Virus record (IMG/VR): IMGVR_UViG_3300037515_000482
Coordinates: 1-52,924 of that record
Strand: one strand, 5' to 3'
Length of the DNA: 52,924 nt
DNA from: a virus
Lineage: Duplodnaviria > Caudoviricetes
Shown here one piece after another: positions 1-52,924 of the stretch (within the stretch, counting starts at the first letter, position 1; every line of letters starts with the position of its first letter). The notes beneath the pieces are model-generated. The model was not told the origin of the DNA. It saw nothing but the letters and a program-made list of their open reading frames with translations, and ran no database searches. A program made the translations under genes and the position numbers.

Positions 1-20
1 AGGGCATCATCGAGCGGGGC

Positions 21-737
21 ATGACCACCTTCGTGGAGGTCGGCGCCGCGCTCGCCCTCATCCGCGAGCGGCAGTTGTACCGCACCAGCCACGACACATT
101 CGAGGCATACTGCCGAGAGCGTTGGGGATGGAACGACCGCCGCGCCCGCCAGTTGATCGACGCCCATGAGGTGGTGGCCTCGCTGGCCGAAACCGGTACC
201 ATGGTACCGAAAAACGAGCGCCAGGCCCGCGCCCTCAAGGACGTGCCCCCCGAGCACCGCGCCACCGTCCTGACCGAGGCCCGGGAGCAGGCCGCGTCCG
301 AGGCCAAGCCGGTCACCGCCGAGCGCATCCGGGAGACGGCGCACAAGTACGTGCCGATCAGCCAGCGGAAGCAGAAGGCAACCACGAAGCCGAAGCCCAG
401 AGAAGAGCGGAGCGGAGCAGATGAGAGGGTGGAGTCCGTGGTCACGGCTCCCGAAATCGCGGAAGTCCCCCCCGTGGACGAGCAGGACGTACCGACCGCA
501 GAGGCAGACGCGGAGGACGGCCCGAGAGTCCAGCCCCCTGCATCTGATTCGCCCGCTGACGTCGTGCTCATGGTGGTGCGCTCCTTCGCCCTGCCCGCCG
601 TGCCGTACACCCGGGAAGACGTGGCCGTCGCGGCCCTCGCGCTGACGCAGGAGGACGTCGCACGCGTCCGGGAGATAAACGGCCTGTCCGGCGCGCTCAT
701 GATCGAATACGCCCGGAGGAATACCCATGTCGCATAG
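21..737 (+). CDS. Phage DNA-binding protein, 3' part; the true start is at 52850 across the circular junction
   Basis: IERG-TFVEVG-AL--IR---LYR----TFEAYCRERWG motif common in phage early proteins; frame is open back to position 1 and continues from ATG 52850. Confidence 0.7.
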   Translation: MTTFVEVGAALALIRERQLYRTSHDTFEAYCRERWGWNDRRARQLIDAHEVVASLAETGTMVPKNERQARALKDVPPEHRATVLTEAREQAASEAKPVTAERIRETAHKYVPISQRKQKATTKPKPREERSGADERVESVVTAPEIAEVPPVDEQDVPTAEADAEDGPRVQPPASDSPADVVLMVVRSFALPAVPYTREDVAVAALALTQEDVARVREINGLSGALMIEYARRNTHVA

Positions 738-1001
738 CCCTCATGAGCAGTTTGCCCGCGCCAAGAAAGTGACCCGTCTCGCGGACTGCCTCTGGCTCGG
801 CATGACCGACGCCGAGCGACGCGACCCGGCCCTGCCCGACCGGCTCCGGGCGATGAACGCGGCCTGGCGGGACAGTATCGCCAGTCATGCCGGGGTGAAG
901 ACCCCGAGCCCTGTGACGTGGTCGGCTCTGTGCGACCGGATGGCCACCCTGATCGAGGCCGAGCGGTGCCGGGCGGAACGGGGGACCCATGTCGCATAGC
1001 C
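723..1001 (+). repeat. 17-bp direct repeat ACCCATGTCGCATAGCC at two consecutive gene junctions (723-739, 985-1001)
   Basis: Identical sequence read directly; both upstream ORFs end THVA* and both downstream ORFs begin MSHS. Confidence 0.9.
727..999 (+). CDS. Hypothetical protein
   Basis: Overlaps the upstream stop; RBS GGAGG precedes it. Confidence 0.65.
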   Translation: MSHSPHEQFARAKKVTRLADCLWLGMTDAERRDPALPDRLRAMNAAWRDSIASHAGVKTPSPVTWSALCDRMATLIEAERCRAERGTHVA

Positions 1002-1291
1002 TGGTGGCCCCCTCGCAGAAGTTGGTGGTCTTCCGCACCCTCGACGGCCAGACGGTCGTGGGCGTGGCGGACACCCACTACTGCCGGGGGTGCGACGGGG
1101 ACGGTTCGAAGCGCGGTCGTCCCTGCGGTTCCTGCGCCGGATCCGGGCGCCTGCTGGGCGCCGACCCTTTCGTGTGGCCCGTGCCGGTGGTGCCGGTGGA
1201 AGACAGCAGGGGAGGTGCCGCGTCGGGAACAGCCGGCAGCAGCAGACCGACGTTCGCCAACGACCGGCGCGTCGCCTCCCCGGCAGTCTGA
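989..1291 (+). CDS. Small protein with DnaJ-type zinc-finger motifs
   Basis: CRGCDGDG...CGSCAGSG (CxxCxGxG twice). Confidence 0.6.
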   Translation: MSHSLVAPSQKLVVFRTLDGQTVVGVADTHYCRGCDGDGSKRGRPCGSCAGSGRLLGADPFVWPVPVVPVEDSRGGAASGTAGSSRPTFANDRRVASPAV

Positions 1292-1398
1292 CGATGATGA
1301 GCGAGATGTGTCGCATGCAGGACCCTGTACCGGGGAGCCAACGGAGGCCAGCAAGGATCCGCCCGGAGTTTGCGCCACCCAGATCGGAGACCAACGCC

Positions 1399-1884
1399 AT
1401 GGAGACCCTGAGAGCACGTCGACGCAGGATCGAATGCCACGCCTCACGCTTGTCCCACGAGGCCATCCGTCACGCCGGGACGCTTCGGGCCGTCGGCGCC
1501 GCACTGGGCAAGGCGGAGTCCACCATCGGCCACGAGGTGACCGACCGCCACAACCGGGCCGTGCTGGACGTCTGCGTCCGACTCATCGCCGGATCGGCCA
1601 CCGACCCCCTGGCGCTCCTGCAAGCGATGGAGGACGCCTATGAACTGTCCGACCTCGTGGCCAAGGACACCGACCGCCTGATCGCTGAGGGGATCGACGC
1701 CATGTCCGAGGAATCCAGACTCGACGGTGCCGAGGACGACGCGGGGATCATCGGCGGGACCGTCCACGCTGACGCCATCGACCGCTACCGGCTGGTCGCC
1801 CGGCGGGCATCGCTTCGCATCCGCGAGCTGGCGGAGCGTGGCGTGGACATCCACGGGCTGTACCGGCAGCGGAGGACGGCATGA
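1399..1884 (+). CDS. Putative CII-like regulatory protein
   Basis: RBS GGAGA; HTH-like LRAVGAALGKAESTI; early position after cro. Confidence 0.5.
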   Translation: METLRARRRRIECHASRLSHEAIRHAGTLRAVGAALGKAESTIGHEVTDRHNRAVLDVCVRLIAGSATDPLALLQAMEDAYELSDLVAKDTDRLIAEGIDAMSEESRLDGAEDDAGIIGGTVHADAIDRYRLVARRASLRIRELAERGVDIHGLYRQRRTA

Positions 1885-2081
1885 GACGCTGGGACTGGAC
1901 GGACGACTTCGGGTTAACCGACTCCTACTCAGACGGGATGTCCGGGTGGGTCGATGTCACGGACGCCACGAACGGCCACCAGGAGCGCGCCCGGTGGTCC
2001 GTGACCGACGCCATCGGGTCGCAACACGCGGCGTTCGAAGAAGCATCGAGCCGCCTTCTCGCGCGCCGGGTGACGCCATGA
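1881..2081 (+). CDS. Hypothetical protein
   Basis: ATGA overlap coupling on both sides. Confidence 0.55.
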   Translation: MRRWDWTDDFGLTDSYSDGMSGWVDVTDATNGHQERARWSVTDAIGSQHAAFEEASSRLLARRVTP

Positions 2082-2196
2082 AGGCCCTCCGCTGGATCGG
2101 CAAGGCCGGCGAGATCACCGAGGTCCCGGCCCAGATCGTTGTCTTCGCCACCGGCCACTACCGGCCCGGTATCGGATGGACAGTGAGGGTGTCCAC

Positions 2197-2898
2197 GTGA
2201 GCCACGCCTTCTTGAATGGCGTAACCGCTTCAACTGCGGCCGACTTCATTGTGACACGTTACAGAAAGCACTACAGCATCGAAGAACTGGCCCGCATGAC
2301 CGGTAGGTCGAGAACCTATGTGCGGCGGAGGATCGTCGACGCCGGGATTGCTGTTCGCCTGGCCACACCGACCCGGCGTGTGTCTGTCGATTCTGGGGGC
2401 TACGCCCGCTGGGGGAGCACGAGAGTTCACCGTATCGTCGCGGATGCGTGGTACGGCCCGCCCCCGACCTCACAGCACCACGTGAACCACAAGGACGGGG
2501 ACAAGCTCAACAACCACCCGGACAACCTGGAGTGGGTCACGCCCACGGAGAACTACGTCCACGCCATGCGTCTCGGCCTCGTCAGGTCCCGTTTCTCTAA
2601 TGACCAAGTCAGGGCGATTCGGTATCTGCGCGCGCGCCGCGTCCGGCTGATCGACGTATCCGCTGCCGTTGGGATTCCCGACAGCGGCATTATCAGCAGA
2701 ATCGCCAACCGCGTCTCCTACGCTCACGTGCCCGACGGGGAAGTCCTGGCGTCCGCGTGCTCGTGGTGTGACGCCCCCGCGTCGTTTCTCGACGGACTCT
2801 TGATCGAGAACGGGGCCCGCCTGTCGCACGGCATTTGCAGGTCATGCTCCGAGCGGATGATGGCCGAGATCGAGTCGCACGGGAACGGGACCGCCTGA
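2197..2898 (+). CDS. HNH endonuclease with HTH and zinc-ribbon extensions
   Basis: VHRIVA...VNHKDGDKLNNHPDNLEWVT; C-terminal CSWC...HGICRSC. Confidence 0.85.
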   Translation: MSHAFLNGVTASTAADFIVTRYRKHYSIEELARMTGRSRTYVRRRIVDAGIAVRLATPTRRVSVDSGGYARWGSTRVHRIVADAWYGPPPTSQHHVNHKDGDKLNNHPDNLEWVTPTENYVHAMRLGLVRSRFSNDQVRAIRYLRARRVRLIDVSAAVGIPDSGIISRIANRVSYAHVPDGEVLASACSWCDAPASFLDGLLIENGARLSHGICRSCSERMMAEIESHGNGTA

Positions 2899-2907
2899 CA
2901 AACGAAA

Positions 2908-2943
2908 GGCGCCGACGCGGGAGCCATCCGCAACGTCGGCGCC
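2908..2943. terminator. Intergenic stem-loop (possible terminator or processing site)
   Basis: GGCGCCGACG...CGTCGGCGCC perfect 10-bp inverted repeat; no clear U-tract on + strand. Confidence 0.4.
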
Positions 2944-3009
2944 AGATCGAAAACCAACGAGGAGAAGATACCATCATGGACGAGACGAGAGCAACGACGG
3001 CGCCGGAGC

Positions 3010-3999
3010 ATGAGTAACATCCTGACGGTCTCCCGCCTGCGGACGTGGCGCGACTGCCGCCGAAAGCACCACCTGATGTACGTGGAGGGCTGGCGTCCAG
3101 CCTCCACGCCGGAAGCCATGCGGTTCGGGTCCCTGAGCCACACCGGCCTTGAGGCGTGGTGGAAGGACGACGGCACGGGGCGCCTGGTGGCCGCGATCGA
3201 AGCGGTGGCCGGCCGCGGGTACGACGATTACGAGCAGGTCGCCGCAGAGGAGCTCCTGGCCGGCTACGATAACCGGTGGGGCGCGGACGACCGGTACGAC
3301 GTCATCGCCGTGGAGGCGACCTTCTTCGCGCCGATGCTCAACCCGGACACCGGTGCGCCCTCAAGGACCTGGGTGCTGTCGGGCAAGCTCGACGGTGTGG
3401 TCCGCGACCGGACGACCGGCGCGATCCTCATCCTTGAGCACAAGACGACCACCGAGAACATTGCCGACGACGCCGAGGGTTATTGGACGAAACTCGGCAT
3501 GGACTCCCAGGTCTCCCACTACTACGTCGGCGCCGAAAGCCTCGGTTACGCGGCGGAGGGGTGCCTGTACGACGTGCTCCTGCGGCCTCGGCTGCGGCCC
3601 CTCAAGGCCACGCCCGAAGAGGCCAGGAAGTACACGAAGGACGGGCGCCTCTACGCCAACCAGCGCGACGCCGACGAGACCCCAGAGGAGTATCGGGCCC
3701 GGGTCCGTGCCGACATCACCGAGAACCCGGACAAGTACTTCCAGCGCCGTGAAATCGGTCGCACCCAGCGCGATATCGTGGAGTACCTCGGCGACGTGTG
3801 GGCCGAGGGCCGCATGATGCGCGAGGCCGAGTTGGCCGAGCGGGCGCCCCGGAACCCTGAGAGCTGTCACCGCTTCGGCCGGTGTGCGTTTTGGGATGCC
3901 TGCGCCTACGGCCTCAACCCAGCCGACCATCCCGACGCGTTCGTCCGCCTGGACGACGTCCACCCCGAACTCGATCTCCAAACGAGGGAGAATCTCTGA
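3010..3999 (+). CDS. PD-(D/E)XK exonuclease (RecB/Cas4-like recombination nuclease)
   Basis: N-terminal DCRRK, GKLDGVV...ILEHKTT, QVSHY, C-terminal C..FGRCAFWDAC; adjacent to a Sak4-like ATPase. Confidence 0.85.
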   Translation: MSNILTVSRLRTWRDCRRKHHLMYVEGWRPASTPEAMRFGSLSHTGLEAWWKDDGTGRLVAAIEAVAGRGYDDYEQVAAEELLAGYDNRWGADDRYDVIAVEATFFAPMLNPDTGAPSRTWVLSGKLDGVVRDRTTGAILILEHKTTTENIADDAEGYWTKLGMDSQVSHYYVGAESLGYAAEGCLYDVLLRPRLRPLKATPEEARKYTKDGRLYANQRDADETPEEYRARVRADITENPDKYFQRREIGRTQRDIVEYLGDVWAEGRMMREAELAERAPRNPESCHRFGRCAFWDACAYGLNPADHPDAFVRLDDVHPELDLQTRENL

Positions 4000-4982
4000 T
4001 GGCCACGACCGCGACACGCACTAATAGCACGGGAACCCCCGCGCCGTCCCGCATGACCCTGGCGTCGATCAAGAAAGACATCGGCCCCAGGCCCGACCGG
4101 ATCCTCTTGGTCGGCACCGAGGGTGTGGGCAAGACCACGTTCGCCGCCGACGCCCCCAACCCCATCTTCATCTGTGCCGAGGACGGACTCCCGCCCGTCC
4201 TGGGCTCGGTCCCCCGGTTCCCCGAGCCCACCGGATTGTCGGACGTCCTGGAGGCCGTCCGCGTACTCATCCGCGAGGAGCACGGCTACGGCACCCTCGT
4301 GATCGACACGCTGGACTGGCTGGAGCCGCTGATCTGGCACGAGCTCTGCACCCGCAACGGGTGGCTCGACGCTCATGGCACGCCGGACATTGAGAAGCCT
4401 GGGTACGGCAAGGGATACGTCGCCGCCACCGAGGACTGGCGCAAGCTCCTGTCTGCCCTGGACATCTTGCGTGAGCGCAAAAGCATGGAGGTCATCCTCC
4501 TTGCCCACGCGGCGATCAAGATGTTCCAAAACCCTGCCGGCAACGATTACTCGCGCTACGAGTCGAAGCTCCACAAGGGTGCCGCCGCCCTGGTCCGTGA
4601 GTGGACCGACGTCAACCTCTTTGCGGTGCATGAAGAATTCGTGCGCGAGGTGAAGGGGAAGGCCAAGGGCGTGAGCACTGGCCGGCGGGTCATCCACACC
4701 GAGCGGACCGCGGCGTGGGACGCCAAGAACCGGTACGCGCTGCCCTCCGAGCTGCCACTCAACTACGCCGACTACGCCGCCGCCCGGGCGGCATGCACCC
4801 CCGCGGATCCCGCCGCACTGCGCCATGAGGCGGAATCGCTCCTCGCCGAGCTCACCCTGAGCGCCGAGGACATCACCCAGACCCAGCGGGTCATCGAAGC
4901 CGCTGCCATGAGGGGCGGCGCCCACATGGCGCGAGTGGTGGACCGGCTCCGCTCCAAGATCACAGAACAGGAGAACAACTGA
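3999..4982 (+). CDS. Sak4-like (AAA_24) recombination ATPase
   Basis: Walker A GTEGVGKTT, LVIDTLDWLE, GYGKGY, AKNRY. Confidence 0.85.
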   Translation: MATTATRTNSTGTPAPSRMTLASIKKDIGPRPDRILLVGTEGVGKTTFAADAPNPIFICAEDGLPPVLGSVPRFPEPTGLSDVLEAVRVLIREEHGYGTLVIDTLDWLEPLIWHELCTRNGWLDAHGTPDIEKPGYGKGYVAATEDWRKLLSALDILRERKSMEVILLAHAAIKMFQNPAGNDYSRYESKLHKGAAALVREWTDVNLFAVHEEFVREVKGKAKGVSTGRRVIHTERTAAWDAKNRYALPSELPLNYADYAAARAACTPADPAALRHEAESLLAELTLSAEDITQTQRVIEAAAMRGGAHMARVVDRLRSKITEQENN

Positions 4983-5470
4983 TGCCCGTCGTCGGAATCG
5001 GCCGCCACGCGGTCAAGGTCGTGTCCCATGCCCTCGGGCGTTCCTCCACCGGCACCCCGCACGTCGCGGTGCTGTTCGAGGACGTCCAGGGAGACCGCAT
5101 CACCTGGTACGGCTACCTGAGCGACGCCGCGATAGAGCGGACGATCAAGTCGCTCCAATTGCTCGGGTGGGACGCTGTCGCGAGCAACGGCATGGTGGAC
5201 ACCCTCAACGGCACGGGCCTCTTGGTCGGCAACGAGGCCGAAATCGTGGTGGACACCGAGGTCTACAATGGCGAGGTCCGCCACAAGGTGAAGTGGGTCA
5301 ACGAGCCGGGTGGCGGTATGGTCGAAGCGATGCCCCAGGACGACGCCAGCTCGTTCGCGGCGACGCTCAGGGCGAAGGTGCTCTCCGCGCCCCGCCCGAA
5401 GCCGAACAGCCAGCCTGGACCGGCGAAGGCCGTGGCTGTGGCCCCCGACGACGATGGGCTTCCGTTCTAG
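4982..5470 (+). CDS. Single-stranded DNA-binding protein (DUF669-like)
   Basis: Follows Sak4; acidic SSB-type tail DDDGLPF. Confidence 0.75.
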   Translation: MPVVGIGRHAVKVVSHALGRSSTGTPHVAVLFEDVQGDRITWYGYLSDAAIERTIKSLQLLGWDAVASNGMVDTLNGTGLLVGNEAEIVVDTEVYNGEVRHKVKWVNEPGGGMVEAMPQDDASSFAATLRAKVLSAPRPKPNSQPGPAKAVAVAPDDDGLPF

Positions 5471-5471
5471 C

Positions 5472-5777
5472 ATGATGGCCCACGTCCAAGGCACCAGCGA
5501 CCTCGCCTACCCCGAGCAGGACGCCGACAAGCTCCGTCGCCAGGTAGTAACGGACGCCCTCGGTCGCGTGAAGAAGGCGTTCGTCCGCTACCGGCTGGCC
5601 ATCGACCAGTACCACGCGGCCAAACGCGCTCCAGAGATCCACGGCAAGCCCGACCACCGCGCCGTGACCAAGGCGGTGTCCGCGTTCAGCCGGGCCCTTA
5701 TCGACGCTGAGGGCATCATGTTCGAGGCGCTCCGGGAGGCACGGGTGCCGGTGATCCACGACAGGAGCGAGCCATGA
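5472..5777 (+). CDS. Hypothetical protein
   Basis: Fills the gap between coupled genes. Confidence 0.55.
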
Positions 5778-6535
5778 GCTACGATATCGTACACCGCTAT
5801 ACGCGGGCCGTGCTGTACCACGCGGTAGACGCAAGCGATCTGCGTGCCGCCGTGCTCGCCGCGACTGCTTCGCGGGCCAACCTCACGCGGGCCAACCTCA
5901 CGGGGGCCAACCTCACGCGGGCCAACCTCACGGGGGCCAACCTCGCGGGGGCCAACCTCACGGGGGCCAACCTCGCGGGGGCCAACCTCACGCGGGCCAA
6001 CCTCACGTGGGCCAACCTCACGGGGGCCAACCTCACGCGGGCCAACCTCACGGGGGCCAACCTCACGGGGGCCAACCTCACGGGGGCCAACCTCACGGGG
6101 GCCAACCTCACGCGGGCCAACCTCGCGAGGGCCAACCTCGCGGGGGCCCGTGGCGTGGACGCCGTGCGCTGCACGCCGCTGCTCATGCTCCTCGACCAGC
6201 CCGGCCTGATCCGCGCCTACAAACTGGTGGACGCCGATGGGCGATCCCCTATCCAGAGCACGGGCAAGATCACATACACGGTGGGCGAGCGGTATGAGGT
6301 GACAGACGCGAACACGGACGTGCTGACGCAATGCGGCGCCGGGATCAACGTGGCGACGCTCGACTGGTGCCTGCGGGAGTACCAGCCCGGATGGCGCGTA
6401 CTGATCGTGGAGTTCACCGCAGCAGACATCGCCGCGATCCCGACCGCGACCGACGGAAAATTTCGCCTGCACCGCTGCACGGTCGTGGGTGAGCGGGACA
6501 TCAGCGACTATCTCCCGGTGGGGCGCCCCCGATGA
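5774..6535 (+). CDS. Pentapeptide repeat protein with conserved phage C-terminal domain
   Basis: 18 x ANL(T/A)(R/G/W); C-terminal AYKLV...CGAGINVA...DGKFRL. Confidence 0.9.
5876..6145 (+). repeat. 15-bp tandem repeat, 18 units, consensus GCCAACCTCACG(C/G)GG
   Basis: Counted directly; encodes the pentapeptide array. Confidence 0.95.
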
Positions 6536-6795
6536 CAGAGCAGCTCTGCCCCCACTGTGGCCGGCCCCAGGCCGAGTGCTACGAGAGGGTCGACGAGCGC
6601 TTCCCGGCGCGTGCCGTCGAGGCGTACAAGGATGCCGGCTACGAGTTCGCCGCCACGTGCCCCCAGGGCCAGGCGCACGACGTCCGGCATACCCGGGGCT
6701 GGTGCTGGGACAGAGCGCGCTTCGACAAGTACTGGAAGGGCGTGCCGATGACGCCCGAGGAACGGCGGGGGTTCAAGCCGGTGGAGGCGCTGTGA
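6532..6795 (+). CDS. Hypothetical Cys-rich protein
   Basis: CPHC motif; coupled overlaps. Confidence 0.55.
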
Positions 6796-7571
6796 TAAAC
6801 CTCGACCGCCCCCTGGCGTGGCTGGACGCAGAAACGACCGGCGTAAGCCCCAACTCCGACCGCATCGTGGAGCTGGCGGTGGGCGTCCAGTACCCGGGCT
6901 CCGCCGACATCGAGTGGAAGTCGCGCCGCATCAACCCAGGGATGCCGATCCCAGCGAAAGCCACGGCCGTTCACGGCATCACCGACCAGGACGTGGCCGA
7001 CTGCCCACCCTTCGCGGACGTGGCTCGCTCGCTCTTCGCGCTCCTCGACCCCTGCGACCTCGCCGGGTTCGGGATCCGCCGCTTCGACGTGCCGCTCCTG
7101 GTGGCTGAGTTCCAACGTGCCGGGCTCCGGTTCGACGTCCGGGGCCGGTGTCTCATCGACATGCTGTCGATCTTCCATCACCAGGAGCCGCGCGACCTCG
7201 CCGGCGCCGTCCGGTTCTACCTGGGCCGCGAGCACGAGGCGGCCCACACCGCCGGATCCGACGTGGCCGTCTGCCCGGGGATCCTCGACGCCCAAGTCGC
7301 GCGCTACGGGCTTCCCGCGGACGTGACGGGCCTTGAGGCGTACCTCGCCGAGCACTCGCCCTACGAAGGTGGCCTTGAGGGCTGGTTCGAGATCCACGAC
7401 CCGGAGAAGCCGGTGGACTGGACGTTCCGCCGCGGCAAGCACCAGGGCCTGACGCTCGGGTGGGTCGCGGCCAACGAGTCCGGATACATCTGGTGGCTGC
7501 TCAACAAGGCGACCGACATCCCGTTCGAGGTCCTCGACGCGGTGCGCCCGTTCTCCCGGGGGCGGTCATGA
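6792..7571 (+). CDS. DEDDh 3'-5' exonuclease (DnaQ/epsilon-like)
   Basis: LDAETTG, VHGITD, FDVPLL, AHTAGSDV; C-terminal GKHQG motif. Confidence 0.9.
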   Translation: MINLDRPLAWLDAETTGVSPNSDRIVELAVGVQYPGSADIEWKSRRINPGMPIPAKATAVHGITDQDVADCPPFADVARSLFALLDPCDLAGFGIRRFDVPLLVAEFQRAGLRFDVRGRCLIDMLSIFHHQEPRDLAGAVRFYLGREHEAAHTAGSDVAVCPGILDAQVARYGLPADVTGLEAYLAEHSPYEGGLEGWFEIHDPEKPVDWTFRRGKHQGLTLGWVAANESGYIWWLLNKATDIPFEVLDAVRPFSRGRS

Positions 7572-7999
7572 GTATGGTCGCGCCGATCACCGACCTGCCG
7601 CTGTTCGCTACGCCCGAGCCCGCGCCTCGCCGCTTCGGTGAGGCCGACCCGCCCGCGTGGACCGAGGATCAGCTCGCGGTGCATGCGGAGCTGCGGCGCC
7701 ACGAAGGGGCGGACAGGGCCATCAGGGCGGACGACCTCGCCACCGCGGTGGGAATGGACTCGACCCGACGCCTCCAGCGGATCATCCACCAACTGATCTA
7801 CGTCCACGGTATCGCGGTCGGGTCCTCGATGCGGGAGCCCTACGGCTACTACCTGGCCGTGACGTGCACGGAGCGGCGCGAGGTCGGCGAGTCCCTCATC
7901 CGCCGCGGGTTCGCGATCGTCGAAACTGGTCGGAGAGTGGGGGACATCGACGAGGCGGAAGTCGTCGCGCGGCTCCAGACGGAGATGGGGGGCGCATGA
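7568..7999 (+). CDS. Winged-HTH DNA-binding protein
   Basis: AIRADDLA...RRLQRIIHQL..HGIAVGS...GYYLA pattern. Confidence 0.6.
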   Translation: MSMVAPITDLPLFATPEPAPRRFGEADPPAWTEDQLAVHAELRRHEGADRAIRADDLATAVGMDSTRRLQRIIHQLIYVHGIAVGSSMREPYGYYLAVTCTERREVGESLIRRGFAIVETGRRVGDIDEAEVVARLQTEMGGA

Positions 8000-8270
8000 A
8001 CGCCCACCGCCAGAATCGCCGGAGCGAGGGATCGAGTCTCTCAGACACGAGAGGCGGGAACCGTTCAGGGGTGGACGCGCCGGATCTTCCGGCACCCTCG
8101 CTCCGGCTTTTGCACATCCCGGCCCGGCGGGGAAACCGGGACACTCACCCCAACCCAAGGAGGACGGGATGAAGCGCTTCTTCGGCTTAGGAGGGACCAT
8201 GACGTTAGGACGGAAGGAACCGACACCGGCACCGCAGTCGCCCCACGCCAGTGGAACCACGAAGAGGTAC

Positions 8271-8555
8271 ATGAAACTGCTGGGCCATCGCGTGAAGGAT
8301 ACGGTGACGGGCCTGGAAGGAGTCGTCACGTCGATCACGTTCGACCTGTACGGGTGTGTGCAGGCCATCGTGCATCCTGGCCTCGACAAGGACGGCAAGC
8401 CGCGCGAGACACTGTGGTTCGACGTGGCGCGTCTCGCCAGAATCTCGACGCATCCCGTCATGGATCCGCCTGACTTCTGGGGCGTGACCAGGGAGCAGGC
8501 GATCACCGATGGCGTGAAGGGGGCTGCGGACAGGCCGCCGGAAATGAAGACGTGA
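8271..8555 (+). CDS. Conserved phage hypothetical protein (start may be 8169)
   Basis: LG-RVKDTVTGLEGVVT----LYGC-Q----P...WFD--RL motif. Confidence 0.65.
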   Translation: MKLLGHRVKDTVTGLEGVVTSITFDLYGCVQAIVHPGLDKDGKPRETLWFDVARLARISTHPVMDPPDFWGVTREQAITDGVKGAADRPPEMKT

Positions 8556-8568
8556 ACGGCGACCTCCG

Positions 8569-9162
8569 ATGAAGACCCGCGTCCTCCTGGCCATGCTGGC
8601 CGTCGTGATCATCGCCGGGCACCGGCGCCCCCCGGTCACGGCCGTCGAGCCATCCGACGCCCAGCTGCTCTCCCGCCTCGACCTCCTGGAGCGCCAAGCC
8701 GCGATCCTCTCCCAGAGCATGGACGAGGTGACTACGAAGTACTACCGCGACGTCCGACCGATCGAGACCGCCCTCCTGCGGCGCGCCTCTCGGCCGGACC
8801 TCGCGAAGGCCGCCGCCTGGGCCGTGGTGAGAGAGGCCGAGTCCCGCCACCTCTCGCCCGCGCTCGTGGCCGCCGTCCTCCAGGTGGAGAACCCTTGGCT
8901 AGCGCCCGACACCGTCAGCTACGCCGGCGCCGTGGGGCTCATGCAGGTCATGCCCTTCCACGTGAGCGACAACCACCCGTGCGGCGTCGATCTGACGGAC
9001 GGCGACACAAACGTCTGCTACGGGGCCGACATCCTACGGAGCTATCTGGGCCGGGCACTCGACGACGCTCTGCGGGTCGCGCTCTTGCGGTATAACGGGT
9101 GCGTCCGCACCCCCGGCTGCGAACGCTACGCCGCCCACGTGACCGCGAGGCTCGACCGATGA
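8569..9162 (+). CDS. Lytic transglycosylase (SLT domain) with N-terminal signal/TM segment
   Basis: LVAAVLQVE, SYAGAVGLMQVMP, ALLRYNG. Confidence 0.85.
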   Translation: MKTRVLLAMLAVVIIAGHRRPPVTAVEPSDAQLLSRLDLLERQAAILSQSMDEVTTKYYRDVRPIETALLRRASRPDLAKAAAWAVVREAESRHLSPALVAAVLQVENPWLAPDTVSYAGAVGLMQVMPFHVSDNHPCGVDLTDGDTNVCYGADILRSYLGRALDDALRVALLRYNGCVRTPGCERYAAHVTARLDR

Positions 9163-9306
9163 GGCGAGCCCTGGCATGGATCATCCTGACGGCAGGTATC
9201 GCGGCACTCTACCACGGCTTCGTAGGCGTCTCATGCGCCTGCATCATCGCGTGGCTCGTCCTGTTGGGCCAAGGCCGCCCCTCAACCACGGAGCAATGAG
9301 AAGACC

Positions 9307-9516
9307 ATGAACCCCATCGACCTCGTTGCGGGATTCCTCTTCGGCCTGGCGGCTGGCGCGCTCCTCCGGGGCGGGCTGAACAACGCCCTCAACCGCGCGG
9401 CCGTAGCACTGTCTCCCGACAGCGAAGGCGAGGAGCTCGCCGAATGGGGCGGGGCCTATCCCCGCGTCGACACCACCGCGGCCGACGAAGCCGCACCCAC
9501 CCCCTCCAGGAGGTAA
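9307..9516 (+). CDS. Small membrane protein
   Basis: Hydrophobic N-terminus; RBS GAGAAG. Confidence 0.5.
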   Translation: MNPIDLVAGFLFGLAAGALLRGGLNNALNRAAVALSPDSEGEELAEWGGAYPRVDTTAADEAAPTPSRR

Positions 9517-9521
9517 CACCC

Positions 9522-10310
9522 GTGAAGTTCGATCGTGAGGATCCCCGGAAGGTGCGGGCCAGCGTGGGCGCGACCGCCTGGCTGAACGCCGCGATCGCGT
9601 CGAGCAACGACAAGGACCGGAAGGTCCTCTACCGCACGCTGTCCGTGGAGTTCTACCGGACCGGCATCCAGTTCATCGGCTGCGACGGCCACGCGCTGTT
9701 CCGGACATGGGCGCCCTACGTGGACATCGGCGACCTCGGCTCACCGCACCCGACGTTCTTCGAGATGCCCGAGGACCAGGTCATCGTCGCGGACCCCGAC
9801 AAGTTCGCGCTCGGCTTCATGGGCACCCTGCTCTCCGCGTGCACCGATACCGTGGAGGCGCTGACCATCGCGATCGAGCATGCCGAGGACGAAGACGAAC
9901 CCGCCCTGGGCGAGGACCTGTCGAGGTACGTCTTGACGCTGCACGCCGTCGGGCAGCGGCTCTCCTGCCCCCTGTTCGAGGGTACCTACCCCGACTGGCG
10001 GAGGCTGGCGTTCGGCGTCACCGAGGACGAGCGGGTCGAGGGAATCACGCTTGCCCCGAAGCTCTTCAAGGCCGTCGGGAAGCTGAAGGGCGTCTCCGGC
10101 GTGGACTGCACTTTCAGGGGCGAGCAGAAGGCCATCGCGATCTCCTCGACTGGGGACGGCGACGTCTCGCTGCGCGGGTTGCTGATGCCCATGCTCCGCC
10201 CGAAGAAGGAGAGGCCGGAGCCGGTTGAGGAGGGGGACGCTCAGCTCTCGCACGACGACGGCAACCCGGACGGGGGTGATCCGTTCCCGGATCCGGACGG
10301 CGAGGGTTGA
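9522..10310 (+). CDS. DNA polymerase III beta-clamp-like protein (partial clamp)
   Basis: GCDGHALF (cf. ATDGHRL), EGTYPDWRRL (cf. G.YPDY.R), LLMPM; RBS AGGAGG before GTG. Confidence 0.7.
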   Translation: MKFDREDPRKVRASVGATAWLNAAIASSNDKDRKVLYRTLSVEFYRTGIQFIGCDGHALFRTWAPYVDIGDLGSPHPTFFEMPEDQVIVADPDKFALGFMGTLLSACTDTVEALTIAIEHAEDEDEPALGEDLSRYVLTLHAVGQRLSCPLFEGTYPDWRRLAFGVTEDERVEGITLAPKLFKAVGKLKGVSGVDCTFRGEQKAIAISSTGDGDVSLRGLLMPMLRPKKERPEPVEEGDAQLSHDDGNPDGGDPFPDPDGEG

Positions 10311-10876
10311 ATCCAATGACCTGCACGTGCGGCTATCCGGAGACGTGGAGGAAGGTGAAAGGCTGGCCCTATAGGGTCAGTAGCCACGGGCGCGTCCGGC
10401 ACGTGGACTCTGACCGGATCCGCTCCCTCGCCCTCACCGCCGCCGGGTACCAGATGGTGGGCGTCACCAACGGTCCGCGGCGCCGAAATCTATCAGTCCA
10501 CCGAATGGTCGCACGTGCGTTCGAGGGGCCGCCCCCCAGCACGCGACACCATGTAAACCACCTCGACGGCGTGAAGGCTCACAATTGCTCAGGGAACCTC
10601 TGCTGGGCGACGCCGTCAGAGAACCAGCGCCACGCCTTCCGTACCGGCCTGCGCAGCGGCCTCGATCGCCAGGGAGAAAAGCACCCCATGGCGAAGCTCA
10701 CCGAGGAGATCGTTCTCGCGGCACGTGCGGAGTACGCCTCGTCGGATGTGCGCATCAAGGACTTGGCCCAGCGGTATGGGGTCTCCATCGCCGGAATGCA
10801 GGACGCCGTCAAGGGAAAGACCTGGTCCCACCTGCCCGGCGCCGTCCAGAGGAGTGTCGTGCGATGCGTGTCGTAG
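10307..10876 (+). CDS. NUMOD4-HNH homing endonuclease
   Basis: ETWRKVKGWPYRVSSHGRVR; VHRMVARAF...VNHLDGVKAHN. Confidence 0.85.
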   Translation: MNPMTCTCGYPETWRKVKGWPYRVSSHGRVRHVDSDRIRSLALTAAGYQMVGVTNGPRRRNLSVHRMVARAFEGPPPSTRHHVNHLDGVKAHNCSGNLCWATPSENQRHAFRTGLRSGLDRQGEKHPMAKLTEEIVLAARAEYASSDVRIKDLAQRYGVSIAGMQDAVKGKTWSHLPGAVQRSVVRCVS

Positions 10877-11400
10877 CACTCGATCCGTCCCTGGCCTGCA
10901 CCGGCGTTGCCGACTCGGCGCTGCCGAAGCCGTTCACCATCTCGCCGCCCGCGGGGCTGACGGGCCCGGGACGCCTGTACTGGATCCAGAAGCGAGTCCT
11001 GCAGGCGGTGGAGGGCGCGGACTTGGTGGCCATCGAGGGCTACGCTCATGGGGCCAAGAACCAGGCACACCAGCTCGGCGAGCTCGGCGGCGTCATCCGC
11101 CTCACCCTCTGGTGCCTGAAGATCCGGTACGTGGACGCCGCACCGGCCCACCGTATGCGGATCGCCACGGGCAAGGGCTTGGCGAAGAAGGAGGCTGTCC
11201 TGGCCGCAGCGATCCATCGGCTGGGTTACCAGGGCCACTCGTTCGACGAGGCCGACGCCCTGTGGCTCCTCCAGCTCGCGCTGCACCAGTACGGCCTCCA
11301 GGGTGCTGTGCCCCTTCCAAAGAGCCACCTCGAGGCGACGGGGAGGTCGAAGACTGAGTGGCCGACCCGTGAGCAGCTGGCGGAGCAGAAGGCCTCCTGA
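10864..11400 (+). CDS. ruvC: RuvC-like Holliday junction resolvase
   Basis: VVALDPSLACTG, VAIEGY, LGELGG, GKG-AKKE, DEADA. Confidence 0.85.
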   Translation: MRVVALDPSLACTGVADSALPKPFTISPPAGLTGPGRLYWIQKRVLQAVEGADLVAIEGYAHGAKNQAHQLGELGGVIRLTLWCLKIRYVDAAPAHRMRIATGKGLAKKEAVLAAAIHRLGYQGHSFDEADALWLLQLALHQYGLQGAVPLPKSHLEATGRSKTEWPTREQLAEQKAS

Positions 11401-12152
11401 TGCACATGAGCACCCGGGCCCGCTGGCTCTTGGACGAAGTGAAGAAGGCCGGGGCCGTCTCCCTCGAGGCGCTGGAGGCCACGGCCGAAGCGAAGTACTC
11501 GGGGAGCGTGACGTATACGGAGCGCCAGGAGATCGTCGCCACGGCGGCAGACCTGCATGTCGCCGAGACGCGCGGTGACCCCGTTCCGCCACCCCGAAGA
11601 CCCACGACCCCGAAGGAGAGCGGCATGGACCGAAAGCAGTTGACCAGCGAAGAGACCAGGGCGGTCGCGATCGAGTACTTCAGGGGCCATCCGGGCGCCA
11701 GTGCCCGCGAGTGCTACGAGTACATCGAGACCTTGGGCGCGCCGTCGGTATCGAAGTCTACGTTCGTCAACGACACGGGCTCCAGGATCCGGCGCGAGCT
11801 GGGCCTCAGGAAAGGCAGGGCGGCTCCGCGTTCACGGGAGCCGGCGAAGAAGAGGGCGGCGAGGGCGAAGAAGCGGGCGGCCAAGTCGCCCACTCAGAAG
11901 CCCGCGCCGGAGAAGGCTTCCGCCTCCGTGACGGACGACTCCGCGGATTTCACCGCAGGAGTAGTCCAGGGCCCCGACGGCCGCGATCGGATCGTGATCG
12001 ACACCCCCGGCGGGAGCCTGACCGCGCGGGAGGAGGGCGGCGGACTGTGGTTCGCCGAGTTCCGCGGCGCGATCGAGGGCGACTTGCTGAACGCGATGAT
12101 CGTCGACCTGGTGAAGCCGTTCATGATGGAGCTGGAGGTTGCCCCGTCGTGA
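11400..12152 (+). CDS. Hypothetical protein
   Basis: Coupled overlaps; basic Lys/Ala-rich linker. Confidence 0.55.
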   Translation: MHMSTRARWLLDEVKKAGAVSLEALEATAEAKYSGSVTYTERQEIVATAADLHVAETRGDPVPPPRRPTTPKESGMDRKQLTSEETRAVAIEYFRGHPGASARECYEYIETLGAPSVSKSTFVNDTGSRIRRELGLRKGRAAPRSREPAKKRAARAKKRAAKSPTQKPAPEKASASVTDDSADFTAGVVQGPDGRDRIVIDTPGGSLTAREEGGGLWFAEFRGAIEGDLLNAMIVDLVKPFMMELEVAPS

Positions 12153-12673
12153 GTGCGATCGAGACCCTCGCGCGCCTGGCCGACCTGCCCGACTCGGTCG
12201 AGTGCAGGCTCGTGGCCGGTGAGGGCCCCTACACCCTGGGCGACGTGCGCCGGCACTTCGGCGGGGCCCGCCCCGACAAAGCCCTGACGACCGGGGATGC
12301 CGCGGGCGAGTTCGGGTGGTCCGGGGACTCCTGGCGGAAGTGGGCCGACGCCGGCGAGATCGAGGGAGCGTGGCAGGACGCGCCGGGCGGGCCCTGGCGC
12401 TTGCCCTACGCGGCCTGCGAGGCGCATGCTGCGGGGAAGCGACGCAACGGAATTCGTCCGACTGGAGGGGAGCCGCGACGTGGCAGGCCGTGGAAGAAGG
12501 CAGCGGGAGCATCGTCCGCACGAGCTGGGGCCCAGGGCGTTCCGGTCCAGCGGCTCGCGGTGGTGGAAGGTGGATCTGCGTCCCTGGGGCGGCCAGCGTG
12601 TGGTGATGCGCAACCCCGAGGACCCAGGCTGGCCGGACCGCGGAGAGCGGACCGAGCTGGAAGAGGTCGCTAA
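12149..12673 (+). CDS. Excisionase-like HTH protein
   Basis: LTTGDAAGEFGWSGDSWRKWADAGEIEGA...GGPWRLP; directly upstream of and overlapping the integrase. Confidence 0.65.
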   Translation: MSAIETLARLADLPDSVECRLVAGEGPYTLGDVRRHFGGARPDKALTTGDAAGEFGWSGDSWRKWADAGEIEGAWQDAPGGPWRLPYAACEAHAAGKRRNGIRPTGGEPRRGRPWKKAAGASSARAGAQGVPVQRLAVVEGGSASLGRPACGDAQPRGPRLAGPRRADRAGRGR

Positions 12674-13688
12674 GCGATGGGCATGGGCGTACCTGGCATT
12701 GGCCCGCGGGGAACACCGGCGCCGCGTCCTGGGGCTCGGCAGGGCCCCGCAGTCGCTCGGTGCGGCCGTAGACGCGTTCCTGACTCATCGCACCCGCACC
12801 GTGGAGCCCTCGACGGTCTCAGCGGCGCGCACGGCCACCATGCACCTGCTCCGTCACTTCGGGACGGCGACGCGCACGAACGCCCTCACCGCGCCGGACC
12901 TCCAGGAGCTCGTGGACGAACTGCTCGACGACGGCTACCAGCCGACCACGCTGGACACCTACGCCCGGACGTGGCGGATCTTCTTCGAGTGGTGCCACTT
13001 CGGGACGTGCGGGAAGCTCCTGCGCGACTCCGCGAGCCGGCAACGCCTCCGGGAGTTCTTCGACCCGGTGTCGGAACTGAGCATCCCCGACCCGGGCGAG
13101 GGCGACGTGGACACGCTGGCGGACGGGGAGGTCTCGGCGCTCTTCGATGCCGCCACCGTGGTGGACAGCCAACAGACCGGGCACTTCCCCTCGGCGGTGC
13201 TGGCCTGTGGGCTGGGGCTCTACATGAGCCTGAGGCAGGGCGAGATCTTCGCGGCTCGCTGGCAGGACATCCGGCCGCCGGAACGCACGATCCGCGTTCA
13301 GTGGCAGGTCCCCAAGGACCGCACGGACCTGAAGCCGTTGAAAGGCAAGGTGGCGCGCACCGCCCTGGTTCTGCCCGACTGGTGGGCCCTGCACCGTTCC
13401 GACGCCGTGGGCTTCATCTGCGGCCGGACCGGGAGGCCCGTGGGGACGCGCACCCAGCGCAACCTGATCACGCGGGTGCTGGACACCGCCGGCCTCAACC
13501 AGCTCGGACGCGGCTGGCACATCCTTCGCCACACCTACGCCCGGCTGTTCGTCGAGCAGGGGGGCCGCATCGAGGAGCTCCAGCGCAGCCTCGGGCACAC
13601 CTCCATCGTCACGACCCAGCAGTGTTACGGGCACTTCCACGAGGACGTGGCGGCCCGGCTGGCCGGGGAGCGCATCTACGGCGTCTGA
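12480..13688 (+). CDS. int: Tyrosine integrase
   Basis: Catalytic LRQGE, HILRHTYA, LGH, Y in QQCYGH; likely GTG start at 12480 after GGAGGGG. Confidence 0.92.
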   Translation: MAGRGRRQREHRPHELGPRAFRSSGSRWWKVDLRPWGGQRVVMRNPEDPGWPDRGERTELEEVAKRWAWAYLALARGEHRRRVLGLGRAPQSLGAAVDAFLTHRTRTVEPSTVSAARTATMHLLRHFGTATRTNALTAPDLQELVDELLDDGYQPTTLDTYARTWRIFFEWCHFGTCGKLLRDSASRQRLREFFDPVSELSIPDPGEGDVDTLADGEVSALFDAATVVDSQQTGHFPSAVLACGLGLYMSLRQGEIFAARWQDIRPPERTIRVQWQVPKDRTDLKPLKGKVARTALVLPDWWALHRSDAVGFICGRTGRPVGTRTQRNLITRVLDTAGLNQLGRGWHILRHTYARLFVEQGGRIEELQRSLGHTSIVTTQQCYGHFHEDVAARLAGERIYGV

Positions 13689-13699
13689 CCGGAAACGCC

Positions 13700-13910
13700 G
13701 GGGCAAGTGGCCCGGCATGTGGCACGGTCCACCCGGGAGCCCAACCCTGGCGCGGTGAGTCCCCTTCACTGATGGAGGATGCGGGCGCCGCTCGCTCCTG
13801 CCGTAGCCCTCATTTCATGCGCCTCCAGCCGGAGGCTCGCCCCCGAAACCACGCCACTCCGCGGCACGACTTGTGGCACCACCCCTCGACACATGTGGCA
13901 CACCCAGGAG
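13700..13910. promoter_or_regulatory. Putative attP with arm-type integrase-binding repeats
   Basis: Non-coding gap after int with TGTGGCAC at 13718, 13872 and 13894 and variants AGTGGCCC (13706) and GCGGCAC (13861), in two clusters. Confidence 0.6.
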
Positions 13911-13920
13911 ACGCACGCCC

Positions 13921-14163
13921 ATGAGCGACACCGAACAGAAGACCTACGAACGCGTGGCCGATGTCCTCATCCAGGAGCTGGACCTCGTCGGAATCCCTGG
14001 GCGGGACGACCGCCTGGTGGAGGACCTGAACGCCGACTCCTTGGACATGGTCGAAGTGGCCATGGCCATCGAGGAGGTCTTCGAGCGCGAGATCTCCGAC
14101 GACGAGCTCAGCGGCTGGACAACCGTCGGCGACATCGTGGCCACCGTCGGGGGTGACGAGTGA
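13921..14163 (+). CDS. acpP: Acyl carrier protein
   Basis: 80 aa, acidic; EDLNADSLDMVEVAMAIEEVF with the phosphopantetheine Ser; TVGD; RBS AGGAG. Confidence 0.9.
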   Translation: MSDTEQKTYERVADVLIQELDLVGIPGRDDRLVEDLNADSLDMVEVAMAIEEVFEREISDDELSGWTTVGDIVATVGGDE

Positions 14164-14450
14164 GCCGCCCTTCGAAGGCCCGGGCCCACGCCCTCGGCCG
14201 CCCCAAGGGGAGCGCCCGCATCGTCGAGGTCTTCGGCGAGGCCTACGAGGTCCTGCCGATCCGCGGCGGCGGGGAGAAGATCTTCCGGCTGGAGCTGGAG
14301 CTGGTCCCCGGCGAGAGCCACGAAGCCAACATCGTCCGGTCCCAGATGCGCTACGACGACTTCGAGGAGCGCCGGCGCCTGGGTAGGGTGAAGCCCGGCG
14401 AGCCCCGGCCCGTGAGGCCGCATCGGTCCGGGGGAGGCGTCCGTGTCTGA
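14160..14450 (+). CDS. Hypothetical protein
   Basis: GTGA coupling. Confidence 0.5.
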   Translation: MSRPSKARAHALGRPKGSARIVEVFGEAYEVLPIRGGGEKIFRLELELVPGESHEANIVRSQMRYDDFEERRRLGRVKPGEPRPVRPHRSGGGVRV

Positions 14451-14688
14451 CTCCTGCCCCCGGGGCCACGCTTCCGAGAACCGCGGTATCCTCCGGCGCA
14501 TGGAGCGCGAGCTGGCCGCGACACGTCCAGCCCCCGGCCTCGGGAAGGGGTGGCGCCTCAACGTCAAGGGCCGCCGGTACCGGGTCACGGAGCCCCGGGC
14601 CGTGCCCCTCGCCGTGCTGGTTGCCGAGTCCGATGCGGTGGCCACCCGGCTCGGCTGCGCCTGCGTCCTGGAGGTGGACCATGGCTGA
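14443..14688 (+). CDS. Hypothetical protein
   Basis: RBS GGAGG; overlap coupling. Confidence 0.5.
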   Translation: MSDSCPRGHASENRGILRRMERELAATRPAPGLGKGWRLNVKGRRYRVTEPRAVPLAVLVAESDAVATRLGCACVLEVDHG

Positions 14689-14992
14689 GACGAAGATCAG
14701 GCGGTGGGTGAAAAATGTCCGGGAGCACAGGTGGATCGGTCCGACCCTCTGGGCTTACCCGGTCCACGCTGTATTGATGGACGGTGGATGCCCGCTCCAC
14801 CCGAACCCCGAACCACATACCCCTTTGGGGCGAATACTCTACGGCCTCGGGTTAACAGGCTGCTCCTGTATCGGTGCATGGCAAATCGATATCGGATGGG
14901 CGTGGGGCCGCTCCCACTGGGTAGCTGTTTTCGGGACGGAGTTCCCGATGCGCCGATTGGCCGCTCGCCGCCAGGAGGCACCCCATGGCTGA
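14681..14992 (+). CDS. Hypothetical protein
   Basis: RBS GGAGGT; overlap coupling. Confidence 0.5.
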   Translation: MAETKIRRWVKNVREHRWIGPTLWAYPVHAVLMDGGCPLHPNPEPHTPLGRILYGLGLTGCSCIGAWQIDIGWAWGRSHWVAVFGTEFPMRRLAARRQEAPHG

Positions 14993-15102
14993 TAAGCGCA
15001 TGATCTACGCGGTCGAAAGCGGTGAGTATGAGGACTACCGGGTGGACGCGCTCTTCACCTCGCGGAGGCGGGCGGCCGCGGCGAAGAAGGTGGCGTGCAC
15101 CG

Positions 15103-15654
15103 ATGTCTGACGCCCGCATCCTCACGGTCGGGAAGGTCGACCGGGCCATTCGCGAGATACCGGAAGCCGAAGAGCTTGCCGCGAGGCTCTGGGCCAATGT
15201 TCAGCAGGATGGCGAGTGCTGGCTGTGGCAGGGCACGAAGCGCAACGGGCAGCACGGCAGCATGTCCGTCCACGATGCCCCGGTCTACGTCCACCGGATC
15301 TCCTATGAGGTCCACGTGGGACCCATACCCAAGGGGCTGAACGTCTGCCACCGGTGTGACAGGCCCGCGTGTGTGAACCCCGACCACCTGTTCTTGGGGA
15401 CGCAGGCCGACAACGTCGCCGACATGGAGACCAAGGGGCGCGCCAGAAAGCGAGGCGCGACCGGAGAACGAAATCCCAACGCCCGGCTTACCGACGCCGA
15501 GGTACTGGAACTTCGTCGCCTCGCTGCGAGCGGCGCATCGCAGCGATCGGTGGCGAGGAGGTTCAGCTGCACCCAGGCGACCGTGTGGCGGATCATCCAC
15601 GGAAAGACCCGATCCGTCGCGCGTGACGTCCTCTTCCCGCGGGGGCTCCGATGA
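15103..15654 (+). CDS. HNH endonuclease with C-terminal HTH
   Basis: ECWLWQG, VHRISYE, VCHRCDRPACVNPDHLFLGTQADN. Confidence 0.9.
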   Translation: MSDARILTVGKVDRAIREIPEAEELAARLWANVQQDGECWLWQGTKRNGQHGSMSVHDAPVYVHRISYEVHVGPIPKGLNVCHRCDRPACVNPDHLFLGTQADNVADMETKGRARKRGATGERNPNARLTDAEVLELRRLAASGASQRSVARRFSCTQATVWRIIHGKTRSVARDVLFPRGLR

Positions 15655-16121
15655 GCGCAGGGGAGCGGTGGCCACGCCTGAGCGAGGACCTGCGGCAGGA
15701 CGTCCGCTGGGGATGCTGTCAGCGATGCGGGAAACACTTCATCTCGGGGGCGGACTTCCAGGTGATCTGGCGGGAGCATGACGACCAGGACCGCCCGGAA
15801 GCGCGTGCCGTTGTCCTCTGCGGGCCCTGTGAGGAGATCATCGAGCCCCACCCTCGCCTCTACGCCCGTGAGCAACGCGACGTCCCGCTCCCGGGTGTCA
15901 TGAGGCTTTGCCGGGACTGCACCCACCGCCGCGGCTACCTGTGCAGCCACCCCGACCTGACGCTGAACGGCGGGCCTGGGCTCCTGATCGAGTTCCCCCG
16001 GCCCCATGTGGCGCTGGTCGACGGGGTCCGCGGAGGCCGTCGCACCGGCTGGCGCGAGACGATCTGGAACGGACCGCCCACGGCGTGCGCCGGACGAGAC
16101 CACCCTGAGGAGATCCGATGA
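15651..16121 (+). CDS. Cys-rich hypothetical protein
   Basis: Multiple CxxC motifs; coupled overlaps. Confidence 0.6.
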   Translation: MSAGERWPRLSEDLRQDVRWGCCQRCGKHFISGADFQVIWREHDDQDRPEARAVVLCGPCEEIIEPHPRLYAREQRDVPLPGVMRLCRDCTHRRGYLCSHPDLTLNGGPGLLIEFPRPHVALVDGVRGGRRTGWRETIWNGPPTACAGRDHPEEIR

Positions 16122-17707
16122 TCTACCCCCAGTTCCTCCTCGACCTCCACGGGGAGTTGATAGTCGACTTGTTCGCCGGCGGTGGCGGGGCCTCGTGCGG
16201 GATCGAGATGGCGACCGGCCGCCAGGTGGACGTGGCGATCAACCACGACCCTGCCGCGGTCTCTATGCATGAGGTGAACCACCCGCAGACACGGCACTTC
16301 ACGGCCGACGTGTTCGAGGTGGACCCGGTGGTCGTCGCGGGCGGTCGCCCGATCGGCCTGCTCTGGGCATCCCCGGACTGCAAGCACTTCTCGAAGGCCA
16401 AGGGCGGCAAGCCGGTCTCGAAGAAGATCCGGTCGCTGGCCTGGGTGGTCGTGAAGTGGGCGAAGCTCGTCCGGCCCCGGGTGATCTGCCTGGAGAACGT
16501 CGAGGAGTTCCGCACATGGGGGCCACTGGCCACCAACGGGCGCCCATGTCCCGAGCGGAAGGGACAGACGTTCCGTCGCTGGGTTCGGGCCCTGGAGCGC
16601 GAGGGTTACCAGGTGGAATGGCGGGAGTTGCGGGCCTGCAACTACGGGGCCCCCACGATCAGGAAGCGCCTCTTCGTCGTCGCCCGGCGTGACGGGAAGC
16701 CGATCGTCTGGCCGGAGCGCACGCACGGCCCCGGGACGCGCAGGAAGTACCTGTCGGCCGCGGACTGCATCGACTGGTCGATTCCGATGCTCTCCATCTT
16801 CGCCAGCCCGGACGAGGCGAAGGCCTGGGCACGGTACTGGCGGGCGCAGGGCCTGGACGTGGGCACGCCACGGCGACCCCTGGCAGAAAAGACCCTGGCT
16901 CGCGTCGCCCGGGGCGTGGTGAAGTTCGTGCTGGAGAACCCGCGCCCGTTCGTGCTCAACCTCGCGCAGCGTGCCCCGCGGGAGTACGGCGTCGAAGAGG
17001 TCCTTCGCACGCAGCACGCGGGGGGGAACGCCTTCGCCCTCGCCGCCCCCTACCTGATCCCACGCTATGGCGAGCGGGACGGCCAGGAGCCCCGGGTCCG
17101 GGACATACAGCGGCCCCACCCGGTGGTCGTGCCCACGGGCAACGGCGCCCAGCTCGTGAGCGCGTTCCTCGCCAAGCACTACGGCGGCGTGGTCGGAACC
17201 CCGCTGGACGGGCCCATGGGCTCGATCACGGCCATCGACCACCACAGCATCGTGGCGGCCACCCTGGCGAAGCTCCGGGGCACCAGCCACGACGCACCGG
17301 TGGACGAGCCCCTCCACACCATCTCCGCCGGCGGGACCCACCACGGCATCATCGCGGCGTTCCTCCAGTCCTACTACGGCAACGAGGTCCGCGGGGACCT
17401 CCGGGAGCCGATCCGCACGATCCCCTCAGTGGACCGCTTCGGCCTCGTGACGGTGAGGATCCAGGGAGAGCCCTACTTCCTGGCCGACATCGTCATGCGG
17501 ATGCTGGCCCCTCGGGAGTTGTACCGAGCCCAGAGCTTCCCCGACTCCTACGTGATCGACCACGGTGTCGAGGGACGCCGGTTCACGAAGACCGAACAGG
17601 TCCGTATGGTCGGGAACTCCGTTCCTCCCCGCGAGGCCGCGGCCATCGTCCGCGCCAACTGCCCCGAGCTCGTGGCCCGTGATGAGGCCAGGGAGGCGGT
17701 GGCGTGA
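16118..17707 (+). CDS. DNA (cytosine-5) methyltransferase
   Basis: DLFAGGGG, SPDC, LENV, RKRLF, C-terminal VGNSV. Confidence 0.95.
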   Translation: MIYPQFLLDLHGELIVDLFAGGGGASCGIEMATGRQVDVAINHDPAAVSMHEVNHPQTRHFTADVFEVDPVVVAGGRPIGLLWASPDCKHFSKAKGGKPVSKKIRSLAWVVVKWAKLVRPRVICLENVEEFRTWGPLATNGRPCPERKGQTFRRWVRALEREGYQVEWRELRACNYGAPTIRKRLFVVARRDGKPIVWPERTHGPGTRRKYLSAADCIDWSIPMLSIFASPDEAKAWARYWRAQGLDVGTPRRPLAEKTLARVARGVVKFVLENPRPFVLNLAQRAPREYGVEEVLRTQHAGGNAFALAAPYLIPRYGERDGQEPRVRDIQRPHPVVVPTGNGAQLVSAFLAKHYGGVVGTPLDGPMGSITAIDHHSIVAATLAKLRGTSHDAPVDEPLHTISAGGTHHGIIAAFLQSYYGNEVRGDLREPIRTIPSVDRFGLVTVRIQGEPYFLADIVMRMLAPRELYRAQSFPDSYVIDHGVEGRRFTKTEQVRMVGNSVPPREAAAIVRANCPELVARDEAREAVA

Positions 17708-18036
17708 TCGCCCAGCTCGACCTGTTCGCCGTGTACGTCCCGACACGTACACCCCCACCGCGCCAGCTGGTGGCCACGGATCCGGAGCTCTGGGACGCCC
17801 TGGCGGACGGCAGCGCGTGCACCCTCGCGCTCCTACGGCGCCGGCACCCCGGAGACCCGGCCGCCCAGGCCGCGGCGCTTGAGACCCTCCAGGGGCCGAC
17901 GTCGTATCACGGGCCCGTCCTGGACGGCAGCGCCGAGACCGGAGCCCGATACGGGACGGCGCACGTCCTGGCGCACCAACTTCGGGCGAAGCGCGTCCTG
18001 GCGCAACAGCTCCGGACGAAGGCCGACGTCGCATGA
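17704..18036 (+). CDS. Hypothetical protein with N-terminal QLDLF motif
   Basis: MIAQLDLF; GTGA coupling. Confidence 0.55.
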   Translation: MIAQLDLFAVYVPTRTPPPRQLVATDPELWDALADGSACTLALLRRRHPGDPAAQAAALETLQGPTSYHGPVLDGSAETGARYGTAHVLAHQLRAKRVLAQQLRTKADVA

Positions 18037-18329
18037 ACCACGACCTCTTCACCCCACCGCCGGCGCCGCGCCCCTCACACCTTGACTGGCGCCAGATCCA
18101 CCTCTCGCGGCTGGACCGGACCTACCGCTGGGCCCTGGTGCCCGGGACGCCCCTGGGTGGACGTGACGGCCCGCCCGAGGGGTTCGTGCTGGAGTACCGC
18201 GACGGAGACGGCTGGAGCCCCGTGAACTTCTGGCCCCGCAGGATCGAGGTGTGGAACCATCTGGTGAAGACAGGGGCAATCGAAACCGACACCACGGGGC
18301 ACGGCCCCGGGAGAGAGGAGAAGTCATGA
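18033..18329 (+). CDS. Hypothetical protein
   Basis: ATGA coupling on both sides. Confidence 0.55.
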   Translation: MNHDLFTPPPAPRPSHLDWRQIHLSRLDRTYRWALVPGTPLGGRDGPPEGFVLEYRDGDGWSPVNFWPRRIEVWNHLVKTGAIETDTTGHGPGREEKS

Positions 18330-18958
18330 GCATCGGCCTACGCATGCCCCTCCACGAGGCCTTGGATCTCGCCCAGGAGGTGTCCCGTCGCCTTACTCCC
18401 GTCACGGCCCGCCTGAAGTGCGTGGGCAGTGTCAGGCGGCGGAAGGAGACGATCGGCGACATTGAGTTTCTGGCAGAGCCCGTCATGCACGAGGACCTGT
18501 TCGGAGGCCCGACGCCCGTGATCGAGCCCGTCCGGGCCGCCATGCACCAGATGGGGACGTGGGTCAAGGGCGGCGAGCGGATGATGCAGGTCTCGGACCT
18601 ACTGGGCCGGCCCGGGCTCAAGCTGGACGTGTACCTCGCGCATCCACCCTCCGCGTGGGGCTCTCAGCTCGCCATCCGCACGGGCCCCGCGGAGCTCGGG
18701 CACTACTGCGTGATGCGAATGCGGGAGGTCAGCCGGGTTCGCCACGACAGCGGCTTTGCTCAGTGCATGGACTCCGGACTGCCCGTCCCGACCGACACTG
18801 AGGAGCAGTTCTTCGAGCTGGCCCAAGTACCCTGCGTACCGCCCAGGGAGCGTGAGGAGCTGGCCACGCGCCTCTGGAACGCCTTGAACGTCGGTACACG
18901 AAGAGAGGTCACCCATCCTACCTTGACAACCTCCCGAGAGGACGCTTCACGTGGCTGA
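18326..18958 (+). CDS. Minimal family-X DNA polymerase/nucleotidyltransferase-like protein
   Basis: VGSVRRRKETIGDIEFL, KLDVY, IRTGP, TEEQFF...VPPRER. Confidence 0.85.
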   Translation: MSIGLRMPLHEALDLAQEVSRRLTPVTARLKCVGSVRRRKETIGDIEFLAEPVMHEDLFGGPTPVIEPVRAAMHQMGTWVKGGERMMQVSDLLGRPGLKLDVYLAHPPSAWGSQLAIRTGPAELGHYCVMRMREVSRVRHDSGFAQCMDSGLPVPTDTEEQFFELAQVPCVPPREREELATRLWNALNVGTRREVTHPTLTTSREDASRG

Positions 18959-19973
18959 TTCCCCAGCCTTCCAGTTCTATGCAGCCGACTTCCTGGCCGA
19001 CGAGAACCAGCGGGTCATGAGCCCCGCAGAGGCCGGCGCCTACATCCGCCTGATCTGCACGTGCTGGATCGAGGGATCGGTGCCCGACGACATCCGGCGT
19101 CTCGCCCCCCTGGGCGGCATGACCCGAGCCGAGATGGAGGATGCCTGGCCCCAGATCATTCCGTGCTTCGAACCGCACCCGGACGAGCCCGGCCGACTTA
19201 TCCACCCCCGTGTGGAAAGGGAGCGCCAAAGGCAGCGGACCTACGCTACGCAGATGGCCGCGGCCGGGAAGAAAGGGGCCCGCCGGCGCTGGGCGAAGAA
19301 GAAGGCATCGAACACTAAGGGGTCCGAAGAGCCCGAAATCCCAGAATCGGACACCACGCAAGAAGCGTTGCCGCACAATGACGAAAATGGGGAGGCTATA
19401 GCCAGGCTAAAGCCAGGTCATGCTGAGGCCATACCTACCCCAATGGCCTCGGATAGCTCTCCGGCTTCGTCTTCGTCTCTGGAAGTACTTACTACCTCCC
19501 GCCCTCCAGTGACTCGGAGCGAGCCGGATAGCCAGGCTATGGCCAGGCCATCGAGCGAGAAAGCGGGAAAGCGGGAAGGTGATCACGAGGACCGACCAGC
19601 GAAGCCCAAGCACCCGGCACTCGAACGGCTCTGGACCGGTGGGGTGATGGAGCTCGTCCGTAGGGACTGGCACCGTGGCCAGGAACGCGTCGATCTCCCC
19701 GACGGGAAAAGCGTGGGCATCGGCCTGGAGTACTGGCTCTTCAACGACCTGCTGCACGCCACTGACGACCCGGACATGGCGCGTTGGATCGTCAAGGAGG
19801 CACCCATCGTGCTCGGCTGGGACGACCAGCCGCGGACGCTCTACTGGGCGCTCCGTGGCCAGAACTTCGACGCTGCCTTCGAGGCGTACCTCGAGCGGCA
19901 CCCCCCGGACTGTGACCCGACAGCGGGTATGGTCAGCATTAAGCGCATCCCCAACGGAGCGAGGACGGCATGA
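18951..19973 (+). CDS. Replication initiator (YdaU/DUF1376-like)
   Basis: PAFQFYAADFLAD...GAYIRLIC..W..GS.P; AGKKGA..RW. Confidence 0.8.
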   Translation: MADSPAFQFYAADFLADENQRVMSPAEAGAYIRLICTCWIEGSVPDDIRRLAPLGGMTRAEMEDAWPQIIPCFEPHPDEPGRLIHPRVERERQRQRTYATQMAAAGKKGARRRWAKKKASNTKGSEEPEIPESDTTQEALPHNDENGEAIARLKPGHAEAIPTPMASDSSPASSSSLEVLTTSRPPVTRSEPDSQAMARPSSEKAGKREGDHEDRPAKPKHPALERLWTGGVMELVRRDWHRGQERVDLPDGKSVGIGLEYWLFNDLLHATDDPDMARWIVKEAPIVLGWDDQPRTLYWALRGQNFDAAFEAYLERHPPDCDPTAGMVSIKRIPNGARTA

Positions 19974-20293
19974 AGCGAACGAACGGCGGCGCCTTCGAGG
20001 CCACAGAGACCCGGACTGGCATACCGCTCGGCTACGTGGCCGGCCAGTGCCTGGACGTGGTGGTATCGGCCCACCTCACGCTGCGCCGTGCCCGGTCGAC
20101 TGAGGCGCACGAGAACGTCGAGTGGGCCGCCCGTGTCACGCTGGCCGACGCCGCGAAGGCGTTCAGCGCGATCAACAACGCACTGGACGTGTGCAACGAC
20201 GCCAAGCTCGTGGACCGACTAGCGCTCATGGACGAGGACCAGTTCCGGCAGTGGACCCGGACCGTTGAGGAGGCTGGCGATGTCTTGGGTTGA
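19970..20293 (+). CDS. Hypothetical protein
   Basis: ATGA coupling. Confidence 0.55.
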   Translation: MKRTNGGAFEATETRTGIPLGYVAGQCLDVVVSAHLTLRRARSTEAHENVEWAARVTLADAAKAFSAINNALDVCNDAKLVDRLALMDEDQFRQWTRTVEEAGDVLG

Positions 20294-20323
20294 GAGCACG
20301 GACCGCAGGTATGCGAGGACGGC

Positions 20324-20890
20324 ATGAGCGAGCCGACGACCTGTGGGGATTTGGGCCACATGACGCGGAAGAAAGGCACGCCGTGCACTCGGCCGATGCT
20401 CGACGGGGGCCCCTGTTTCCAGCACGGAGGCCGGGCAACCGCCGTTGAGACCGTGATCAAGCCGCAGGACTGGGGTAAGGCGGTGTCGGTAGCGTTCTTG
20501 TGGCTGGTGATTGGCACGCAGAAGGGAGCCGCCGAAGCTGCCGGGATCGGTGAGCGCACGATGAATCGCTGGGTGATCTCGCCCTGGTGGCCCGATGCGT
20601 GCGCTGAGGCGAAGCAGCGATGGCTGAGCCACCTGACGCTGGAGTCCATGCGCACCCTGATCCGGAAGGTGAGCGAGGGCGACGCGGACAAGGCCTGGGA
20701 CGTGCTTCAGCAGTTCGACGACGACTTCAGGCCGCGGCCGAAGGAGGTCCGGGTGCTGGGTGTGCTGGCGTTCGTGGAGCAGCTCGCGGACGAGACCGTG
20801 CGCCACATCATGGGCATGCCCGAAGCCGAGCGCCGAGGTGAGCTGGTGAAGCTGGCGCAGGAGTCCGGGGTGGAGCTCGCCGGCCGATGA
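20324..20890 (+). CDS. terS: Terminase small subunit (putative)
   Basis: Directly upstream of TerL; C..TRKKGTPC...C..HGG motif plus HTH (QKGAAEAAGIGERTM..W). Confidence 0.65.
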   Translation: MSEPTTCGDLGHMTRKKGTPCTRPMLDGGPCFQHGGRATAVETVIKPQDWGKAVSVAFLWLVIGTQKGAAEAAGIGERTMNRWVISPWWPDACAEAKQRWLSHLTLESMRTLIRKVSEGDADKAWDVLQQFDDDFRPRPKEVRVLGVLAFVEQLADETVRHIMGMPEAERRGELVKLAQESGVELAGR

Positions 20891-23406
20891 CGTCCGGACC
20901 CGACGACTTGGTGCTTGGCCGGGCGATGCTGGCCCTCGAGGCGCGGGCGGCTGCGCTCGAGGCTCGCGAGACGGCCGAGAAGAGCCGGGTCTCCGTCCTG
21001 GACGGCTGGGACTGGCACGCGTGGCTCGGTGCGATGGTCCCGGGGCTTCGTGGGTTCTCCCCCTTCCACGAGGATTTCTGGAATTTCGTGTGGTCGATTG
21101 ATGCGGAGGGCAGCGCCGACCCGTTCGTCGGTGTGTGGGCGCGCGGCAGCGGGAAGTCGACGTCGGTCGAATCCGCCTCGCTCGCGCTGGGGCTTCGTGG
21201 CATGCGCCGCTACGTCTGGTACGTCCGGTCCACCCAGGACGCCGCGGACGACAGCGTGGGCACGAACATCGCGCACCTGCTCGAGTCGCCCCGGGTCGAG
21301 AAGTACTACCCGTGGCATGCAGAGCGGCAGCTCTCGAAGTATGGCCACTCGAAGGGCTGGAACTCGCAGCGCCTCCGGACCGCGGGCGGGTTCACGGTCG
21401 ATGGGATCGGCCTGGATACGGCGGCTCGCGGCCTGAAGGTCGAGGACCAGCGGCCCGACCTGATCGTCCTGGACGACGTCGACGGGAAGTTCGACACGCC
21501 GCGGACGACGAAGAAGAAACTCGACACCATCACCACCTCGATCCTCCCCGCCGGCTCGGCGAAGACCGTGGTGATCGGGATCCAGAACCTGATCATCCCG
21601 CACGGTGTGTTTTCCCGGCTGGTCGACGGGCGGGCGGATTTCCTGGCCACCCGGAAGGTTTCAGGTCCCGTCCCCGCGGTGCGCGGCCTGAAGACCGAGA
21701 TCCGCGAGGACGAAGAGGCCGGGCGCCGCCGGGCGTTCATCGTCGCCGGCACGCCGACCTGGGAGGGGCAGGACCTGGCCACATGCCAGAAGCTGATCGA
21801 CAACCTGGGCCTCGGGGCGTTCCTGAAGGAGTGCCAGCATGAGGTCCGGAAGAGGGAAGGGGCGCTCTGGACCGACGACATGCTGGCCCACCGCATCGAC
21901 GCCGCCCCTCGGCTCAAGCGAGTAGCCGTCGGCGTCGATCCGTCGGGAGGCGGCGACGCGATCGGGATCGTCGTCGCGGGGCTCGGCTACGATGGGCGCG
22001 GGTACGTGCTGGCCGACCTGACCCAGGACGGAGCGAGGGGCCCGCTCAACTGGGGGAAGGCCGCAGTCCGCTGCTACCTGGACCACGAAGCCGACCGGAT
22101 CGTCGCGGAGAAGAACTTCGGCGGCGACATGGTCGAGTCGAATATCCAGGTTGCGGCCCAAGCGCTCGACGCCGGCCGCGTCCCGGTCACGATGGTCCAC
22201 GCGTCGCGCGGCAAGGACGTGCGCGCCGAGCCCGTGGCCGCGCTCTACGAGAATGGCCTCATCTCCCACGTCGGTACGTTCCCGGAGCTTGAGGCGGAAC
22301 TGACCGGCTGGGTGCCCGGCGACCCGGACTCACCGAACCGGCTGGACGCATGTTTCGTCGCTGGTACGCGGGTCATGACTGGCCAAGGAGAGGTCCCCAT
22401 CGAACAGATTCAAATCGGCGATGCCGTCTGGACTCGCGCGGGCTGGCGTCCCGTTCTGCACTGCGGCCGCACCAGCGCAGAGACTGAGGTGCTCACCGTG
22501 CACCTGTCGGACGGCAGGGCGCTCACAGGTACGGGAAATCACCCGATATGGGTTGAGGGGAAGGGGTGGGCTGCACTTGATACTCTTGTGTGGGGTGACA
22601 TATTACTCTCATGCACAAGAGACGAGATACCATCCAGTTCCAAGGTGTCGTATACACCCGATTCCCTGACTCCCCCCTCCGGTCATCGCGGGTCTATTTC
22701 ATCCCGCCTCGCGGCAGTGGTCGAGAGATGCTCCACCGGGAAGTGTGGAAAGCGCATAACGGGCCGATCCCGCCGGGTGCACACATCCATCATCGGGACA
22801 AAGATCCCCTCAATAACGATCCGGAGAATCTGGAATGCGTTGACCCGGCGACCCATGCGGAGCGCCATGCGGGTGAGCACATCGACGCCCGCCGCGCATG
22901 GGCTGAGCGTATCCGCCCTCTCTCCGCAGAGTGGCACAGCTCACCCGAGGGGGTCGCGTGGCATGCTGAACACGGTAAACGCACTTGGGAGGGTCGAGAG
23001 CCCGACGAGATCACATGCAGCCATTGCGGGAAGCGCGCGAAGCGATTCAAAACGGGCAGTGAAACTCGCTTTTGCAGCCGCAATTGCTCCCGAGCTGCCG
23101 CCGATTCCGAGCGCCGATACGAGCGAGAGACGCCTTGCCCCGTCTGCGAGAAGCTCTTCTGGCAGAACAAGTACCGTCCAAAGCCTGGCGCGTGCTCCCG
23201 TAAGTGTGCTTGGGTTCTCCGAAAGCGAAAAAGCAGCGGTCTACAACCTTGAGGTTGCCGAACACCCTGAGTACTTCGCCAACGGCATCCTTGTGCACAA
23301 CTGCGTCTGGGTGCTGAGCGAGCTGATGCTCGGTTCGGCGCAGAAGATCTTCGACATCTGGTATCCCGGCATGAAGTCCACCGACGCGAAGGAGGGAGTA
23401 GCGTGA
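20887..23406 (+). CDS. terL: Terminase large subunit containing an intein
   Basis: Walker A ARGSGKST, Walker B LIVLDD, nuclease VGVDPS, EKNFGG, NRLDA. Confidence 0.93.
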   Translation: MTSGPDDLVLGRAMLALEARAAALEARETAEKSRVSVLDGWDWHAWLGAMVPGLRGFSPFHEDFWNFVWSIDAEGSADPFVGVWARGSGKSTSVESASLALGLRGMRRYVWYVRSTQDAADDSVGTNIAHLLESPRVEKYYPWHAERQLSKYGHSKGWNSQRLRTAGGFTVDGIGLDTAARGLKVEDQRPDLIVLDDVDGKFDTPRTTKKKLDTITTSILPAGSAKTVVIGIQNLIIPHGVFSRLVDGRADFLATRKVSGPVPAVRGLKTEIREDEEAGRRRAFIVAGTPTWEGQDLATCQKLIDNLGLGAFLKECQHEVRKREGALWTDDMLAHRIDAAPRLKRVAVGVDPSGGGDAIGIVVAGLGYDGRGYVLADLTQDGARGPLNWGKAAVRCYLDHEADRIVAEKNFGGDMVESNIQVAAQALDAGRVPVTMVHASRGKDVRAEPVAALYENGLISHVGTFPELEAELTGWVPGDPDSPNRLDACFVAGTRVMTGQGEVPIEQIQIGDAVWTRAGWRPVLHCGRTSAETEVLTVHLSDGRALTGTGNHPIWVEGKGWAALDTLVWGDILLSCTRDEIPSSSKVSYTPDSLTPPSGHRGSISSRLAAVVERCSTGKCGKRITGRSRRVHTSIIGTKIPSITIRRIWNALTRRPMRSAMRVSTSTPAAHGLSVSALSPQSGTAHPRGSRGMLNTVNALGRVESPTRSHAAIAGSARSDSKRAVKLAFAAAIAPELPPIPSADTSERRLAPSARSSSGRTSTVQSLARAPVSVLGFSESEKAAVYNLEVAEHPEYFANGILVHNCVWVLSELMLGSAQKIFDIWYPGMKSTDAKEGVA
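22577..22604 (+). promoter_or_regulatory. Candidate sigma70-type promoter inside the intein
   Basis: TTGATA-16 bp-CATATT with extended TG, in an AT-rich patch, 6 nt before ATG 22611. Confidence 0.45.
22611..23252 (+). CDS. HNH endonuclease with zinc fingers, nested out of frame within the intein
   Basis: LHREVW..HNGPIP.G.HIHHRDKDPLNNDPENLEC; CSHCG, FCSRNC, CPVC, CSRKC. Confidence 0.88.
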   Translation: MHKRRDTIQFQGVVYTRFPDSPLRSSRVYFIPPRGSGREMLHREVWKAHNGPIPPGAHIHHRDKDPLNNDPENLECVDPATHAERHAGEHIDARRAWAERIRPLSAEWHSSPEGVAWHAEHGKRTWEGREPDEITCSHCGKRAKRFKTGSETRFCSRNCSRAAADSERRYERETPCPVCEKLFWQNKYRPKPGACSRKCAWVLRKRKSSGLQP

Positions 23407-23598
23407 GCAAGGGCAGCACGCGCCGCCCGGCGCAGGTCAACGGCGACGAGTTCACGCGCCGCTGGGATGACACGTTCCCTGGGCGCCGCGGCGGCCACGA
23501 CCGCAGAGCCGACGACCCGCGACGCGCGAAACACCGGACGGGCAGCGGGCGCCGCACGGGGGTGCCGGACCGGCGGGCACGGCCACCGGAGCCCTCCG

Positions 23599-23820
23599 AT
23601 GCTTGAGACCGCGCAGCAGATCTCCCCACGGATGCGCGAGGTCGCGGTGCTGGTGGCCGGGAAGGGTCTCAGCTACCCAGAGACCGCGCAGGAACTCGGC
23701 ATCAGCGTCACGACAGTGAAGCGCTACGCCGAGGAGATCGGAAAGCGCTTTCGGAAGGCCCCGCGCAAGGCCATGTTCGAGTGGTACCGTACCCACGGGG
23801 ACGAAGATGAGGTGGCGTAG
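23599..23820 (+). CDS. LuxR/sigma-region-4-type HTH regulator
   Basis: SPRMREVAVLVAGKGLSYPETAQELGISVTTVK. Confidence 0.75.
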   Translation: MLETAQQISPRMREVAVLVAGKGLSYPETAQELGISVTTVKRYAEEIGKRFRKAPRKAMFEWYRTHGDEDEVA

Positions 23821-23824
23821 CACC

Positions 23825-24124
23825 ATGGATCCCATTGAAGACCTGGACCCTATATGCAGACTGATCGGCCAGGTCGCCGAGAAGTACGGCATCACCGAAG
23901 AGCGCGCGGAGCGTGTCGTGCTGGGGTTGGCGCCGGTCCCCGGGAGCTTGGCGGACGCCCGCGAGCGACTCGGGGCTGCGTGGCGGGAGTTCTTGGACGC
24001 GCTGGCCGACTCTCTCCCCGAGGTGGTCCGCAGACACCTGCCGGGCCGCTGCCCGGACTGCGGCGAGCGTTGCGAGGATCACCCCTCGGTCCGCTGCAAT
24101 CCGGCCTGGTACCGAAGCCAGTAG
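23825..24124 (+). CDS. Hypothetical protein
   Basis: RBS GAGGTG; C-terminal CPDC. Confidence 0.5.
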   Translation: MDPIEDLDPICRLIGQVAEKYGITEERAERVVLGLAPVPGSLADARERLGAAWREFLDALADSLPEVVRRHLPGRCPDCGERCEDHPSVRCNPAWYRSQ

Positions 24125-24246
24125 GCCCCCTCGGTACCCATGGGCCGAACAAGCCATGGGGTCATCGGCCCAATGCCGCGCGTTGTCTGCGCCCGCTAGC
24201 ATCGGTCGTGGAGATGTGACCACGACTCCCCTACGGGTAGCGCAGC

Positions 24247-26487
24247 CTGGGCAAACGCGATTGGGTCAGCCGGATACTCGGGACCACCGACTTCGCGCCG
24301 AAGACCGGTGAAGCGCTAGCTACCACCACCATCCCCGACGCCCAGAAGAACGGCGCCCCCGCCTACCAGGCCAAGAGCGTCGGCAGCGGCGTCACTTTCG
24401 TTGGCGCGCCGGACTGGCGCAACGTCATCCGGCTCGACGCCCAGGTCGATCCCGACGCCGAGGAACTGACGCGCGGCATCGCGCTCGCCACGTCGGCCTA
24501 CTGCTACACGGCGATCATGTACCGGGCCCAGAAGATCGCCGAGCCGCCGCTCTACGTCGCCGAGGATACCGACGAGGGCGAGCTGTTCCTCACCGACCAC
24601 GAGATCGCGCCGCTGTTCCTCGACCCGAGCGAGGACTTCGACTTCGCCGAGCTACTCTCACTGACCGAGGCGTACCGGCTGATCACGGGCTCGGCGCTCT
24701 GGCTCAAGGCCCGCGACCGGGTCGGCCGCGTCGGCGGGCTCATGCCGTTCTCGGGCGACCAGGTGCGCACCTACGCCGCCGCCGGCCGGATCTACGGCCG
24801 CTTCGAGGTCCTGACCAACGGGTCCTGGCGCCCCTACCCGCCCGAGGACGTGGTCTACTTCCGCGACTTGAACCCCGGCTCATGGCGCACCAACCTGTCG
24901 CGCCTCGACGTCGCGCTCTCGCACCTCGACCTCGGTCACCAGGTCGCGCGCACCGTTCGCAACTTCATGCGCCGGGCCATGTTCCCGGGCGGGGTCGTTT
25001 CTCCGGACAAGGACTGGAACCCTAGCCCCGAGGAATGGGCCGCGTACAAGGCCGCGGTCGCTGCGTGGCACTCTGGTCCCGCGAATGCCGGAAACCCGCT
25101 GGTCGCGATCGGCGGCACGACGTTCTCCCGCGCGGCGTTCCCGCTCAAGGAGCTGCTGCCCACCGAAATCCTCGACCGGACCGAGGCCGTCGTGGGCTCG
25201 GTCTTTGGCGTCGCGCCCATCGTGCTCGGCTGGAAGGTCGGGCTCGAAAACAGCCCGTGGTCGCAGATGCTCCAGGCCCGGCAGAACGTGTACGAGGAGA
25301 CGCTCGTTCCGCGCTGGGGTGAGTACGGCCGCCAGATCAGCCGCCAGATGCTCACGCCCGAAGAGCGAGCGGCCGGCGTGCGCGTGCGTTTCGACCTCAC
25401 GGACCTGGCCGCGCTGAGGGCTGACGACGCGGACCGCTCGACCGTCTCCCAGACGAACCGCGAGATCTGGACCGTCAACGAGCGCCGCGCCTATACCGGC
25501 CAGCAGCCGCTACCGAAGGACGACCCCCGCGGCGACGAGCTGGGCGGCGCGACGCAAGCCGGCGGACTCGGTCTGTTCGGCGCGGCCTCGGAACTCGGCG
25601 CGCTCGCGCTGGCTGGTCATCCGGGCGGCGAAGTGTCGGGTGGGCTGGTGAAGGCGTTCGAGGCTGCGTATGCCCGGGGCGACGAAGGGCCCGCGGGCCT
25701 CGAAGGCAAGGCACTCGAATGGGCGCTCTTCGACACCGGCACCAAGGCTGCCGAGAGCACGTGGACGCGCGCCGCCTACGAGCTGCTGCAGGAGCAGTTG
25801 CGCCAGATATCGGCGCTGGCCGGCAAGCACATCCGAGCGGCGAAAGTCGTTGCGGCCCCGGACGCTGAGGCCAAAGCCGTCGGCGACATCGACCCTGAGT
25901 CGGCGACTGAGTTCATTCGCGCGTTGGCCGAGTGGATCCGCGAGAAGGGCCAACGCCAGCTGTCCAAGGGGCTTTACCCGCTGATCGTCAATACCGGCAC
26001 GGCGGGCGCGAAGCGAGCGGCGGCCCAGGTCGGCCTGAACTTCGGCGTGCTGCAGCCGGGCGTGCTGGCCTACGCCCAGGAGGAAGCCGGTTTCCTGGCG
26101 TCCGTGATGGGCGAGACGACGGGCAAGAAGGTCGCGGCCATCGTGCAGCGGCGCCTGTCCGCCGGCGGACTGCTCAGGGACCTGCGCAAAGACCTGCAGG
26201 AGAGCGCGGCGTTCAGTCGCACGCGCGCCCAGCTCGTGGCCCGTACCGAGACGGCCCGGGCCTGGAACGGCGCGGCGCGCCGGAGCCTCTCTGACTACGA
26301 AAGCTCCAGTGACGAGACGGTGCGCGTCACCAAGGAGTGGCTCACGGCGGGCGACGACCGCGTGAGAGACGAGCACGCAGGGATGGAAGGGGAGCAGCGG
26401 CGCATCGACGAGCCGTTCAGCAACGGGCTCCAAGAGCCGTCGGAACCGAACTGCAGATGTACTTCAGCGTTCAGCCTCGAGCGCTGA
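24247..26487 (+). CDS. Portal protein fused to a MuF-like head morphogenesis domain; start uncertain (CTG 24247 or ATG 24517)
   Basis: HK97-like portal motifs (LITGSALW, DVVYFR, FGVAP, WTVNERR); C-terminal ARTET, KEWLT.GD.RVR.EH, PNCRC. Confidence 0.85.
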   Translation: MGKRDWVSRILGTTDFAPKTGEALATTTIPDAQKNGAPAYQAKSVGSGVTFVGAPDWRNVIRLDAQVDPDAEELTRGIALATSAYCYTAIMYRAQKIAEPPLYVAEDTDEGELFLTDHEIAPLFLDPSEDFDFAELLSLTEAYRLITGSALWLKARDRVGRVGGLMPFSGDQVRTYAAAGRIYGRFEVLTNGSWRPYPPEDVVYFRDLNPGSWRTNLSRLDVALSHLDLGHQVARTVRNFMRRAMFPGGVVSPDKDWNPSPEEWAAYKAAVAAWHSGPANAGNPLVAIGGTTFSRAAFPLKELLPTEILDRTEAVVGSVFGVAPIVLGWKVGLENSPWSQMLQARQNVYEETLVPRWGEYGRQISRQMLTPEERAAGVRVRFDLTDLAALRADDADRSTVSQTNREIWTVNERRAYTGQQPLPKDDPRGDELGGATQAGGLGLFGAASELGALALAGHPGGEVSGGLVKAFEAAYARGDEGPAGLEGKALEWALFDTGTKAAESTWTRAAYELLQEQLRQISALAGKHIRAAKVVAAPDAEAKAVGDIDPESATEFIRALAEWIREKGQRQLSKGLYPLIVNTGTAGAKRAAAQVGLNFGVLQPGVLAYAQEEAGFLASVMGETTGKKVAAIVQRRLSAGGLLRDLRKDLQESAAFSRTRAQLVARTETARAWNGAARRSLSDYESSSDETVRVTKEWLTAGDDRVRDEHAGMEGEQRRIDEPFSNGLQEPSEPNCRCTSAFSLER

Positions 26488-26500
26488 GGCGGATCCTGAC

Positions 26501-27220
26501 ATGCCCATTTCCATTATCTGCCAGCACTGCGGGACGGAATTCAAGAGGCCGCCCTCGACCGCAAGGTCGGCGCGGTTTTGCTCGCAGGCATGCAACTACG
26601 CCTATCGCAGGGCGCATCGCGATTGGCCTAAGCCCGAGGTGCGCGTCGCGGTGACGTGTCGGCAGTGCGGGGAGGACTTCCAGGTCCAGCCGAGCGAGTC
26701 CCACCGCGTTTCCTGCTCATGGGAATGCGAAAAAGCATTCCGGGCTGCTCGCCCGACTGAGGAGCACTACCGATACACCGGGAAGATCGCCCGGCGGTGC
26801 AAGTGGTGCTCTGCGGAATTCGAGGTCCACCCCTGCAAGGTCAGAAAGGACCGCGGTCGGTTCTGCTCCAGATCGTGCCGAGCCGCATGGGTCTGCCGGC
26901 ACGCGCAGAACCGCGTGAGTCTGGCCGAACGTGAGTTCGCTCGGTTTCTCCGTAAAAACGGGTTCGACTTCGACACCCAGGTCCAGATAAAGAGCTACAT
27001 CGTGGACGTGGTATTTCCCTCCGAGCACGTGGCGGTCGAGTTCGACGGCGACTACTGGCACGACCTGCCGCGCACCGCTGCCAAAGACCGAAAGAAGGAC
27101 GCCGCGCTGCGTCAGCTCGGCTATGAGGTCATTCGCGTCCGCCAGACGGCGCACGAAGCGGACCCTGCGGCATCCCTGGCCCGCATAAGCTCCGCGATCA
27201 CACGGGAGGTTGTCCAATGA
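26501..27220 (+). CDS. Zinc-finger plus DUF559/Vsr-like endonuclease (putative homing endonuclease)
   Basis: Repeated CxxC...FCSxxC; VD...AVEFDGDYWH...D..KD..L..LGYEVIR. Confidence 0.8.
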   Translation: MPISIICQHCGTEFKRPPSTARSARFCSQACNYAYRRAHRDWPKPEVRVAVTCRQCGEDFQVQPSESHRVSCSWECEKAFRAARPTEEHYRYTGKIARRCKWCSAEFEVHPCKVRKDRGRFCSRSCRAAWVCRHAQNRVSLAEREFARFLRKNGFDFDTQVQIKSYIVDVVFPSEHVAVEFDGDYWHDLPRTAAKDRKKDAALRQLGYEVIRVRQTAHEADPAASLARISSAITREVVQ

Positions 27221-28077
27221 AGCCCGAGAGGAAGAGCCGCCGTTTCGCCATGTTGCCGCCCGGGTGGGAAGTGCCCAAGCGCGCCGACCGCGAGCCCCCG
27301 GACATGGGAGAGGTGCCGTTTCAGCTCAAGGCGGAAGCCGGGAATGATGGATCTCGGATGTTCACGGGCCTGGCCTCGACGTGGGACATGGACCTCCAGG
27401 GAGACGTCATCCATCAAGGCGCGTTCGAGGAGACGCTGAACAACTGGCGGAGGCAGGAGAAGATCGTTCCCCTCGTGGACTCTCACGCCGCGGGCGTGAG
27501 CGTCCTTACGACCGTCGGCAAGATGATCGAGGCAGAGGAAACCGATGAGGGCCTTCTGGTTAAGTTCGAAATGGCCAACCACCAGGCCGCAGACGATGTG
27601 TGGAGCCTGATCCAAGACGACATGGTGGGCGGCCTTTCCATCGGATACCGCGCCATAGACTACGATGTCCCGACCAGGGAGGAGATGGATCGGGGCATCA
27701 TGCGTCACCTGAAGGAGATCGACCTTCGCGAGATCAGTGTCGTCCAGTTTCCCGCCAATACAGGAACGCGGATCAATCGAGATTCGCTCAAGGCGAACAC
27801 CGAGCGACTGGAGGACGCGGAAGATCTCGAAATGGTGGCCGCTGCCATAAGGGACGGCAAGGCCACCGAAGGGAGCCGGGCCACGCTCCACAGGCTCGGA
27901 CAGAAGTACGGCCGGTTGCTCACTGACGAGGGCGCGCGACCTCCGCAGGAGCAAATGGCCGATCCCAAGGCGGCCGAGGACTTGGCCAGGAAGATCGACC
28001 GCCTGTACGCAACCGGACTCGCTACCCGCCTCGAAGCGGCCCAGCACTCCGGACGCGCCGTGCTCACGGGCATCTGA
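27217..28077 (+). CDS. HK97-family prohead protease
   Basis: DLQGDVI..GAF, DSH, GLSIGY, LREISVVQFPAN. Confidence 0.92.
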   Translation: MKPERKSRRFAMLPPGWEVPKRADREPPDMGEVPFQLKAEAGNDGSRMFTGLASTWDMDLQGDVIHQGAFEETLNNWRRQEKIVPLVDSHAAGVSVLTTVGKMIEAEETDEGLLVKFEMANHQAADDVWSLIQDDMVGGLSIGYRAIDYDVPTREEMDRGIMRHLKEIDLREISVVQFPANTGTRINRDSLKANTERLEDAEDLEMVAAAIRDGKATEGSRATLHRLGQKYGRLLTDEGARPPQEQMADPKAAEDLARKIDRLYATGLATRLEAAQHSGRAVLTGI

Positions 28078-28116
28078 CCCGGGAGCGACACCGCAACTCT
28101 GAGTGAGGACCGAACG

Positions 28117-29490
28117 ATGAAAGACGCGATGAAGGCCAAGCGCGAGGACTTGAAGAAGCTCCTCGGCGAGCTGAAGACCGTGCAGGACCGCATGGGCGCG
28201 GGCGAGACCCTGACCCAGCCCGAGGCCGAGGCGGCCGACACGAAGGCCGTGGAGGCCGAGGCGCTGCAGACGGAGATCAAGACCTACGATGACCGCATGC
28301 GGCGCTTCTCCGGGCTGCAAGACGAGGGCTCGAAGATCTCCGACCCGGTGCTGCCGCCCGACGACAGCCTGGAGGACGGGCCCGAGACCAAGGCGGATCG
28401 CCGATCGCTGATCCAGCAGAAGGCGGCCGACGGCAAGCCGGTCGCGGCGTACATGCGCCTCGGCCACTACGTCGCGACGCAGAAGGCGCTGGCCGGGTTC
28501 GTGGCCCAGGGCATGCCGAAGGCTCAGGTCGTGCTGGCCTCGGTGCCCAGCCTGATCGCGCGCAAGGGCGAGCCGCTGGTGCCCGTCTCGCGCGAGATGC
28601 TCCAGGCAGCCTACGAGGCGAAGGCCGTGCCCACGCTCGGCACCGGCGTGATCGAGCCGGCGCGTGTGCCCGAGCTGGTGCGCGTCACCGAGCACGACCG
28701 GCTGCAGCTCCGGGACGTGCTCGACGTCCAGCCGACGAACTCCGACGCCGTGAAGTACACACGGCTTGTGAGCTACACGCGGGGCGCGGCTCCGGTCGCG
28801 AACTCGGCCGCGAAGCCCCAGGCCTCGATGGCCATGGACGCCGTGACCGAGCCGGTGCGCACCATCGCCGTGTGGATGCCGGTCGAGAATCAGCAGCTGT
28901 CGGACTACCCGGCGCTCGCAGGGCTCATCAACGGCGAGCTGCTCTACGACGTCGACAAGCACGTCGAGGAACTCGTGGTCTACGGCGACGGGACCGGCGA
29001 GAACTTCAACGGCATCGTCGCCGACCCGGCGGTGCTCGACTGCCGGACCGAGGTCGGTGACACGCTGATCGACATCGCGCGCCGGGGCGTGACCGACGTG
29101 CGGCGCGCGGGCTTCGAGCCGAACGCGATCCTGGTCGACCCGCTCGACTGGGAGGACATCGTGCTCGAAAAGGGTTCGGACAACCGCTACGTGTGGGTCG
29201 TCGTGACCGACGGCGCGACGCAGCGGCTCTGGGCCGTGCCCGTCATCGAGACGGTGGCCATGCAGGACTTCGCAGGGGTCGCGACCGAGGAGCGCAACCT
29301 GCTCGTCGGCGACTTCCGCCGCGGCGCCACGCTGTGGGACAAGGAGTCCGCGCAGATCTCGGTGGGCTGGATCAACGACCAGTTCGTCAAGAACCAGCGC
29401 ACCATCCTGGCTGAGATGCGCGCCGCGTTCGGCGTGAAGCGGCCGGGCGCGTTCCGGAAGCACCAGACGCAGGCGCCCAGCTCGAGCTGA
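28117..29490 (+). CDS. HK97-fold major capsid protein
   Basis: Coiled-coil delta domain; TIAVW, GDGTG, RLWAVPV, LLVGDF, FVKNQRTILAEMR. Confidence 0.93.
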   Translation: MKDAMKAKREDLKKLLGELKTVQDRMGAGETLTQPEAEAADTKAVEAEALQTEIKTYDDRMRRFSGLQDEGSKISDPVLPPDDSLEDGPETKADRRSLIQQKAADGKPVAAYMRLGHYVATQKALAGFVAQGMPKAQVVLASVPSLIARKGEPLVPVSREMLQAAYEAKAVPTLGTGVIEPARVPELVRVTEHDRLQLRDVLDVQPTNSDAVKYTRLVSYTRGAAPVANSAAKPQASMAMDAVTEPVRTIAVWMPVENQQLSDYPALAGLINGELLYDVDKHVEELVVYGDGTGENFNGIVADPAVLDCRTEVGDTLIDIARRGVTDVRRAGFEPNAILVDPLDWEDIVLEKGSDNRYVWVVVTDGATQRLWAVPVIETVAMQDFAGVATEERNLLVGDFRRGATLWDKESAQISVGWINDQFVKNQRTILAEMRAAFGVKRPGAFRKHQTQAPSSS

Positions 29491-29516
29491 CGGCACCTGA
29501 GGCCTGAGCGGTAACG

Positions 29517-29548
29517 GGCCGGGGGTCGCCAGCACGGGGCCCCCGGCC
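29517..29548 (+). terminator. GC-rich hairpin after the capsid gene
   Basis: GGCCGGGGG...CCCCCGGCC; no U-tract. Confidence 0.4.
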
Positions 29549-29580
29549 GAAGCGCAACACGCAGGACCGGGAGAGCAGCG

Positions 29581-30480
29581 ATGGCAGCCACGCGCAAAGT
29601 GACGGGTACGGTCCGCAAGCCGTCCGGCGAGCCGCATAGCGGCGTGCGCGTATCGTTCACGCTCGTTCCCGGCAGTTACACCCCCGACGATCAGTTCCCG
29701 CAGGGCAAGGTCTCGGTCACAACCGAGGCGGACGGCACGTTCGAGGCCACGCTCTGGACCAACGAAGTCGGTGAGATCGCGAGCGTCTACGTCTGCAAGC
29801 TGCCCTTCGGCGCCAGTTTTCGGTTCACGCTGCCCGCTGGCAGTACTCCGATTGAGCTATCTGTGCTGCGTCAGGCCGGAGTCACGCCGAGCGATCCGCA
29901 GTACGACACGCTCGTAACCTGGACGTTGGCTCAGTGGAAGAACGCGTGGGCCATCGGGACCGCTTATGCTCGTGGCGAGAAGGTGTCGCACGAGGGCTCA
30001 TCCTACATCGCCACAGCAGATACGACGGCGGGCCAAGAGCCCGGTGTCCATGCGTCGTGGGACCCGCTCGCGCTCCAGGGCGATCAAGGCATCCAGGGCA
30101 TCCAGGGCACCCAGGGCATCCAGGGCGAGCAAGGCACGAACGTCTACGACTTGGCGTTCTTCGTGGCGGGCAGCCCGGTTGATGACGAAATCGTAGGCAG
30201 CTTCGTCGCCGTTCGAGCAGTAACGCTCGCTGACGACTTCGCCGGGTCGCTGGCTCAGGCCGGAACAGCAGCTACGGCGGAGACGGTTTTCATCGTCAAC
30301 GTGAACGGCGCTCCGGTGGGCACCGTGACGTTCGCCGCCGCTGGGACGGTGGGCACACTCGTGACGACGGGCGGAGCGGTGGCGCTCGTGGCGGGTGACG
30401 TGCTGTCCCTCGTCGCTCCCGCTGTCGCGGATGCGACGATTGCCGACATCGCGATCACGTTGCTTGGGCTCGCTCCATGA
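29581..30480 (+). CDS. Putative virion decoration/fibre protein with CBM-like and short collagen-like segments
   Basis: W...TAYARGEKVSHEGSSY motif; (G-X-Q)n at about 30080-30135. Confidence 0.6.
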   Translation: MAATRKVTGTVRKPSGEPHSGVRVSFTLVPGSYTPDDQFPQGKVSVTTEADGTFEATLWTNEVGEIASVYVCKLPFGASFRFTLPAGSTPIELSVLRQAGVTPSDPQYDTLVTWTLAQWKNAWAIGTAYARGEKVSHEGSSYIATADTTAGQEPGVHASWDPLALQGDQGIQGIQGTQGIQGEQGTNVYDLAFFVAGSPVDDEIVGSFVAVRAVTLADDFAGSLAQAGTAATAETVFIVNVNGAPVGTVTFAAAGTVGTLVTTGGAVALVAGDVLSLVAPAVADATIADIAITLLGLAP

Positions 30481-31241
30481 GCCCTCTGGTGATGGTGCGC
30501 TCGCGTCGGCGTGGGTTCTCGCCTCTCAGCACGGGCAAGTTGCGCCTGTGGCTGCACGGTGGGGCGCGCACCTGGCAGGATGCGGCTATGACTGTTCCTG
30601 CTGCGCTGGACGGAGACGTAGTAGGTGGATGGGGCGAACGCAGCGGATTTCTCAACAACGTTACTCAGGCCACCACCGCCGCGAAGCCCGTGCTCAGGGT
30701 AGGTGCCCTGAACGGCAAGAACGTTCTGGAGTTCGACGGCACAGACGACCACCTGATCCGCACGAATACCGCTTCGCTGGAAGCCACGGACATGACCGTT
30801 ATGGCGGTGGCGAACGTGGTGGATCGGGTGACAAGTCTGGCGCTGGTGTCCCGGTGGGCAGGTGGGTTCCCCAGGTGGCGGCTGCAATTGCGTGAGAGCA
30901 CGCATCCGGCGAGCCAAGTAGTTCAGATGCTCTACGCGAACGCCAACGCAGCACGGACGGCTCCGGCGCTCAACACCTGGCACGTCTTCACGGGCGAGTA
31001 CAAGAGCGACGTGGGAGAAGTTCAGGTTCGACTCGACGATTCGACAGCCGTAGTCACTGCTGTGGCCGCAGGCGCTGTGAATCAGCGTGCGCTGTACGTG
31101 GGCGCCACCTGGGACGGGGCCGGCAATCCCTACTACTACCACAAAGGCTACATCGCGGAAATCTGCTATTTCGTCCCTTCGCTGACAGACGCTGAGCGCC
31201 TGCAAATGCTGGATTACTTCACGGCAGGATGGGGGCTCTGA
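30477..31241 (+). CDS. LamG/concanavalin-like virion protein
   Basis: LRLWL, FDGTDDHL, GYIAEI...LTDAE pattern. Confidence 0.7.
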   Translation: MSPLVMVRSRRRGFSPLSTGKLRLWLHGGARTWQDAAMTVPAALDGDVVGGWGERSGFLNNVTQATTAAKPVLRVGALNGKNVLEFDGTDDHLIRTNTASLEATDMTVMAVANVVDRVTSLALVSRWAGGFPRWRLQLRESTHPASQVVQMLYANANAARTAPALNTWHVFTGEYKSDVGEVQVRLDDSTAVVTAVAAGAVNQRALYVGATWDGAGNPYYYHKGYIAEICYFVPSLTDAERLQMLDYFTAGWGL

Positions 31242-31570
31242 TGGCGACCCGGACAGCCTACGCGCACCGACACTTCATCATCGTCGCAGTTGCGAAAGCG
31301 ACGGAGGCTGCTCGGGACGCGAAGGCGTGGGACCCAGACACGGGAGGAGATAGGACGTTCACCCACGTTCGTCTTTCAGCAACGGGTGCGGAGCCAGCTA
31401 CGCATTACGGGGCCGACACGGCAAGCACCGCTGCAATGCGTACCGGGGTATTGGCATCGCGGGACGGCAGTGTGATCTACGCGCTGTACCGGGAAGCGGA
31501 CGGCTGGACGTGGGAGAAGGCGTTGAGGGCAAGTGGGCTGAAGCTGATTGTAAAGGACCAGGAGAGATAA
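31241..31570 (+). CDS. Hypothetical protein
   Basis: TGATG coupling. Confidence 0.6.
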   Translation: MATRTAYAHRHFIIVAVAKATEAARDAKAWDPDTGGDRTFTHVRLSATGAEPATHYGADTASTAAMRTGVLASRDGSVIYALYREADGWTWEKALRASGLKLIVKDQER

Positions 31571-31571
31571 T

Positions 31572-32504
31572 GTGACCTACCAGGACCAGATCGCATCGGA
31601 CGGCAGCATCATCACGGCGGGCTACCGTGAGTGCGCGGAGCGATACCGGCAGATCGCCGCCGCGCTCACGACGCTCAGGCGTCCGTTCACGGTGCTCGAC
31701 CTGGGTGCGGCGTCCGGCTATTTCAGCCTGCGACTCACCGAGGACTTCGGCGCGCGCTGCGTCGCGGTTGACCGAAGCCGCGACGTCATGGCCGCCGAGG
31801 GGCGTGTCGCGGCTGTCGTGCATGGTGACCTCACTTCCGAGCAGATCCGGCGCCAGGGCACGTTCGACGTGATCCTCGCGCTGTCGTTCTTGCACCACCA
31901 GAACAATTGGCGCGCGGTGCTCGACGTGCTGGTGCGTTCGACTCGCTCCGCGCTGATCGTCGAAACGCCGAACCCGCGCGAGCGCCTGAAGCAAGCCGTG
32001 GCGCGCCACGAGCTGAGCGCGATCGAGGCCGCGCTGGCAAAAGCGGGGATGGTCCGCATCGGTACGAGCCCGAGCGTGTGGGACCCGTCGCTCCAGCGTG
32101 GGCTCTGGCTGCTCAGGCGTGAGGGCATCCGTGTTCAGGGCCACGTGTTCAGCGGGGGCGGAAATAATGGGACGTGGGTGCCACGCATGCGCTCCGAGTT
32201 GGGCGTGGTGCTCGGTTACGAGCCCTACGGTGGAAGCCTCAACGTCCGTTTGCCGCGCGCCTTCCGGCTCGGCGCCTATGCGATGGAGTACGTCGACGGG
32301 CAGAGAAGGCGCGGAGGACGCAAGGGCGGCGATTACCAGATCTGGCACGCGCGCGTCGAGGGTTACGACGGCCCGGCCCATGTGATGCGGCCCGGCGTCC
32401 GAGGCCATGGTCGCGACGTCCTGGAGGTCTGGGCGCCGGTGAAGCTTCGGGACACGCTGTCGCTCAGTGATGGCGATCCCATCATCTTGAGGGTCGGCGC
32501 ATGA
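31572..32504 (+). CDS. WbdD-like SAM methyltransferase fused to a CTP-dependent riboflavin-kinase-like (DUF120) domain
   Basis: YQ...RECAERY..I...RPFTVLDLGAASGYFSL...FDVILALSFLHH; then G.VFSG.G...LGYEPYGGSLNV...H...LEVWAPVKLRD.LSLSDGD. Confidence 0.75.
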   Translation: MTYQDQIASDGSIITAGYRECAERYRQIAAALTTLRRPFTVLDLGAASGYFSLRLTEDFGARCVAVDRSRDVMAAEGRVAAVVHGDLTSEQIRRQGTFDVILALSFLHHQNNWRAVLDVLVRSTRSALIVETPNPRERLKQAVARHELSAIEAALAKAGMVRIGTSPSVWDPSLQRGLWLLRREGIRVQGHVFSGGGNNGTWVPRMRSELGVVLGYEPYGGSLNVRLPRAFRLGAYAMEYVDGQRRRGGRKGGDYQIWHARVEGYDGPAHVMRPGVRGHGRDVLEVWAPVKLRDTLSLSDGDPIILRVGA

Positions 32505-33601
32505 CCGCGTTCGCGGCCGCCCCGTACTGGGATCGGCGCTACGCCACGGGCGGCACGTCCGGCGCGGGCTCGCGTGGGGCCGAGGCAGAGGAAAAGGTCC
32601 GGCTCGTGCAGCGCGTGATCGACGAGCATGGCGTGCGCTCCGTGCTCGATCTCGGGTGCGGCGATGGCTACGTGGCCTCCCGCCTCAGGGTCGCGGAATA
32701 CGTCGGCTACGACCCCGCGCCCTCGGCGCTCGCGCTCTGCCGTGCGGCCATGCCGGGCCGGGCGTTCGTGGGTGAGTTGCCCGCTGGCCCGTTCGACCTC
32801 GTGCTTTCGCTCGACGTGATGTTCCATCTCGTCGATGATGCCGACTACCGGGAGCATATCTTCTGGCTGCTCTCGCTGGGCTCGTGCGCGCTGGTGTGGT
32901 CGACCGACCACGCGGAGCGCGGGGCGAAGCACGTGCTGCACCGGAAATGGACGGCCGACGTCCCACCGGGCTGGGCCGTGACGCGGATCCCCACGGAGCA
33001 CAAGAGCGCCTATCTTCTCACGCGGAAGACGCCCGGCCGGGCCGAAGACGTGGAGGGGCTGATCCCGGCTTCGACCGGTCAGCTGCTTGAGAAGCTGGCG
33101 CGCAAGGTACCCGAGGGACAGCGCGTCGTGGAGATCGGCGCGTATACCGGCCGGAGCACGGCCTTCCTGGCGAGGGGATCCGCGGCGGGGCGCTGCGGCC
33201 TGCCGGTGCTCTCGATCGACCCGCACGGGATGGCTGGCGCCGAGATGGGACGCGGGGGCCGCTTCGCTGGCGAGCACGTGCGCGCGACATACCTCCGCAA
33301 CCTGGCCGACGTGGGCGCGCTGCCTCACGTCGAGGCGGTGCGAGCGCTGTCGTCGCGCGCGTCGCTGCCGCGGGAGCCGATCGGTCTGCTCTGGATCGAC
33401 GGCGACCATAGCCGCGCCGCCGTGGTGGAGGACGTTCGACGCTGGGCGCCGCTCGTGGCCCCGGGCGGGTTCATCGTCTTCGACGACTACGGCACGCATC
33501 ACCCGGGCGTGAACGACGTCGTGCACCGGATGATGAAGGATCCGCAGTGGCAGGACTGGCTCGCATTCCCGAAGCCCCTGGCCTGGGCGAGGCGCGCATG
33601 A
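32501..33601 (+). CDS. Double methyltransferase (class I plus Methyltransf_24-like)
   Basis: YWDRRY..G.TSGAGS...VLDLGCGDG; VVEIGAYTGRST...WIDGDHS...PGG.IVFDDY. Confidence 0.85.
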   Translation: MTAFAAAPYWDRRYATGGTSGAGSRGAEAEEKVRLVQRVIDEHGVRSVLDLGCGDGYVASRLRVAEYVGYDPAPSALALCRAAMPGRAFVGELPAGPFDLVLSLDVMFHLVDDADYREHIFWLLSLGSCALVWSTDHAERGAKHVLHRKWTADVPPGWAVTRIPTEHKSAYLLTRKTPGRAEDVEGLIPASTGQLLEKLARKVPEGQRVVEIGAYTGRSTAFLARGSAAGRCGLPVLSIDPHGMAGAEMGRGGRFAGEHVRATYLRNLADVGALPHVEAVRALSSRASLPREPIGLLWIDGDHSRAAVVEDVRRWAPLVAPGGFIVFDDYGTHHPGVNDVVHRMMKDPQWQDWLAFPKPLAWARRA

Positions 33602-34218
33602 AGATCCCGCGCATCATCCATCGGATATGGATCGAGGGCAGCCCGCCCATGCCGAGCGCTTTTGTGGCCAACGGCGTGCGTTGGGGCGCGCTCAACCCCG
33701 GCTGGACCGTGCGCCACTGGGCCAGGCCGGACTTCCGGATGCGGAACGCGTGCCTGTACCGTAGGGCTCCCGCGAACGACGCGCTGCGCTACCGGTCGGA
33801 CCTGCTCCGGCTGGAGATCCTGGCGCGCGAAGGCGGCGTGTACGTCGACACCGACATGGAGCCGCTTCGCCCGCTCGACGAGCTGCTCACGGGGCATGCG
33901 GCCGTCGCGGCCTACAGCCCGAATCGGTGGAAGGGCGAGCGCGTGTTGTCGAACGCGTTTTTGGCGGCCGTGCCCGGCCATCCGTGGATCCTACGCTGCG
34001 TCGAGAAGATGCCGCTCTCGATCCAGGCCCACCGCGGGCAGTTCCTGGCGATGGTCACGGGCCCCCACCACGTCAACCGCTGCCTGCGTCCCGGTGACGA
34101 CGTGCACCTCCTGGAGCCCGCGACCCTTTACCCGACGACCGCAATCGAACTCGCCGGCGCCTACGCCTTCCACGCCTGGGCGAATCGTGCCCAGCTCAAG
34201 CGGGAGGCGCTCGCGTGA
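33598..34218 (+). CDS. GT32 (OCH1/DXD-type) glycosyltransferase
   Basis: KIPRIIHRIW, SDLLRLEIL..EGGVYVDTD, TGP, HAW. Confidence 0.9.
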   Translation: MKIPRIIHRIWIEGSPPMPSAFVANGVRWGALNPGWTVRHWARPDFRMRNACLYRRAPANDALRYRSDLLRLEILAREGGVYVDTDMEPLRPLDELLTGHAAVAAYSPNRWKGERVLSNAFLAAVPGHPWILRCVEKMPLSIQAHRGQFLAMVTGPHHVNRCLRPGDDVHLLEPATLYPTTAIELAGAYAFHAWANRAQLKREALA

Positions 34219-35957
34219 AGCCCCTCCTCGACCTCGCGGTGGTCACGAGCTGCCACAATTACGGCCGATATCTCGCGGAGTGGACAGGGAGCCTCGTCGC
34301 GCTCACGACGTGGCCCCGGGTCGTCGCGCTCGTGGACAACGGCAGCACCGACGCCACGCCCGCTCAGATGGAGGCCGCGGCCCGGCTGCTCCGAGCCGCC
34401 GGACTCCCCGACGTGCGCACTGAGCGAATGGCCCTTGCCAACTTCGGCGCCGCCCGGAACAGGGCCGTCGAGCTGGGCGCGGGCACCGAGTGGGTGATGC
34501 ACATGGACGCCGACGACACGTTCATGCCGCACTGCCTGGACGAGGTGGCCCGGCTGATGCCGTCGGCCGACGTGATCCCGCTCGGTTACCAGCGCTCGGG
34601 TGACCTGGCCGCCGGGCCCTCGAACCGCACGAGACTCTACCAGCACTCCCGCGGCCAGAGCACGCTGAAAAGCTCCGCCCCTGCGTCCGGCGTGAGCCCG
34701 TTCCGCCGCGCGCTCTGGGAGCACACGCCCTATCGTGACGACATGCCGGGCGGCTGGGACACCGCGCTTTGGATCGGGTTCGCGCATCAGAACGCGCGGT
34801 TCGTCGCGGTGCGCACCCGGCCGTGCTTTTTCTACCGCCAGCACGCGGACTCGATCTTCAACACGCGCCGGGTCAACCGGCGCCGTGGTCGCCGGGTCGG
34901 CGCCAAGCTCCAGAACCTGCGCCGCGGCCGCACGGGCGTGAGCGTGCTGGTGCCGCGCCGGAGCGACGGGGGCGGGCCCCGCGACGTCGCCTGGGCGTGG
35001 CTCCGCGCGCGCTACGAGGCGCTCTACCCGGAGTGGGAGGTCGTCGAGGGCACGGACATCGGAGGCCCATTCTGCAAGGGCGCGGCCGTGGCCGACGCCG
35101 TGGGCCGCAGCCGCGGCAATACGCTGGTGATCGCCGACGCGGACTGCGTAATGAGCGCTGAGGCGCTCAGGGAGGCCGTCGCGCTCGTCGAGATCGGCGA
35201 GGCGCCGTGGGTCGTGCCGCACACGCTCGTGCACCGGCTGGACCGGGCTGCGTCCGAGGCCGTGGTCGCCCTGGGGTCGCGGGCCGATCCGCCCTTCAAA
35301 GGCGCCTACGCCCGCAAGGCCTATGTGGGATTCGCCGGCGGCGGCTTCATCGTCGTCGACGCCTCGGCGTGGGACGCGACGGGCGGGATGCCCATGGCGT
35401 TCGCCGGCTGGGGTGCGGAGGACGAGGCGACCGCAGTGATCCTCGATACCCTCGTCGGCCCGCACGTCCGACTCGAGCACGACCTCTGGCACCTCTGGCA
35501 CCCGCACGCCCGGTCGGATTCCGCCAAGGCGCAGCAGCTTGCGAACCGGGTGCTCTATCGACAGCTCGCGAGCCTCGCGGGCGACCCCGACGCGCTGTTC
35601 GGCGTGCTCGAGCGGCTCGCCCTGGGTGAGGCTCCGGAGCAGGCCGTCGCCTGCGTGGGTGCCGGCGTGCTCATGGTCGCGTTGATGGACTTCCAGCGCG
35701 GCACCGAAGTGATCAAACGGGGCGGTCCATTCCTGGCCACGGAGGACGAGGCACGCCGCCACGAGACCCGGCCGCGCAAGATCGCCGTGCGCGCCGATTC
35801 CCCGCTCGCGCACGTGCGGCGTCAGGACCTCGCGGAGATGGCGGCCGCACGAAACAAGCAGCGCGCGCGCAACGACGCCGCGCGCCAGGGGGCGGAGGAG
35901 CGCGTGGCCGCCCTGCACGATCATGAGGCCCGGCTCGCTGCCGCGGCCGGCGACTAA
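34215..35957 (+). CDS. Tandem GT2-like glycosyltransferase
   Basis: HNYGRYL, VDNGSTD, ARN, MDADD; second domain ADAD, F.GWGAED, HLWHP. Confidence 0.88.
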   Translation: MKPLLDLAVVTSCHNYGRYLAEWTGSLVALTTWPRVVALVDNGSTDATPAQMEAAARLLRAAGLPDVRTERMALANFGAARNRAVELGAGTEWVMHMDADDTFMPHCLDEVARLMPSADVIPLGYQRSGDLAAGPSNRTRLYQHSRGQSTLKSSAPASGVSPFRRALWEHTPYRDDMPGGWDTALWIGFAHQNARFVAVRTRPCFFYRQHADSIFNTRRVNRRRGRRVGAKLQNLRRGRTGVSVLVPRRSDGGGPRDVAWAWLRARYEALYPEWEVVEGTDIGGPFCKGAAVADAVGRSRGNTLVIADADCVMSAEALREAVALVEIGEAPWVVPHTLVHRLDRAASEAVVALGSRADPPFKGAYARKAYVGFAGGGFIVVDASAWDATGGMPMAFAGWGAEDEATAVILDTLVGPHVRLEHDLWHLWHPHARSDSAKAQQLANRVLYRQLASLAGDPDALFGVLERLALGEAPEQAVACVGAGVLMVALMDFQRGTEVIKRGGPFLATEDEARRHETRPRKIAVRADSPLAHVRRQDLAEMAAARNKQRARNDAARQGAEERVAALHDHEARLAAAAGD

Positions 35958-35972
35958 CCGACGGAGGAACCC

Positions 35973-36479
35973 ATGGCCGCAGGACGAGATACCGCACGAT
36001 TCACCCGGCAGATCCGCCGGGAACAGCACGAGCGCAACCGGATCGCGACCCAGGAAGCAGAGGAGCGTCGCACCCAGCTTGAGCGTGAGGCGGGAATGAC
36101 TCCCTCCGATCTGCGCCGCGCCAAGGCGCGGGAACGCCGGACGTCGCTGCTCGTGCGTCGAGGCCATCGGGTGCTCGGCGTGACCGAGGCGATGGACCGC
36201 GCGCGCTACGAAGACAAGATGGACCGGGGCGGCGAGGACAAGGTGGTGGAGCCGGAGTTCGACTTCGAGCCGGAGCCGAAAGAGGAAGAGATCCGCGACG
36301 TCTTCGAGCCCGATGCCACCCTCACCGACTTTGCGTCCTGGCAGGCGCGGAAAAAGGCCGAGGAGTACGGGCTCACCACCGAGATGCTCGCCGACCAGCA
36401 CCGGTCTTCGGTGGCCGGCTTCACCGTCGCCGACATCGAGCGGATCGCGGCTGAGCTGACCGGTGAGGGCACCGCCTGA
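35973..36479 (+). CDS. Protein with C-terminal E3-binding (PSBD)-like motif
   Basis: FASWQARKKAEEYGL...GFTVADI; RBS GGAGG. Confidence 0.6.
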   Translation: MAAGRDTARFTRQIRREQHERNRIATQEAEERRTQLEREAGMTPSDLRRAKARERRTSLLVRRGHRVLGVTEAMDRARYEDKMDRGGEDKVVEPEFDFEPEPKEEEIRDVFEPDATLTDFASWQARKKAEEYGLTTEMLADQHRSSVAGFTVADIERIAAELTGEGTA

Positions 36480-36793
36480 TGGCCGCCGCCCGGGTGCAGG
36501 AACGGTTGCTGGCCCTGGCGGGCCGCCGCGTCCGGGCGGCGATGCGCCGCGCCTACCCCGCACTCGCGGCCGGAGGCGCGGAGCGCGTCCGCGTGGCACG
36601 CCCCGACGCTGTGCCCTCCGACCCGCTGGACGGCGTGACGTTCGCTTCCCCGCGGGCCCGGGCGGTCGCGGAGGAGCTCGGGCTCAGCTGGGGCGACTTC
36701 ACGCACAGCGCCATCGGCGCGAGCGGGGACGGCGGGTACCGCACGAGCGACGTGCGCGCCGTCGCCGCCGGGCGTGAAGGAGGCGGCCCATGA
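36479..36793 (+). CDS. Protein with E3-binding (PSBD)-like motif
   Basis: FASPRARAVAEELGL...SGDGGYRTSDV. Confidence 0.6.
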   Translation: MAAARVQERLLALAGRRVRAAMRRAYPALAAGGAERVRVARPDAVPSDPLDGVTFASPRARAVAEELGLSWGDFTHSAIGASGDGGYRTSDVRAVAAGREGGGP

Positions 36794-37326
36794 TCGAGAT
36801 CTCCGCGCTCAAGGTGTGGCTGGGCGTCACGGTCAGCACGCATGACGACGTGCTCACGGCCCTGGAGGCCCGGGCGGTCGCGACGATCGAGCGTGAGCTG
36901 GACTGGTACTTCGGCGAGCCGCGCGACGCGGTCGAGGTGCTCGACGGAACGGGAGGAGCCGTGCTCTACCTGCGCCAGCCGCCGGTCGACGGGACGGTCA
37001 CGCTCGCGAGCCGGAGCGGGCCCACGGGGTCGTGGACCACGATGGACTCCACGGACTTCGAGCTCGACGGCCGTGCGCTGTACGCCAGCGGGATCTGGAC
37101 GCGAGGCGTTCGCAACTACCGGGCGACGTACCAGGAGGGCTTCGTGGCAGCGCCCCAGGACATCGAGCAGCTCGTGCTGGACCTGGTGGCCGCGCTCTGG
37201 CGTGGCCGGGGCCGGGAGGGCCTCGCGTCCGAGTCGATCGGCGACTATGCCTACACGGTCAAGGATCTCCAGGAGCTGCCCCGCTGGGTCGGCGTGCTGG
37301 GCGCGTGGAGGCGTGGACGGATATGA
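36790..37326 (+). CDS. Head-tail connector (gp6-like)
   Basis: LKVWLGV...DD.L, Y..GF...P.DI, SESIGDYAY. Confidence 0.8.
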   Translation: MIEISALKVWLGVTVSTHDDVLTALEARAVATIERELDWYFGEPRDAVEVLDGTGGAVLYLRQPPVDGTVTLASRSGPTGSWTTMDSTDFELDGRALYASGIWTRGVRNYRATYQEGFVAAPQDIEQLVLDLVAALWRGRGREGLASESIGDYAYTVKDLQELPRWVGVLGAWRRGRI

Positions 37327-37700
37327 GCCTCGCCCAACTCCTCGACCACACGTGCCGCGTGTACCGACGCACTGAGAGCCTGTCGGCCCGGCGCCAGACG
37401 GTCGTGTCTTACGAGGTGCCGGACGGCTATGAGGAGCTGCCGTGCACGTTCACCCGGCGGCGCACCGTACTGGGCGACGCGGGATCCGGCCTCACGCCCG
37501 TCGGACAGCGCAGCGTCTACCTGGACCGGACCGACCTCGCCTGGCAGGACCGCGACGTCGTGGAGGTGTACGCGGGGCCCGCTGGCTTCGTCGGGCCTCA
37601 GCGCCTGGAGGTCGTGAGCATCAGCATCCCCCGCGGCCACCACGTCGAGCTGATCTGCGAGGAGTTCAGCGGATCCCTGCCCGAGGAGGCCGGCTCGTGA
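37323..37700 (+). CDS. Head closure protein (putative)
   Basis: Position after the connector; C-terminal HHVEL. Confidence 0.65.
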   Translation: MSLAQLLDHTCRVYRRTESLSARRQTVVSYEVPDGYEELPCTFTRRRTVLGDAGSGLTPVGQRSVYLDRTDLAWQDRDVVEVYAGPAGFVGPQRLEVVSISIPRGHHVELICEEFSGSLPEEAGS

Positions 37701-38182
37701 TCCAGTTCGCGGACGGCAGGTGGGAGGGCCTGGACGGGATGGGCGAGGAAGCCATGCGTGAGATCCGCCCCGAAGCGGAGCGCGTGGTGCTTCAGGCGAG
37801 CCTCGTGCTCGAGGGCACGATCAAACGCACGCTCACCGGCAAGCGCAGCGGACGCACCTACAAGGTCTCGCGCACGGGCCGACTGCACGTCGCGTCCGCG
37901 CCGGGCGAGGCGCCGGCCGTTCAGTTCGGCGACCTGCGCCGCAGCGTCGGGCATTCGGATCCGGAGTGGGAAGGCTGGACGGTCGGGTGCGAGGTCGGTC
38001 CCGGCCTTGGCCAAGCGCCCGGGGCGGGGCGTGCGGATCCCGGCGAAGGCTACGCGCGCCGCCTCGAGTGGGGCGGGACGGACAGCCGCGGCACCTACAT
38101 CGCGCCCCGGCCCTACATGGAGCCCTCGGCCCAGAAAGCCGAGCAGCCGATGGACGTCATCTTCCGGAGCCTCGGCAACTGA
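37697..38182 (+). CDS. HK97 gp10-like neck protein
   Basis: ASAPGEAPA..G.LR.S; YA..LE.G...APRPYM.P. Confidence 0.8.
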   Translation: MIQFADGRWEGLDGMGEEAMREIRPEAERVVLQASLVLEGTIKRTLTGKRSGRTYKVSRTGRLHVASAPGEAPAVQFGDLRRSVGHSDPEWEGWTVGCEVGPGLGQAPGAGRADPGEGYARRLEWGGTDSRGTYIAPRPYMEPSAQKAEQPMDVIFRSLGN

Positions 38183-38583
38183 TGCGCTGGCCGGACGTCA
38201 CGCTCGCGCTCGCCACCGCGGCGGCTTCGGATGCGACGCTCGCCGGCATCTACGGCGACAACATCCGGGCGAAGGGCGTCCAGCAGTATCAGGCACCGAG
38301 CCTCGAATACCTGCTCGTTAGCGACGTCGAGACCGAGCTGTGGGAGCCCGTCGTCGTGCAGTGGGACCAGTACGCGCCCACCGAGGATGACCTGATCGCC
38401 AGTGAGCGGCGCCTGCGCGCGCTCTTCTCGCATGAGTTGGCGGTCACCATCGAGGGCGTGACGATGTTCTGCGAGTTCCTGGGCGGCGAGTCGCTGTCCG
38501 ACGCGCCGACGCGCGAAAACACTTACGCGCGCGCCGTGCGGTTCGTATTCGAGCCGCTACGGGGCGCGTTGCAGCGGCCATGA
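38182..38583 (+). CDS. Tail completion protein (putative)
   Basis: Position and size. Confidence 0.6.
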   Translation: MRWPDVTLALATAAASDATLAGIYGDNIRAKGVQQYQAPSLEYLLVSDVETELWEPVVVQWDQYAPTEDDLIASERRLRALFSHELAVTIEGVTMFCEFLGGESLSDAPTRENTYARAVRFVFEPLRGALQRP

Positions 38584-38617
38584 CCACGGCCGCCCACTAC
38601 CAACGGGGGAGAGCAAC

Positions 38618-39295
38618 ATGGACCTGACCCTTCTCAACCTGGAGACCATCCTCCGTAAGATCGGCAGGGGGGTGGTGGCCTACGCCGTGGACGGCGGAGG
38701 CGATCCCACCGTCTGGGACGGCACGAGCGCTTTGACGCTCGCGCATCTGACGGACACCGAGGGCGACATCTCGTTCCGGGCCAACGCGACCGAGGCGGCG
38801 CTCACGCTGCCCGAGATCGCGGGCGAGGCGCCGTTCGAGGTGACGTACACGGGCGAGGCGCCCGAGCTCGAGATCCCGCTGTTCATGGCGGACCCCGACA
38901 TGCTCGACATCATCAGCCCGATCGACTCGGCGAGCGCGGGCCACATCCGCGTCCGCGAGGTGAGCGAGCGCACGATCGTGCTCTTCCCCGAGGCGCTGTT
39001 CCGCAAGTCGGACGGCACCTACCCGGAGCTGTCCTACGGCGTGGGCGGCTGGACGCTCGGGGGTGCGGCCCTCGACGCGGCGCATCAGACGCTGCTCGCC
39101 ACGAGCGTGTGGTTCTGGCGCGGCTATTTCGCGCGTGCCGACCGGACGTTCAAGGGCGGCCACGGCAACGACGCCAAGAATATCGTGCCGGTGACGCTGC
39201 GGGTCATGATGCACCCGACCATGCCCGACGGCCACCGGCTCTACACGACCGGTGACCCGGCGCTGGCCAGCATCGACATCCTGGGCACGAGCTGA
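38618..39295 (+). CDS. Major tail tube protein (putative)
   Basis: Position before the frameshifted chaperone pair and tape measure. Confidence 0.7.
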   Translation: MDLTLLNLETILRKIGRGVVAYAVDGGGDPTVWDGTSALTLAHLTDTEGDISFRANATEAALTLPEIAGEAPFEVTYTGEAPELEIPLFMADPDMLDIISPIDSASAGHIRVREVSERTIVLFPEALFRKSDGTYPELSYGVGGWTLGGAALDAAHQTLLATSVWFWRGYFARADRTFKGGHGNDAKNIVPVTLRVMMHPTMPDGHRLYTTGDPALASIDILGTS

Positions 39296-39795
39296 TGTTC
39301 CGCTTCAAGCCCGCGTCCTGGGATGAACTGAAGGCGCGCGCGGCCGCTCACGCCGCTACGAGTCCTGCGCAGCGGATGGCCGAGCAGCCGCGCCCGCGCC
39401 CGCTCAACGTGCGCCATGTGCTCGACCTCGGCCAGCTGCTTTACTTCCAGTGGCGAGGCCGGTGCTACGGCGTGCCGCCGCTGCCGTGGAGGGCGGGGGC
39501 CGCGCTGCTCGACGCGTTTCTCGAGGCGCAGTCGTTCGGCGTCGTCATCGACCGCGAGAGCGCAGGCCCATACTACGCGGCGCTGGAGCGCATGGCCCGC
39601 ATTATGTGGCGCAACAGCCGACCGACGGGCCTCGTGCCGCGCGTGTTCCATCGGCTGCGGCTCACGCCGAACCGCTTCCAGCGGGCCAGTGAGGCCGAGC
39701 TCGTGGAGCTCGCGCTTTTTTTCTTGGGGCGCCGGACGAAAACGAGCGCCACGCTGCGCGTGGTGGATCCGACGCCCGCGAGAGCGACGATCTGA
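39295..39795 (+). CDS. Tail assembly chaperone (gpG-like)
   Basis: Position; contains a slippery site. Confidence 0.7.
   Translation: MFRFKPASWDELKARAAAHAATSPAQRMAEQPRPRPLNVRHVLDLGQLLYFQWRGRCYGVPPLPWRAGAALLDAFLEAQSFGVVIDRESAGPYYAALERMARIMWRNSRPTGLVPRVFHRLRLTPNRFQRASEAELVELALFFLGRRTKTSATLRVVDPTPARATI
39717..39723 (+). other. -1 programmed frameshift site T TTT TTC
   Basis: Correctly phased X XXY YYZ; the -1 frame is open into ORF 39795-40007. Confidence 0.8.
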
Positions 39796-40007
39796 TGGAT
39801 CAGGCGATCATCTTCGCGGCCGAGTTGCCCACGTGGACGGGCCCCGACGGACTCCCCCGGTCGTGGCGCCACTTCGTCCATGGGATGGCGGGCATCGACC
39901 GTCGGGCCACGCGCCACATGCTCGACTCCGCGGCCTCTGCGCGCGCCGGTGGCGCGACCGAAGAGGGCTACGCCGATTGGCGGCGTGAAGCGAGCGGGAG
40001 AGTCTGA
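39795..40007 (+). CDS. Tail chaperone extension (gpT-like)
   Basis: -1 frame relative to the upstream chaperone. Confidence 0.7.
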   Translation: MDQAIIFAAELPTWTGPDGLPRSWRHFVHGMAGIDRRATRHMLDSAASARAGGATEEGYADWRREASGRV

Positions 40008-40010
40008 CCC

Positions 40011-41972
40011 ATGGCCAACCCCATTCGCCGTCTCGTCCAGCTGGTCCTCGACAAGACTGCCGCCAAGCGCACCGAGAACGACGCGAAGAAGTCGCTGAAG
40101 GGCGTCGAAGGCAGTCTGGACGGCGTGCGCAAGATGGCCATGCGCGTGGGCGCCGCACTGGCCGCTGCGTTCGGCGTCCGGGCGATCGCCGGCTTTCTGA
40201 AGTCGAGCGTCAAAGCGGCTAGTGAAGCCGAAGGCATCTGGAACCGGCTGGGCCACGCCGTCGAGGGTACGGGCATCCGGTACCAGGCCGTCGAGCAGGA
40301 CATCCGCGCGATGGCCGCCGCGATGCAGGATGCTACGAAGGTCGGCGACGAGGAGTTCGCCGCGACGCTGACCGAGCTGATCACCACGTCGAAGGACTAC
40401 GAGGGCTCGCTCCGGAACATATCGCTCGTGGCCGACCTGGCCGCCGCGAAACAGATCGACCTCCGGAGCGCCGCCCAGCTCGTGGGCCGCGCCATGGTCG
40501 GCCAGACGGGCACGCTCGCGCGCTACGGCATCGTGGTGAAAGAGGGCGAGGACGCGATCGAGGTCATGCGCGCATCGTTCGCGGGCTTCGCGGCCAACGA
40601 GGCGACGACGTTCGAAGGCAAGCTGGTCCAGGTCAACAACGCCTGGGGCGACTTCAAGGAGGCGCTCGGAGATGCGCTGATCGCGGGCGCTGACGGCGAG
40701 ACCATGCTCGACCGGCTCACACGGGCGGTGCAGTCGCTCACCGAAGCGGTGGACGTGTTCGGCCGGGCGTATGCCGGGGTGAGTGAGACCGCGTTCCGCA
40801 ACCAGGGCGCGATCACCCGGATCGTGGCCGGTGCGCAAACGCCCGAGCAGGCGCTGCGCGGACTGGCGACGTATCAGTCGATCACGGCGAAGGAGCTGGA
40901 GGACGCGCAGAAGAAACTGGACGGGATGACCGGGACGTGGGCCACGATCAAGGGCACGCTCAAGAAGGGCGACCTTTTCGCGTGGCAGACCGAGGTGGAA
41001 AGCGCCCAGGAGTCGGTGGAAGGGCTGAGAGTGACGATGGCGCATCTGGACCGGGTCATGGAGGACATTGAAGCGGGACGGCTGAGCGTCGGGACCAAGC
41101 TTCCTCCTGGCCCGGACACCGGTACCGGTACCGGCACGCGCCGCCGCGTGCCCATCGAACAGCTCACGGGGCGCAACGTCACGGAGCGGGGCTTGGCGTT
41201 CCAGATGCCCAAGATGGAGAAGATGGAGGGGACCCCCGAGCTATCCATCTTTACGCAGCAGATGGAGGAGTTGGCCCGTACCCAGGAAGCCGCCCACACA
41301 ATGGCCGAGCTGTTGGGTGGCGACTATGAGAGTCTGGACAGCCAGATCCAGATGCTCACCGGCTCCATGGAAACTCTGGCAGCTCAAGGGTTCGGGCCCA
41401 TGGATGCCCGGATGCAAGGTCTGGCCGAACGGCTCCGAGAAGTCCAGGCTGAAAGCGCCCTCGTGGTGAAGCAACAACGGCTCATGGCGGACGTCGCACA
41501 GACGGCGGGCGATATTCTCGCCGCAGCGATGGGGGCGGGGATCGGCCCGATGGCCGCGTGGAAGGCGAAGCAGAACGCCGTCATGGCGCTGGAACAGGCG
41601 GCCATGGGATTCGTCGCCAGCCTCAATCCCTTCACCGCACCCTTGGCCGCAGGCCATTATGCGGCAGCGGGGCAGTTCGCCGGGATCGCCGCCGCGTGGG
41701 GAACGCTCGCGGGCGTGACCGGTGGCTTCGGCGGCGGCGGCACCGGCGGCTTTTCCGGCACGGGCCGGTCGGGCGCGGGTCTGGCGAGCGAGCGTGCCCA
41801 GCCACCCGGCGCCGAAGTCAGCATCTACCTGGTGGGCGAGGGATTCGACGCCATCAATCCGCGCGTCCAGCGCGTGGTCCATCAGGCCGGGAAGCTCGCT
41901 CAGGAGTCCTACGGCGCCAACGCCCGAGTCAGGACCTTCCGGGGCACCATCCCGCAGGGAGGTAGGCCATGA
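40011..41972 (+). CDS. Tape measure protein
   Basis: Ala-rich helical 653 aa; LARYGI, N.WGD.KE.LG motifs; position. Confidence 0.85.
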   Translation: MANPIRRLVQLVLDKTAAKRTENDAKKSLKGVEGSLDGVRKMAMRVGAALAAAFGVRAIAGFLKSSVKAASEAEGIWNRLGHAVEGTGIRYQAVEQDIRAMAAAMQDATKVGDEEFAATLTELITTSKDYEGSLRNISLVADLAAAKQIDLRSAAQLVGRAMVGQTGTLARYGIVVKEGEDAIEVMRASFAGFAANEATTFEGKLVQVNNAWGDFKEALGDALIAGADGETMLDRLTRAVQSLTEAVDVFGRAYAGVSETAFRNQGAITRIVAGAQTPEQALRGLATYQSITAKELEDAQKKLDGMTGTWATIKGTLKKGDLFAWQTEVESAQESVEGLRVTMAHLDRVMEDIEAGRLSVGTKLPPGPDTGTGTGTRRRVPIEQLTGRNVTERGLAFQMPKMEKMEGTPELSIFTQQMEELARTQEAAHTMAELLGGDYESLDSQIQMLTGSMETLAAQGFGPMDARMQGLAERLREVQAESALVVKQQRLMADVAQTAGDILAAAMGAGIGPMAAWKAKQNAVMALEQAAMGFVASLNPFTAPLAAGHYAAAGQFAGIAAAWGTLAGVTGGFGGGGTGGFSGTGRSGAGLASERAQPPGAEVSIYLVGEGFDAINPRVQRVVHQAGKLAQESYGANARVRTFRGTIPQGGRP

Positions 41973-42406
41973 CCATTGACACCTCCTTCCTCGGGCTACG
42001 CAGTCGCTTCGTGTACGGGGAGACCGATTGGGAGACGTCGCTGCCGGTGCGGGCGTGGGACAGATCAACCCCGACAGTCGGCGGGTCGCGCACGTCCGCT
42101 GCCGGGGTTCCGGCCTCCTACATCGTGCGGCGGGATCACGTGTTGCGTGTCACGCTCCGGTTCTACGAGACGGAATGGGAGAACGTTCATGCCATGCTCG
42201 CCTGGGGACAGTTGGCGGAAACGCTGCTCTGGTACCCGGACGCCAACGTGGCGGGCACCTCCTTCGAGGTGTATCTGGACAGCCCGCTCGCCGGTGAAGA
42301 CATCGCACCGAGTCGGTCATCGGACTATCCGCGGACGTTGGAAATCACCGTCTCGCTTCGCACCGTTGACGGCTCACCCTGGGGGCTGAATTACTATGGC
42401 CTATGA
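41969..42406 (+). CDS. Distal tail protein (putative)
   Basis: Position after the tape measure. Confidence 0.55.
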   Translation: MTIDTSFLGLRSRFVYGETDWETSLPVRAWDRSTPTVGGSRTSAAGVPASYIVRRDHVLRVTLRFYETEWENVHAMLAWGQLAETLLWYPDANVAGTSFEVYLDSPLAGEDIAPSRSSDYPRTLEITVSLRTVDGSPWGLNYYGL

Positions 42407-45400
42407 GCGCGAGGCGGACTTCGCCACGGGTCAGGTACGCGGCGTGTCGTTCGAGTTGCGCCCGGACGCCGTGGTGTCTCTGGCCGCGCCCGCGCCCGGA
42501 CCCGCGGCCCTGGGCGACGTGGAGTCCGGGCTGCTCGTCAAGGGGTGGTACGTGCGGCCCGACAACGACACGGGCGTGGTCTATCTGGGCGAGTCGGATG
42601 GCTCGGCGTGGCTGGCCGAGACGCCGCTCTTCGCGTTCACCGGCGCCGCCGTCGACATGCTTTCGCTCGCCTTCGACCAGGCAGGTTTGCCCGTGGTGGC
42701 GATGGAGCGGGCCGGAGAGGTGTGGGTGCGCTACCACGACGGCGAGTCGTATGTGCTGACGAACCTGGGCACCGGTGCCTCCCCTGCCCTCGTACATCGC
42801 GCGCCCGATACTACCCTCTGGGGAGAGATCGTCCTGTTCTACGAGCGGGCCCTGGACGTGTACTTCCGTATCGGTTCGGAGGACTACGCGACGGAGCGGA
42901 ACACAGCTCACACGCTCGACGCGGATCAGAAGCTTTGGCGCGCAATCCTCGGGCCTGATGATCGGCTCCACCTCATCCTGTCCCGACGCGATGCGGGAGC
43001 GGGGACGTACACACTCCAGCGCGTCTCCAGCGACCCGGGGCCATGCCTGGATGCGACGGGCTACGAGGAACGGATCGATGATGGGGCCGAGACGTTGCTG
43101 GTGTTCCGGGACACCGTTGGGGAGATACGGACCAACTGCCTGATCTCGGTTGACGCCGCGCTGATTGGTGCGGCAGGAAACGCGGGAGGCGGCGCCGGTA
43201 GGGGACAGGACACAAAGCTGTTCGTGAGCCTTGGTGGGTTGGGCTTGGACCCCGATACCGATACGCCACCCGATGAACACATCGCGTTGGGCGGAGGCCA
43301 CGGTGCCATCATCGACCAGGACGGCCAGCCTGGCGGATCGGGAGGCGCTGGAGGCGGCAAGAGCCCATCAGGGAATACGATGTGGTCGGCTGGGGGGCTA
43401 GGCTCGGCGCCTCAAGGGCACGACGGAGGAGGCGCGCAAAGCACCTGGGGGCTGCTGGACAAGAAGCTCGCAGCCTCGGGTGGCGGCGGCGGGTTCGCCG
43501 GAGCAGGGACCGGAGGAGTGTGTTTGCAGGGTTGGCCCCTGAAAGCTGGCCGGGGTGGCCCTGGAGGGTTGGTGCCGGGATGGCGGTTCTATGGCCCACG
43601 CGGCGGGCATGGATACGCTCAGCAGGTCAACGCTCCTACGACTGAAACGGTGGACGTGCACGGGGGCGGGGCGGCGGGGGGAGTCCGCGTCATCACAGCC
43701 CTGGTCATCCCCGCCGGGCAGACCATCGCCATACAAGTTGGTCAGGGAATCGCCGGGGGTGGAGCGGGCCAGGGAGGGGATGCGATCGGCGGATCTGGGC
43801 GGACGGGAGCCGTGGTGATCCGGATCACTCGCCTGTACCTCGATGACCTGCCTCCGGCGGTGCTGTCGGGCGGAGTCGAGAGCGTCTACGACGGGTACCG
43901 TTACCATCGCTTCACCGCCACCGACGTTGTGACTGTCACCACGCCGGGACGCGCGACGATCAAGGGATGTGGGGGTGGGGCAGGTGGCGGCTCAGGACGT
44001 GGTGGGGGTGGGGGCGGCGCGGACGTCAGGGAGGTGGAGACGTACCTGTACCAGGACGAAACGGTCACGGTGGGGGATGGTGGGGCGGGCGGGACGGCGG
44101 GCTCCGCTGGTGAGGATGGCGAGGATTCGAGCGTGGGCGATCATGTCCTCATGAAGGGCGGGGGCGCCGGCGCCGGAGCCCCACCTAGCGCCGCAGGATC
44201 GCGGGCGACGGGCGGCGGCGGGCACGGGGACGGTGGTGTACCTGGGGCAGGTTCAGCGCTGCGTGGATACCAGGGGGGCGACGGCGGCGGGTTCTCGCTG
44301 TCTGCTGGAGGCGACGCCGAACACGCGGGCGGCGGCGGGGGCGCCGGGGAGAGTGGCGATAGGGGGGCCACCCTGGAAACGATGGGCGACGAGCTGGCGG
44401 AGAATTGGGAGGTGCCGAGCACGGGCACCCTGATGATCCCGGAGCAACAGTTCAAGCTCACCGAAACAGGAGGCAGCTTTCACGCTCTGATCGAGACGGA
44501 CGTCGCAGTAGACAAGATGTTCGTGCAGGCGTTGGTCAAGAGCGCCCACTCGAATCTGAACGTTGGGCCGATCACTCGCGCGACTCACCCGACCGGGGAC
44601 CCCGACGAGGTGCCCGTGGGCTACCACGGCGCGATCCATTACGGCACCCAGAGGTTCGTCGGCATCGCGTATCTGCACGACCTCGCTTCCTGGCATCACA
44701 TCCAGGCCTACGTACAGGACGGTCTCTCGCAGTATGCCGCTTATGGCGAGAGTGGGAGCCCTCGCACAATGCAGGTCGGGGTGCGGAAGGCGTATGCCGA
44801 CACGGCGCTTGATGGTACCTTTGCCAGCTTCGGCTTTGCTGCGCGGGGCACTCCCATCAGCGGGACCAACAAGCAAGCATTCTGCGATCATCTCGCATAC
44901 TTCCGTGACAAGAATCTCCTCGTGGAGGGTGTGCCCACGGGCGGAAGCGTCGAGGTGCTCAACGAGGCTGGTGACGTCGTGGCGTCGGGAGCCGAGGCGG
45001 CGGGCATCGCGCTCGTGGATCTGTCCATGTTCGGTACGGGGGTAAGCGGAGTCGAAGAGCCGATGCCCATGCCCGAGGGCTTCCACACCATCAGGGTCCT
45101 GGACTCCGGCAGTGCCGTCGTCGCGGAGCGTTCGTCCGGTGGTGTGTATCCTGGCGGGGAGTACGACGTGGTGGCCGGCGAGCTTGTGGTCCGCATCGAT
45201 GAGACCGGGCCGGAGCCGGTGCCCATCACGGGGTTGATGTTCTTCACTGACTTCTCCGAGCTGACGCCCGGCCCACTACACGGTGATGGCGGGGACGGCA
45301 TCGCGATTGATGATGCCGGGTGGCTCGATGCTGGGATGGGTGACGCTGAGGGGTACTTGGGCGGTGGAGGCGGAGGTGGCGCTGAACAGTCCATCGCCGG

Positions 45401-45563
45401 CGCAGGCGGGAAAGGTGGTGGCGGAGCTGGCTCTATCGGTGCCGCAGCACCCACAGCGGGTGCGCCCAATACCGGCGGCGGCGGCGGCGGAAGCGGGGAC
45501 GCGGCGACCCCGGGAGCCGCTGGTGGGTCTGGTGACATCGTGATCCGCACACTCATACCGTGA
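42396..45563 (+). CDS. Large glycine-rich tail/fibre protein
   Basis: Several GGGGG blocks; GGSG.VVIR-type endings; YRYHRFT. Confidence 0.7.
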   Translation: MAYEREADFATGQVRGVSFELRPDAVVSLAAPAPGPAALGDVESGLLVKGWYVRPDNDTGVVYLGESDGSAWLAETPLFAFTGAAVDMLSLAFDQAGLPVVAMERAGEVWVRYHDGESYVLTNLGTGASPALVHRAPDTTLWGEIVLFYERALDVYFRIGSEDYATERNTAHTLDADQKLWRAILGPDDRLHLILSRRDAGAGTYTLQRVSSDPGPCLDATGYEERIDDGAETLLVFRDTVGEIRTNCLISVDAALIGAAGNAGGGAGRGQDTKLFVSLGGLGLDPDTDTPPDEHIALGGGHGAIIDQDGQPGGSGGAGGGKSPSGNTMWSAGGLGSAPQGHDGGGAQSTWGLLDKKLAASGGGGGFAGAGTGGVCLQGWPLKAGRGGPGGLVPGWRFYGPRGGHGYAQQVNAPTTETVDVHGGGAAGGVRVITALVIPAGQTIAIQVGQGIAGGGAGQGGDAIGGSGRTGAVVIRITRLYLDDLPPAVLSGGVESVYDGYRYHRFTATDVVTVTTPGRATIKGCGGGAGGGSGRGGGGGGADVREVETYLYQDETVTVGDGGAGGTAGSAGEDGEDSSVGDHVLMKGGGAGAGAPPSAAGSRATGGGGHGDGGVPGAGSALRGYQGGDGGGFSLSAGGDAEHAGGGGGAGESGDRGATLETMGDELAENWEVPSTGTLMIPEQQFKLTETGGSFHALIETDVAVDKMFVQALVKSAHSNLNVGPITRATHPTGDPDEVPVGYHGAIHYGTQRFVGIAYLHDLASWHHIQAYVQDGLSQYAAYGESGSPRTMQVGVRKAYADTALDGTFASFGFAARGTPISGTNKQAFCDHLAYFRDKNLLVEGVPTGGSVEVLNEAGDVVASGAEAAGIALVDLSMFGTGVSGVEEPMPMPEGFHTIRVLDSGSAVVAERSSGGVYPGGEYDVVAGELVVRIDETGPEPVPITGLMFFTDFSELTPGPLHGDGGDGIAIDDAGWLDAGMGDAEGYLGGGGGGGAEQSIAGAGGKGGGGAGSIGAAAPTAGAPNTGGGGGGSGDAATPGAAGGSGDIVIRTLIP

Positions 45564-45566
45564 TCA

Positions 45567-47774
45567 TTGTCCATGGTTGACCCGATCACCTTCGGAGCCG
45601 GCGTCAGTGAGTCGGGCGTCGCCGGCGTGTCGTTCCCGGAGCTGGGCGTCGGGGTCTGGTACAAGGGGATCCCCGCCCCGGTCGCTGCGTCACGGGAGTT
45701 GGCCCGAGAGCCGGGCGTTGCGAGGACGCTCGCCGAAGAGGGCGGGCGCACCACGGTCGCGGCCGTAGCACCCTCAGGGCTCCAGGCGCGCATCATCTTC
45801 GAAGGTGTCTGGGACGTCATCCTCCTCGATTCTTTCGAGACCGTCACCGTCCCGATCCCGGATTGTTCCCTGGTGCTGGAGCTGTACGAGGCTGACGGCG
45901 AGACCCTGGCCTGGGAGGTGGGGACGTCGCCGTACCATCCGACTCCGTACCTCTGCCTCCCAGGGAACTACGGCGCCCAGGAAATCGACATCATCGCTGG
46001 GGCCGCTACCATCGGTCAGGTCGAAGTCACGGTGATCGACAAGGCCCAGACGCCCGGGGACCAGGACAGCGGTTGGCTTACTGAGCGCCTCGTCTCCGGC
46101 TCCATACCAGCGATCCAGGGACGCAGGTGCCGCCTTATCCGCTACATCAGCGCCGCTCTCGGATACGTCGTCATCGCGGACGGATACGCGGGGACGCCAC
46201 GCATGGATGAAAGTTTCTCCGCCTACAAGTGGGTCATCAAGGATACCCGGGAAGTCGAGCGTGATGTTGGCGCCTTCGGCAATTCCAACGTTTGGATTGT
46301 TCCGCGAGGCGTGGAAGCTGGATGGGGAGCGTACAATGATGAGGCTGGAGATCCGCAATGGCTGATCTCCCCAACCGAACCTCTGGTTGGGACCTATAGG
46401 GAATCATGGTTCAGCGAGGGAGTTGTATCCCTAGAGGATTATTGGCTGGACCCGTTCACCGAGGCGTCGCATCGGTTCCCTAGCACCAAGTATGTTCTGT
46501 ATGATAGCAATCCTCTGGATGTGCGCGTAGAGATCCCCGAGGACTTCCGCGACCTCTCCTATTCAACGGTAGAATCTTTGGGCGGCGGAATGTACAGGCA
46601 TACGTGGCCCAACCTTCGGATGATGTGGAGGGCGGAGGGATCAGAGGACCCATGGAACATCGTGGATCCATATACGGTGCAAACAACCCCTTCGGGAGCG
46701 TACCCCAGAAGGCTCTTTTATTCGGATGGCGGAGTCGGGAACCCCATTGAGGCAGAGGTGGCGTTTGACCCGGACTCCCGCCAGATCGTCGCGGTACACA
46801 CCATCACCTTGAGGTTGCTGGATGGCAGCGTTTTGGTTGATGGAGACTACCCGACCGAAGGCCAGCGCGTAGACATTGCCGTCCAGTATATCGGCCCGCC
46901 CTCGGAAACGACTCCGCTCTACATCGAACATGATGATGACGGCGTGACTCGACTTACCGCAGGAAGGCTGCTCCAGAAGGCGTATGACGGAGAGTACAGC
47001 GCCCGCGATCCGATCACGGGAGACATCGTGCCTACCGGAATAAGGTATGACGCGGATGCTCTCTTGCTAATGACGGATCTGGTAAGACTTCGTATCACCG
47101 AAGCGGTAGATGACCTCCGCGATTGGGCGGAGAAAACCATCTATGCTCCAACTGGTTGGGCGCCATCGCTCGATGCTGATCTACGGATCTCACCATCCTC
47201 CCAAGCGATCCCGGAGAGCTTTGATGGGCTCCCCGTTCTGGACGATAACAATGTAGAGCCGGTACCAACTTGGAATGCCGGAGAGACGATCATCAACGTC
47301 CTGGACTTCTCCTATGAGCGCTGGTACATCAAGGATGCTTCCGGGCCGGGACCTAACGCGGACAGCCTCGGGAAGCGGGACGTATCCATAGAGTACCGAA
47401 GCGCATCATCCATTACGAGGAAGGAAGAAAGGGCATCATTCGACGGCTCTGCCTTCGCCTCCGTAGGTTCAGCGGATGGAGAGGCGCTGGAGAGTGATGT
47501 GGCCGCCGCTTTGGCTCTTGATCGAAAGCTCTACGTCTTCGAGCGCTACAACACCGGCGCCCAGACGATCGAGGTCCCCGTGCGGCGTGCCGATGATACG
47601 GCGTTGTTGCGAGCCGGGAGTTGGGTCATCGTCGACCTGAGCTGGCTGCCCGACTACGTGCTCCGGCGGCGCGGCGCGCTGTGGGGTGGCCAGATCGTCG
47701 CGATCCACGACATCGATTGTACGTGGCGCATATTGCTCATCGAGGAGGCGGTGCCGCTGGCACCGACAAGCTGA
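45567..47774 (+). CDS. Tail tip/baseplate hub-like protein
   Basis: Long acidic ORF at the end of the tail module. Confidence 0.6.
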   Translation: MSMVDPITFGAGVSESGVAGVSFPELGVGVWYKGIPAPVAASRELAREPGVARTLAEEGGRTTVAAVAPSGLQARIIFEGVWDVILLDSFETVTVPIPDCSLVLELYEADGETLAWEVGTSPYHPTPYLCLPGNYGAQEIDIIAGAATIGQVEVTVIDKAQTPGDQDSGWLTERLVSGSIPAIQGRRCRLIRYISAALGYVVIADGYAGTPRMDESFSAYKWVIKDTREVERDVGAFGNSNVWIVPRGVEAGWGAYNDEAGDPQWLISPTEPLVGTYRESWFSEGVVSLEDYWLDPFTEASHRFPSTKYVLYDSNPLDVRVEIPEDFRDLSYSTVESLGGGMYRHTWPNLRMMWRAEGSEDPWNIVDPYTVQTTPSGAYPRRLFYSDGGVGNPIEAEVAFDPDSRQIVAVHTITLRLLDGSVLVDGDYPTEGQRVDIAVQYIGPPSETTPLYIEHDDDGVTRLTAGRLLQKAYDGEYSARDPITGDIVPTGIRYDADALLLMTDLVRLRITEAVDDLRDWAEKTIYAPTGWAPSLDADLRISPSSQAIPESFDGLPVLDDNNVEPVPTWNAGETIINVLDFSYERWYIKDASGPGPNADSLGKRDVSIEYRSASSITRKEERASFDGSAFASVGSADGEALESDVAAALALDRKLYVFERYNTGAQTIEVPVRRADDTALLRAGSWVIVDLSWLPDYVLRRRGALWGGQIVAIHDIDCTWRILLIEEAVPLAPTS

Positions 47775-47808
47775 CCATGCCCATGCCACCATCAGGAGAC
47801 GCTGAAAC

Positions 47809-47973
47809 ATGACCGTCCTACTCCTCATCCTCGCCGCAATCGTCATCCTGGCCGCCGTCGTCTGGTTCCTCGGCTGGCGGCAGAATCGACCTCGCACGCC
47901 GTATGCCGATCCGCCTCCGGGCGGGTATCCGAGCGACTCGCGCCCGCGTGGGCGGAAGCGCAAGGCCAAGTAG
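47809..47973 (+). CDS. 54-aa single-TM protein (absent from the ORF track)
   Basis: RBS AGGAG; MTVLLLILAAIVILAAVVWFLGWRQNR...RKRKAK. Confidence 0.65.
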   Translation: MTVLLLILAAIVILAAVVWFLGWRQNRPRTPYADPPPGGYPSDSRPRGRKRKAK

Positions 47974-47999
47974 GCTTCCACAATCCAAGGAGGTGACCC

Positions 48000-48311
48000 A
48001 TGGCACAGGCACGCAACGACGTTCAGGGCTTCCGCGACGCGCACGCCAGGTACCTAGGTGCCCGTGCATCCGGCGAGATGGACAAGCGGCCGTGGCCCGT
48101 CTACATGGCGCGGCCCCGTGCGGTGGACAACAAGATCAACGCCGCACTCCGACGGCTCGGGAAGGGCGCCAGCCGGCGCGACTACTTCGGCCTCAGCGCC
48201 AACGGTGCCATGGAGGGATGGGCGGTCATCGTCGATGAGCGCGGCGAGGTGCTGGAGGCGTACAACTATTCGTGGTTGTGTCCGCCGATCTGTGAGACCG
48301 TCGCGACATGA
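48000..48311 (+). CDS. Small protein ending in a CPPxC motif
   Basis: RBS AAGGAGGT; YFGL...G...VD..G...YNYSWLCPPIC. Confidence 0.7.
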   Translation: MAQARNDVQGFRDAHARYLGARASGEMDKRPWPVYMARPRAVDNKINAALRRLGKGASRRDYFGLSANGAMEGWAVIVDERGEVLEAYNYSWLCPPICETVAT

Positions 48312-48838
48312 TCTGGCTCGCGGTCGCGTTGACGGTGGCGGGGGCGGTGCCCATGGCCTGCGTGCTGTGGTACCGCCCGCCGTTGCCGTATTGGCTGATC
48401 GGCGCGGGGCTGTCGGTGTCGTGGATCGGAGACCTCTTGGGATACTGGAGCAGAGGCGCATGGGACCTCGCTTACCTCTGGCTCCCGCTCCAGTTCGGCC
48501 TCGTGCTCATGGGGCTGGCGCGATCCGCGAACGACCGGGTTGCGGTGGCGTTCGGCGTTCCCGCGCTCGCCGTGCTGTCCTACGGCCTGTCGAGCCCTCG
48601 TCCCGACGTGGCGCTCACGCTCGTCGGTAGCCTAGCGGTGCTGTACCTGGCCGACGGTCGCGTCACGCTCCCGCTCTACCTCTACTTCGGTCTCGGCACC
48701 CTGCTCTACTTTCTCATGGCGAGCCGGGCCGGGACGCCGGAGATTCTTGCGCCGTGGGCCGCATACCATACGTGCCGAGTGGTCGCCTACGCCGCCTTCG
48801 CTCACGCGACCTACCGAGTGACCAGGAGCGCGGCATGA
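48308..48838 (+). CDS. Polytopic membrane protein
   Basis: About 5-6 hydrophobic segments; ATGA-coupled. Confidence 0.7.
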   Translation: MIWLAVALTVAGAVPMACVLWYRPPLPYWLIGAGLSVSWIGDLLGYWSRGAWDLAYLWLPLQFGLVLMGLARSANDRVAVAFGVPALAVLSYGLSSPRPDVALTLVGSLAVLYLADGRVTLPLYLYFGLGTLLYFLMASRAGTPEILAPWAAYHTCRVVAYAAFAHATYRVTRSAA

Positions 48839-49278
48839 CCTACCTGGCCACGGAGCTGCGGCGCATATCGGCGTTCATCGGGGCGATGTTCCGCGAACGC
48901 AAGCTCGAATCGGTCGAAACTTTACTCGCGCTCCAGGAGGTGATCTTCGGTCTCTGGCTGCTGGCCCCATGGTCTTCGTTCGGCTCGATCTCAGGCGTCT
49001 ATGATTCGCTGGCGCTGGTGCCCGAGGGCGTGTGGGGTGCCGTCTTCGCTTTGCAGGGAGCCGTACACCTGCGGGCCATTGACCGCAGGGACCTCGCATG
49101 GCGACGGCGCTTCACGTCCGGGCTCGTGCTCCTGTGGGGCATGGTGCTCATGGGGTTCCTCTCGACTGCACCAGCGTCTACCGCGACGCCCATGTACTTC
49201 CTGCCCGTCATGGGCGGGTGGTGGTGCTATCACGCCCACACTCTCATCGCGGGCGACCGCAGGCGGGGTACCCCGTGA
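48835..49278 (+). CDS. Membrane protein (holin-like candidate)
   Basis: About 4 TM segments; PEGVWG. Confidence 0.65.
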   Translation: MTYLATELRRISAFIGAMFRERKLESVETLLALQEVIFGLWLLAPWSSFGSISGVYDSLALVPEGVWGAVFALQGAVHLRAIDRRDLAWRRRFTSGLVLLWGMVLMGFLSTAPASTATPMYFLPVMGGWWCYHAHTLIAGDRRRGTP

Positions 49279-49589
49279 GTGAGTCCGTACAGGTCGCGTT
49301 CGTCACCTACGTGGTGCCCGCGCTCATCCTGCTGCTTCTGGAGTTTCGCCGGCGCCGCATCGCGGTCGGGCTGAAACGTGAGCAGAATGTGGTGACCGGG
49401 CGGGTGTCGGACCTGGAGCTTGGCCAGAAATTCCGGGACGAGATATGGGAGCGGTGGCAACACGTCAACGCCGAAAATACCGCGCTCCGTGGCCGCATCG
49501 TCGCGCTGGAAAAGCGGGTGGACATCCTCACGGAAATCGTCGTGCGTCACGGGCTCCGGAGCGAGTTGCCGGAATCTGAGGAGGCGTAA
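49275..49589 (+). CDS. N-terminal TM plus coiled-coil protein
   Basis: Hydrophobic N-terminus; heptad pattern. Confidence 0.65.
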   Translation: MSESVQVAFVTYVVPALILLLLEFRRRRIAVGLKREQNVVTGRVSDLELGQKFRDEIWERWQHVNAENTALRGRIVALEKRVDILTEIVVRHGLRSELPESEEA

Positions 49590-49592
49590 AAC

Positions 49593-50174
49593 GTGACCGC
49601 CGAAGAAGCCGCCAGCCAGGAGTTCGTGGACCGCGAGATCGAACACATTCGGCGCGAGGTCGGGCACGTCCGCGAACTATGGGACCAGCAGAAAGGCTCG
49701 GACGTCGCCGCGCTCCTGATTCGCACGGCGGAAATCGAGCGGCGCTTGGGCGACCTGAACCACGCCCACGCACGGGCTCAAGAGGTCGCTCAGTCCACGG
49801 TGAGCAGCAGCCGGTATGAGGAGCAGATGACCGACGTCCGAGCGGCCATCCAGACAATCAAGGACGGGGCGAGCGCCGCGCTGGCGACCCAAGTCGCGGA
49901 CCTCAGTCGACAGCTTCAGGCGCTGAAGGACGCGGACCAGGCGAACAAGGAGGAGGCCACGGCGGCACTCACGACCCTCGACTCGCGCGTGACTATCGAC
50001 ATCGCCAAACGGTCCGGTGAAGCGTCGAGCGTCGCCGGGATCGCAAAGAAGGCGTCCGACCGCGCGCTGATGTTCGGTGTCATCGGCGCGATCTTCGGCG
50101 GGATAGGACTGCTGCTGGGGATCGCCACATTCGCGCTGCGGTATTTCGCTACTACTGAGGGAGGTGTGCCATGA
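49593..50174 (+). CDS. Coiled-coil protein with C-terminal TM
   Basis: Helical body; FGVIGAIFGGIGLLLGIATFAL. Confidence 0.65.
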   Translation: MTAEEAASQEFVDREIEHIRREVGHVRELWDQQKGSDVAALLIRTAEIERRLGDLNHAHARAQEVAQSTVSSSRYEEQMTDVRAAIQTIKDGASAALATQVADLSRQLQALKDADQANKEEATAALTTLDSRVTIDIAKRSGEASSVAGIAKKASDRALMFGVIGAIFGGIGLLLGIATFALRYFATTEGGVP

Positions 50175-50338
50175 TCCAGGTCGCGCTCGTCGTGTTCGTC
50201 GTGGCCGTGCTGCTGTGGATGGTCCTCGCCCACATTCGGATGAGCGCCGGAGCGAAGGAGCTTCTCGGGGCCGTCGTCACCATCGCGTTGGTCCTGTGGG
50301 TGCTGTTCGTCTTCGCCCGTTCGCACGGGTGGCTCTGA
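50171..50338 (+). CDS. 55-aa two-TM protein (absent from the ORF track)
   Basis: RBS GGAGGT; MIQVALVVFVVAVLLWMVL...VVTIALVLWVLFVF. Confidence 0.6.
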   Translation: MIQVALVVFVVAVLLWMVLAHIRMSAGAKELLGAVVTIALVLWVLFVFARSHGWL

Positions 50339-50420
50339 TGCGGGCCCTCGGTCTGGCCGTCGTCGTCCTGGCCCTGGCCGGCGGCTGCTGGCATCTGTGG
50401 CGGTGGTTCCGGGGGGAGCC

Positions 50421-50753
50421 GTGAGATCGAAACGGAGCCTGGCCCGGCAGATCGGTGAGGCCATGAGCGATGAGCAGGGCAAGTTCTCGATTGGGCGCCT
50501 GCTGTTCGTCTTCCACATCGCGCTCAACTGGCTCTGGATCAATGCGATCATTTTCGGCCTCGCCGCCCCGCCGGACAGCGACGTGCTCAGCGTGTTCATC
50601 GGCTCGCTGGACGTGACGATCTTCATGGTCCTCGGTGCGTGGGTGATCGGGCCGCGCTCGTTCCAGTATCTGTTCCCGCAGATCGGCGGACTGCTCTCGC
50701 GGCGTACCACCCGCACGGAGTCCGAGTCCACGTACACGATGGAGGACAAATAG
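50421..50753 (+). CDS. Holin-like two-TM protein
   Basis: DEQGKFSIGRLL motif; directly upstream of the endolysin. Confidence 0.6.
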   Translation: MRSKRSLARQIGEAMSDEQGKFSIGRLLFVFHIALNWLWINAIIFGLAAPPDSDVLSVFIGSLDVTIFMVLGAWVIGPRSFQYLFPQIGGLLSRRTTRTESESTYTMEDK

Positions 50754-51164
50754 ATGCCCACCTTTGGCGAGCGGTCGAAGCGTGAACTGGCGACGGCGCA
50801 CCCGGACCTACAGCGGCTCTTCACTGAGGTCATCAAGGACTTTGACGTGACGATCCTGGAAGGCCGTCGCACCACGGAACGCCAGCAGGCGCTCTACGCT
50901 CAGGGTCGCACGGCGAAAGGCAGAATCGTCACCTATGCAGACGGCGTCACCCACCTGTCGAATCACCAGCGCACTGATACGGCGGGCCGGGGCCTGGCCG
51001 TGGACGTGGCCCCGTGGCCGATTGACTGGGACGACGAGAGTCGGTTCTATCGGCTGGCAGGATTCGTCCAGGCGACGGCGCTGCACCTCGGAATCCACGT
51101 CGAATGGGGCGGCGACTGGCCGGGCAAGAAGCGGGATCTTCCACACTGGCAGGTAAGGCCGTGA
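50754..51164 (+). CDS. Endolysin, M15 family L-Ala-D-Glu peptidase
   Basis: HPDL, EGRR..ERQ..LYAQGRT, SNH...AVD, WGGDW...DLPHWQ. Confidence 0.92.
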   Translation: MPTFGERSKRELATAHPDLQRLFTEVIKDFDVTILEGRRTTERQQALYAQGRTAKGRIVTYADGVTHLSNHQRTDTAGRGLAVDVAPWPIDWDDESRFYRLAGFVQATALHLGIHVEWGGDWPGKKRDLPHWQVRP

Positions 51165-51769
51165 AAACCGCCCTCGTTGCCCTCGCCGGCGCCGTCGCCT
51201 GGATCGTCCTGTCGTGGGCGCTCACGCCTCGGGTGCCCGACGCATCCGGCGCGCTGGCTCGGCTCGATTCGGCCCGGGTCGAGGCAGAGCACCGGGCGGA
51301 GCTCGCCCTGGCCGACCTGGACGTGATGCGGGACACGATGCCCCGGGCGCTCGCCGCATCCGCCGAACGCGAGCGTGAAGCGATCCAGCGTGCCGCTCAA
51401 GAGACGCGCACGGCTCAGTCCACCGGAGCCACGGTCCGCGCGCTCCTGGACAGCCTGGGGGCCTCCACGGAGGCGTGGGACGCTCACGTAGCGGCTGACT
51501 CGGCACTGGCGGCGGCGGAAGCGGACGAGAAATCGAGCCTGCGGGACCGGGCTGCGCTCTGGGAGCGGCGGGCCACGCTGGAGGAGATTGCGCGACTGGC
51601 AGAACACGAGGCCCACGAGGCCGCGAACGCCACGCTCCTCGAGGCGATGGACCGGCTCGGGATCTCGGAGCGGCGGGCACAGAAAGCCGAGCGGTCGGCC
51701 CGGCTCTGGCAGATCGTCGGCGGGATCGGAGTCGGGACGGCTATCGTCCAGGCGGTCGTACCGGGGTAG
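51161..51769 (+). CDS. Spanin-like coiled-coil membrane protein
   Basis: Follows the endolysin; N-terminal TM, long coiled coil, hydrophobic C-terminus. Confidence 0.55.
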   Translation: MKTALVALAGAVAWIVLSWALTPRVPDASGALARLDSARVEAEHRAELALADLDVMRDTMPRALAASAEREREAIQRAAQETRTAQSTGATVRALLDSLGASTEAWDAHVAADSALAAAEADEKSSLRDRAALWERRATLEEIARLAEHEAHEAANATLLEAMDRLGISERRAQKAERSARLWQIVGGIGVGTAIVQAVVPG

Positions 51770-51801
51770 GGATTCGACCACCCGGAACCTCCAAGGCGCC
51801 C

Positions 51802-51960
51802 CTACCTGCCCAGCACGTACCCCACGTAGTACGCCAGCGCCACAAGAGCCGCGACGCCAATCCAGATCACGGCCGAGGCCAGCGCGACCTTCCAGACCAG
51901 CGCGAGGACCGCCCCGAAGGTCATGTCCACGCGCACCACGGTCACCGGTGTCGGGTCCAT
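51802..51960 (-). CDS. 52-aa membrane protein (absent from the ORF track)
   Basis: MDPTPVTVVRVDMTFGAVLALVWKVALASAVIWIGVAALVALAYYVGYVLGR. Confidence 0.6.
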   Translation of the reverse strand: MDPTPVTVVRVDMTFGAVLALVWKVALASAVIWIGVAALVALAYYVGYVLGR

Positions 51961-52047
51961 CGTCCCATCCAGCTATCCCGCATCCGTTCCTCCCGTTTCA
52001 ATTTCCCCGGTCCTGCCTCAACCCACCAGAGAAAGGACGGATCCAGC

Positions 52048-52281
52048 ATGCCCGACGTGCGCATCCATCGGCCCATTCCCGGGACAGACTTTCGGCCCGG
52101 TGACATCATCGGCACGGACGACAACGGGGACGTGATCCTGGTTCGGATCCTCACGCCCGACGAGCTGGCGGCCATCAGGGCTCACCCGACCCGCGTTTGC
52201 GTCTACCGGGCCGACGTGTCATGGCTCGGGCCTTTTTCATCGGGACCGAGCCCGTGTCCCCGGCTGCGGGTGATTCCGTAG
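52048..52281 (+). CDS. Hypothetical protein convergently overlapping the repressor 3' end
   Basis: RBS GAAAGGA; overlap makes it uncertain. Confidence 0.4.
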   Translation: MPDVRIHRPIPGTDFRPGDIIGTDDNGDVILVRILTPDELAAIRAHPTRVCVYRADVSWLGPFSSGPSPCPRLRVIP

Positions 52282-52570
52282 CCTCCGCCCTCAAACGCTC
52301 AGCCGTCCTCTCCATCCACTTGGCGGCGATGCGCTTTTCGTCTGATTCGGTGAGGGGTGCGGCCGCGACGGGCGCCTCGCCCAACCACTCGATGCACGCC
52401 TCCCGGGTCGGCCCCTTCATCCCGTAGCGCCCATTCCGCCACGCCGCCAGCGTCGTCCGGTTGGCGGGGCACGCCTTCTCCATCTGGCGCACCGAACGTA
52501 AGCCCTTGGCGCGCAAACGCTTGAGGACCTCCGTGGCGATCTCCTCGTCTGTGGCGTCACGAAATGTCAT
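52175..52570 (-). CDS. Immunity repressor (HTH, CI-like position)
   Basis: SVRQMEKACPANRTTLAAWRNG HTH-like; divergent from the cro-like gene. Confidence 0.65.
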   Translation of the reverse strand: MTFRDATDEEIATEVLKRLRAKGLRSVRQMEKACPANRTTLAAWRNGRYGMKGPTREACIEWLGEAPVAAAPLTESDEKRIAAKWMERTAERLRAEATESPAAGDTGSVPMKKARAMTRRPGRRKRGSGEP

Positions 52571-52579
52571 AGAAAGTCC

Positions 52580-52609
52580 TTGACAGACACGGACAGTCCG
52601 TGCCATTGT
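52580..52609 (+). promoter_or_regulatory. Early promoter with operator palindrome
   Basis: TTGACA (52580-85), extended -10 TGcCATTGT; perfect palindrome CACGGAC-A-GTCCGTG (52588-52602) in the spacer. Confidence 0.75.
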
Positions 52610-52650
52610 GATCCGTAGCAAGACACGCCACCAACCTACGGGTGCCACGA

Positions 52651-52848
52651 ATGGACAGCAACGGACACGTAATCGCCCCGAAACCGGACGCCACGGTGGA
52701 GGACGTCGCCCAGCACTTCGGCGTCTCGGAGCGCACGGTTCGCCGGTGGCTCAATCTCGAAGACGCCCCGCCGCACCGCAGGATCGGAAACATCATCCGG
52801 TTCGACATCGCCGAAGTGGACGAGTGGGCGAAGGCGAGGGTGGCCTGA
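52651..52848 (+). CDS. Cro/excisionase-like HTH protein
   Basis: TVEDVAQHFGVSERTVRRW...P..RIG..IRFD..EVDEW. Confidence 0.85.
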   Translation: MDSNGHVIAPKPDATVEDVAQHFGVSERTVRRWLNLEDAPPHRRIGNIIRFDIAEVDEWAKARVA

Positions 52849-52849
52849 T

Positions 52850-52924
52850 ATGACCACCCCCGCAGCCCCCCGGCCCCCCCCCCACACCGAGGCCGAATCG
52901 CTGGCCCTCACGGACATGGAGGGC
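52850..52924 (+). CDS. 5' part of the gene that continues at window start
   Basis: MTTPAAPRPPPHTEAESLALTDMEG joins in frame to IIERGMTTF. Confidence 0.75.
   Translation, partial: MTTPAAPRPPPHTEAESLALTDMEG

Follow-up and report, generated by a model that had tools for sequence, protein, structure and literature searches.

An intein in a phage terminase gene with an HNH endonuclease gene nested in the −1 reading frame

The 52,924-nt sequence analyzed here (the window; IMG/VR virus record IMGVR_UViG_3300037515_000482, Caudoviricetes) encodes a large terminase subunit (TerL) interrupted by an intein, and a complete gene for an HNH protein is nested within that intein in another reading frame. 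Very likely, this element belongs to a widespread family of mobile terL inteins, and its homing endonuclease is encoded by a separate gene overprinted in the −1 frame between the two splicing regions.

Layout of the terL intein and the nested gene

In the list of open reading frames (ORFs), terL spans positions 20887 to 23406 (all features described here are on the plus strand) and encodes 839 aa, intein included, with a Pfam match to Terminase_6C over residues 348-473 (E=4.2e-11). The intein, a 317-aa element of the class-1 type, extends from 22351 to 23301, that is, from Cys1 (TGT, 22351-22353) to His316-Asn317 (AAC for Asn317, 23299-23301), and is followed by a +1 Cys codon (23302-23304). 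It separates an N-extein ending in ...SPNRLDA from a C-extein beginning with CVWVLSEL; the insertion point lies in a motif of the terminase nuclease domain. Inteins can be split, with the host gene present as two ORFs; here, terL is a single unbroken ORF of 839 codons. An earlier note on this DNA, made from the sequence alone, had described an open intein of 317 codons with intact splicing blocks, inserted after NRLDA and devoid of nuclease motifs in the terL frame; this description, along with all coordinates given there, holds on re-examination of the ORFs and the sequence and is borne out by the residue and domain assignments that follow.

In an alignment of 58 sequences (A5), the N-terminal nucleophile Cys1 is nearly invariant, as is T61 of block B (T61-G-N-H64, of the form T61-x-x-H64), and H64 is invariant, as is N317, the last residue of the C-terminal ILVHN that precedes the +1 Cys (23296-23304). 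Across the 72 related loci with the same layout (see below), the intein ends in H-N or S-N and the +1 residue is C or S in most cases. Pfam searches of the terL frame yielded Hint_2 (38.3 bits, above the cut-off of 28.4) and a match to Intein_splicing that remained below the cut-off (29.5 vs 35.8 bits) and was divided over residues 35-317 of the intein; this frame of the window matched no nuclease family. AlphaFold2 predicts a Hint fold with β-rich intein ends (pLDDT >94), composed of an N-terminal splicing region (residues 1-95, including block B; 22351 to 22635; β strands with pLDDT 94-98) and a C-terminal one (blocks F and G, VYNLEV...ANGILVHN, with V297 invariant; 23191 to 23301; pLDDT 94-96). 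The intervening linker (residues about 97-280; 22639 to 23190) is stop-free and unconserved in the terL frame and is predicted to form a disordered loop of ~185 residues with no secondary structure (pLDDT 41-52, about 45). From the catalytic residues and the predicted fold, we infer that the intein probably splices, restoring the terminase.

The nested gene (22611 to 23252; 213 aa) is offset by 2 from the terL start, that is, lies in the −1 frame. It begins with the ATG at 22611 and ends with a TGA (23250-23252) that is built from Leu-Glu codons of intein block F, and its frame is closed upstream by another TGA (22596-22598), located four codons (12 nt) before the ATG. Because all 642 nt of this ORF fall within the intein, the dual coding, previously put at ~640 nt, is real. 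The product contains an HNH_3 domain (Pfam; E=2.9e-15, 56.1 bits vs the cut-off of 24.8), a family that we take to belong, together with the endonuclease VII-like nucleases, to the His-Me finger superfamily, and its AlphaFold2 model has a mean pLDDT of 94.8. The catalytic core (residues 40-86; 22728 to 22868) is delineated by an alignment of 70 sequences (A4), in which H60, H61, N69, N73, and H82 are invariant and H86 is nearly so, by a ββα element predicted at E58-61, E74-77, and H79-85, and by a profile match to I-HmuI (PDB 1u3e). The core is followed by two Cys4 zinc-ribbon modules, presumed to bind DNA (23016 to 23207), the eight cysteines of which (C136/C139/C155/C159 and C176/C179/C195/C199) are all invariant or nearly so in alignments A1 (6 sequences) and A4; in Foldseek comparisons, these modules weakly resemble YacG/FCS-type zinc fingers. 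Thus, the sequence and the Pfam match confirm the complete HNH plus zinc-finger protein, with its own ATG and stop in the −1 frame, that the earlier note had proposed.

Of the solved structures, I-HmuI, a nicking homing enzyme of the HNH type encoded in a group I intron of a Bacillus phage, is most closely related to the nested protein in sequence, with a profile E of 0.0037 across the HNH core. Foldseek likewise ranked it first, albeit with a weak score (E=0.22, TM=0.22-0.26), and no PDB entry was matched at E<=0.001. Unlike the nested protein, I-HmuI is intron-encoded, and its C-terminal part has no match in the nested protein, which contains the two zinc ribbons instead.

Distribution of the family and selection in the overlap

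The arrangement recurs in other phages. Of 86 related phage loci from IMG/VR or GenBank, 72 have it; this sample, composed of the window, the 80 best-ranked of at least 484 relatives in IMG/VR, and 5 additional loci, is biased toward nested forms because it was ranked by similarity to a nested query. All 72 share the −1 offset, none being in frame or at another offset, and the remaining 14 loci have a free-standing HNH gene. Among genome and MAG contigs, 23 of 28 are nested (22 at −1 and 1 at +1) and 5 are organized otherwise, so that 95 of the 114 classified loci are nested, with 94 of these 95 at −1. The classified loci span 29-70% GC, and some of the contigs were binned with archaea. The host-frame ORFs of the 72 nested phage loci match Intein_splicing in 66 cases and Hint_2 in 61, and Pfam matched no HNH family in any of these frames. 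Relatives are visible at the protein level only, as a blastn search of the phage collection with the intein DNA returned no match. The family has cultured members: the same layout was found in Tetrasphaera phage TJE1, Acinetobacter phage Highwayman, and Clostridium phage phiCDHM19. In these three genomes, gene callers mark only the long terL ORF at this locus, and the nested nucleases are therefore unannotated.

Free-standing homologues adjoin intein-less terL genes; in Acinetobacter phage BP10, one such gene immediately precedes terS, and others are located between terL and the portal gene (L020, L022, L029, L042, and L059). With these neighbors, the scenario of the earlier note, in which a free-standing HNH gene invaded a mini-intein, appears plausible, but because the tree is unrooted, it does not decide between invasion and escape. 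The intein is absent from the 31 terL-relative loci that were examined for it, the first of 80 (L090-L120, 45-67% identity), and none of the 80 has an HNH homologue within about 2.5 kb. The GC content at third codon positions is 0.65 in the intein vs 0.90 in the extein, and the intein therefore looks recently acquired. Inteins with out-of-frame nucleases bear on the question of how inteins and homing endonucleases came to be paired ('splicing first, nuclease invades later') and on the maintenance of overlapping genes.

Conservation in the overlap is concentrated in the HNH frame. Over 2542 pairs of sequences, the HNH frame shows an amino acid identity of 0.42, compared with 0.21 for the terL frame and 0.205 for the third frame, which is filled with stops. 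The per-site differences at the three HNH codon positions are 0.46/0.42/0.66, and in one close pair (L048/L052), 19/15/57 differences fall at these positions. The codon-like GC pattern likewise falls in the HNH frame, and no internal stops occur in this frame across the 72 nested loci. The failure of homologues to conserve the HNH frame, which the earlier note had named as counterevidence, is thus contradicted by the data. As part of the explanation that we favor with high confidence, selection in the overlap would act on the HNH protein, and on the terL frame only for staying free of stop codons. Given the upstream stop, the purifying selection, the HNH fold, and the lack of conservation and predicted disorder of the terL frame, the nuclease is a separate gene rather than an in-frame domain of the intein.

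Synonymous recoding of the HNH gene indicates how readily the host frame stays open. In the window, the terL frame was stop-free in 693-1046 of 3000 recodings (23-35%), which is unremarkable; in AT-rich relatives, an open host frame was obtained rarely (5-8, 0-6, and 24-89 of 3000 recodings), and the third frame contained 10-33 stops in each of the five loci tested. In an HNH gene, the +1 frame contains few potential stops and the other frame many, which explains why nearly all nested loci have the −1 layout. These counts support the earlier view that the insertion is tolerated because the host frame remains stop-free and, in addition, account for the choice of the frame. Neither this stop-codon explanation for the near-constant −1 frame nor quantitative evidence of a host frame selected for openness alone is found in the related publications compared here.

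Initiation of the nested gene and a proposed mechanism

A consensus scan of the window detected a single promoter-like site vs 0.2 expected, a candidate internal sigma-70-type promoter (TTGATA, 16 nt, TGa-CATATT; 22577 to 22604). With the −10 element ending 6 nt ahead of the HNH ATG, the mRNA would be leaderless, and the TGA at 22596-22598 within the candidate promoter doubles as the stop that closes the HNH frame upstream. Promoter-like elements at this location are enriched across the family, although the counts are not independent events because the members share common ancestry: a −10-like hexamer ending 5-8 nt before the start was found in 26 of 60 distinct contexts vs 6.2% of 6372 control ATGs, TG-extended −10 forms in 11 of 60 vs 0.3% of the controls, and a complete −35/−10 pair in 15 of 60 vs 48 of 6372. 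The promoter-like bases overlap the codons of a conserved Hint peptide motif, L-D-x-L-x-Y/W-G-D-I. In the terL frame, the −10 corresponds to the codons ATA-TTA, which are rare in the extein and the portal gene (ATA, 1 of 36 Ile codons; TTA, 0 of 109 Leu codons), but this could simply mirror the foreign composition of the intein. A Shine-Dalgarno-like GGGGTGA in the window lies about 15 nt from the ATG, too distant for a good ribosome-binding site. In 56 of the 72 nested loci, the first start codon, positioned at the start of homology, is an ATG. A search for RNA runs containing this region listed none.

The promoter-like site suggests that expression of the nuclease may be uncoupled from that of the terminase, as the earlier note surmised, and a promoter placed for a leaderless HNH mRNA is a new, candidate lead that is absent from the related publications compared here. 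A bolder, tentative proposal, which we consider less likely than not, is that the nuclease would be made early by the host RNA polymerase from its own promoter within Hint codons (L-D ... G-D-I), on an mRNA that in about a quarter of the members would be leaderless and begin at the AUG of the nuclease, that overprinting would represent adaptive timing, and that the large family, in the sampled members of which the nuclease is never an intein domain, would comprise terL inteins in phages of many bacterial phyla as well as, judging by MAG binning, archaeal viruses. If true, the nuclease would be produced early, while a co-infecting intein-less genome could still be cut and repaired, and the late terL message would carry only a harmless loop; overprinting would then limit and time nuclease expression instead of being a frozen accident of invasion.

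The mechanism that we propose is as follows. Ribosomes translating terL would read through the overlap, producing the disordered loop, around which the two Hint halves would fold and splice, restoring the nuclease motif of the terminase. Independent initiation at the ATG at 22611 would yield the 213-aa protein, with its I-HmuI-like HNH core, a helical linker, and the two zinc ribbons; in the window and in about a quarter of the relatives, this probably occurs on a leaderless mRNA transcribed from a promoter within the codons that close the N-terminal splicing region, and in other relatives, it would follow a Shine-Dalgarno site. During co-infection, the HNH protein presumably cuts or nicks intein-less terL alleles (...NRLDA-L-VWVL...), into which the intein and the nuclease gene would then be copied.

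Alternative explanations and related systems

The possibility that two compensating indels displaced an ordinary in-frame HNH domain, against which the earlier note had cautioned, arises because the window comes from one metagenome-derived record only, with the 3′ junction (about 23220-23260) covered by run X1 alone, possibly the source of the record itself. However, the same out-of-frame layout recurs in 72 phage and IMG/VR loci and 23 genome contigs originating from many studies and differing widely in GC content, and contigs from two other studies span the 5′ transition without indels (X2, 22566-22716 and 22719-22869, with no differences; X3, 22503-22653 and 22720-22870, with 2 differences each). 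Furthermore, the HNH frame is preceded by a stop and starts with an ATG of its own, and no in-frame fused form was found among homologous proteins of 374-2000 aa, although the latter is weak evidence; the probability of an assembly or sequencing artefact is practically negligible. Programmed −1 ribosomal frameshifting from terL, resulting in an N-extein/Hint-N/HNH fusion or followed by a slip back, would fit the −1 relationship in 94 of the 95 nested loci, as programmed shifts in phages usually go in this direction. We regard this as highly improbable, given that the stop-codon statistics explain the −1 bias, that the TGA 12 nt before the window ATG closes the HNH frame with no X XXY YYZ heptamer there, that a canonical slippery heptamer near the 5′ end is present in only 6 of the 72 loci, and that the ATG is retained at the start of homology in most of them.

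Under the model of the homing cycle, the nuclease is expected to decay after fixation, and together with the weak ribosome-binding site in the window, this would suit a decaying relic, that is, an effective mini-intein with a long junk linker from which no nuclease is made. Such a relic is very unlikely in view of the third-position excess and the doubled amino acid identity in the HNH frame, the conservation of the catalytic His and Asn residues and of the zinc-ribbon cysteines across 70 sequences, the absence of internal stops in 72 loci, the confidently predicted fold, and the recent-looking composition of an intein that is missing from all 31 terL relatives examined. The HNH protein could also be a partner of the terminase rather than a selfish homing enzyme, namely, a packaging factor like those found beside the terminases of cos phages, with its position in terL ensuring co-inheritance. 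HNH genes commonly adjoin cos sites and terminase genes, according to PMC3592412, and the free-standing homologues always adjoin terminase genes, as in BP10 and in the five loci with a homologue between terL and the portal gene. A packaging partner would, however, be consistently present, whereas none of the 80 terL-relative loci encodes a homologue nearby, and this TerL clade therefore works without the HNH protein. The HNH_3 affiliation, with an intron homing enzyme as the nearest solved relative, the sporadic distribution, and the foreign composition also argue against this role, as does one homologue (L009) in which, by eye, a GIY-YIG-type N-terminus is joined to the same C-terminal module, a swap typical of modular homing enzymes. 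We accordingly assign the packaging role a low probability and retain the overprinted homing endonuclease as the preferred explanation.

Out-of-frame intein nucleases, first described in 2025, have already been reported in preprints (Gosselin et al. 2025; Phillips et al. 2026), which makes the arrangement less novel than it appeared against the earlier background of endonucleases as in-frame intein domains. The window represents the same architectural kind as these inteins but with a nuclease of a different family, as judged from the published description. In the portions of Gosselin et al. 2025 considered here, as in the window, the nuclease ORF lies between the splicing blocks on the same strand in frame 3 (that is, −1), the host frame stays open with a product predicted to lack structure, terL is among the host genes, and the authors propose that a free-standing nuclease gene invaded the intein, as did the earlier note. 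Unlike the endonuclease VII-like nucleases (IPR004211) described there, the nuclease of the window matches HNH_3 only, with no Endonuclease_7 match at E<=0.1, and has two C-terminal zinc ribbons; HNH nucleases are reported in those portions only as in-frame domains. The survey, as described there, was confined to PhagesDB, and neither TJE1 nor Tetrasphaera appears in the main text; the endonuclease VII-type phages of that preprint, Angelicase, Affeca, Keitabear, and Sedona, were not picked out by a tblastn search with the N-terminal region of the intein. Among the matches listed, no publication links 'intein' with TJE1, phiCDHM19, or phiCD119. Although both preprints call this kind of intein rare, our searches suggest that inteins with out-of-frame nucleases are common in terminase genes.

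The dnaX intein resembles the terL intein in having its nuclease in an overlapping frame under purifying selection, in its sporadic distribution, and in its proposed origin by secondary invasion of a mini-intein, but its host gene is cellular, and in Synechocystis, the nuclease is an antisense LAGLIDADG enzyme, according to Gosselin et al. 2025. The arrangement is called a rarity in the dnaX comparison, whereas the terL family includes at least 94 nested loci. In the ShiLan-type methylase insertion of mycobacteriophages (Arsenault et al., Genes 2025, PMC11855218, in the parts of the article compared), an HNH ORF is similarly overprinted on an open host frame and leaderless initiation is suggested as the route of expression, with no promoter identified; that insertion lacks a splicing domain and is presumably kept in the mature protein as a loop, whereas intact Hint blocks flank the overlap in the window. 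This article was the only relevant one among the matches listed for literature on inteins, leaderless expression, homing endonucleases, and internal promoters, and these parts of it name no promoter. Finally, the fractured genes (Dassa et al. 2009, PMC2677866, in the parts compared) likewise have a separately encoded nuclease between the N- and C-terminal splicing parts of an intein, but unlike these, the intein of the window is one continuous ORF. One relative of the window (L054), in which stops inside the overlap break the terL frame, is split-like.

Architecture of the terL intein and its nested HNH gene

In the window (IMG/VR virus record, 52.9 kb, GC 68%), the large terminase gene terL (20887-23406, + strand, 839 aa), an ORF with the Terminase_6C nuclease domain (Pfam), is interrupted by a 317-codon intein (22351-23301, +). 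The intein carries a complete set of splicing residues, including Cys1, T61-x-x-H64 in block B, and VYNLEV...ANGILVHN in block F/G, and is followed by the +1 Cys codon (23302-23304, + strand, read from the sequence). The Hint_2 score in the terL frame exceeds the curated cut-off, and no match to a nuclease family was found in this frame in Pfam. A separate ORF of 213 aa (22611-23252, +) lies within the intein in the -1 frame, starting at offset 2 from the terL start, and matches the Pfam family HNH_3 (E=2.9e-15). Its frame is shut by an in-frame TGA (22596-22598) four codons upstream of the ATG, and its own stop, TGA (23250-23252), is built from the Leu-Glu codons of intein block F. The earlier note had described an intein with a separate nested HNH ORF, and because the ORFs, frame, Pfam matches, splicing residues, and upstream stop all agree, that description and its coordinates are correct.

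In alignments, H60, H61, N69, N73, H82, and H86 of the HNH frame are invariant or nearly so, as are eight Cys residues that form two zinc ribbons. Among proteins of solved structure, the one closest in sequence is I-HmuI, an intron homing enzyme (profile E=0.0037), which also ranked first in the fold search, at E=0.22 only. Another HNH-type ORF, free-standing and 240 aa long, with the motif HHVNHKDGDKLNN..., is encoded at 2176-2898 (+) and shows weak similarity to the nested nuclease core (E=1.7e-7 over residues 37-82), so that this phage has at least two HNH_3-like genes.

Recurrence of the layout and the frame rule

The best full-length matches of the nested protein in GenBank phages (tblastn) fall within the annotated terL of Tetrasphaera phage TJE1, Acinetobacter phage Highwayman, and Clostridium phage phiCDHM19; in all three, the matched terL ORF is uninterrupted, carries intein ends, and contains the match at offset 2. 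In the GenBank phage records HQ225832, OZ038341, and LK985322 (L003, L004, and L005), the deposited annotation gives this locus as a single long terL CDS, with both the intein and the nested HNH gene unannotated. A motif-seeded scan of IMG/VR, based on a six-sequence alignment, yielded at least 484 relatives, the best 80 of which were classified along with the window and five other loci. Nesting in a long ORF was found in 72 of these 86 loci and free-standing HNH homologues in 14, in a sample that includes near-duplicates (60 distinct start contexts) and is tilted to nested forms, the 80 loci having been ranked by similarity to a nested query. The host frame is the +1 frame of the HNH frame in all 72 nested loci; in none is the gene nested in the other frame, and in none does the HNH frame run on into the splicing regions. 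The host-frame ORFs match Intein_splicing in 66 and Hint_2 in 61 of the 72, up to 33 have terminase nuclease domain matches, and none matches an HNH family.

Among 28 loci with substantial matches in species-representative genomes, at least one contig of which duplicates an IMG/VR locus (L180, a duplicate of L079), 22 are nested at -1, one at +1, and five are arranged otherwise. Titles in this collection include the isolate genome of Glycomyces amatae and MAGs labelled as archaea. Nested members L173, L186, L189, and L190 occur on contigs binned with Methanomethylophilaceae, Woesearchaeota, Methanosarcinales, and an unclassified archaeon, and the family may therefore, judged by contig binning, extend to archaeal viruses.

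Window positions 22503-22870 were recovered without indels in contigs from two other studies. Compensating indel errors, raised in the earlier note as a way to place HNH in frame, are not supported given this recovery and the same layout in 72 loci, and recurrence across phage, IMG/VR, and genome loci rules out an assembly artefact or a one-off; the finding is well supported as real. A further question is why the frame is so uniform. Each HNH gene was synonymously recoded 3000 times with two codon-usage tables. The terL frame of the window stayed stop-free in 693-1046 of the 3000 recodings, and its openness, taken alone, is unremarkable. Stop avoidance in the host frame is nevertheless selected across the family, because an open host frame is rare in recoded Highwayman (5-8/3000), phiCDHM19 (0-6/3000), and L007, a related locus (24-89/3000). 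The other alternative frame contains 10-33 stops in the tested HNH genes and was stop-free in 0/3000 recodings everywhere, save the window under extein codon usage (24/3000). Since this frame is stop-laden in observed and recoded genes alike, an HNH gene is tolerable only where the host reads its +1 frame, which explains why 94 of the 95 nested loci share one arrangement. Stop-codon statistics thus account for the uniformity and make frameshifting needless as its cause; only 6 of 72 loci have a canonical slippery heptamer close to the 5' end. The sole exception to the frame rule, L196 (542-3073, Peribacteria MAG contig), has +1 nesting in an open intein-containing ORF, and its HNH homologue is shorter, with one zinc ribbon.

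Coding constraint and possible initiation of the nested gene

Mean identity over 2542 sequence pairs, threaded on the HNH codon alignment, was 0.42 for the HNH frame, 0.21 for the terL frame, and 0.205 for the stop-filled third frame. As the terL frame thus scores about the same as the third frame, its peptide in the overlap shows no protein-level conservation at all. The HNH frame, by contrast, is conserved among homologues, with an excess of third-position change: differences per site at HNH codon positions 1, 2, and 3 were 0.46, 0.42, and 0.66 over the same pairs, and the close pair L048/L052 differs at 19, 15, and 57 sites, respectively. The codon-like GC pattern of the window overlap is also that of the HNH frame. 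AlphaFold2 models agree with the frame-wise identity on which frame is conserved: the HNH protein (70 sequences) reached a mean pLDDT of 94.8, and the terL-frame intein (58 sequences) exceeded 94 at residues 1-95 and 281-318, with residues 97-280 at 41-52 and devoid of predicted secondary structure. With the layout recurring in homologues, the HNH frame conserved, and the host frame kept stop-free, the earlier interpretation is essentially right in that a separate HNH gene is tolerated as long as the host frame stays open; the invasion of a mini-intein by a free-standing HNH gene, as proposed there, is a plausible origin.

Reading on from the upstream stop, the first start codon encountered is ATG in 56 of 72 loci, GTG in 9, TTG in 6, and absent in 1. 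A consensus scan of the window found one promoter-like site, versus 0.2 expected, consisting of TTGATA, 16 nt, and TGa-CATATT and ending 6 nt upstream of the HNH ATG, a geometry that would place the transcription start at about the A of that ATG. When the 60 distinct nested start contexts were compared with 6372 control ATGs from the same loci, a -10-like hexamer ending 5-8 nt upstream of the start was present in 26/60 (exactly 6 nt upstream in 24 of these) versus 6.2% of controls, a TG-extended -10 in 11/60 versus 0.3%, a full -35/-10 in 15/60 versus 48/6372, a perfect TATAAT within 40 nt in 13/60 versus 53/6372, and a Shine-Dalgarno-like site in 21/60 versus 13%, all being dependent observations because family members are related, and the promoter-like motif overlapping the conserved peptide L-D-x-L-x-Y/W-G-D-I. 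The window -10 corresponds to terL-frame codons ATA-TTA; elsewhere, in the extein and the portal gene, 1 codon out of 36 for Ile is ATA and 0 out of 109 for Leu are TTA, a rarity to be read against the foreign composition of the intein. These patterns suggest a candidate leaderless promoter from which the HNH gene could be expressed.

Known out-of-frame nucleases, mobility, and rearranged relatives

Out-of-frame intein nucleases as a kind have already been described. Gosselin, Arsenault, and Gogarten (bioRxiv 2025) describe inteins of actinophages, many of them located in terL, whose nucleases lie in a different frame or on a different strand; among these is one termed 'endonuclease VII-like', which occupies reading frame 3. 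As the origin they put forward invasion by free-standing nuclease genes. HNH is listed in that preprint solely as in-frame, whereas the window family has an out-of-frame HNH_3 with two zinc ribbons and also differs in breadth; TJE1 is absent from the preprint's main text, although overlap with its supplementary lists is possible. Two other studies describe an out-of-frame nuclease in a cyanobacterial dnaX intein, an arrangement termed a rarity (Phillips et al., bioRxiv 2026), and an HNH lying out of frame within a methylase insertion that does not splice, for which leaderless initiation is proposed with the promoter unnamed (Arsenault et al., Genes 2025, PMC11855218). The window is a new member of this kind with a different nuclease family, not a new category. 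What merits pursuit is the family-wide frame rule, with its explanation by stop codons, and the candidate promoter for leaderless expression.

The intein site is the terminase nuclease motif D(H)xxDAxRY, in which members occupy three adjacent positions (...DH|CxDAxRY, ...DHx|CDAxRY, and ...DA|CRY or ...DA|CVW; junction table A3, 72 loci), the +1 Cys standing in for a different motif position at each. The junction NRLDA|C...HN|CVW is common to the window, L010, and L028. Among 80 related terL loci, the first 31 (45-67% identity) are all intein-less, reading ...DA-L-VW..., and none of the 80 has an HNH homologue. The intein has a GC3 of 0.65, against 0.90 for the extein and 0.89 for the portal gene, and overall GC is 61% in the intein (22351-23301) versus 69% in the gene (20887-22350). 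The composition of the intein and its absence from these 31 relatives are what a selfish element acquired recently would show. The sharp compositional island in terL coincides with the element borders.

Most free-standing homologues are located either upstream of terS or in the interval from an intein-less terL to the portal gene. They are scattered on the unrooted HNH tree, where the FastTree topology needs eight state changes, at least two of them forced by well-supported branches. In one free-standing ORF (L009, 2367-3329), the C-terminal half matches the WH..EG..WH helix and zinc-ribbon module of the nested protein and the N-terminus has, by eye, the look of a GIY-YIG nuclease, an arrangement suggestive of nuclease domains being exchanged on a common DNA-binding module. 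In L054 (902-3301), stops break the terL frame within the HNH overlap: the frame stops at 2617 and resumes at 2939, now with the C-terminal block of the intein and the C-extein, and the HNH ORF (2527-3150) is intact. Either the gene is broken or this locus represents a naturally split intein ('fractured gene') within the family. In L068 and L070 (1420-3715), the HNH gene comes after a terL that is intact and intein-less, and after the HNH gene comes a relic intein C-terminal block joined to a second copy of a terL C-extein start (...VIAHN|CLDATHYLV), as if the nuclease gene, on moving, had carried along a piece of the intein and flank to which it once belonged.

Follow-up and report, generated by a model that had tools for sequence, protein, structure and literature searches.

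The 52.9-kb window (the whole stretch of DNA analyzed here, which is a complete phage genome) carries, between its capsid gene and its head-tail adaptor, a cassette of four translationally coupled late genes (A to D, positions 31572 to 35957) that probably constitutes a phage O-glycosylation system acting on the phage's own capsid and tail-tube subunits, with a C-terminal serine as the most likely acceptor. Of the domains that the cassette encodes, three are methyltransferases and one resembles the archaeal-type CTP-dependent riboflavin kinase; its glycosyltransferases are a GT32-type DXD enzyme and a GT2-type enzyme with two domains. Virion glycosylation had been put forward in an earlier note made from the sequence alone, and judged by sequence comparison it is the best-supported reading; every computational test that we ran points to the virion as the target, because parts of the cassette are homologous to mycobacteriophage genes, because it occupies a conserved slot in unrelated capsid lineages, and because a terminal serine on the capsid and tail-tube proteins travels with adjacent glycosyltransferase genes. 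That the proteins are soluble and are encoded in one coupled late operon also counts for virion glycosylation.

The cassette is flanked on both sides by structural genes, and from the capsid gene to the tail tube the parts described here are on the + strand. Upstream, genes for a portal-MuF protein, an HNH-family endonuclease (the PHROGs call; Pfam instead reports DUF559/REase domains), and an S78 protease (Pfam and PHROGs) precede that of the HK97-family major capsid protein (457 aa, 28117 to 29490; PF05065, E = 1.6e-37; phrog_10), a proposed glycan acceptor. Three small structural or unknown ORFs (29581 to 31570), which may encode head decoration or fiber proteins, then lead to gene A: a 299-aa product with a CBM5_12 match, a collagen-like G-x-Q repeat, and a fiber-like C-terminal part; a 254-aa virion structural-like protein; and a 113-aa product with no assigned function (31229 to 31570), whose stop lies 1 nt before the start of gene A. 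The PHROGs listed for the three are phrog_7049/5073 (tail-fiber-like) and phrog_10356. Downstream are two small charged ORFs (168 and 104 aa; 35973 to 36793) for which Pfam and PHROGs return no family, the sole match being a sub-threshold Pfam E3_binding on the 104-aa ORF; in another viral locus, L004, a weak homologue of the C-terminal part of this 168-aa protein is encoded immediately ahead of the cassette. The head-tail adaptor (36790 to 37326; PF05135, E = 8.9e-7; phrog_442, E = 1.7e-23) forms the downstream border of the slot, and is followed by the tail tube and tape measure genes. The putative major tail (tube) protein (225 aa, 38618 to 39295), the proposed second acceptor, is assigned from its position immediately before chaperone-like ORFs and the tape measure, and from 42 to 56% identity to its counterparts in L003 and L004.

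The basic description of the cassette in the earlier note holds throughout: the four genes are coupled (ATGA, ATGA, and GTGA overlaps at A-B, B-C, and C-D), they are bracketed by the capsid gene and the head-tail connector, and the count of three methyltransferase, one kinase-like, one GT32, and two GT2-like domains agrees with Pfam and PHROGs, each domain being placed by Pfam, PHROGs, PDB profile, or Foldseek matches. Its placement of the genes in a late operon also agrees with our scan, as no promoter-like or terminator-like sites above shuffled expectation were found inside the cassette block, which fits a single late operon. The transmembrane segments, flippase, and GtrA/B-like genes that it gave as not evident were likewise not found by Kyte-Doolittle analysis of A to D (19-residue window; maxima 0.91, 1.38, 0.97, and 1.59, respectively) and Pfam. 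The maximum in D marks a borderline hydrophobic stretch at residues 473 to 491.

Gene A (310 aa, 31572 to 32504, with a GTG start) encodes a WbdD-like SAM methyltransferase (residues ~1 to 182) fused to a CTP-dependent riboflavin-kinase-like domain (~188 to 310). Pfam places a class I methyltransferase at residues 26 to 136 (PF13489, E = 3.7e-11) and CTP-dep_RFKase at 192 to 308 (PF01982, E = 6.7e-15, with 55.6 bits where the cut-off is 25); the domain called 'kinase-like' in the earlier note is indeed kinase-like, but has the archaeal riboflavin-kinase fold rather than a protein-kinase fold. A profile of the A family matches WbdD (E = 1e-13, 54 bits) and the archaeal riboflavin kinase MJ0056 (E = 4.5e-12) in the PDB, the next methyltransferase following at E = 5.5e-5, and the AF2 model (pLDDT 89.5, pTM 0.90) gives WbdD as the top four Foldseek matches and then RbkR/MJ0056, with a TM-score on target of 0.69 to 0.75 for the riboflavin-kinase-fold domain. 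The fusion is a family, both domains being spanned by 41 among the 150 representatives listed at 50% identity, and among these two carry an additional fused GT2 domain and one an additional FkbM methyltransferase. According to PMC3482155, WbdD of Escherichia coli O9a is an enzyme with two activities, kinase and methyltransferase, that ends O-antigen chains with methyl phosphate, in which R31, C33, and R36 belong to the pocket and H132 and H133 to the phosphate site. These five residues align to R19, C21, R24, H108, and H109 of A, each conserved in 20/20 sequences; N34 and Q35 are not retained, and R203 and Y16 are not covered by the alignment. RbkR has three nucleotide-binding motifs (SGMGEGR, YxGTLN, and KYLR; PMC5397151), and these likewise have counterparts in A (194-SGGGNNG, 219-YGGSLN, and 291-KLR), with core residues kept in 18 to 19 of 20 sequences.

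Gene A and WbdD thus resemble one another in joining two domains in a single chain, a methyltransferase at the N-terminus and then a phosphotransferase, in their conserved pocket and phosphate-site residues, and in structure; they differ in that the kinase domain of A has another fold, the C-terminal coiled-coil ruler and the membrane-associated polyprenol-linked substrate are absent for A, and the context of A is a phage head module. From the archaeal riboflavin kinases (RibK MJ0056; RbkR), with which it shares fold, Pfam score, and all three motifs, the PF01982 domain of A is set apart by its fusion to a glycan-type methyltransferase and its encoding in phage head modules (its activity being a prediction), and riboflavin is unlikely to be its substrate. 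Because the WbdD phosphate-pocket residues are kept and the usual WbdD kinase is replaced by a riboflavin-kinase fold, gene A likely adds a methyl-phosphate cap, and the methylated, possibly phospho-capped glycan envisaged in the earlier note gains support from the pocket residues together with the three nucleotide-binding motifs. We note that the riboflavin-kinase-like fusion occurs in L004 together with a small APH-like kinase, which weakens a simple account in which one kinase replaced the other.

Gene B (366 aa, 32501 to 33601) encodes two further methyltransferase domains, the first a generic class I domain (residues 35 to 156; PF13489, E = 9.8e-11), and the second (~181 to 350) of the Methyltransf_24/TylF sugar O-methyltransferase type (Methyltransf_24 at 210 to 330, E = 3.8e-18, plus weak TylF/CmcI matches). 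The best solved relative of the second domain is 6g7d (E = 2.6e-8), followed by sugar O-methyltransferases; its PDB title reads only 'Methyltransferase domain protein', and we take it to be the methylmannose-polysaccharide 1-O-methyltransferase of Mycobacterium hassiacum. Gene C is a likely gene of 206 aa (33598 to 34218); the ORF finder range is 33547 to 34218, and the start is probably at 33598, because an ATG there overlaps the stop of B as ATGA. Its product is a GT-A glycosyltransferase of the GT32/DXD type (Y-V-D-T-D; PF04488, GT32 DXD region, E = 1.4e-9), in which D84 and D86 are invariant in nine homologues.

Gene D (580 aa, 34215 to 35957) encodes a GT2 domain (residues 9 to 137; PF00535, E = 5.7e-17; phrog_9549, 2.4e-37) and a second GT-A domain (~242 to 445; phrog_1721 'galactosyl transferase', 2.6e-13), on which the Pfam matches PF02709 and PF13506 do not reach their cut-offs. 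The AF2 model (pLDDT 84.2) has two GT-A (GT2-type) domains at ~1 to 237 and 241 to 470, a linker that is poorly modelled, and, at the C-terminus, a long helix (530 to 577), and each domain has a D-x-D motif (D98/D100/D101 and D308/D310). Foldseek places dual-domain polymerases on top, K4CP (E = 3.3e-16) and PmHS2, at low TM-scores (~0.32) and an rmsd of 17 A, and a sequence-level PDB search with D gave no match. With K4 chondroitin polymerase (2z86), heparosan synthase PmHS2 (8vh8), and LARGE1 (7zvj), D shares tandem GT-A domains in one soluble chain, but at 10 to 15% sequence identity and a global TM-score of ~0.3. These matches reflect a shared two-domain build rather than polymerase activity, which the build nonetheless suggests.

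A homologue of gene C adjoins a homologue of gene A in 13/13 viral loci that bear the latter. The synteny survey of related phages proposed in the earlier note places the cassette behind the capsid gene in all seven loci whose upstream side was examined (L002 to L006, L008, and L014), and the capsid modules there are of three kinds: one HK97-type with S78 protease, one P22-coat-like with an SPP1-type portal, and one again HK97-type but with scaffold. The core pair of methyltransferase-kinase and GT32 genes follows the capsid gene in no fewer than three capsid lineages that are unrelated to one another, and the cassette-bearing loci range from 52.8% to 71.5% GC. The window capsid protein itself has only distant relatives: in the 25 phage records listed, identity reaches 37.5% at most.

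The capsid protein of the window ends in ...HQTQAPSSS and the tail tube in ...IDILGTS, and among the 19 window proteins inspected these two alone have a C-terminal serine. The capsid protein ends in serine in 8/8 cassette-bearing genomes examined and the tail tube in 4/4, plus two tubes assigned by position only. We examined this association among capsid homologues at 85 loci (60 assessable), scoring as GT-positive those in which glycosyltransferase genes occur no more than 6 kb downstream of the capsid gene. At the 27 GT-positive loci the C-terminal residue of the capsid protein is serine in 26 cases and threonine in one, compared with serine at 17 and other residues at 16 of 33 GT-negative loci (Fisher's test gives p = 1.1e-4 when loci are counted and p = 0.010 when 24 clusters at 70% identity are, for loci that are mutually related and whose glycosyltransferase status was judged from the available flank, the GT-negative ones being on partial contigs). 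No Pfam glycosyltransferase was found in any of the 11 non-serine representative loci. Close contrasts are seen between the window and L027 (65% identical over 179 aa), which ends in ..HQTQAPVP and has no glycosyltransferase in 3.96 kb, and between L042 (..VVSS), which has a glycosyltransferase island, and its cluster mates L046/L055 (..VTG) and L043 (..PAT), which do not. Nonetheless, a terminal serine is not specific to loci with adjacent glycosyltransferases, because 17 of the 33 GT-negative loci have one and the tail tube of GT-negative L027 ends in ..GSGS.

Virion O-glycosylation of the mycobacteriophages Che8, Corndog, and Myrna was reportedly described by Freeman et al. (2023, Cell Host Microbe), and the protein glycans of Che8 and Corndog are said to lie at the C-terminus. 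Che8 gp6 (..KTGS) and gp11 (..SDGS) and Corndog gp41 (..LVGS) and gp49 (..KGDS) all end in serine. With Che8 and Corndog proteins, BLASTP gives weak matches overall (E = 1e-6 to 1e-3): D residues 240 to 429 match Corndog gp37 (E = 9e-7) and Che8 gp109 (E = 8e-4), and B residues 195 to 333 match Corndog gp35 (E = 6e-4), the second domain of B being homologous to Corndog gp35 and the C-terminal part of Che8 gp108. PMC12363180, PMC11256854, and PMC4351075 give Che8 gp108-110 and Corndog gp35-38 as virion O-glycosylation genes, with Myrna also included; the first of these reports all three phages as glycosylated and calls Che8 gp110 and Corndog gp38 the essential enzymes. BLASTP found no homologue of these two GT25-like proteins in the window. 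The window shares with Che8 and Corndog soluble phage-encoded glycosyltransferases, a TylF-type O-methyltransferase, and serine-ending capsid and tail-tube proteins, and with Corndog the location of the genes inside the virion operon, but it additionally has the GT32/DXD enzyme, the WbdD-like fusion, and a second methyltransferase, of generic type. The slots also differ, following the capsid gene in the window, lying between portal and protease in Corndog, and at the genome end in Che8, where the enzymes are ~50 kb from the capsid gene.

A parallel in position is found in cluster J, where Baka has the order MCP - GT - kinase - MT - GT - GT - GalT ... connector; this system (gp11-gp16 and gp20) is annotated, and we know of no test of it. 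Residues 1 to 182 of A are 36% identical to Baka gp13 (E = 7e-26) and residues 7 to 217 of D are 36% identical to gp14 (E = 3e-33), and in both phages a kinase adjoins the WbdD-like methyltransferase in the capsid-to-connector slot. In Baka, unlike in the window, the kinase (gp12) is a separate short gene of the protein-kinase/APH-like type rather than a fused PF01982 fold, there are five single-domain glycosyltransferases and no GT32, and the capsid protein ends in phenylalanine (..APSF). By sequence, the cassette shares homologous parts with the mycobacteriophage systems and differs in its enzyme set, although methyltransferases and a kinase are already known there; the view in the earlier note that the known systems contain glycosyltransferases only does not stand, given the methyltransferases Che8 gp108 (with its TylF-type domain) and Corndog gp35, and the cluster J kinase and methyltransferase in the same slot.

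Glycosylation could be directed instead to other virion proteins, namely the products of the 299-, 254-, and 113-aa ORFs directly upstream of gene A, with the terminal serines of capsid and tail tube not being sites, and a small ORF does separate capsid gene and cassette in L002 (234 aa), L004 (201 aa), L005 (178 aa), and L006 (236 aa). We consider this unlikely, in that gene A directly follows the capsid gene in L008 and L014, the intervening ORFs are not homologous between lineages, none of the three in the window ends in serine as the capsid and tail tube do, and the terminal-serine link holds across capsid families. The solubility of A to D would also suit a free methylated oligo- or polysaccharide that alters host metabolism in the cytoplasm, similar to the mycobacterial polymethylated polysaccharides and not attached to virions; 6g7d is the best solved relative of the second domain of B, and chain extension and capping need no protein acceptor. 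This is improbable, as it leaves unexplained both the constant position after the capsid gene across three capsid lineages and the link to terminal serine or threonine on the capsid protein, and the homologous Che8 and Corndog genes have products acting on virions.

Modification of a glycan of the host cell envelope, for example to bring about lysogenic conversion, exclude superinfection, or mask a receptor, is slightly more improbable again. The phage is probably temperate, because it encodes an integrase (12297 to 13688; PF00589), glycosyltransferases and methyltransferases of these types build O-antigens, and WbdD is itself an O-antigen enzyme. The Gtr serotype-converting cassettes of temperate phages (GtrA/GtrB/Gtr-type transferase), although also glycosylation genes borne by temperate phages, encode membrane proteins expressed from the prophage, whereas the four window proteins are soluble, lack companion flippase or GtrA/B-like genes, and are encoded within the late structural operon, where the + strand shows no separate promoter-like site for them; moreover, the cassette is far from the integrase region and its slot is conserved across lineages. 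Hypermodification of phage DNA (glycosylated, phosphorylated, or methylated bases) to evade restriction is the least probable explanation of all, although phage DNA glycosylation and kinase-dependent thymidine hypermodification exist, and the PHROGs family matching the second domain of B (phrog_2675) is labelled 'DNA methyltransferase'. In Pfam and PDB the methyltransferase domains instead fall among O-methyltransferases of the sugar, phospho-sugar, and small-molecule types (such as WbdD, 6g7d, and TylF/mycinamicin enzymes), a separate C5 DNA methylase is encoded elsewhere (16118 to 17707), a Pfam scan of 46 other ORFs found no hydroxymethylase or other base-hypermodification gene, and the head-module position and terminal-serine link would be unexplained.

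If virion O-glycosylation is indeed its role, the cassette would act in the host cytoplasm late in infection, most likely on the serine ending the capsid (...APSSS) and tail-tube (...LGTS) proteins. A glycosyltransferase would prime the serine, with the small GT32/DXD enzyme C as a guess, and D, because of its two-site polymerase architecture, could extend the chain, possibly as an alternating repeat. B would O-methylate the sugars, and A would end the chain as WbdD does for the E. coli O9a O-antigen, its riboflavin-kinase-fold domain using a nucleoside triphosphate, probably CTP, to phosphorylate the terminal sugar, and its WbdD-like domain then methylating that phosphate. To our knowledge, a sugar chain on head and tail-tube proteins has so far been proven in only a few mycobacterial phages. 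If our interpretation is correct, the particle of this phage carries a methylated, phosphate-capped sugar chain on the serine that ends its head and tail-tube proteins.

The window is the entire record for this genome, a single contig of 52,924 bp carrying a tailed-phage genome with a G+C content of ~68%, with nearly all plausible genes on the + strand and no tRNA genes found. A Pfam scan of 46 further ORFs located an integrase (12297 to 13688), a C5 DNA methylase (16118 to 17707), and an 839-aa large terminase (20887 to 23406) interrupted by an intein-like Hint domain, and the Pfam and PHROGs matches place the head-to-tail late block downstream of all three. The Hint/intein-splicing domains cover approximately residues 489 to 805 of the terminase ORF, 3' of the nuclease domain, and look like an inserted intein. 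The early region encodes a 253-aa pentapeptide-repeat protein (5774 to 6535; PF00805, E 1e-74) that may be a DNA mimic or an anti-restriction protein, and just 3' of the integrase is a 96-aa ORF (13873 to 14163) with a phosphopantetheine-attachment (acyl-carrier-protein-like) domain (PF00550, E 2.2e-8), an unusual cargo for a phage. The portal (24517 to 27220) is a fusion protein whose residues 538 to 649 form a Mu F-like head-morphogenesis domain. A 10-kb megablast query matched none of 50,697 phage records, leaving the phage without a close sequenced relative among them; its capsid protein has distant relatives only, at no more than 37.5% identity among the 25 phage records listed.

The four cassette genes, A (31572 to 32504), B (32501 to 33601), C (33598 to 34218, the start having been corrected from 33547 in the ORF-finder output), and D (34215 to 35957), lie on the + strand and are joined by a 1-nt gap 5' of A and then by three 4-nt start/stop overlaps. 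On their 5' side is the major capsid gene (28117 to 29490, +), followed by three small ORFs, and at the 3' border is a head-tail adaptor (36790 to 37326, +). The earlier note had placed the cassette between the capsid genes and the head-tail connector, had counted three methyltransferase domains, one kinase-like domain, one GT32, and two GT2-like domains, and had seen no transmembrane segments or GtrA/B-like genes. These coordinates bear out the placement, Pfam and PHROGs together match the domain count exactly, and the third point also holds, with no such Pfam families and no convincing membrane segment in any of the four proteins by hydropathy; D has a single borderline hydrophobic stretch (residues 473 to 491). 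Promoter-like and terminator-like sites are no commoner in the cassette than in shuffled sequence, and this site scan, the ORF coordinates, and the Pfam and PHROGs assignments place glycosyltransferases C and D within a coupled late operon. Directly 3' of the capsid gene, a 299-aa ORF (29581 to 30480) has a CBM5_12 match, a brief collagen-like stretch (GDQGIQGIQGTQGIQGEQGT), and a C-terminal part resembling tail fibres; its product may decorate the head or form a head fibre.

Gene A encodes, by Pfam, a methyltransferase and a PF01982 CTP-dependent riboflavin kinase domain. A 20-member family profile of A matches WbdD, the Escherichia coli O9a O-antigen terminator, at E 1e-13 (54 bits), with the next methyltransferase only at E 5.5e-5; a single-sequence search matches WbdD at E 5.4e-4, and the AF2 model (pLDDT 89.5, pTM 0.90) has WbdD structures as its top four Foldseek matches. 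According to PMC3482155, the terminal mannose of the O9a O-antigen is phosphorylated by WbdD and the phosphate is then methylated, which stops polymerization; that paper describes a phosphate site around the methyl group formed by H132, H133, and R203, and, atypically for a methyltransferase, a pocket with R31, C33, N34, Q35, and R36 as its lining. WbdD residues R31, C33, R36, H132, and H133 align to R19, C21, R24, H108, and H109 of A, each of which is present in 20/20 members of the family alignment; N34 and Q35 are not conserved in A, and R203 and Y16 lie beyond the aligned stretch. The two proteins differ in their kinase domains, that of WbdD being eukaryotic-protein-kinase-like, whereas A has the PF01982 domain, matching the archaeal CTP-dependent riboflavin kinases MJ0056 and RbkR. 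The C-terminal coiled-coil ruler of WbdD is also absent from A, whose model stops with the barrel domain at residue 310; the D model contains a long helix (residues 530 to 577), without demonstrated relation to that ruler.

The PF01982 match of the A C-terminal domain is strong (55.6 bits against a cut-off of 25), MJ0056 is matched at E 4.4e-9 with the single sequence and at 4.5e-12 with the profile, and the cradle-loop barrel of the model aligns to 2vbu and 2oyn in Foldseek with target TM-scores of 0.75 and 0.69. The nucleotide-binding motifs given for RbkR in PMC5397151 (SGMGEGR, YxGTLN, and KYLR) have counterparts in A at 194-SGGGNNG, 219-YGGSLN, and 291-KLR, and within the family G195 is conserved in 19/20 members, G197 in 18/20, and G221, S222, N224, and L292 in 19/20 each. 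The simplest reading is that A would cap the glycan as WbdD does, by phosphorylation and then methylation, through another kinase fold, because a sugar-phosphate-type methyltransferase is fused to an intact nucleotide-dependent phosphotransferase. Viral contig locus L004 sits somewhat uneasily with the cap reading, having a small APH-like kinase besides the fusion.

Relatives of A number 44 at E <= 1e-3 in a 90%-clustered protein collection, most with both domains, and 739 at E <= 1e-3 (24 at <= 1e-30) when 1.84 billion 50%-identity representatives were searched exhaustively; here, counted from the table, 41 among the 150 matches listed span both domains. Some are fused further, as methyltransferase-kinase-GT2 (representatives P0035 and P0059) or methyltransferase-kinase-FkbM methyltransferase (P0054), and these extended fusions tie gene A to glycan synthesis. 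That the PF01982 domain is fused to or adjoins glycan enzymes argues for a sugar rather than riboflavin as its phosphate acceptor. A role of A in riboflavin or flavin metabolism was considered and rejected, since the domain is always fused to the WbdD-like methyltransferase, always beside a glycosyltransferase, and sometimes fused to a GT2. A literature search, not aimed specifically at this question, did not uncover any account of PF01982 domains in phage glycosylation.

Gene B encodes two methyltransferase domains, the second of Methyltransf_24/TylF type (Pfam and PHROGs). The best solved relative of this second domain is 6g7d (E 2.6e-8), which we take to be a methylmannose-polysaccharide methyltransferase, although its PDB title does not say so, followed by macrolide-pathway sugar O-methyltransferases. 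Gene C matches PF04488, the GT32 DXD region (E 1.4e-9, 39 bits against 23), with D84 and D86 of the DXD motif invariant in nine homologues; its PDB matches are weak and motif-centered (E 1.4e-3 and weaker) and are to protein-glycosylating GT-A domains, which gives no more than a hint of a priming role for C. Gene D combines a GT2 domain with a second GT-A domain, evident from the model and from a PHROGs match (phrog_1721, 2.6e-13), with Pfam scores below the cut-off. The PDB sequences gave no match to D and the fold search alone was informative: the model (pLDDT 84.2) comprises two alpha/beta domains and most resembles the two-site polymerases K4 chondroitin polymerase (K4CP, E 3.3e-16) and heparosan synthase 2 (PmHS2), together with LARGE1, with further matches to the single-domain enzymes TarS and SpsA. 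With TM-scores of ~0.32 and identities of 10 to 15%, only the tandem GT-A architecture is common to D and K4CP/PmHS2. Acidic motifs are present in both D domains, with D98, D100, D101, and D310 invariant and D308 nearly so. One could speculate that D, as the extending enzyme, and A, as the capping enzyme, form a coherent "extend then terminate" pair.

Glycosylation is said to have been proven for mycobacteriophage virions by Freeman et al. in 2023, with the glycan reportedly attached at the C-terminus of Che8 and Corndog proteins and, reportedly, little sign of virion glycosylation across the wider phage population. The accessible portions of works citing Freeman et al. 2023 and of a capsid-structure preprint contain no attachment-site detail. 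The window cassette is related in part to the mycobacteriophage systems. Partial tblastn matches to the A methyltransferase occur in 45 records of the phage collection, all mycobacteriophages, and to the first domain of D in 54 records (44 Mycobacterium, 7 Streptomyces, 2 Microbacterium, and 1 other); gp13 and gp14 of the cluster J mycobacteriophage Baka are homologues of these two domains, both at 36% identity. The Baka homologue block also lies between the capsid gene and the connector, and is annotated as glycosyltransferase, kinase, methyltransferase, and three glycosyltransferases, its kinase being a short protein-kinase/APH-like protein. Simple replacement of the cluster J kinase by the riboflavin-kinase domain was considered; since both types occur in L004, the comparison stands as an analogy and not as a replacement.

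By BLASTP, D residues 240 to 429 match Corndog gp37 (E 9e-7) and Che8 gp109 (E 8e-4), and B residues 195 to 333 match Corndog gp35 (E 6e-4), all weakly, and the window cassette has no BLASTP match to gp36 or to the GT25-like Che8 gp110/Corndog gp38, which are termed essential enzymes in PMC12363180. Che8 gp108 is a GT2 fused to a TylF-type methyltransferase, and Corndog gp35 to gp38 (a methyltransferase and three transferases) lie inside the virion operon and were suspected of capsid modification already in 2015 (PMC4351075). Known or annotated cassettes thus already include methyltransferases, in Che8 and Corndog, and a kinase, in cluster J, which corrects the glycosyltransferase-only set with which the earlier note contrasted this one.

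In a scan of viral contigs yielding 14 loci, 13 have a full-length gene A homologue by tblastn, and in 13/13 of these a gene C homologue lies beside it; a homologue of the first B domain is present in 8/13, and of D in 3/13. The capsid-cassette order, for which the earlier note had suggested a synteny survey, is kept in 7/7 loci inspected on the upstream side (L002 to L006, L008, and L014), with the cassette 3' of the capsid gene behind differing head modules: an HK97-type capsid with S78 protease in the window and L002 to L005, a P22-coat-like capsid with SPP1-type portal in L008 and L014, and another HK97-type capsid with scaffold in L006, a Streptomyces aidingensis prophage region. The G+C content of the cassette loci ranges from 52.8% to 71.5%; in the high-GC loci, genes were located by tblastn and third-position GC filtering, as greedy longest-ORF calling picked antisense ORFs. 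Full-length homologues of gene A turned up in just two records of a genome-contig scan, one from Streptomyces aidingensis and the other a 58.8-kb contig of a "Bacilli bacterium" MAG, the latter itself phage-like. L004 (the same as L099; 52.8% G+C, 58.8 kb) shares with the window homologous terminase, portal, capsid, cassette, and tail genes, encodes both the riboflavin-kinase-like fusion and the small APH-like kinase, and is apparently a phage genome that was binned into a MAG.

Loci with serine-ending capsids and without homologues of the window cassette have other carbohydrate genes behind the capsid gene, as assigned by Pfam. In L039 (7997 to 13169) these are a GT1, a TOD1-like transferase, a TupA-like ATP-grasp enzyme, and a GT2; in L064 (6750 to 11741), an FkbM methyltransferase, a GT2, a GNAT acetyltransferase, a DegT aminotransferase, and a second GT2; and in L030 and L034, a PIG-L deacetylase. 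Because differing carbohydrate genes fill it in different loci, this slot looks like a variable glycan island. In the related contigs L065 (1318 to 4026) and L075 (1097 to 3196), the ORF directly 3' of the serine-ending capsid gene is a GT2/GT7C fused to a TagF-like CDP-glycerol glycerophosphotransferase, a hint of teichoic-acid-like phospho-glycans on capsids.

The capsid proteins of the cassette loci end in serine in 8/8 cases (..APSSS in the window, and ..AGS, ..ASS, ..VGS, ..TGS, ..AGS, ..LGS, and ..LGS in L002 to L006, L008, and L014, respectively), as do the tail-tube proteins in 4/4 (window, ..GTS, or more fully ..LGTS, encoded at 38618 to 39295; L003, ..IVS; L004, ..SVS; L006, ..LGS); in L008 and L014, ORFs assigned by position only to the tail tube end ..PNS and ..PTS. 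Among the 19 window proteins printed, capsid and tail tube alone end in serine. The same residue terminates Che8 gp6 (..KTGS) and gp11 (..SDGS) and Corndog gp41 (..LVGS) and gp49 (..KGDS); Baka is an exception, its capsid ending ..PSF and its tail tube ..GLS. Judging from these termini, the last serine likely marks the acceptors, capsid and tail tube; other virion proteins are less likely acceptors.

The association of terminal serine with adjacent glycosyltransferases was assessed in 85 loci, comprising 80 viral loci with window-capsid homologues, L002 to L005, and the window. A locus was scored positive if a relative of a glycosyltransferase query (tblastn E <= 1e-5) lay within 6 kb 3' of the capsid gene, the queries being window C and D and 13 glycosyltransferases found by Pfam among 146 downstream ORFs of 27 representative loci (29 were selected and two omitted for size). 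Twenty-five loci with <3 kb downstream and no glycosyltransferase seen were dropped, leaving 60 assessable. The capsid ends in serine in 26 of the 27 positive loci, the remaining one (L062) ending in threonine, and in 17 of the 33 negative loci, 16 having other residues (Fisher p = 1.1e-4 by locus, the loci being related); with 24 clusters at 70% identity the counts are 12/3/2/7 and p = 0.010. Only 7-kb flanks, from partial contigs, entered the test, in which loci were not independent of one another.

Individual loci illustrate both the association and its exceptions. The capsid of L027 is 65% identical to that of the window over 179 residues and ends ..HQTQAPVP versus ..HQTQAPSSS, with no glycosyltransferase in the 3.96 kb 3' of the gene; the tail tube of this glycosyltransferase-negative locus ends ..GSGS. 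L042, with the terminus ..VVSS, has a GT-D/FkbM/methyltransferase/GT2 island, whereas its 70%-cluster mates L046 and L055 (..VTG) and L043 (..PAT) are without such an island. Terminal serine is nevertheless common without adjacent enzymes, as in a 17-member "..FDAAPS" cluster. The Che8 enzyme genes are distant from the capsid gene, at the other end of the genome, and, as the contigs are partial, absence of a glycosyltransferase from the flank is weak evidence. Pfam glycosyltransferases were found in 0/11 non-serine representatives, and in 4/11 there is only a methyltransferase beside an unassigned ORF. In L020, L021, L046, and L063, with non-serine capsids (two ending in threonine), a Methyltransf_23 domain 3' of the capsid gene forms the C-terminal part of a 534-aa ORF (L020) or a separate ORF beside an unassigned ORF of 287 to 441 aa (the other three); these genes may be a different capsid-modifying pair.

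A tentative model, which we consider possible though not probable, is that the cassette would build a length-controlled glycan polymer on the last serine of capsid and tail tube. D, as a two-site glycosaminoglycan-polymerase-like enzyme, would lengthen the chain; the riboflavin-kinase-fold domain of A, acting as a CTP-dependent sugar kinase, would phosphorylate the end sugar; and the WbdD-like domain would methylate the end phosphate, stopping the chain. Other substrates for A to D have to be weighed against the virion. Conversion of a host envelope glycan is unlikely, as A to D include no membrane proteins and are coupled inside the late operon, far from the integrase; Gtr-type serotype conversion uses a membrane-embedded GtrA flippase, GtrB, and a serotype-specific transferase, families that Pfam does not find in the window. 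That the enzymes modify phage DNA is also unlikely, given that the methyltransferases resemble sugar and phospho-sugar enzymes, that a separate DNA methylase exists, and that no hypermodification genes were seen in the Pfam scan of window ORFs. Synthesis of a free cytoplasmic methylated polysaccharide strikes us as improbable, since it explains neither the capsid-adjacent slot nor the link with terminal serine.

Virion glycosylation by phage enzymes is known, so this system is not new in kind. What is new is the enzyme set, a GT32, a tandem GT2, a double methyltransferase, and a WbdD-like methyltransferase fused to a riboflavin-kinase fold; its apparent spread over unrelated head modules outside the known mycobacteriophages; and the predicted methyl-phosphate cap. 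To our knowledge, the PF01982 fold is known only as an archaeal riboflavin kinase, and the polymer model, if true, would provide its first non-flavin substrate, the first methyl-phosphate-capped protein-linked glycan, and a transfer of O-antigen-style "polymerise then cap" logic to a virus particle. The architecture of A offers a direct biochemical test of whether methyl phosphate can end protein-linked glycans.

Mycobacteriophage virion glycans blunt antibody recognition, and we know of a demonstrated virion sugar coat only for a few mycobacteriophages. The gene content of these loci suggests that the capsid-adjacent slot would be a hypervariable glycan island, similar in this respect to O-antigen loci and with a distribution reaching far outside mycobacteriophages, and the window and its relatives suggest that the trait is modular and mobile across unrelated head-gene sets. 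A terminal serine on capsid and tail tube appears to mark the trait and could predict glycosylated phages, which would be useful in choosing or engineering therapeutic phages.

Follow-up and report, generated by a model that had tools for sequence, protein, structure and literature searches.

A 52,924-nucleotide stretch of a tailed virus (IMG/VR record IMGVR_UViG_3300037515_000482, positions 1 to 52,924; hereafter the window) encodes a protein in which a methyltransferase is joined to a domain with the fold of archaeal CTP-dependent riboflavin kinase (RibK), raising the question of what such an enzyme does in a bacteriophage. The open reading frame and its two domains, with the evidence on which each was delimited, are as follows.

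31572 to 32504, + strand: fusion ORF of 310 aa, WbdD-type methyltransferase plus RibK-fold domain (translation, Pfam, homologues, AF2, profile)
31572 to 32126, + strand: methyltransferase domain, residues 1-185 (Pfam class I models, profile against the PDB, WbdD alignment)
32145 to 32495, + strand: RibK-fold domain PF01982, residues 192-308 (Pfam, PDB search, Foldseek, profile, comparison of fused and canonical columns)

The fusion lies exactly at the position given by the original prediction, which was made from the letters alone, in a single frame with a GTG start and a GC3 of 0.84, and every motif quoted there is present in the translation: YQD, RECAERY, RPFTVLDLGAASGYFSL, GTFD and LSFLHH in the N-terminal half, and GHVFSGGG, LGYEPYGGSLNV and HGRDVLEVWAPVKLRDTLSLSDGD in the C-terminal half. 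Residues 1-185 form a class I methyltransferase, with several class I models of Pfam matching residues 26-141 and VLDLGAASGYF as the SAM motif, joined to the RibK-fold domain at residues 192-308. A chance ORF in GC-rich DNA was ruled out by the GC3 value, the conserved homologues and the confident fold, and an assembly chimera by the recurrence of the fusion on many independent contigs. In the precomputed Pfam annotation, 35 of the 44 homologues found, ranging in identity from 91% to 39%, have a methyltransferase family as well as PF01982; the fusion is therefore no accident of assembly, and it is genuine. We found no description of it in print, including under DUF120 or riboflavin kinase/PF01982 combined with phage, methyltransferase or glycosyltransferase; one preprint on an Asgard archaeal virus proposes, in its available portion, a WbdD-like methyltransferase with neither kinase nor RibK. 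A near-identity DNA search with positions 31000-36000 against cultured phages returned no match.

The identity of the methyltransferase gives the first part of the answer. A likeness to WbdD of E. coli O9a (PDB 4AZS, 4AZW, 4UW0), the bifunctional kinase/methyltransferase that caps the polymannose O-antigen with methyl-phosphate, had been proposed, and the profiles bear it out. With the single sequence as query, WbdD chains ranked first among the methyltransferases of the PDB (E 5e-4); with the family profile, four WbdD sequences came first (E 7e-14 to 1.4e-13, best 54.9 bits), followed by the next methyltransferase at E 8e-5 and 25 bits. R19, C21, R24, H108, H109 and R176 are invariant in the family, and R19/C21/R24 align with WbdD R31/C33/R36, H108/H109 with H132/H133, and D67 with D82. 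R176 and the nearly invariant Y3 lie outside the aligned stretch and probably correspond to WbdD R203 and Y16 by their spacing (67 residues from H109 to R176 vs. 70 in WbdD; 21 from Y3 to R24 vs. 20). In WbdD the substitutions H132A, H133A, R203A and Y16F each abolish methyltransferase activity, and the positive residues, which are absent from the O8 enzyme and other sugar methyltransferases, were proposed to permit a phosphate nucleophile (PMC3482155, in excerpt). By 1H,31P-HMBC NMR the sugar phosphate made by WbdD gave a signal near 4 ppm that moved to about 1 ppm once methylated (PMC3482155, in excerpt). An enzyme that methylates phosphate needs a kinase.

As in WbdD, the methyltransferase comes first and the putative kinase module second, in association with glycosyltransferases. 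Unlike WbdD, the fusion protein has a RibK-type barrel of about 120 aa, with no eukaryotic-like protein-kinase domain (HxDxxxxN, DFG) detected in the ORF by Pfam, and it stops at residue 310, directly after this domain, lacking the C-terminal coiled-coil ruler and the membrane-association region. Because WbdD falls outside the Foldseek top 50 for the whole AF2 model, where generic class I methyltransferases dominate, its link to the fusion protein is drawn from sequence profiles alone. Among Bacillaceae, homologues of the methyltransferase retain the HH motif and sit in polysaccharide clusters; Pfam recognised no kinase near them among 10 ORFs scanned, so the HH motif at times occurs without a recognisable kinase, and a cytidylyltransferase adjoins one of these homologues. 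A ParB/Srx-like nature of the N-terminal extension of a Halobacillus homologue, guessed from a GGQHR stretch, was dropped as there was no Pfam match at E 0.001.

The C-terminal half, in which the original prediction had read a RibK pattern, has the RibK fold as well. PF01982 (CTP-dep_RFKase) matched over model positions 1-121 of 121 at E 6.7e-15 and 55.6 bits against a cut-off of 25 (58 bits in a six-frame search), and MJ0056 was matched at E 4e-9 in the single-sequence PDB search. The AF2 model of the 310-aa protein (pLDDT 90.6, pTM 0.90) retrieved RbkR 5trd with Foldseek at E 1e-9 and MJ0056 2oyn/2vbu at TM 0.71-0.79 normalised to the target, the RibK-type matches as a set (5trd, 2oyn, 2vbu, 2vbv; E 1e-9 to 2e-8) having the cradle-loop barrel fold. 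While RibK stands alone or is joined to a wHTH domain (RbkR), the phage domain is fused to a methyltransferase, and it occurs in phages of bacteria (the named carriers are just two, a prophage of Streptomyces aidingensis CGMCC 4.5739 on one contig and a contig from a Bacilli MAG) rather than in archaeal flavin metabolism.

To describe what is kept and what is altered in this domain, we compared 55 fused with 118 canonical RibK domains column by column, taking the roles of the motifs from excerpts of 10.1101/2021.04.15.440061 and PMC5397151. In the window the domain shows the loop SGGGNNG, GSLN, a catalytic-type E285 within LEVWAP, LR at 292-293 and a basic loop, QRRRGGRKGGD. N224 is present in 100% of both sets and E285 in 100% of fused vs. 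99% of canonical domains; G190, G195, G197, G221, S/T222, L223, P274, L292 and R293 are likewise conserved in both. Like MJ0056 and RbkR, the fused members thus have the Glu of LE..AP, the Pro of PxxT and LRxxxL (L292 in 94%, R293 in 80%), with GSLN, kept in 100%, for GTLN; the LRxxxL loop is the one through whose backbone RibK contacts CTP/CDP (10.1101/2021.04.15.440061, PMC5397151, both in excerpt). Unlike those proteins, they have SG(S/G)GN(N/H) in place of the phosphate loop GxGEG, the Glu-Gly having become Asn-Asn/His so that neither the third Gly nor the Glu is kept; Gly (69%) at column 252, where canonical domains have F/Y (67%); Arg (87%) for the Thr of PxxT (44% of canonical domains); a basic Gly/Arg loop; and H270, Y255 and W258, which are newly and nearly invariant. 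The riboflavin-contact residues of taRbkR (Tyr115, Phe165, Pro185, Tyr190) were mapped by alignment offsets, Phe165 ambiguously; by the same offsets Tyr115 corresponds to M in the window and to F in 49% of the fused set, and Tyr190 to His in 81%. Cumulatively, these alignments suggest that the phosphoryl-transfer core is kept and that the columns thought to contact riboflavin differ.

The original prediction had further supposed that an unrelated kinase fold takes the place of the WbdD kinase, and other phages lend this support at the level of sequence and models. Among 28 viral loci carrying the same methyltransferase, the RibK fusion occurs in 5, a gp12-like protein-kinase/APH-like gene with HRDxxxxN and DWE motifs lies immediately upstream in 8, and a fused C-terminal extension with HGDxxPWN...LID is present in 13; 2 distant loci have the methyltransferase alone. 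The protein-kinase-like module of the fused homologues occupies exactly the place of the RibK-like domain. The extensions of L017-L027 were rejected as gp12-like, with no match by BLAST or the gp12 HMM, and by profile the extensions match protein kinases weakly (E 0.002-0.1). For one fused form, L018, the five best PDB matches of the AF2 model (pLDDT 88.4) are all WbdD, with 364-413 columns aligned, and mainly on this model we regard the extensions as having a predicted WbdD-like protein-kinase fold. Thibault gp12-gp13-gp14 (Cluster J) and Tweety gp102-gp103-gp104 (Cluster F), annotated as kinase, methyltransferase and glycosyltransferase, and the fused 'mini-WbdD' proteins of uncultured phages such as L018 resemble the window in having an orthologous methyltransferase (33-47% identity), the same glycosyltransferase partners and a cassette after the capsid gene; they use a minimal protein-kinase/APH-like kinase, separate or C-terminally fused, whereas the family in the window uses the RibK fold.

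On a methyltransferase tree built by a quick method from 53 chosen rows of about 100, with 22 of 50 inner branches unresolved, the distribution of the RibK label takes 5 changes, and starred branches force at least 2 of these. One RibK-bearing protein (P0061) nests within the protein-kinase-fused clade, and the RibK-fused rows form an unresolved basal grade that gives no direction of the swap. Read in this way, the tree points to a kinase type that changes several times along the methyltransferase lineage. An HMM search found no gp12-like kinase in the window or in the related loci L003 and L005-L007. L004, whose RibK fusion is 43% identical, carries a gp12-like kinase in addition to it; the kinases are therefore not strictly interchangeable, and the two in L004 may act on different positions.

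We lean, on balance, towards the reading that the fusion protein is a WbdD-like kinase/methyltransferase with an exchanged kinase fold, which would cap a glycan that the phage makes, its activity and acceptor being predicted. The RibK-like domain, a cradle-loop barrel that would descend from archaeal CTP-dependent riboflavin kinase and have a rebuilt acceptor pocket, would phosphorylate a sugar hydroxyl rather than riboflavin, presumably with CTP as donor, and the methyltransferase would then use SAM to methylate that sugar phosphate, leaving a methyl-phosphate group. The likely co-workers of the enzyme and the place where its product would end up are indicated by the neighbouring genes.

28117 to 29490, + strand: major capsid protein of HK97 type, upstream border of the cassette, ending ...QTQAPSSS
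29581 to 30480, + strand: fibre-like protein with a CBM5/12 match, a short collagen-like GxQ run and a C-terminus resembling that of tail fibres
32501 to 33601, + strand: second methyltransferase, Methyltransf_23 N-terminally and Methyltransf_24 (TylF/CmcI-like) C-terminally (Pfam)
33547 to 34218, + strand: GT32-like glycosyltransferase, PF04488, with a DXD motif (Pfam)
34215 to 35957, + strand: two-domain glycosyltransferase, GT2 N-terminally with a galactosyltransferase-like second half (homologues in L004 and L005)
36790 to 37326, + strand: head-tail adaptor, downstream border of the cassette (phrog_442, E 1.7e-23)

The order in the window is capsid gene, three ORFs, fusion, second methyltransferase, GT32-like gene, GT2 gene, one ORF and head-tail adaptor. 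The fusion had been placed next to a GT32 enzyme; the PF04488 gene is there, one gene further on, past the methyltransferase at 32501-33601, an orthologue of which follows the fusion in L003 (61% identity). The GT32-like gene likely starts at 33598, with an ATG that overlaps the stop codon of the gene before it. Co-occurrence with glycosyltransferases holds beyond the window, a GT32-like gene adjoining the fusion in all five related viral loci (L003-L007), and it extends to triple fusions of methyltransferase, RibK and GT2 (P0035) and of methyltransferase, two RibK domains and GT2 (P0061); a third joins methyltransferase and RibK to an FkbM-type methyltransferase (P0058). The fusion enzyme would thus work with the GT32-like and two-domain GT2 glycosyltransferases and the second, putative O-methyltransferase.

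The original prediction had missed this setting, a structural operon of a phage rather than an O-antigen cluster of a bacterium; WbdD itself belongs to an ABC-transporter O-antigen cluster. Glycosyltransferases encoded by the phage within or beside its structural genes are a trait that the window has in common with the virion-glycosylation cassettes reported for the mycobacteriophages Che8, a genus-mate of Tweety, Corndog and Myrna. Cluster J mycobacteriophages carry an insertion of glycosyltransferase, methyltransferase and kinase genes at the matching position, after the gene for the capsid and before that for the head-tail adaptor (PMC3706429, in excerpt); the available part of that account lists these genes and draws no link to WbdD. 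No cultured relative of the capsid protein above about 37% identity was found. From the position of the genes, the glycan would most likely be placed on virion proteins, and the set as a whole probably decorates the virus particle with sugars.

The same chemistry could instead be directed at a glycan of the host envelope, in lysogenic conversion or superinfection exclusion. The phage is predicted to be temperate and encodes an integrase (12297-13688), WbdD acts on lipid-linked O-antigen (PMC3482155, in excerpt), and homologues of the methyltransferase are found in the cellular polysaccharide clusters mentioned above. On the other hand, the window and L003-L006 alike have the cassette immediately behind the capsid gene, within the late structural operon; the ORFs scanned included no flippase, ABC transporter or polyprenol-phosphate transferase; and glycosylation of capsid and tail tube has been reported for related mycobacteriophages (Freeman 2023 via PMC12363180 and PMC13445384, both in excerpt). 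We therefore consider a host target unlikely, if worth keeping in mind.

About equally unlikely, in our judgement, is that the RibK-like domain has lost catalysis and serves as a nucleotide- or glycan-binding module, or as a scaffold, for a methyltransferase acting on a sugar hydroxyl or on a phosphate added by another enzyme. The change of GxGEG to GxGNN/H would fit such a loss, as would the separate protein-kinase-like kinase of L004, the degenerate C-terminal half of one family member (P0037) and the lack of a recognisable kinase near the Bacillaceae homologues. Against it stands the conservation described above: N224 and E285 are present in all 55 fused members, and G195, G197, G221, S222, L292 and R293 are kept across 39-91% identity, a degree of conservation that a binding module would not need.

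An active domain might still use its cytidine nucleotide for a different transfer, moving a phospho-alcohol from a CDP-activated donor, or CMP, with the methyltransferase acting on that substituent. The LRxxxL loop that binds CTP/CDP in RibK is kept, the family-specific basic loop and the His, Tyr and Arg that have newly become invariant suggest that the ligand is larger or charged, and there is the cytidylyltransferase beside the Bacillaceae homologue; but no precedent for such a transfer by the RibK fold was found in the available portions of 10.1101/2021.04.15.440061 and PMC5397151, and the protein-kinase-like partners of the sister proteins point to plain phosphorylation, which makes this account quite improbable.

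Finally, a true riboflavin kinase, that is an auxiliary metabolic gene raising FMN during infection in which the fusion is mechanistically meaningless, is highly improbable: although the domain passes the PF01982 cut-off, still has GSLN, P274, LR, the catalytic Glu and, at column 258, an aromatic residue, and has relatives labelled 'CTP-dependent riboflavin kinase' by JGI, its acceptor-side columns are systematically unlike those of canonical RibKs, canonical RibK/RbkR proteins rank behind the fused clade at E 1e-10 to 1e-4, the fusion partner, present in 55 of 177 RibK-domain proteins, is always a methyltransferase of the WbdD type, with GT2 or FkbM methyltransferases as further fusions, and the neighbourhoods examined showed no flavin genes.

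A kinase fold whose one other known role is archaeal FMN synthesis or its regulation is thus seen fused to a methyltransferase of the sugar-capping type, which suggests a takeover of the kinase function. In its widest form, our proposal is that bacteriophages recruited the RibK barrel as a nucleotide-dependent kinase of glycans in place of the protein-kinase fold of WbdD, that virions or phage-made glycans carry methyl-phosphate sugars, and that this non-homologous displacement was repeated several times; we advance it tentatively, with slightly more doubt than confidence.

If it is true, the PF01982 fold would acquire, besides riboflavin phosphorylation, a further biochemical function with a carbohydrate as acceptor, and the family would show cleanly how in nature one kinase fold can take the place of another while the bifunctional design stays the same. 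A small (310 aa), soluble and possibly CTP-using kinase/phosphate-methyltransferase could also aid glycan derivatisation. For the phages themselves, a so far unreported phosphate or methyl-phosphate is predicted on phage-encoded glycans, and the genes annotated 'serine/threonine kinase' beside methyltransferases in Clusters J and F would be WbdD-type sugar kinases and not protein kinases. Such a modification would bear on the recognition of glycosylated phage particles by antibodies and hosts, a topic that work on mycobacteriophage virion glycosylation is said to have opened.

Every motif quoted in the original prediction was found in the translation of 31572–32504, and the RibK pattern described for its C-terminal half corresponds to a full-model match of residues 192–308 to PF01982 (CTP-dep_RFKase/DUF120; 55.6 bits vs. 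a cut-off of 25), while class I methyltransferase families match residues 26–141 in Pfam. When the single sequence was searched against PDB sequences, residues 188–306 matched the archaeal riboflavin kinase MJ0056 (E 4e-9), and the top methyltransferase match was WbdD (E 5e-4), the E. coli O9a enzyme that caps polymannose with methyl-phosphate. An AlphaFold2 model with 28 family members as input reached a mean pLDDT of 90.6 and a pTM of 0.90, and Foldseek placed its C-terminal half, as proposed, with the wHTH–RibK regulator-kinase RbkR (5trd, E 1e-9) and MJ0056 (2oyn/2vbu/2vbv, target-normalised TM 0.71–0.79). The N-terminal half matched many class I methyltransferases, among them the sugar O-methyltransferases AtmM and EvdMO1; WbdD was absent from the top 50 matches of the fusion model. 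The fusion is recurrent: precomputed Pfam assigns a methyltransferase family together with PF01982 to 35 of 44 homologues (91%–39% identity, independent contigs). No description of a methyltransferase–RibK fusion was found in the literature searched.

With the C-terminal domain alone as query, a HMMER scan of 1.84 billion representatives retrieved just 218 proteins with E ≤ 0.001, of which 17 reached E ≤ 1e-10. The nearest were proteins of 300–330 aa carrying the domain at their C-terminus, i.e. the fusions; four stand-alone forms of about 126–130 aa bear the fused-type signature, and typical archaeal RibK, RbkR and one RibB fusion did not come up until E values of about 1e-10 to 1e-4. Three larger homologues were delineated by Pfam:

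P0035 (529 aa), methyltransferase–RibK–GT2
P0058 (518 aa), methyltransferase–RibK–FkbM methyltransferase
P0061 (768 aa), methyltransferase–two RibK in tandem–GT2

The methyltransferase motif of P0061 has HN in place of HH.

The WbdD-like character claimed for the methyltransferase was borne out by a profile of the 28-member family alignment, which, searched against all PDB sequences, placed four WbdD sequences at the top (E 6.9e-14 to 1.4e-13, ~54 bits, profile positions 18–139), followed by RibK proteins (7.5e-12 to 3.8e-11) and then by the next methyltransferase, AtmM (8.3e-5, 25 bits). In the alignment to 4uw0_A (native WbdD numbering), WbdD R31, C33 and R36 correspond to R19, C21 and R24, D82 to D67, and H132/H133 to H108/H109, the arginines, cysteine and histidines being invariant in the fusion family. 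According to the available part of the WbdD report, R36 and D82 bind SAM, and H132A, H133A, R203A and Y16F abolish methyltransferase activity and leave kinase activity; the same part states that neither the O8 enzyme nor other sugar methyltransferases have counterparts of R203, H132 and H133, and proposes that these residues permit a phosphate nucleophile (PMC3482155). Outside the aligned stretch, spacing (67 vs. 70; 21 vs. 20) suggests the invariant R176 and near-invariant Y3 as the R203 and Y16 equivalents. By sequence profile, the methyltransferase half is specifically WbdD-like.

For the RibK-like half, 55 methyltransferase-fused domains were compared with 118 canonical PF01982 domains, drawn from 190 proteins; in 177 of these the domain spanned 90 or more model positions, and four close stand-alone forms were set apart. 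As described in the accessible portions of two reports (10.1101/2021.04.15.440061, PMC5397151), the PF01982 motifs are GxGEG (the phosphate loop), GTLN, LRxxxL (a loop around the cytosine) and PxxTxx (over riboflavin); a Glu contacts metal and substrate (Mmp E104, taRbkR E195), and Tyr115, Phe165, Pro185 and Tyr190 contact FMN. Conserved in both groups are G190, G195, G197, G221, S/T222, L223, P274, A288, P289, L292, R293, D300 and G301, as well as N224 (100% in both) and E285 (100% fused vs. 99% canonical). Other columns differ systematically: the canonical loop Glu-Gly becomes Asn/Ser plus Asn/His, Gly (69%) occupies a column that is Phe/Tyr in canonical domains (67%), Arg (87%) replaces the Thr of PxxT (44%), and a canonical Ala becomes His270 in 98% of fused domains, which also have near-invariant Tyr255, Gln256 and Trp258 and a gained basic Gly/Arg loop at about residues 244–254 of the window protein. 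From the conserved core and the changed columns together, the phosphoryl-transfer core looks intact and the acceptor side rebuilt, with the mapping of taRbkR Phe165 uncertain. By fold and model score this half is a divergent PF01982 member, and a riboflavin kinase function is doubtful.

A pattern scan yielded 28 related IMG/VR loci, which were sorted by BLAST against window and Thibault proteins, an HMM of gp12-type kinases and motif inspection. The RibK fusion occurs in 5/28 (L003–L007); in eight (L008, L009, L010, L013–L016, L028) the methyltransferase gene is directly preceded by a separate gene for a small kinase and has a GT2 gene downstream, thirteen (L011, L012, L017–L027) carry a fused C-terminal extension with HGDxxPWN...LID, and two (L029, L030) have only a distant methyltransferase. 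Co-occurrence with glycosyltransferases, part of the original prediction, held in all five fusion loci, where a GT32-like gene adjoins the fusion; an FkbM-type methyltransferase adjoins it in four of the five, GT2 follows in L004, L005 and L007, and a capsid gene lies at most about 2.5 kb upstream in four of five (L003–L006). L006 is also a Streptomyces aidingensis CGMCC 4.5739 contig (L033, 54879–71796), a named, cultivable carrier whose fusion is 41% identical and lies inside an 88-kb region treated as viral by IMG/VR. Among cultured phages, tblastn matched only the methyltransferase half, in 45 Mycobacterium phage records, and no match covered 80% of the fusion query. In Thibault (Cluster J) the methyltransferase is gp13, between the gp12 'serine/threonine kinase', which matches Pfam APH (E 2.4e-7), Pkinase and Kdo kinase, and the gp14 glycosyltransferase; gp12–gp14 sit between capsid and adaptor genes, and the available text on the Cluster J insertion counts 8–10 genes and calls their roles unknown (PMC3706429). 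Tweety (Cluster F, genus Cheoctovirus) has the same three functions as gp102, gp103 and gp104.

The profile of the fused extensions matched CK2, Rio2, BUB1 and bacterial Ser/Thr kinases weakly at the catalytic loop (E 0.002–0.1), and among nine members Pfam found APH in one and RIO1 in two. An AF2 model of the L018 protein (pLDDT 88.4, pTM 0.91) had WbdD entries as its top five Foldseek matches (E 4.5e-12 to 3.1e-9, 364–413 aligned columns, both domains), and on this match the extension-bearing proteins are predicted to be miniature WbdDs. In comparison, the window protein has the same methyltransferase but a RibK-fold module where their kinase stands. A quick maximum-likelihood tree was computed from 53 hand-chosen methyltransferase domains (26 RibK-fused, 7 separate-kinase, 9 fused-kinase, 4 Bacillaceae, 3 Chlamydiae, P0037, and an outgroup of 3 cellular WbdD-like proteins). 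The phage-type clade split from the cellular WbdD-like proteins (support 99, starred), the separate-kinase group was monophyletic (99, starred), and the fused-kinase, Bacillaceae and Chlamydiae rows formed one clade (97, starred). Since the RibK label requires five changes, at least two of them forced by starred branches, and P0061 is placed within the fused-kinase clade, kinase modules have been exchanged more than once on this quick tree; because 22 of its 50 inner branches are open, it does not fix the direction of exchange.

Several other homologues were recorded. Those on Chlamydiae MAG contigs (L036, L041–L047) have apparent N-terminal signal-like hydrophobic stretches, a partly lost HH motif (some read LHVLHH, others FLVVHL) and a short C-terminal remnant like the start of the mini-kinase extension. 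A Verrucomicrobiota MAG protein of 1674 aa (L039, 7737–12761) starts with methyltransferase and mini-kinase (HRDVQPWN), followed by > 1200 further residues. Halobacillus homologues (L037, 7257–8570; L038, 7254–8570) lie in a polysaccharide cluster with a cytidylyltransferase adjacent and carry a ~240-aa N-terminal extension with no Pfam match; a ParB/Srx-type nucleotide-binding domain, considered because of its GGQHR stretch, found no Pfam support.

The window is an IMG/VR-type virus record ('linear', 52,924 bp, CheckV completeness 52) with a G+C content of 65–72% across most of its length, high-GC3 ORFs almost all on the + strand, and no tRNA genes. The features that bear on its nature and on the fusion are:

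12297–13688, integrase, tyrosine-integrase-like
16118–17707, large DNA methyltransferase
24517–26487, portal/MuF fusion
28117–29490, major capsid protein, HK97-type
31572–32504, + strand, fusion ORF (310 aa, GTG start, GC3 0.84)
32501–33601, two-domain methyltransferase, directly after the fusion
33547/33598–34218, glycosyltransferase, PF04488 DXD
34215–35957, two-domain GT2
36790–37326, head-tail adaptor
40011–41972, tape-measure protein

Integrase, DNA methyltransferase, portal/MuF, capsid, adaptor and tape measure together identify the record as the whole, or a large part, of a temperate tailed phage genome. G+C dips to 0.596 at 46001–48000 (elsewhere 0.65–0.72), where the large tail genes 42396–45563 and 45567–47774 come to an end. 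The fusion ORF lies within the structural operon, its GTG two bases past the preceding stop, in the order capsid, fibre-like (CBM5/12 match), two small/unknown ORFs, fusion, two-domain methyltransferase, PF04488, GT2, one ORF, adaptor. The gene right behind the capsid gene (29581–30480) encodes a 299-aa product that starts like CarboxypepD_reg, matches CBM5/12 at cut-off, contains the collagen-like run GDQGIQGIQGTQGIQGEQG and resembles a tail fibre at its C-terminus; it may be a capsid decoration or fibre protein.

A reading in which the RibK-like half is non-catalytic, or differently catalytic, is kept alive by four results: a Bacilli MAG contig (L032, the same locus as L004) has both a RibK fusion and, three genes downstream, a gp12-like kinase; Bacillaceae homologues keep the HH motif (LSVLHH) beside cytidylyltransferase, dehydratase/epimerase and pyruvyl transferase genes of polysaccharide clusters, with no kinase family among the 10 ORFs scanned around them; the C-terminal half of P0037 is degenerate; and the GxGEG loop is non-canonical in the fused domains. 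The interpretation of the protein as a fusion with a swapped kinase is supported as far as computation goes. It would work as WbdD does but is not classed as a family member, because neither the kinase fold nor the coiled coil of that family was found in it.

Capsid proteins beside the cassettes have short Ser/Gly/Ala-rich ends in all six looked at (APSSS, AAGS, AVGS, EASS, PAGS, GSGS; window 28117–29490, L003 5635–7185, L004 5887–7290, L005 5575–6912, L006 5650–6672, L028 807–2021), and that of Thibault ends in TAPSF; that these tails are glycan attachment sites is only a guess. Mycobacteriophages Che8, Corndog and Myrna reportedly glycosylate capsid and tail-tube subunits, according to the available passages of two papers citing Freeman et al. 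2023 (PMC12363180, PMC13445384). The position of the gene argues for virion proteins as the glycan target, and we lean slightly towards the full mechanistic reading, in which a WbdD-like kinase/methyltransferase with a swapped kinase fold would cap a phage-made glycan.
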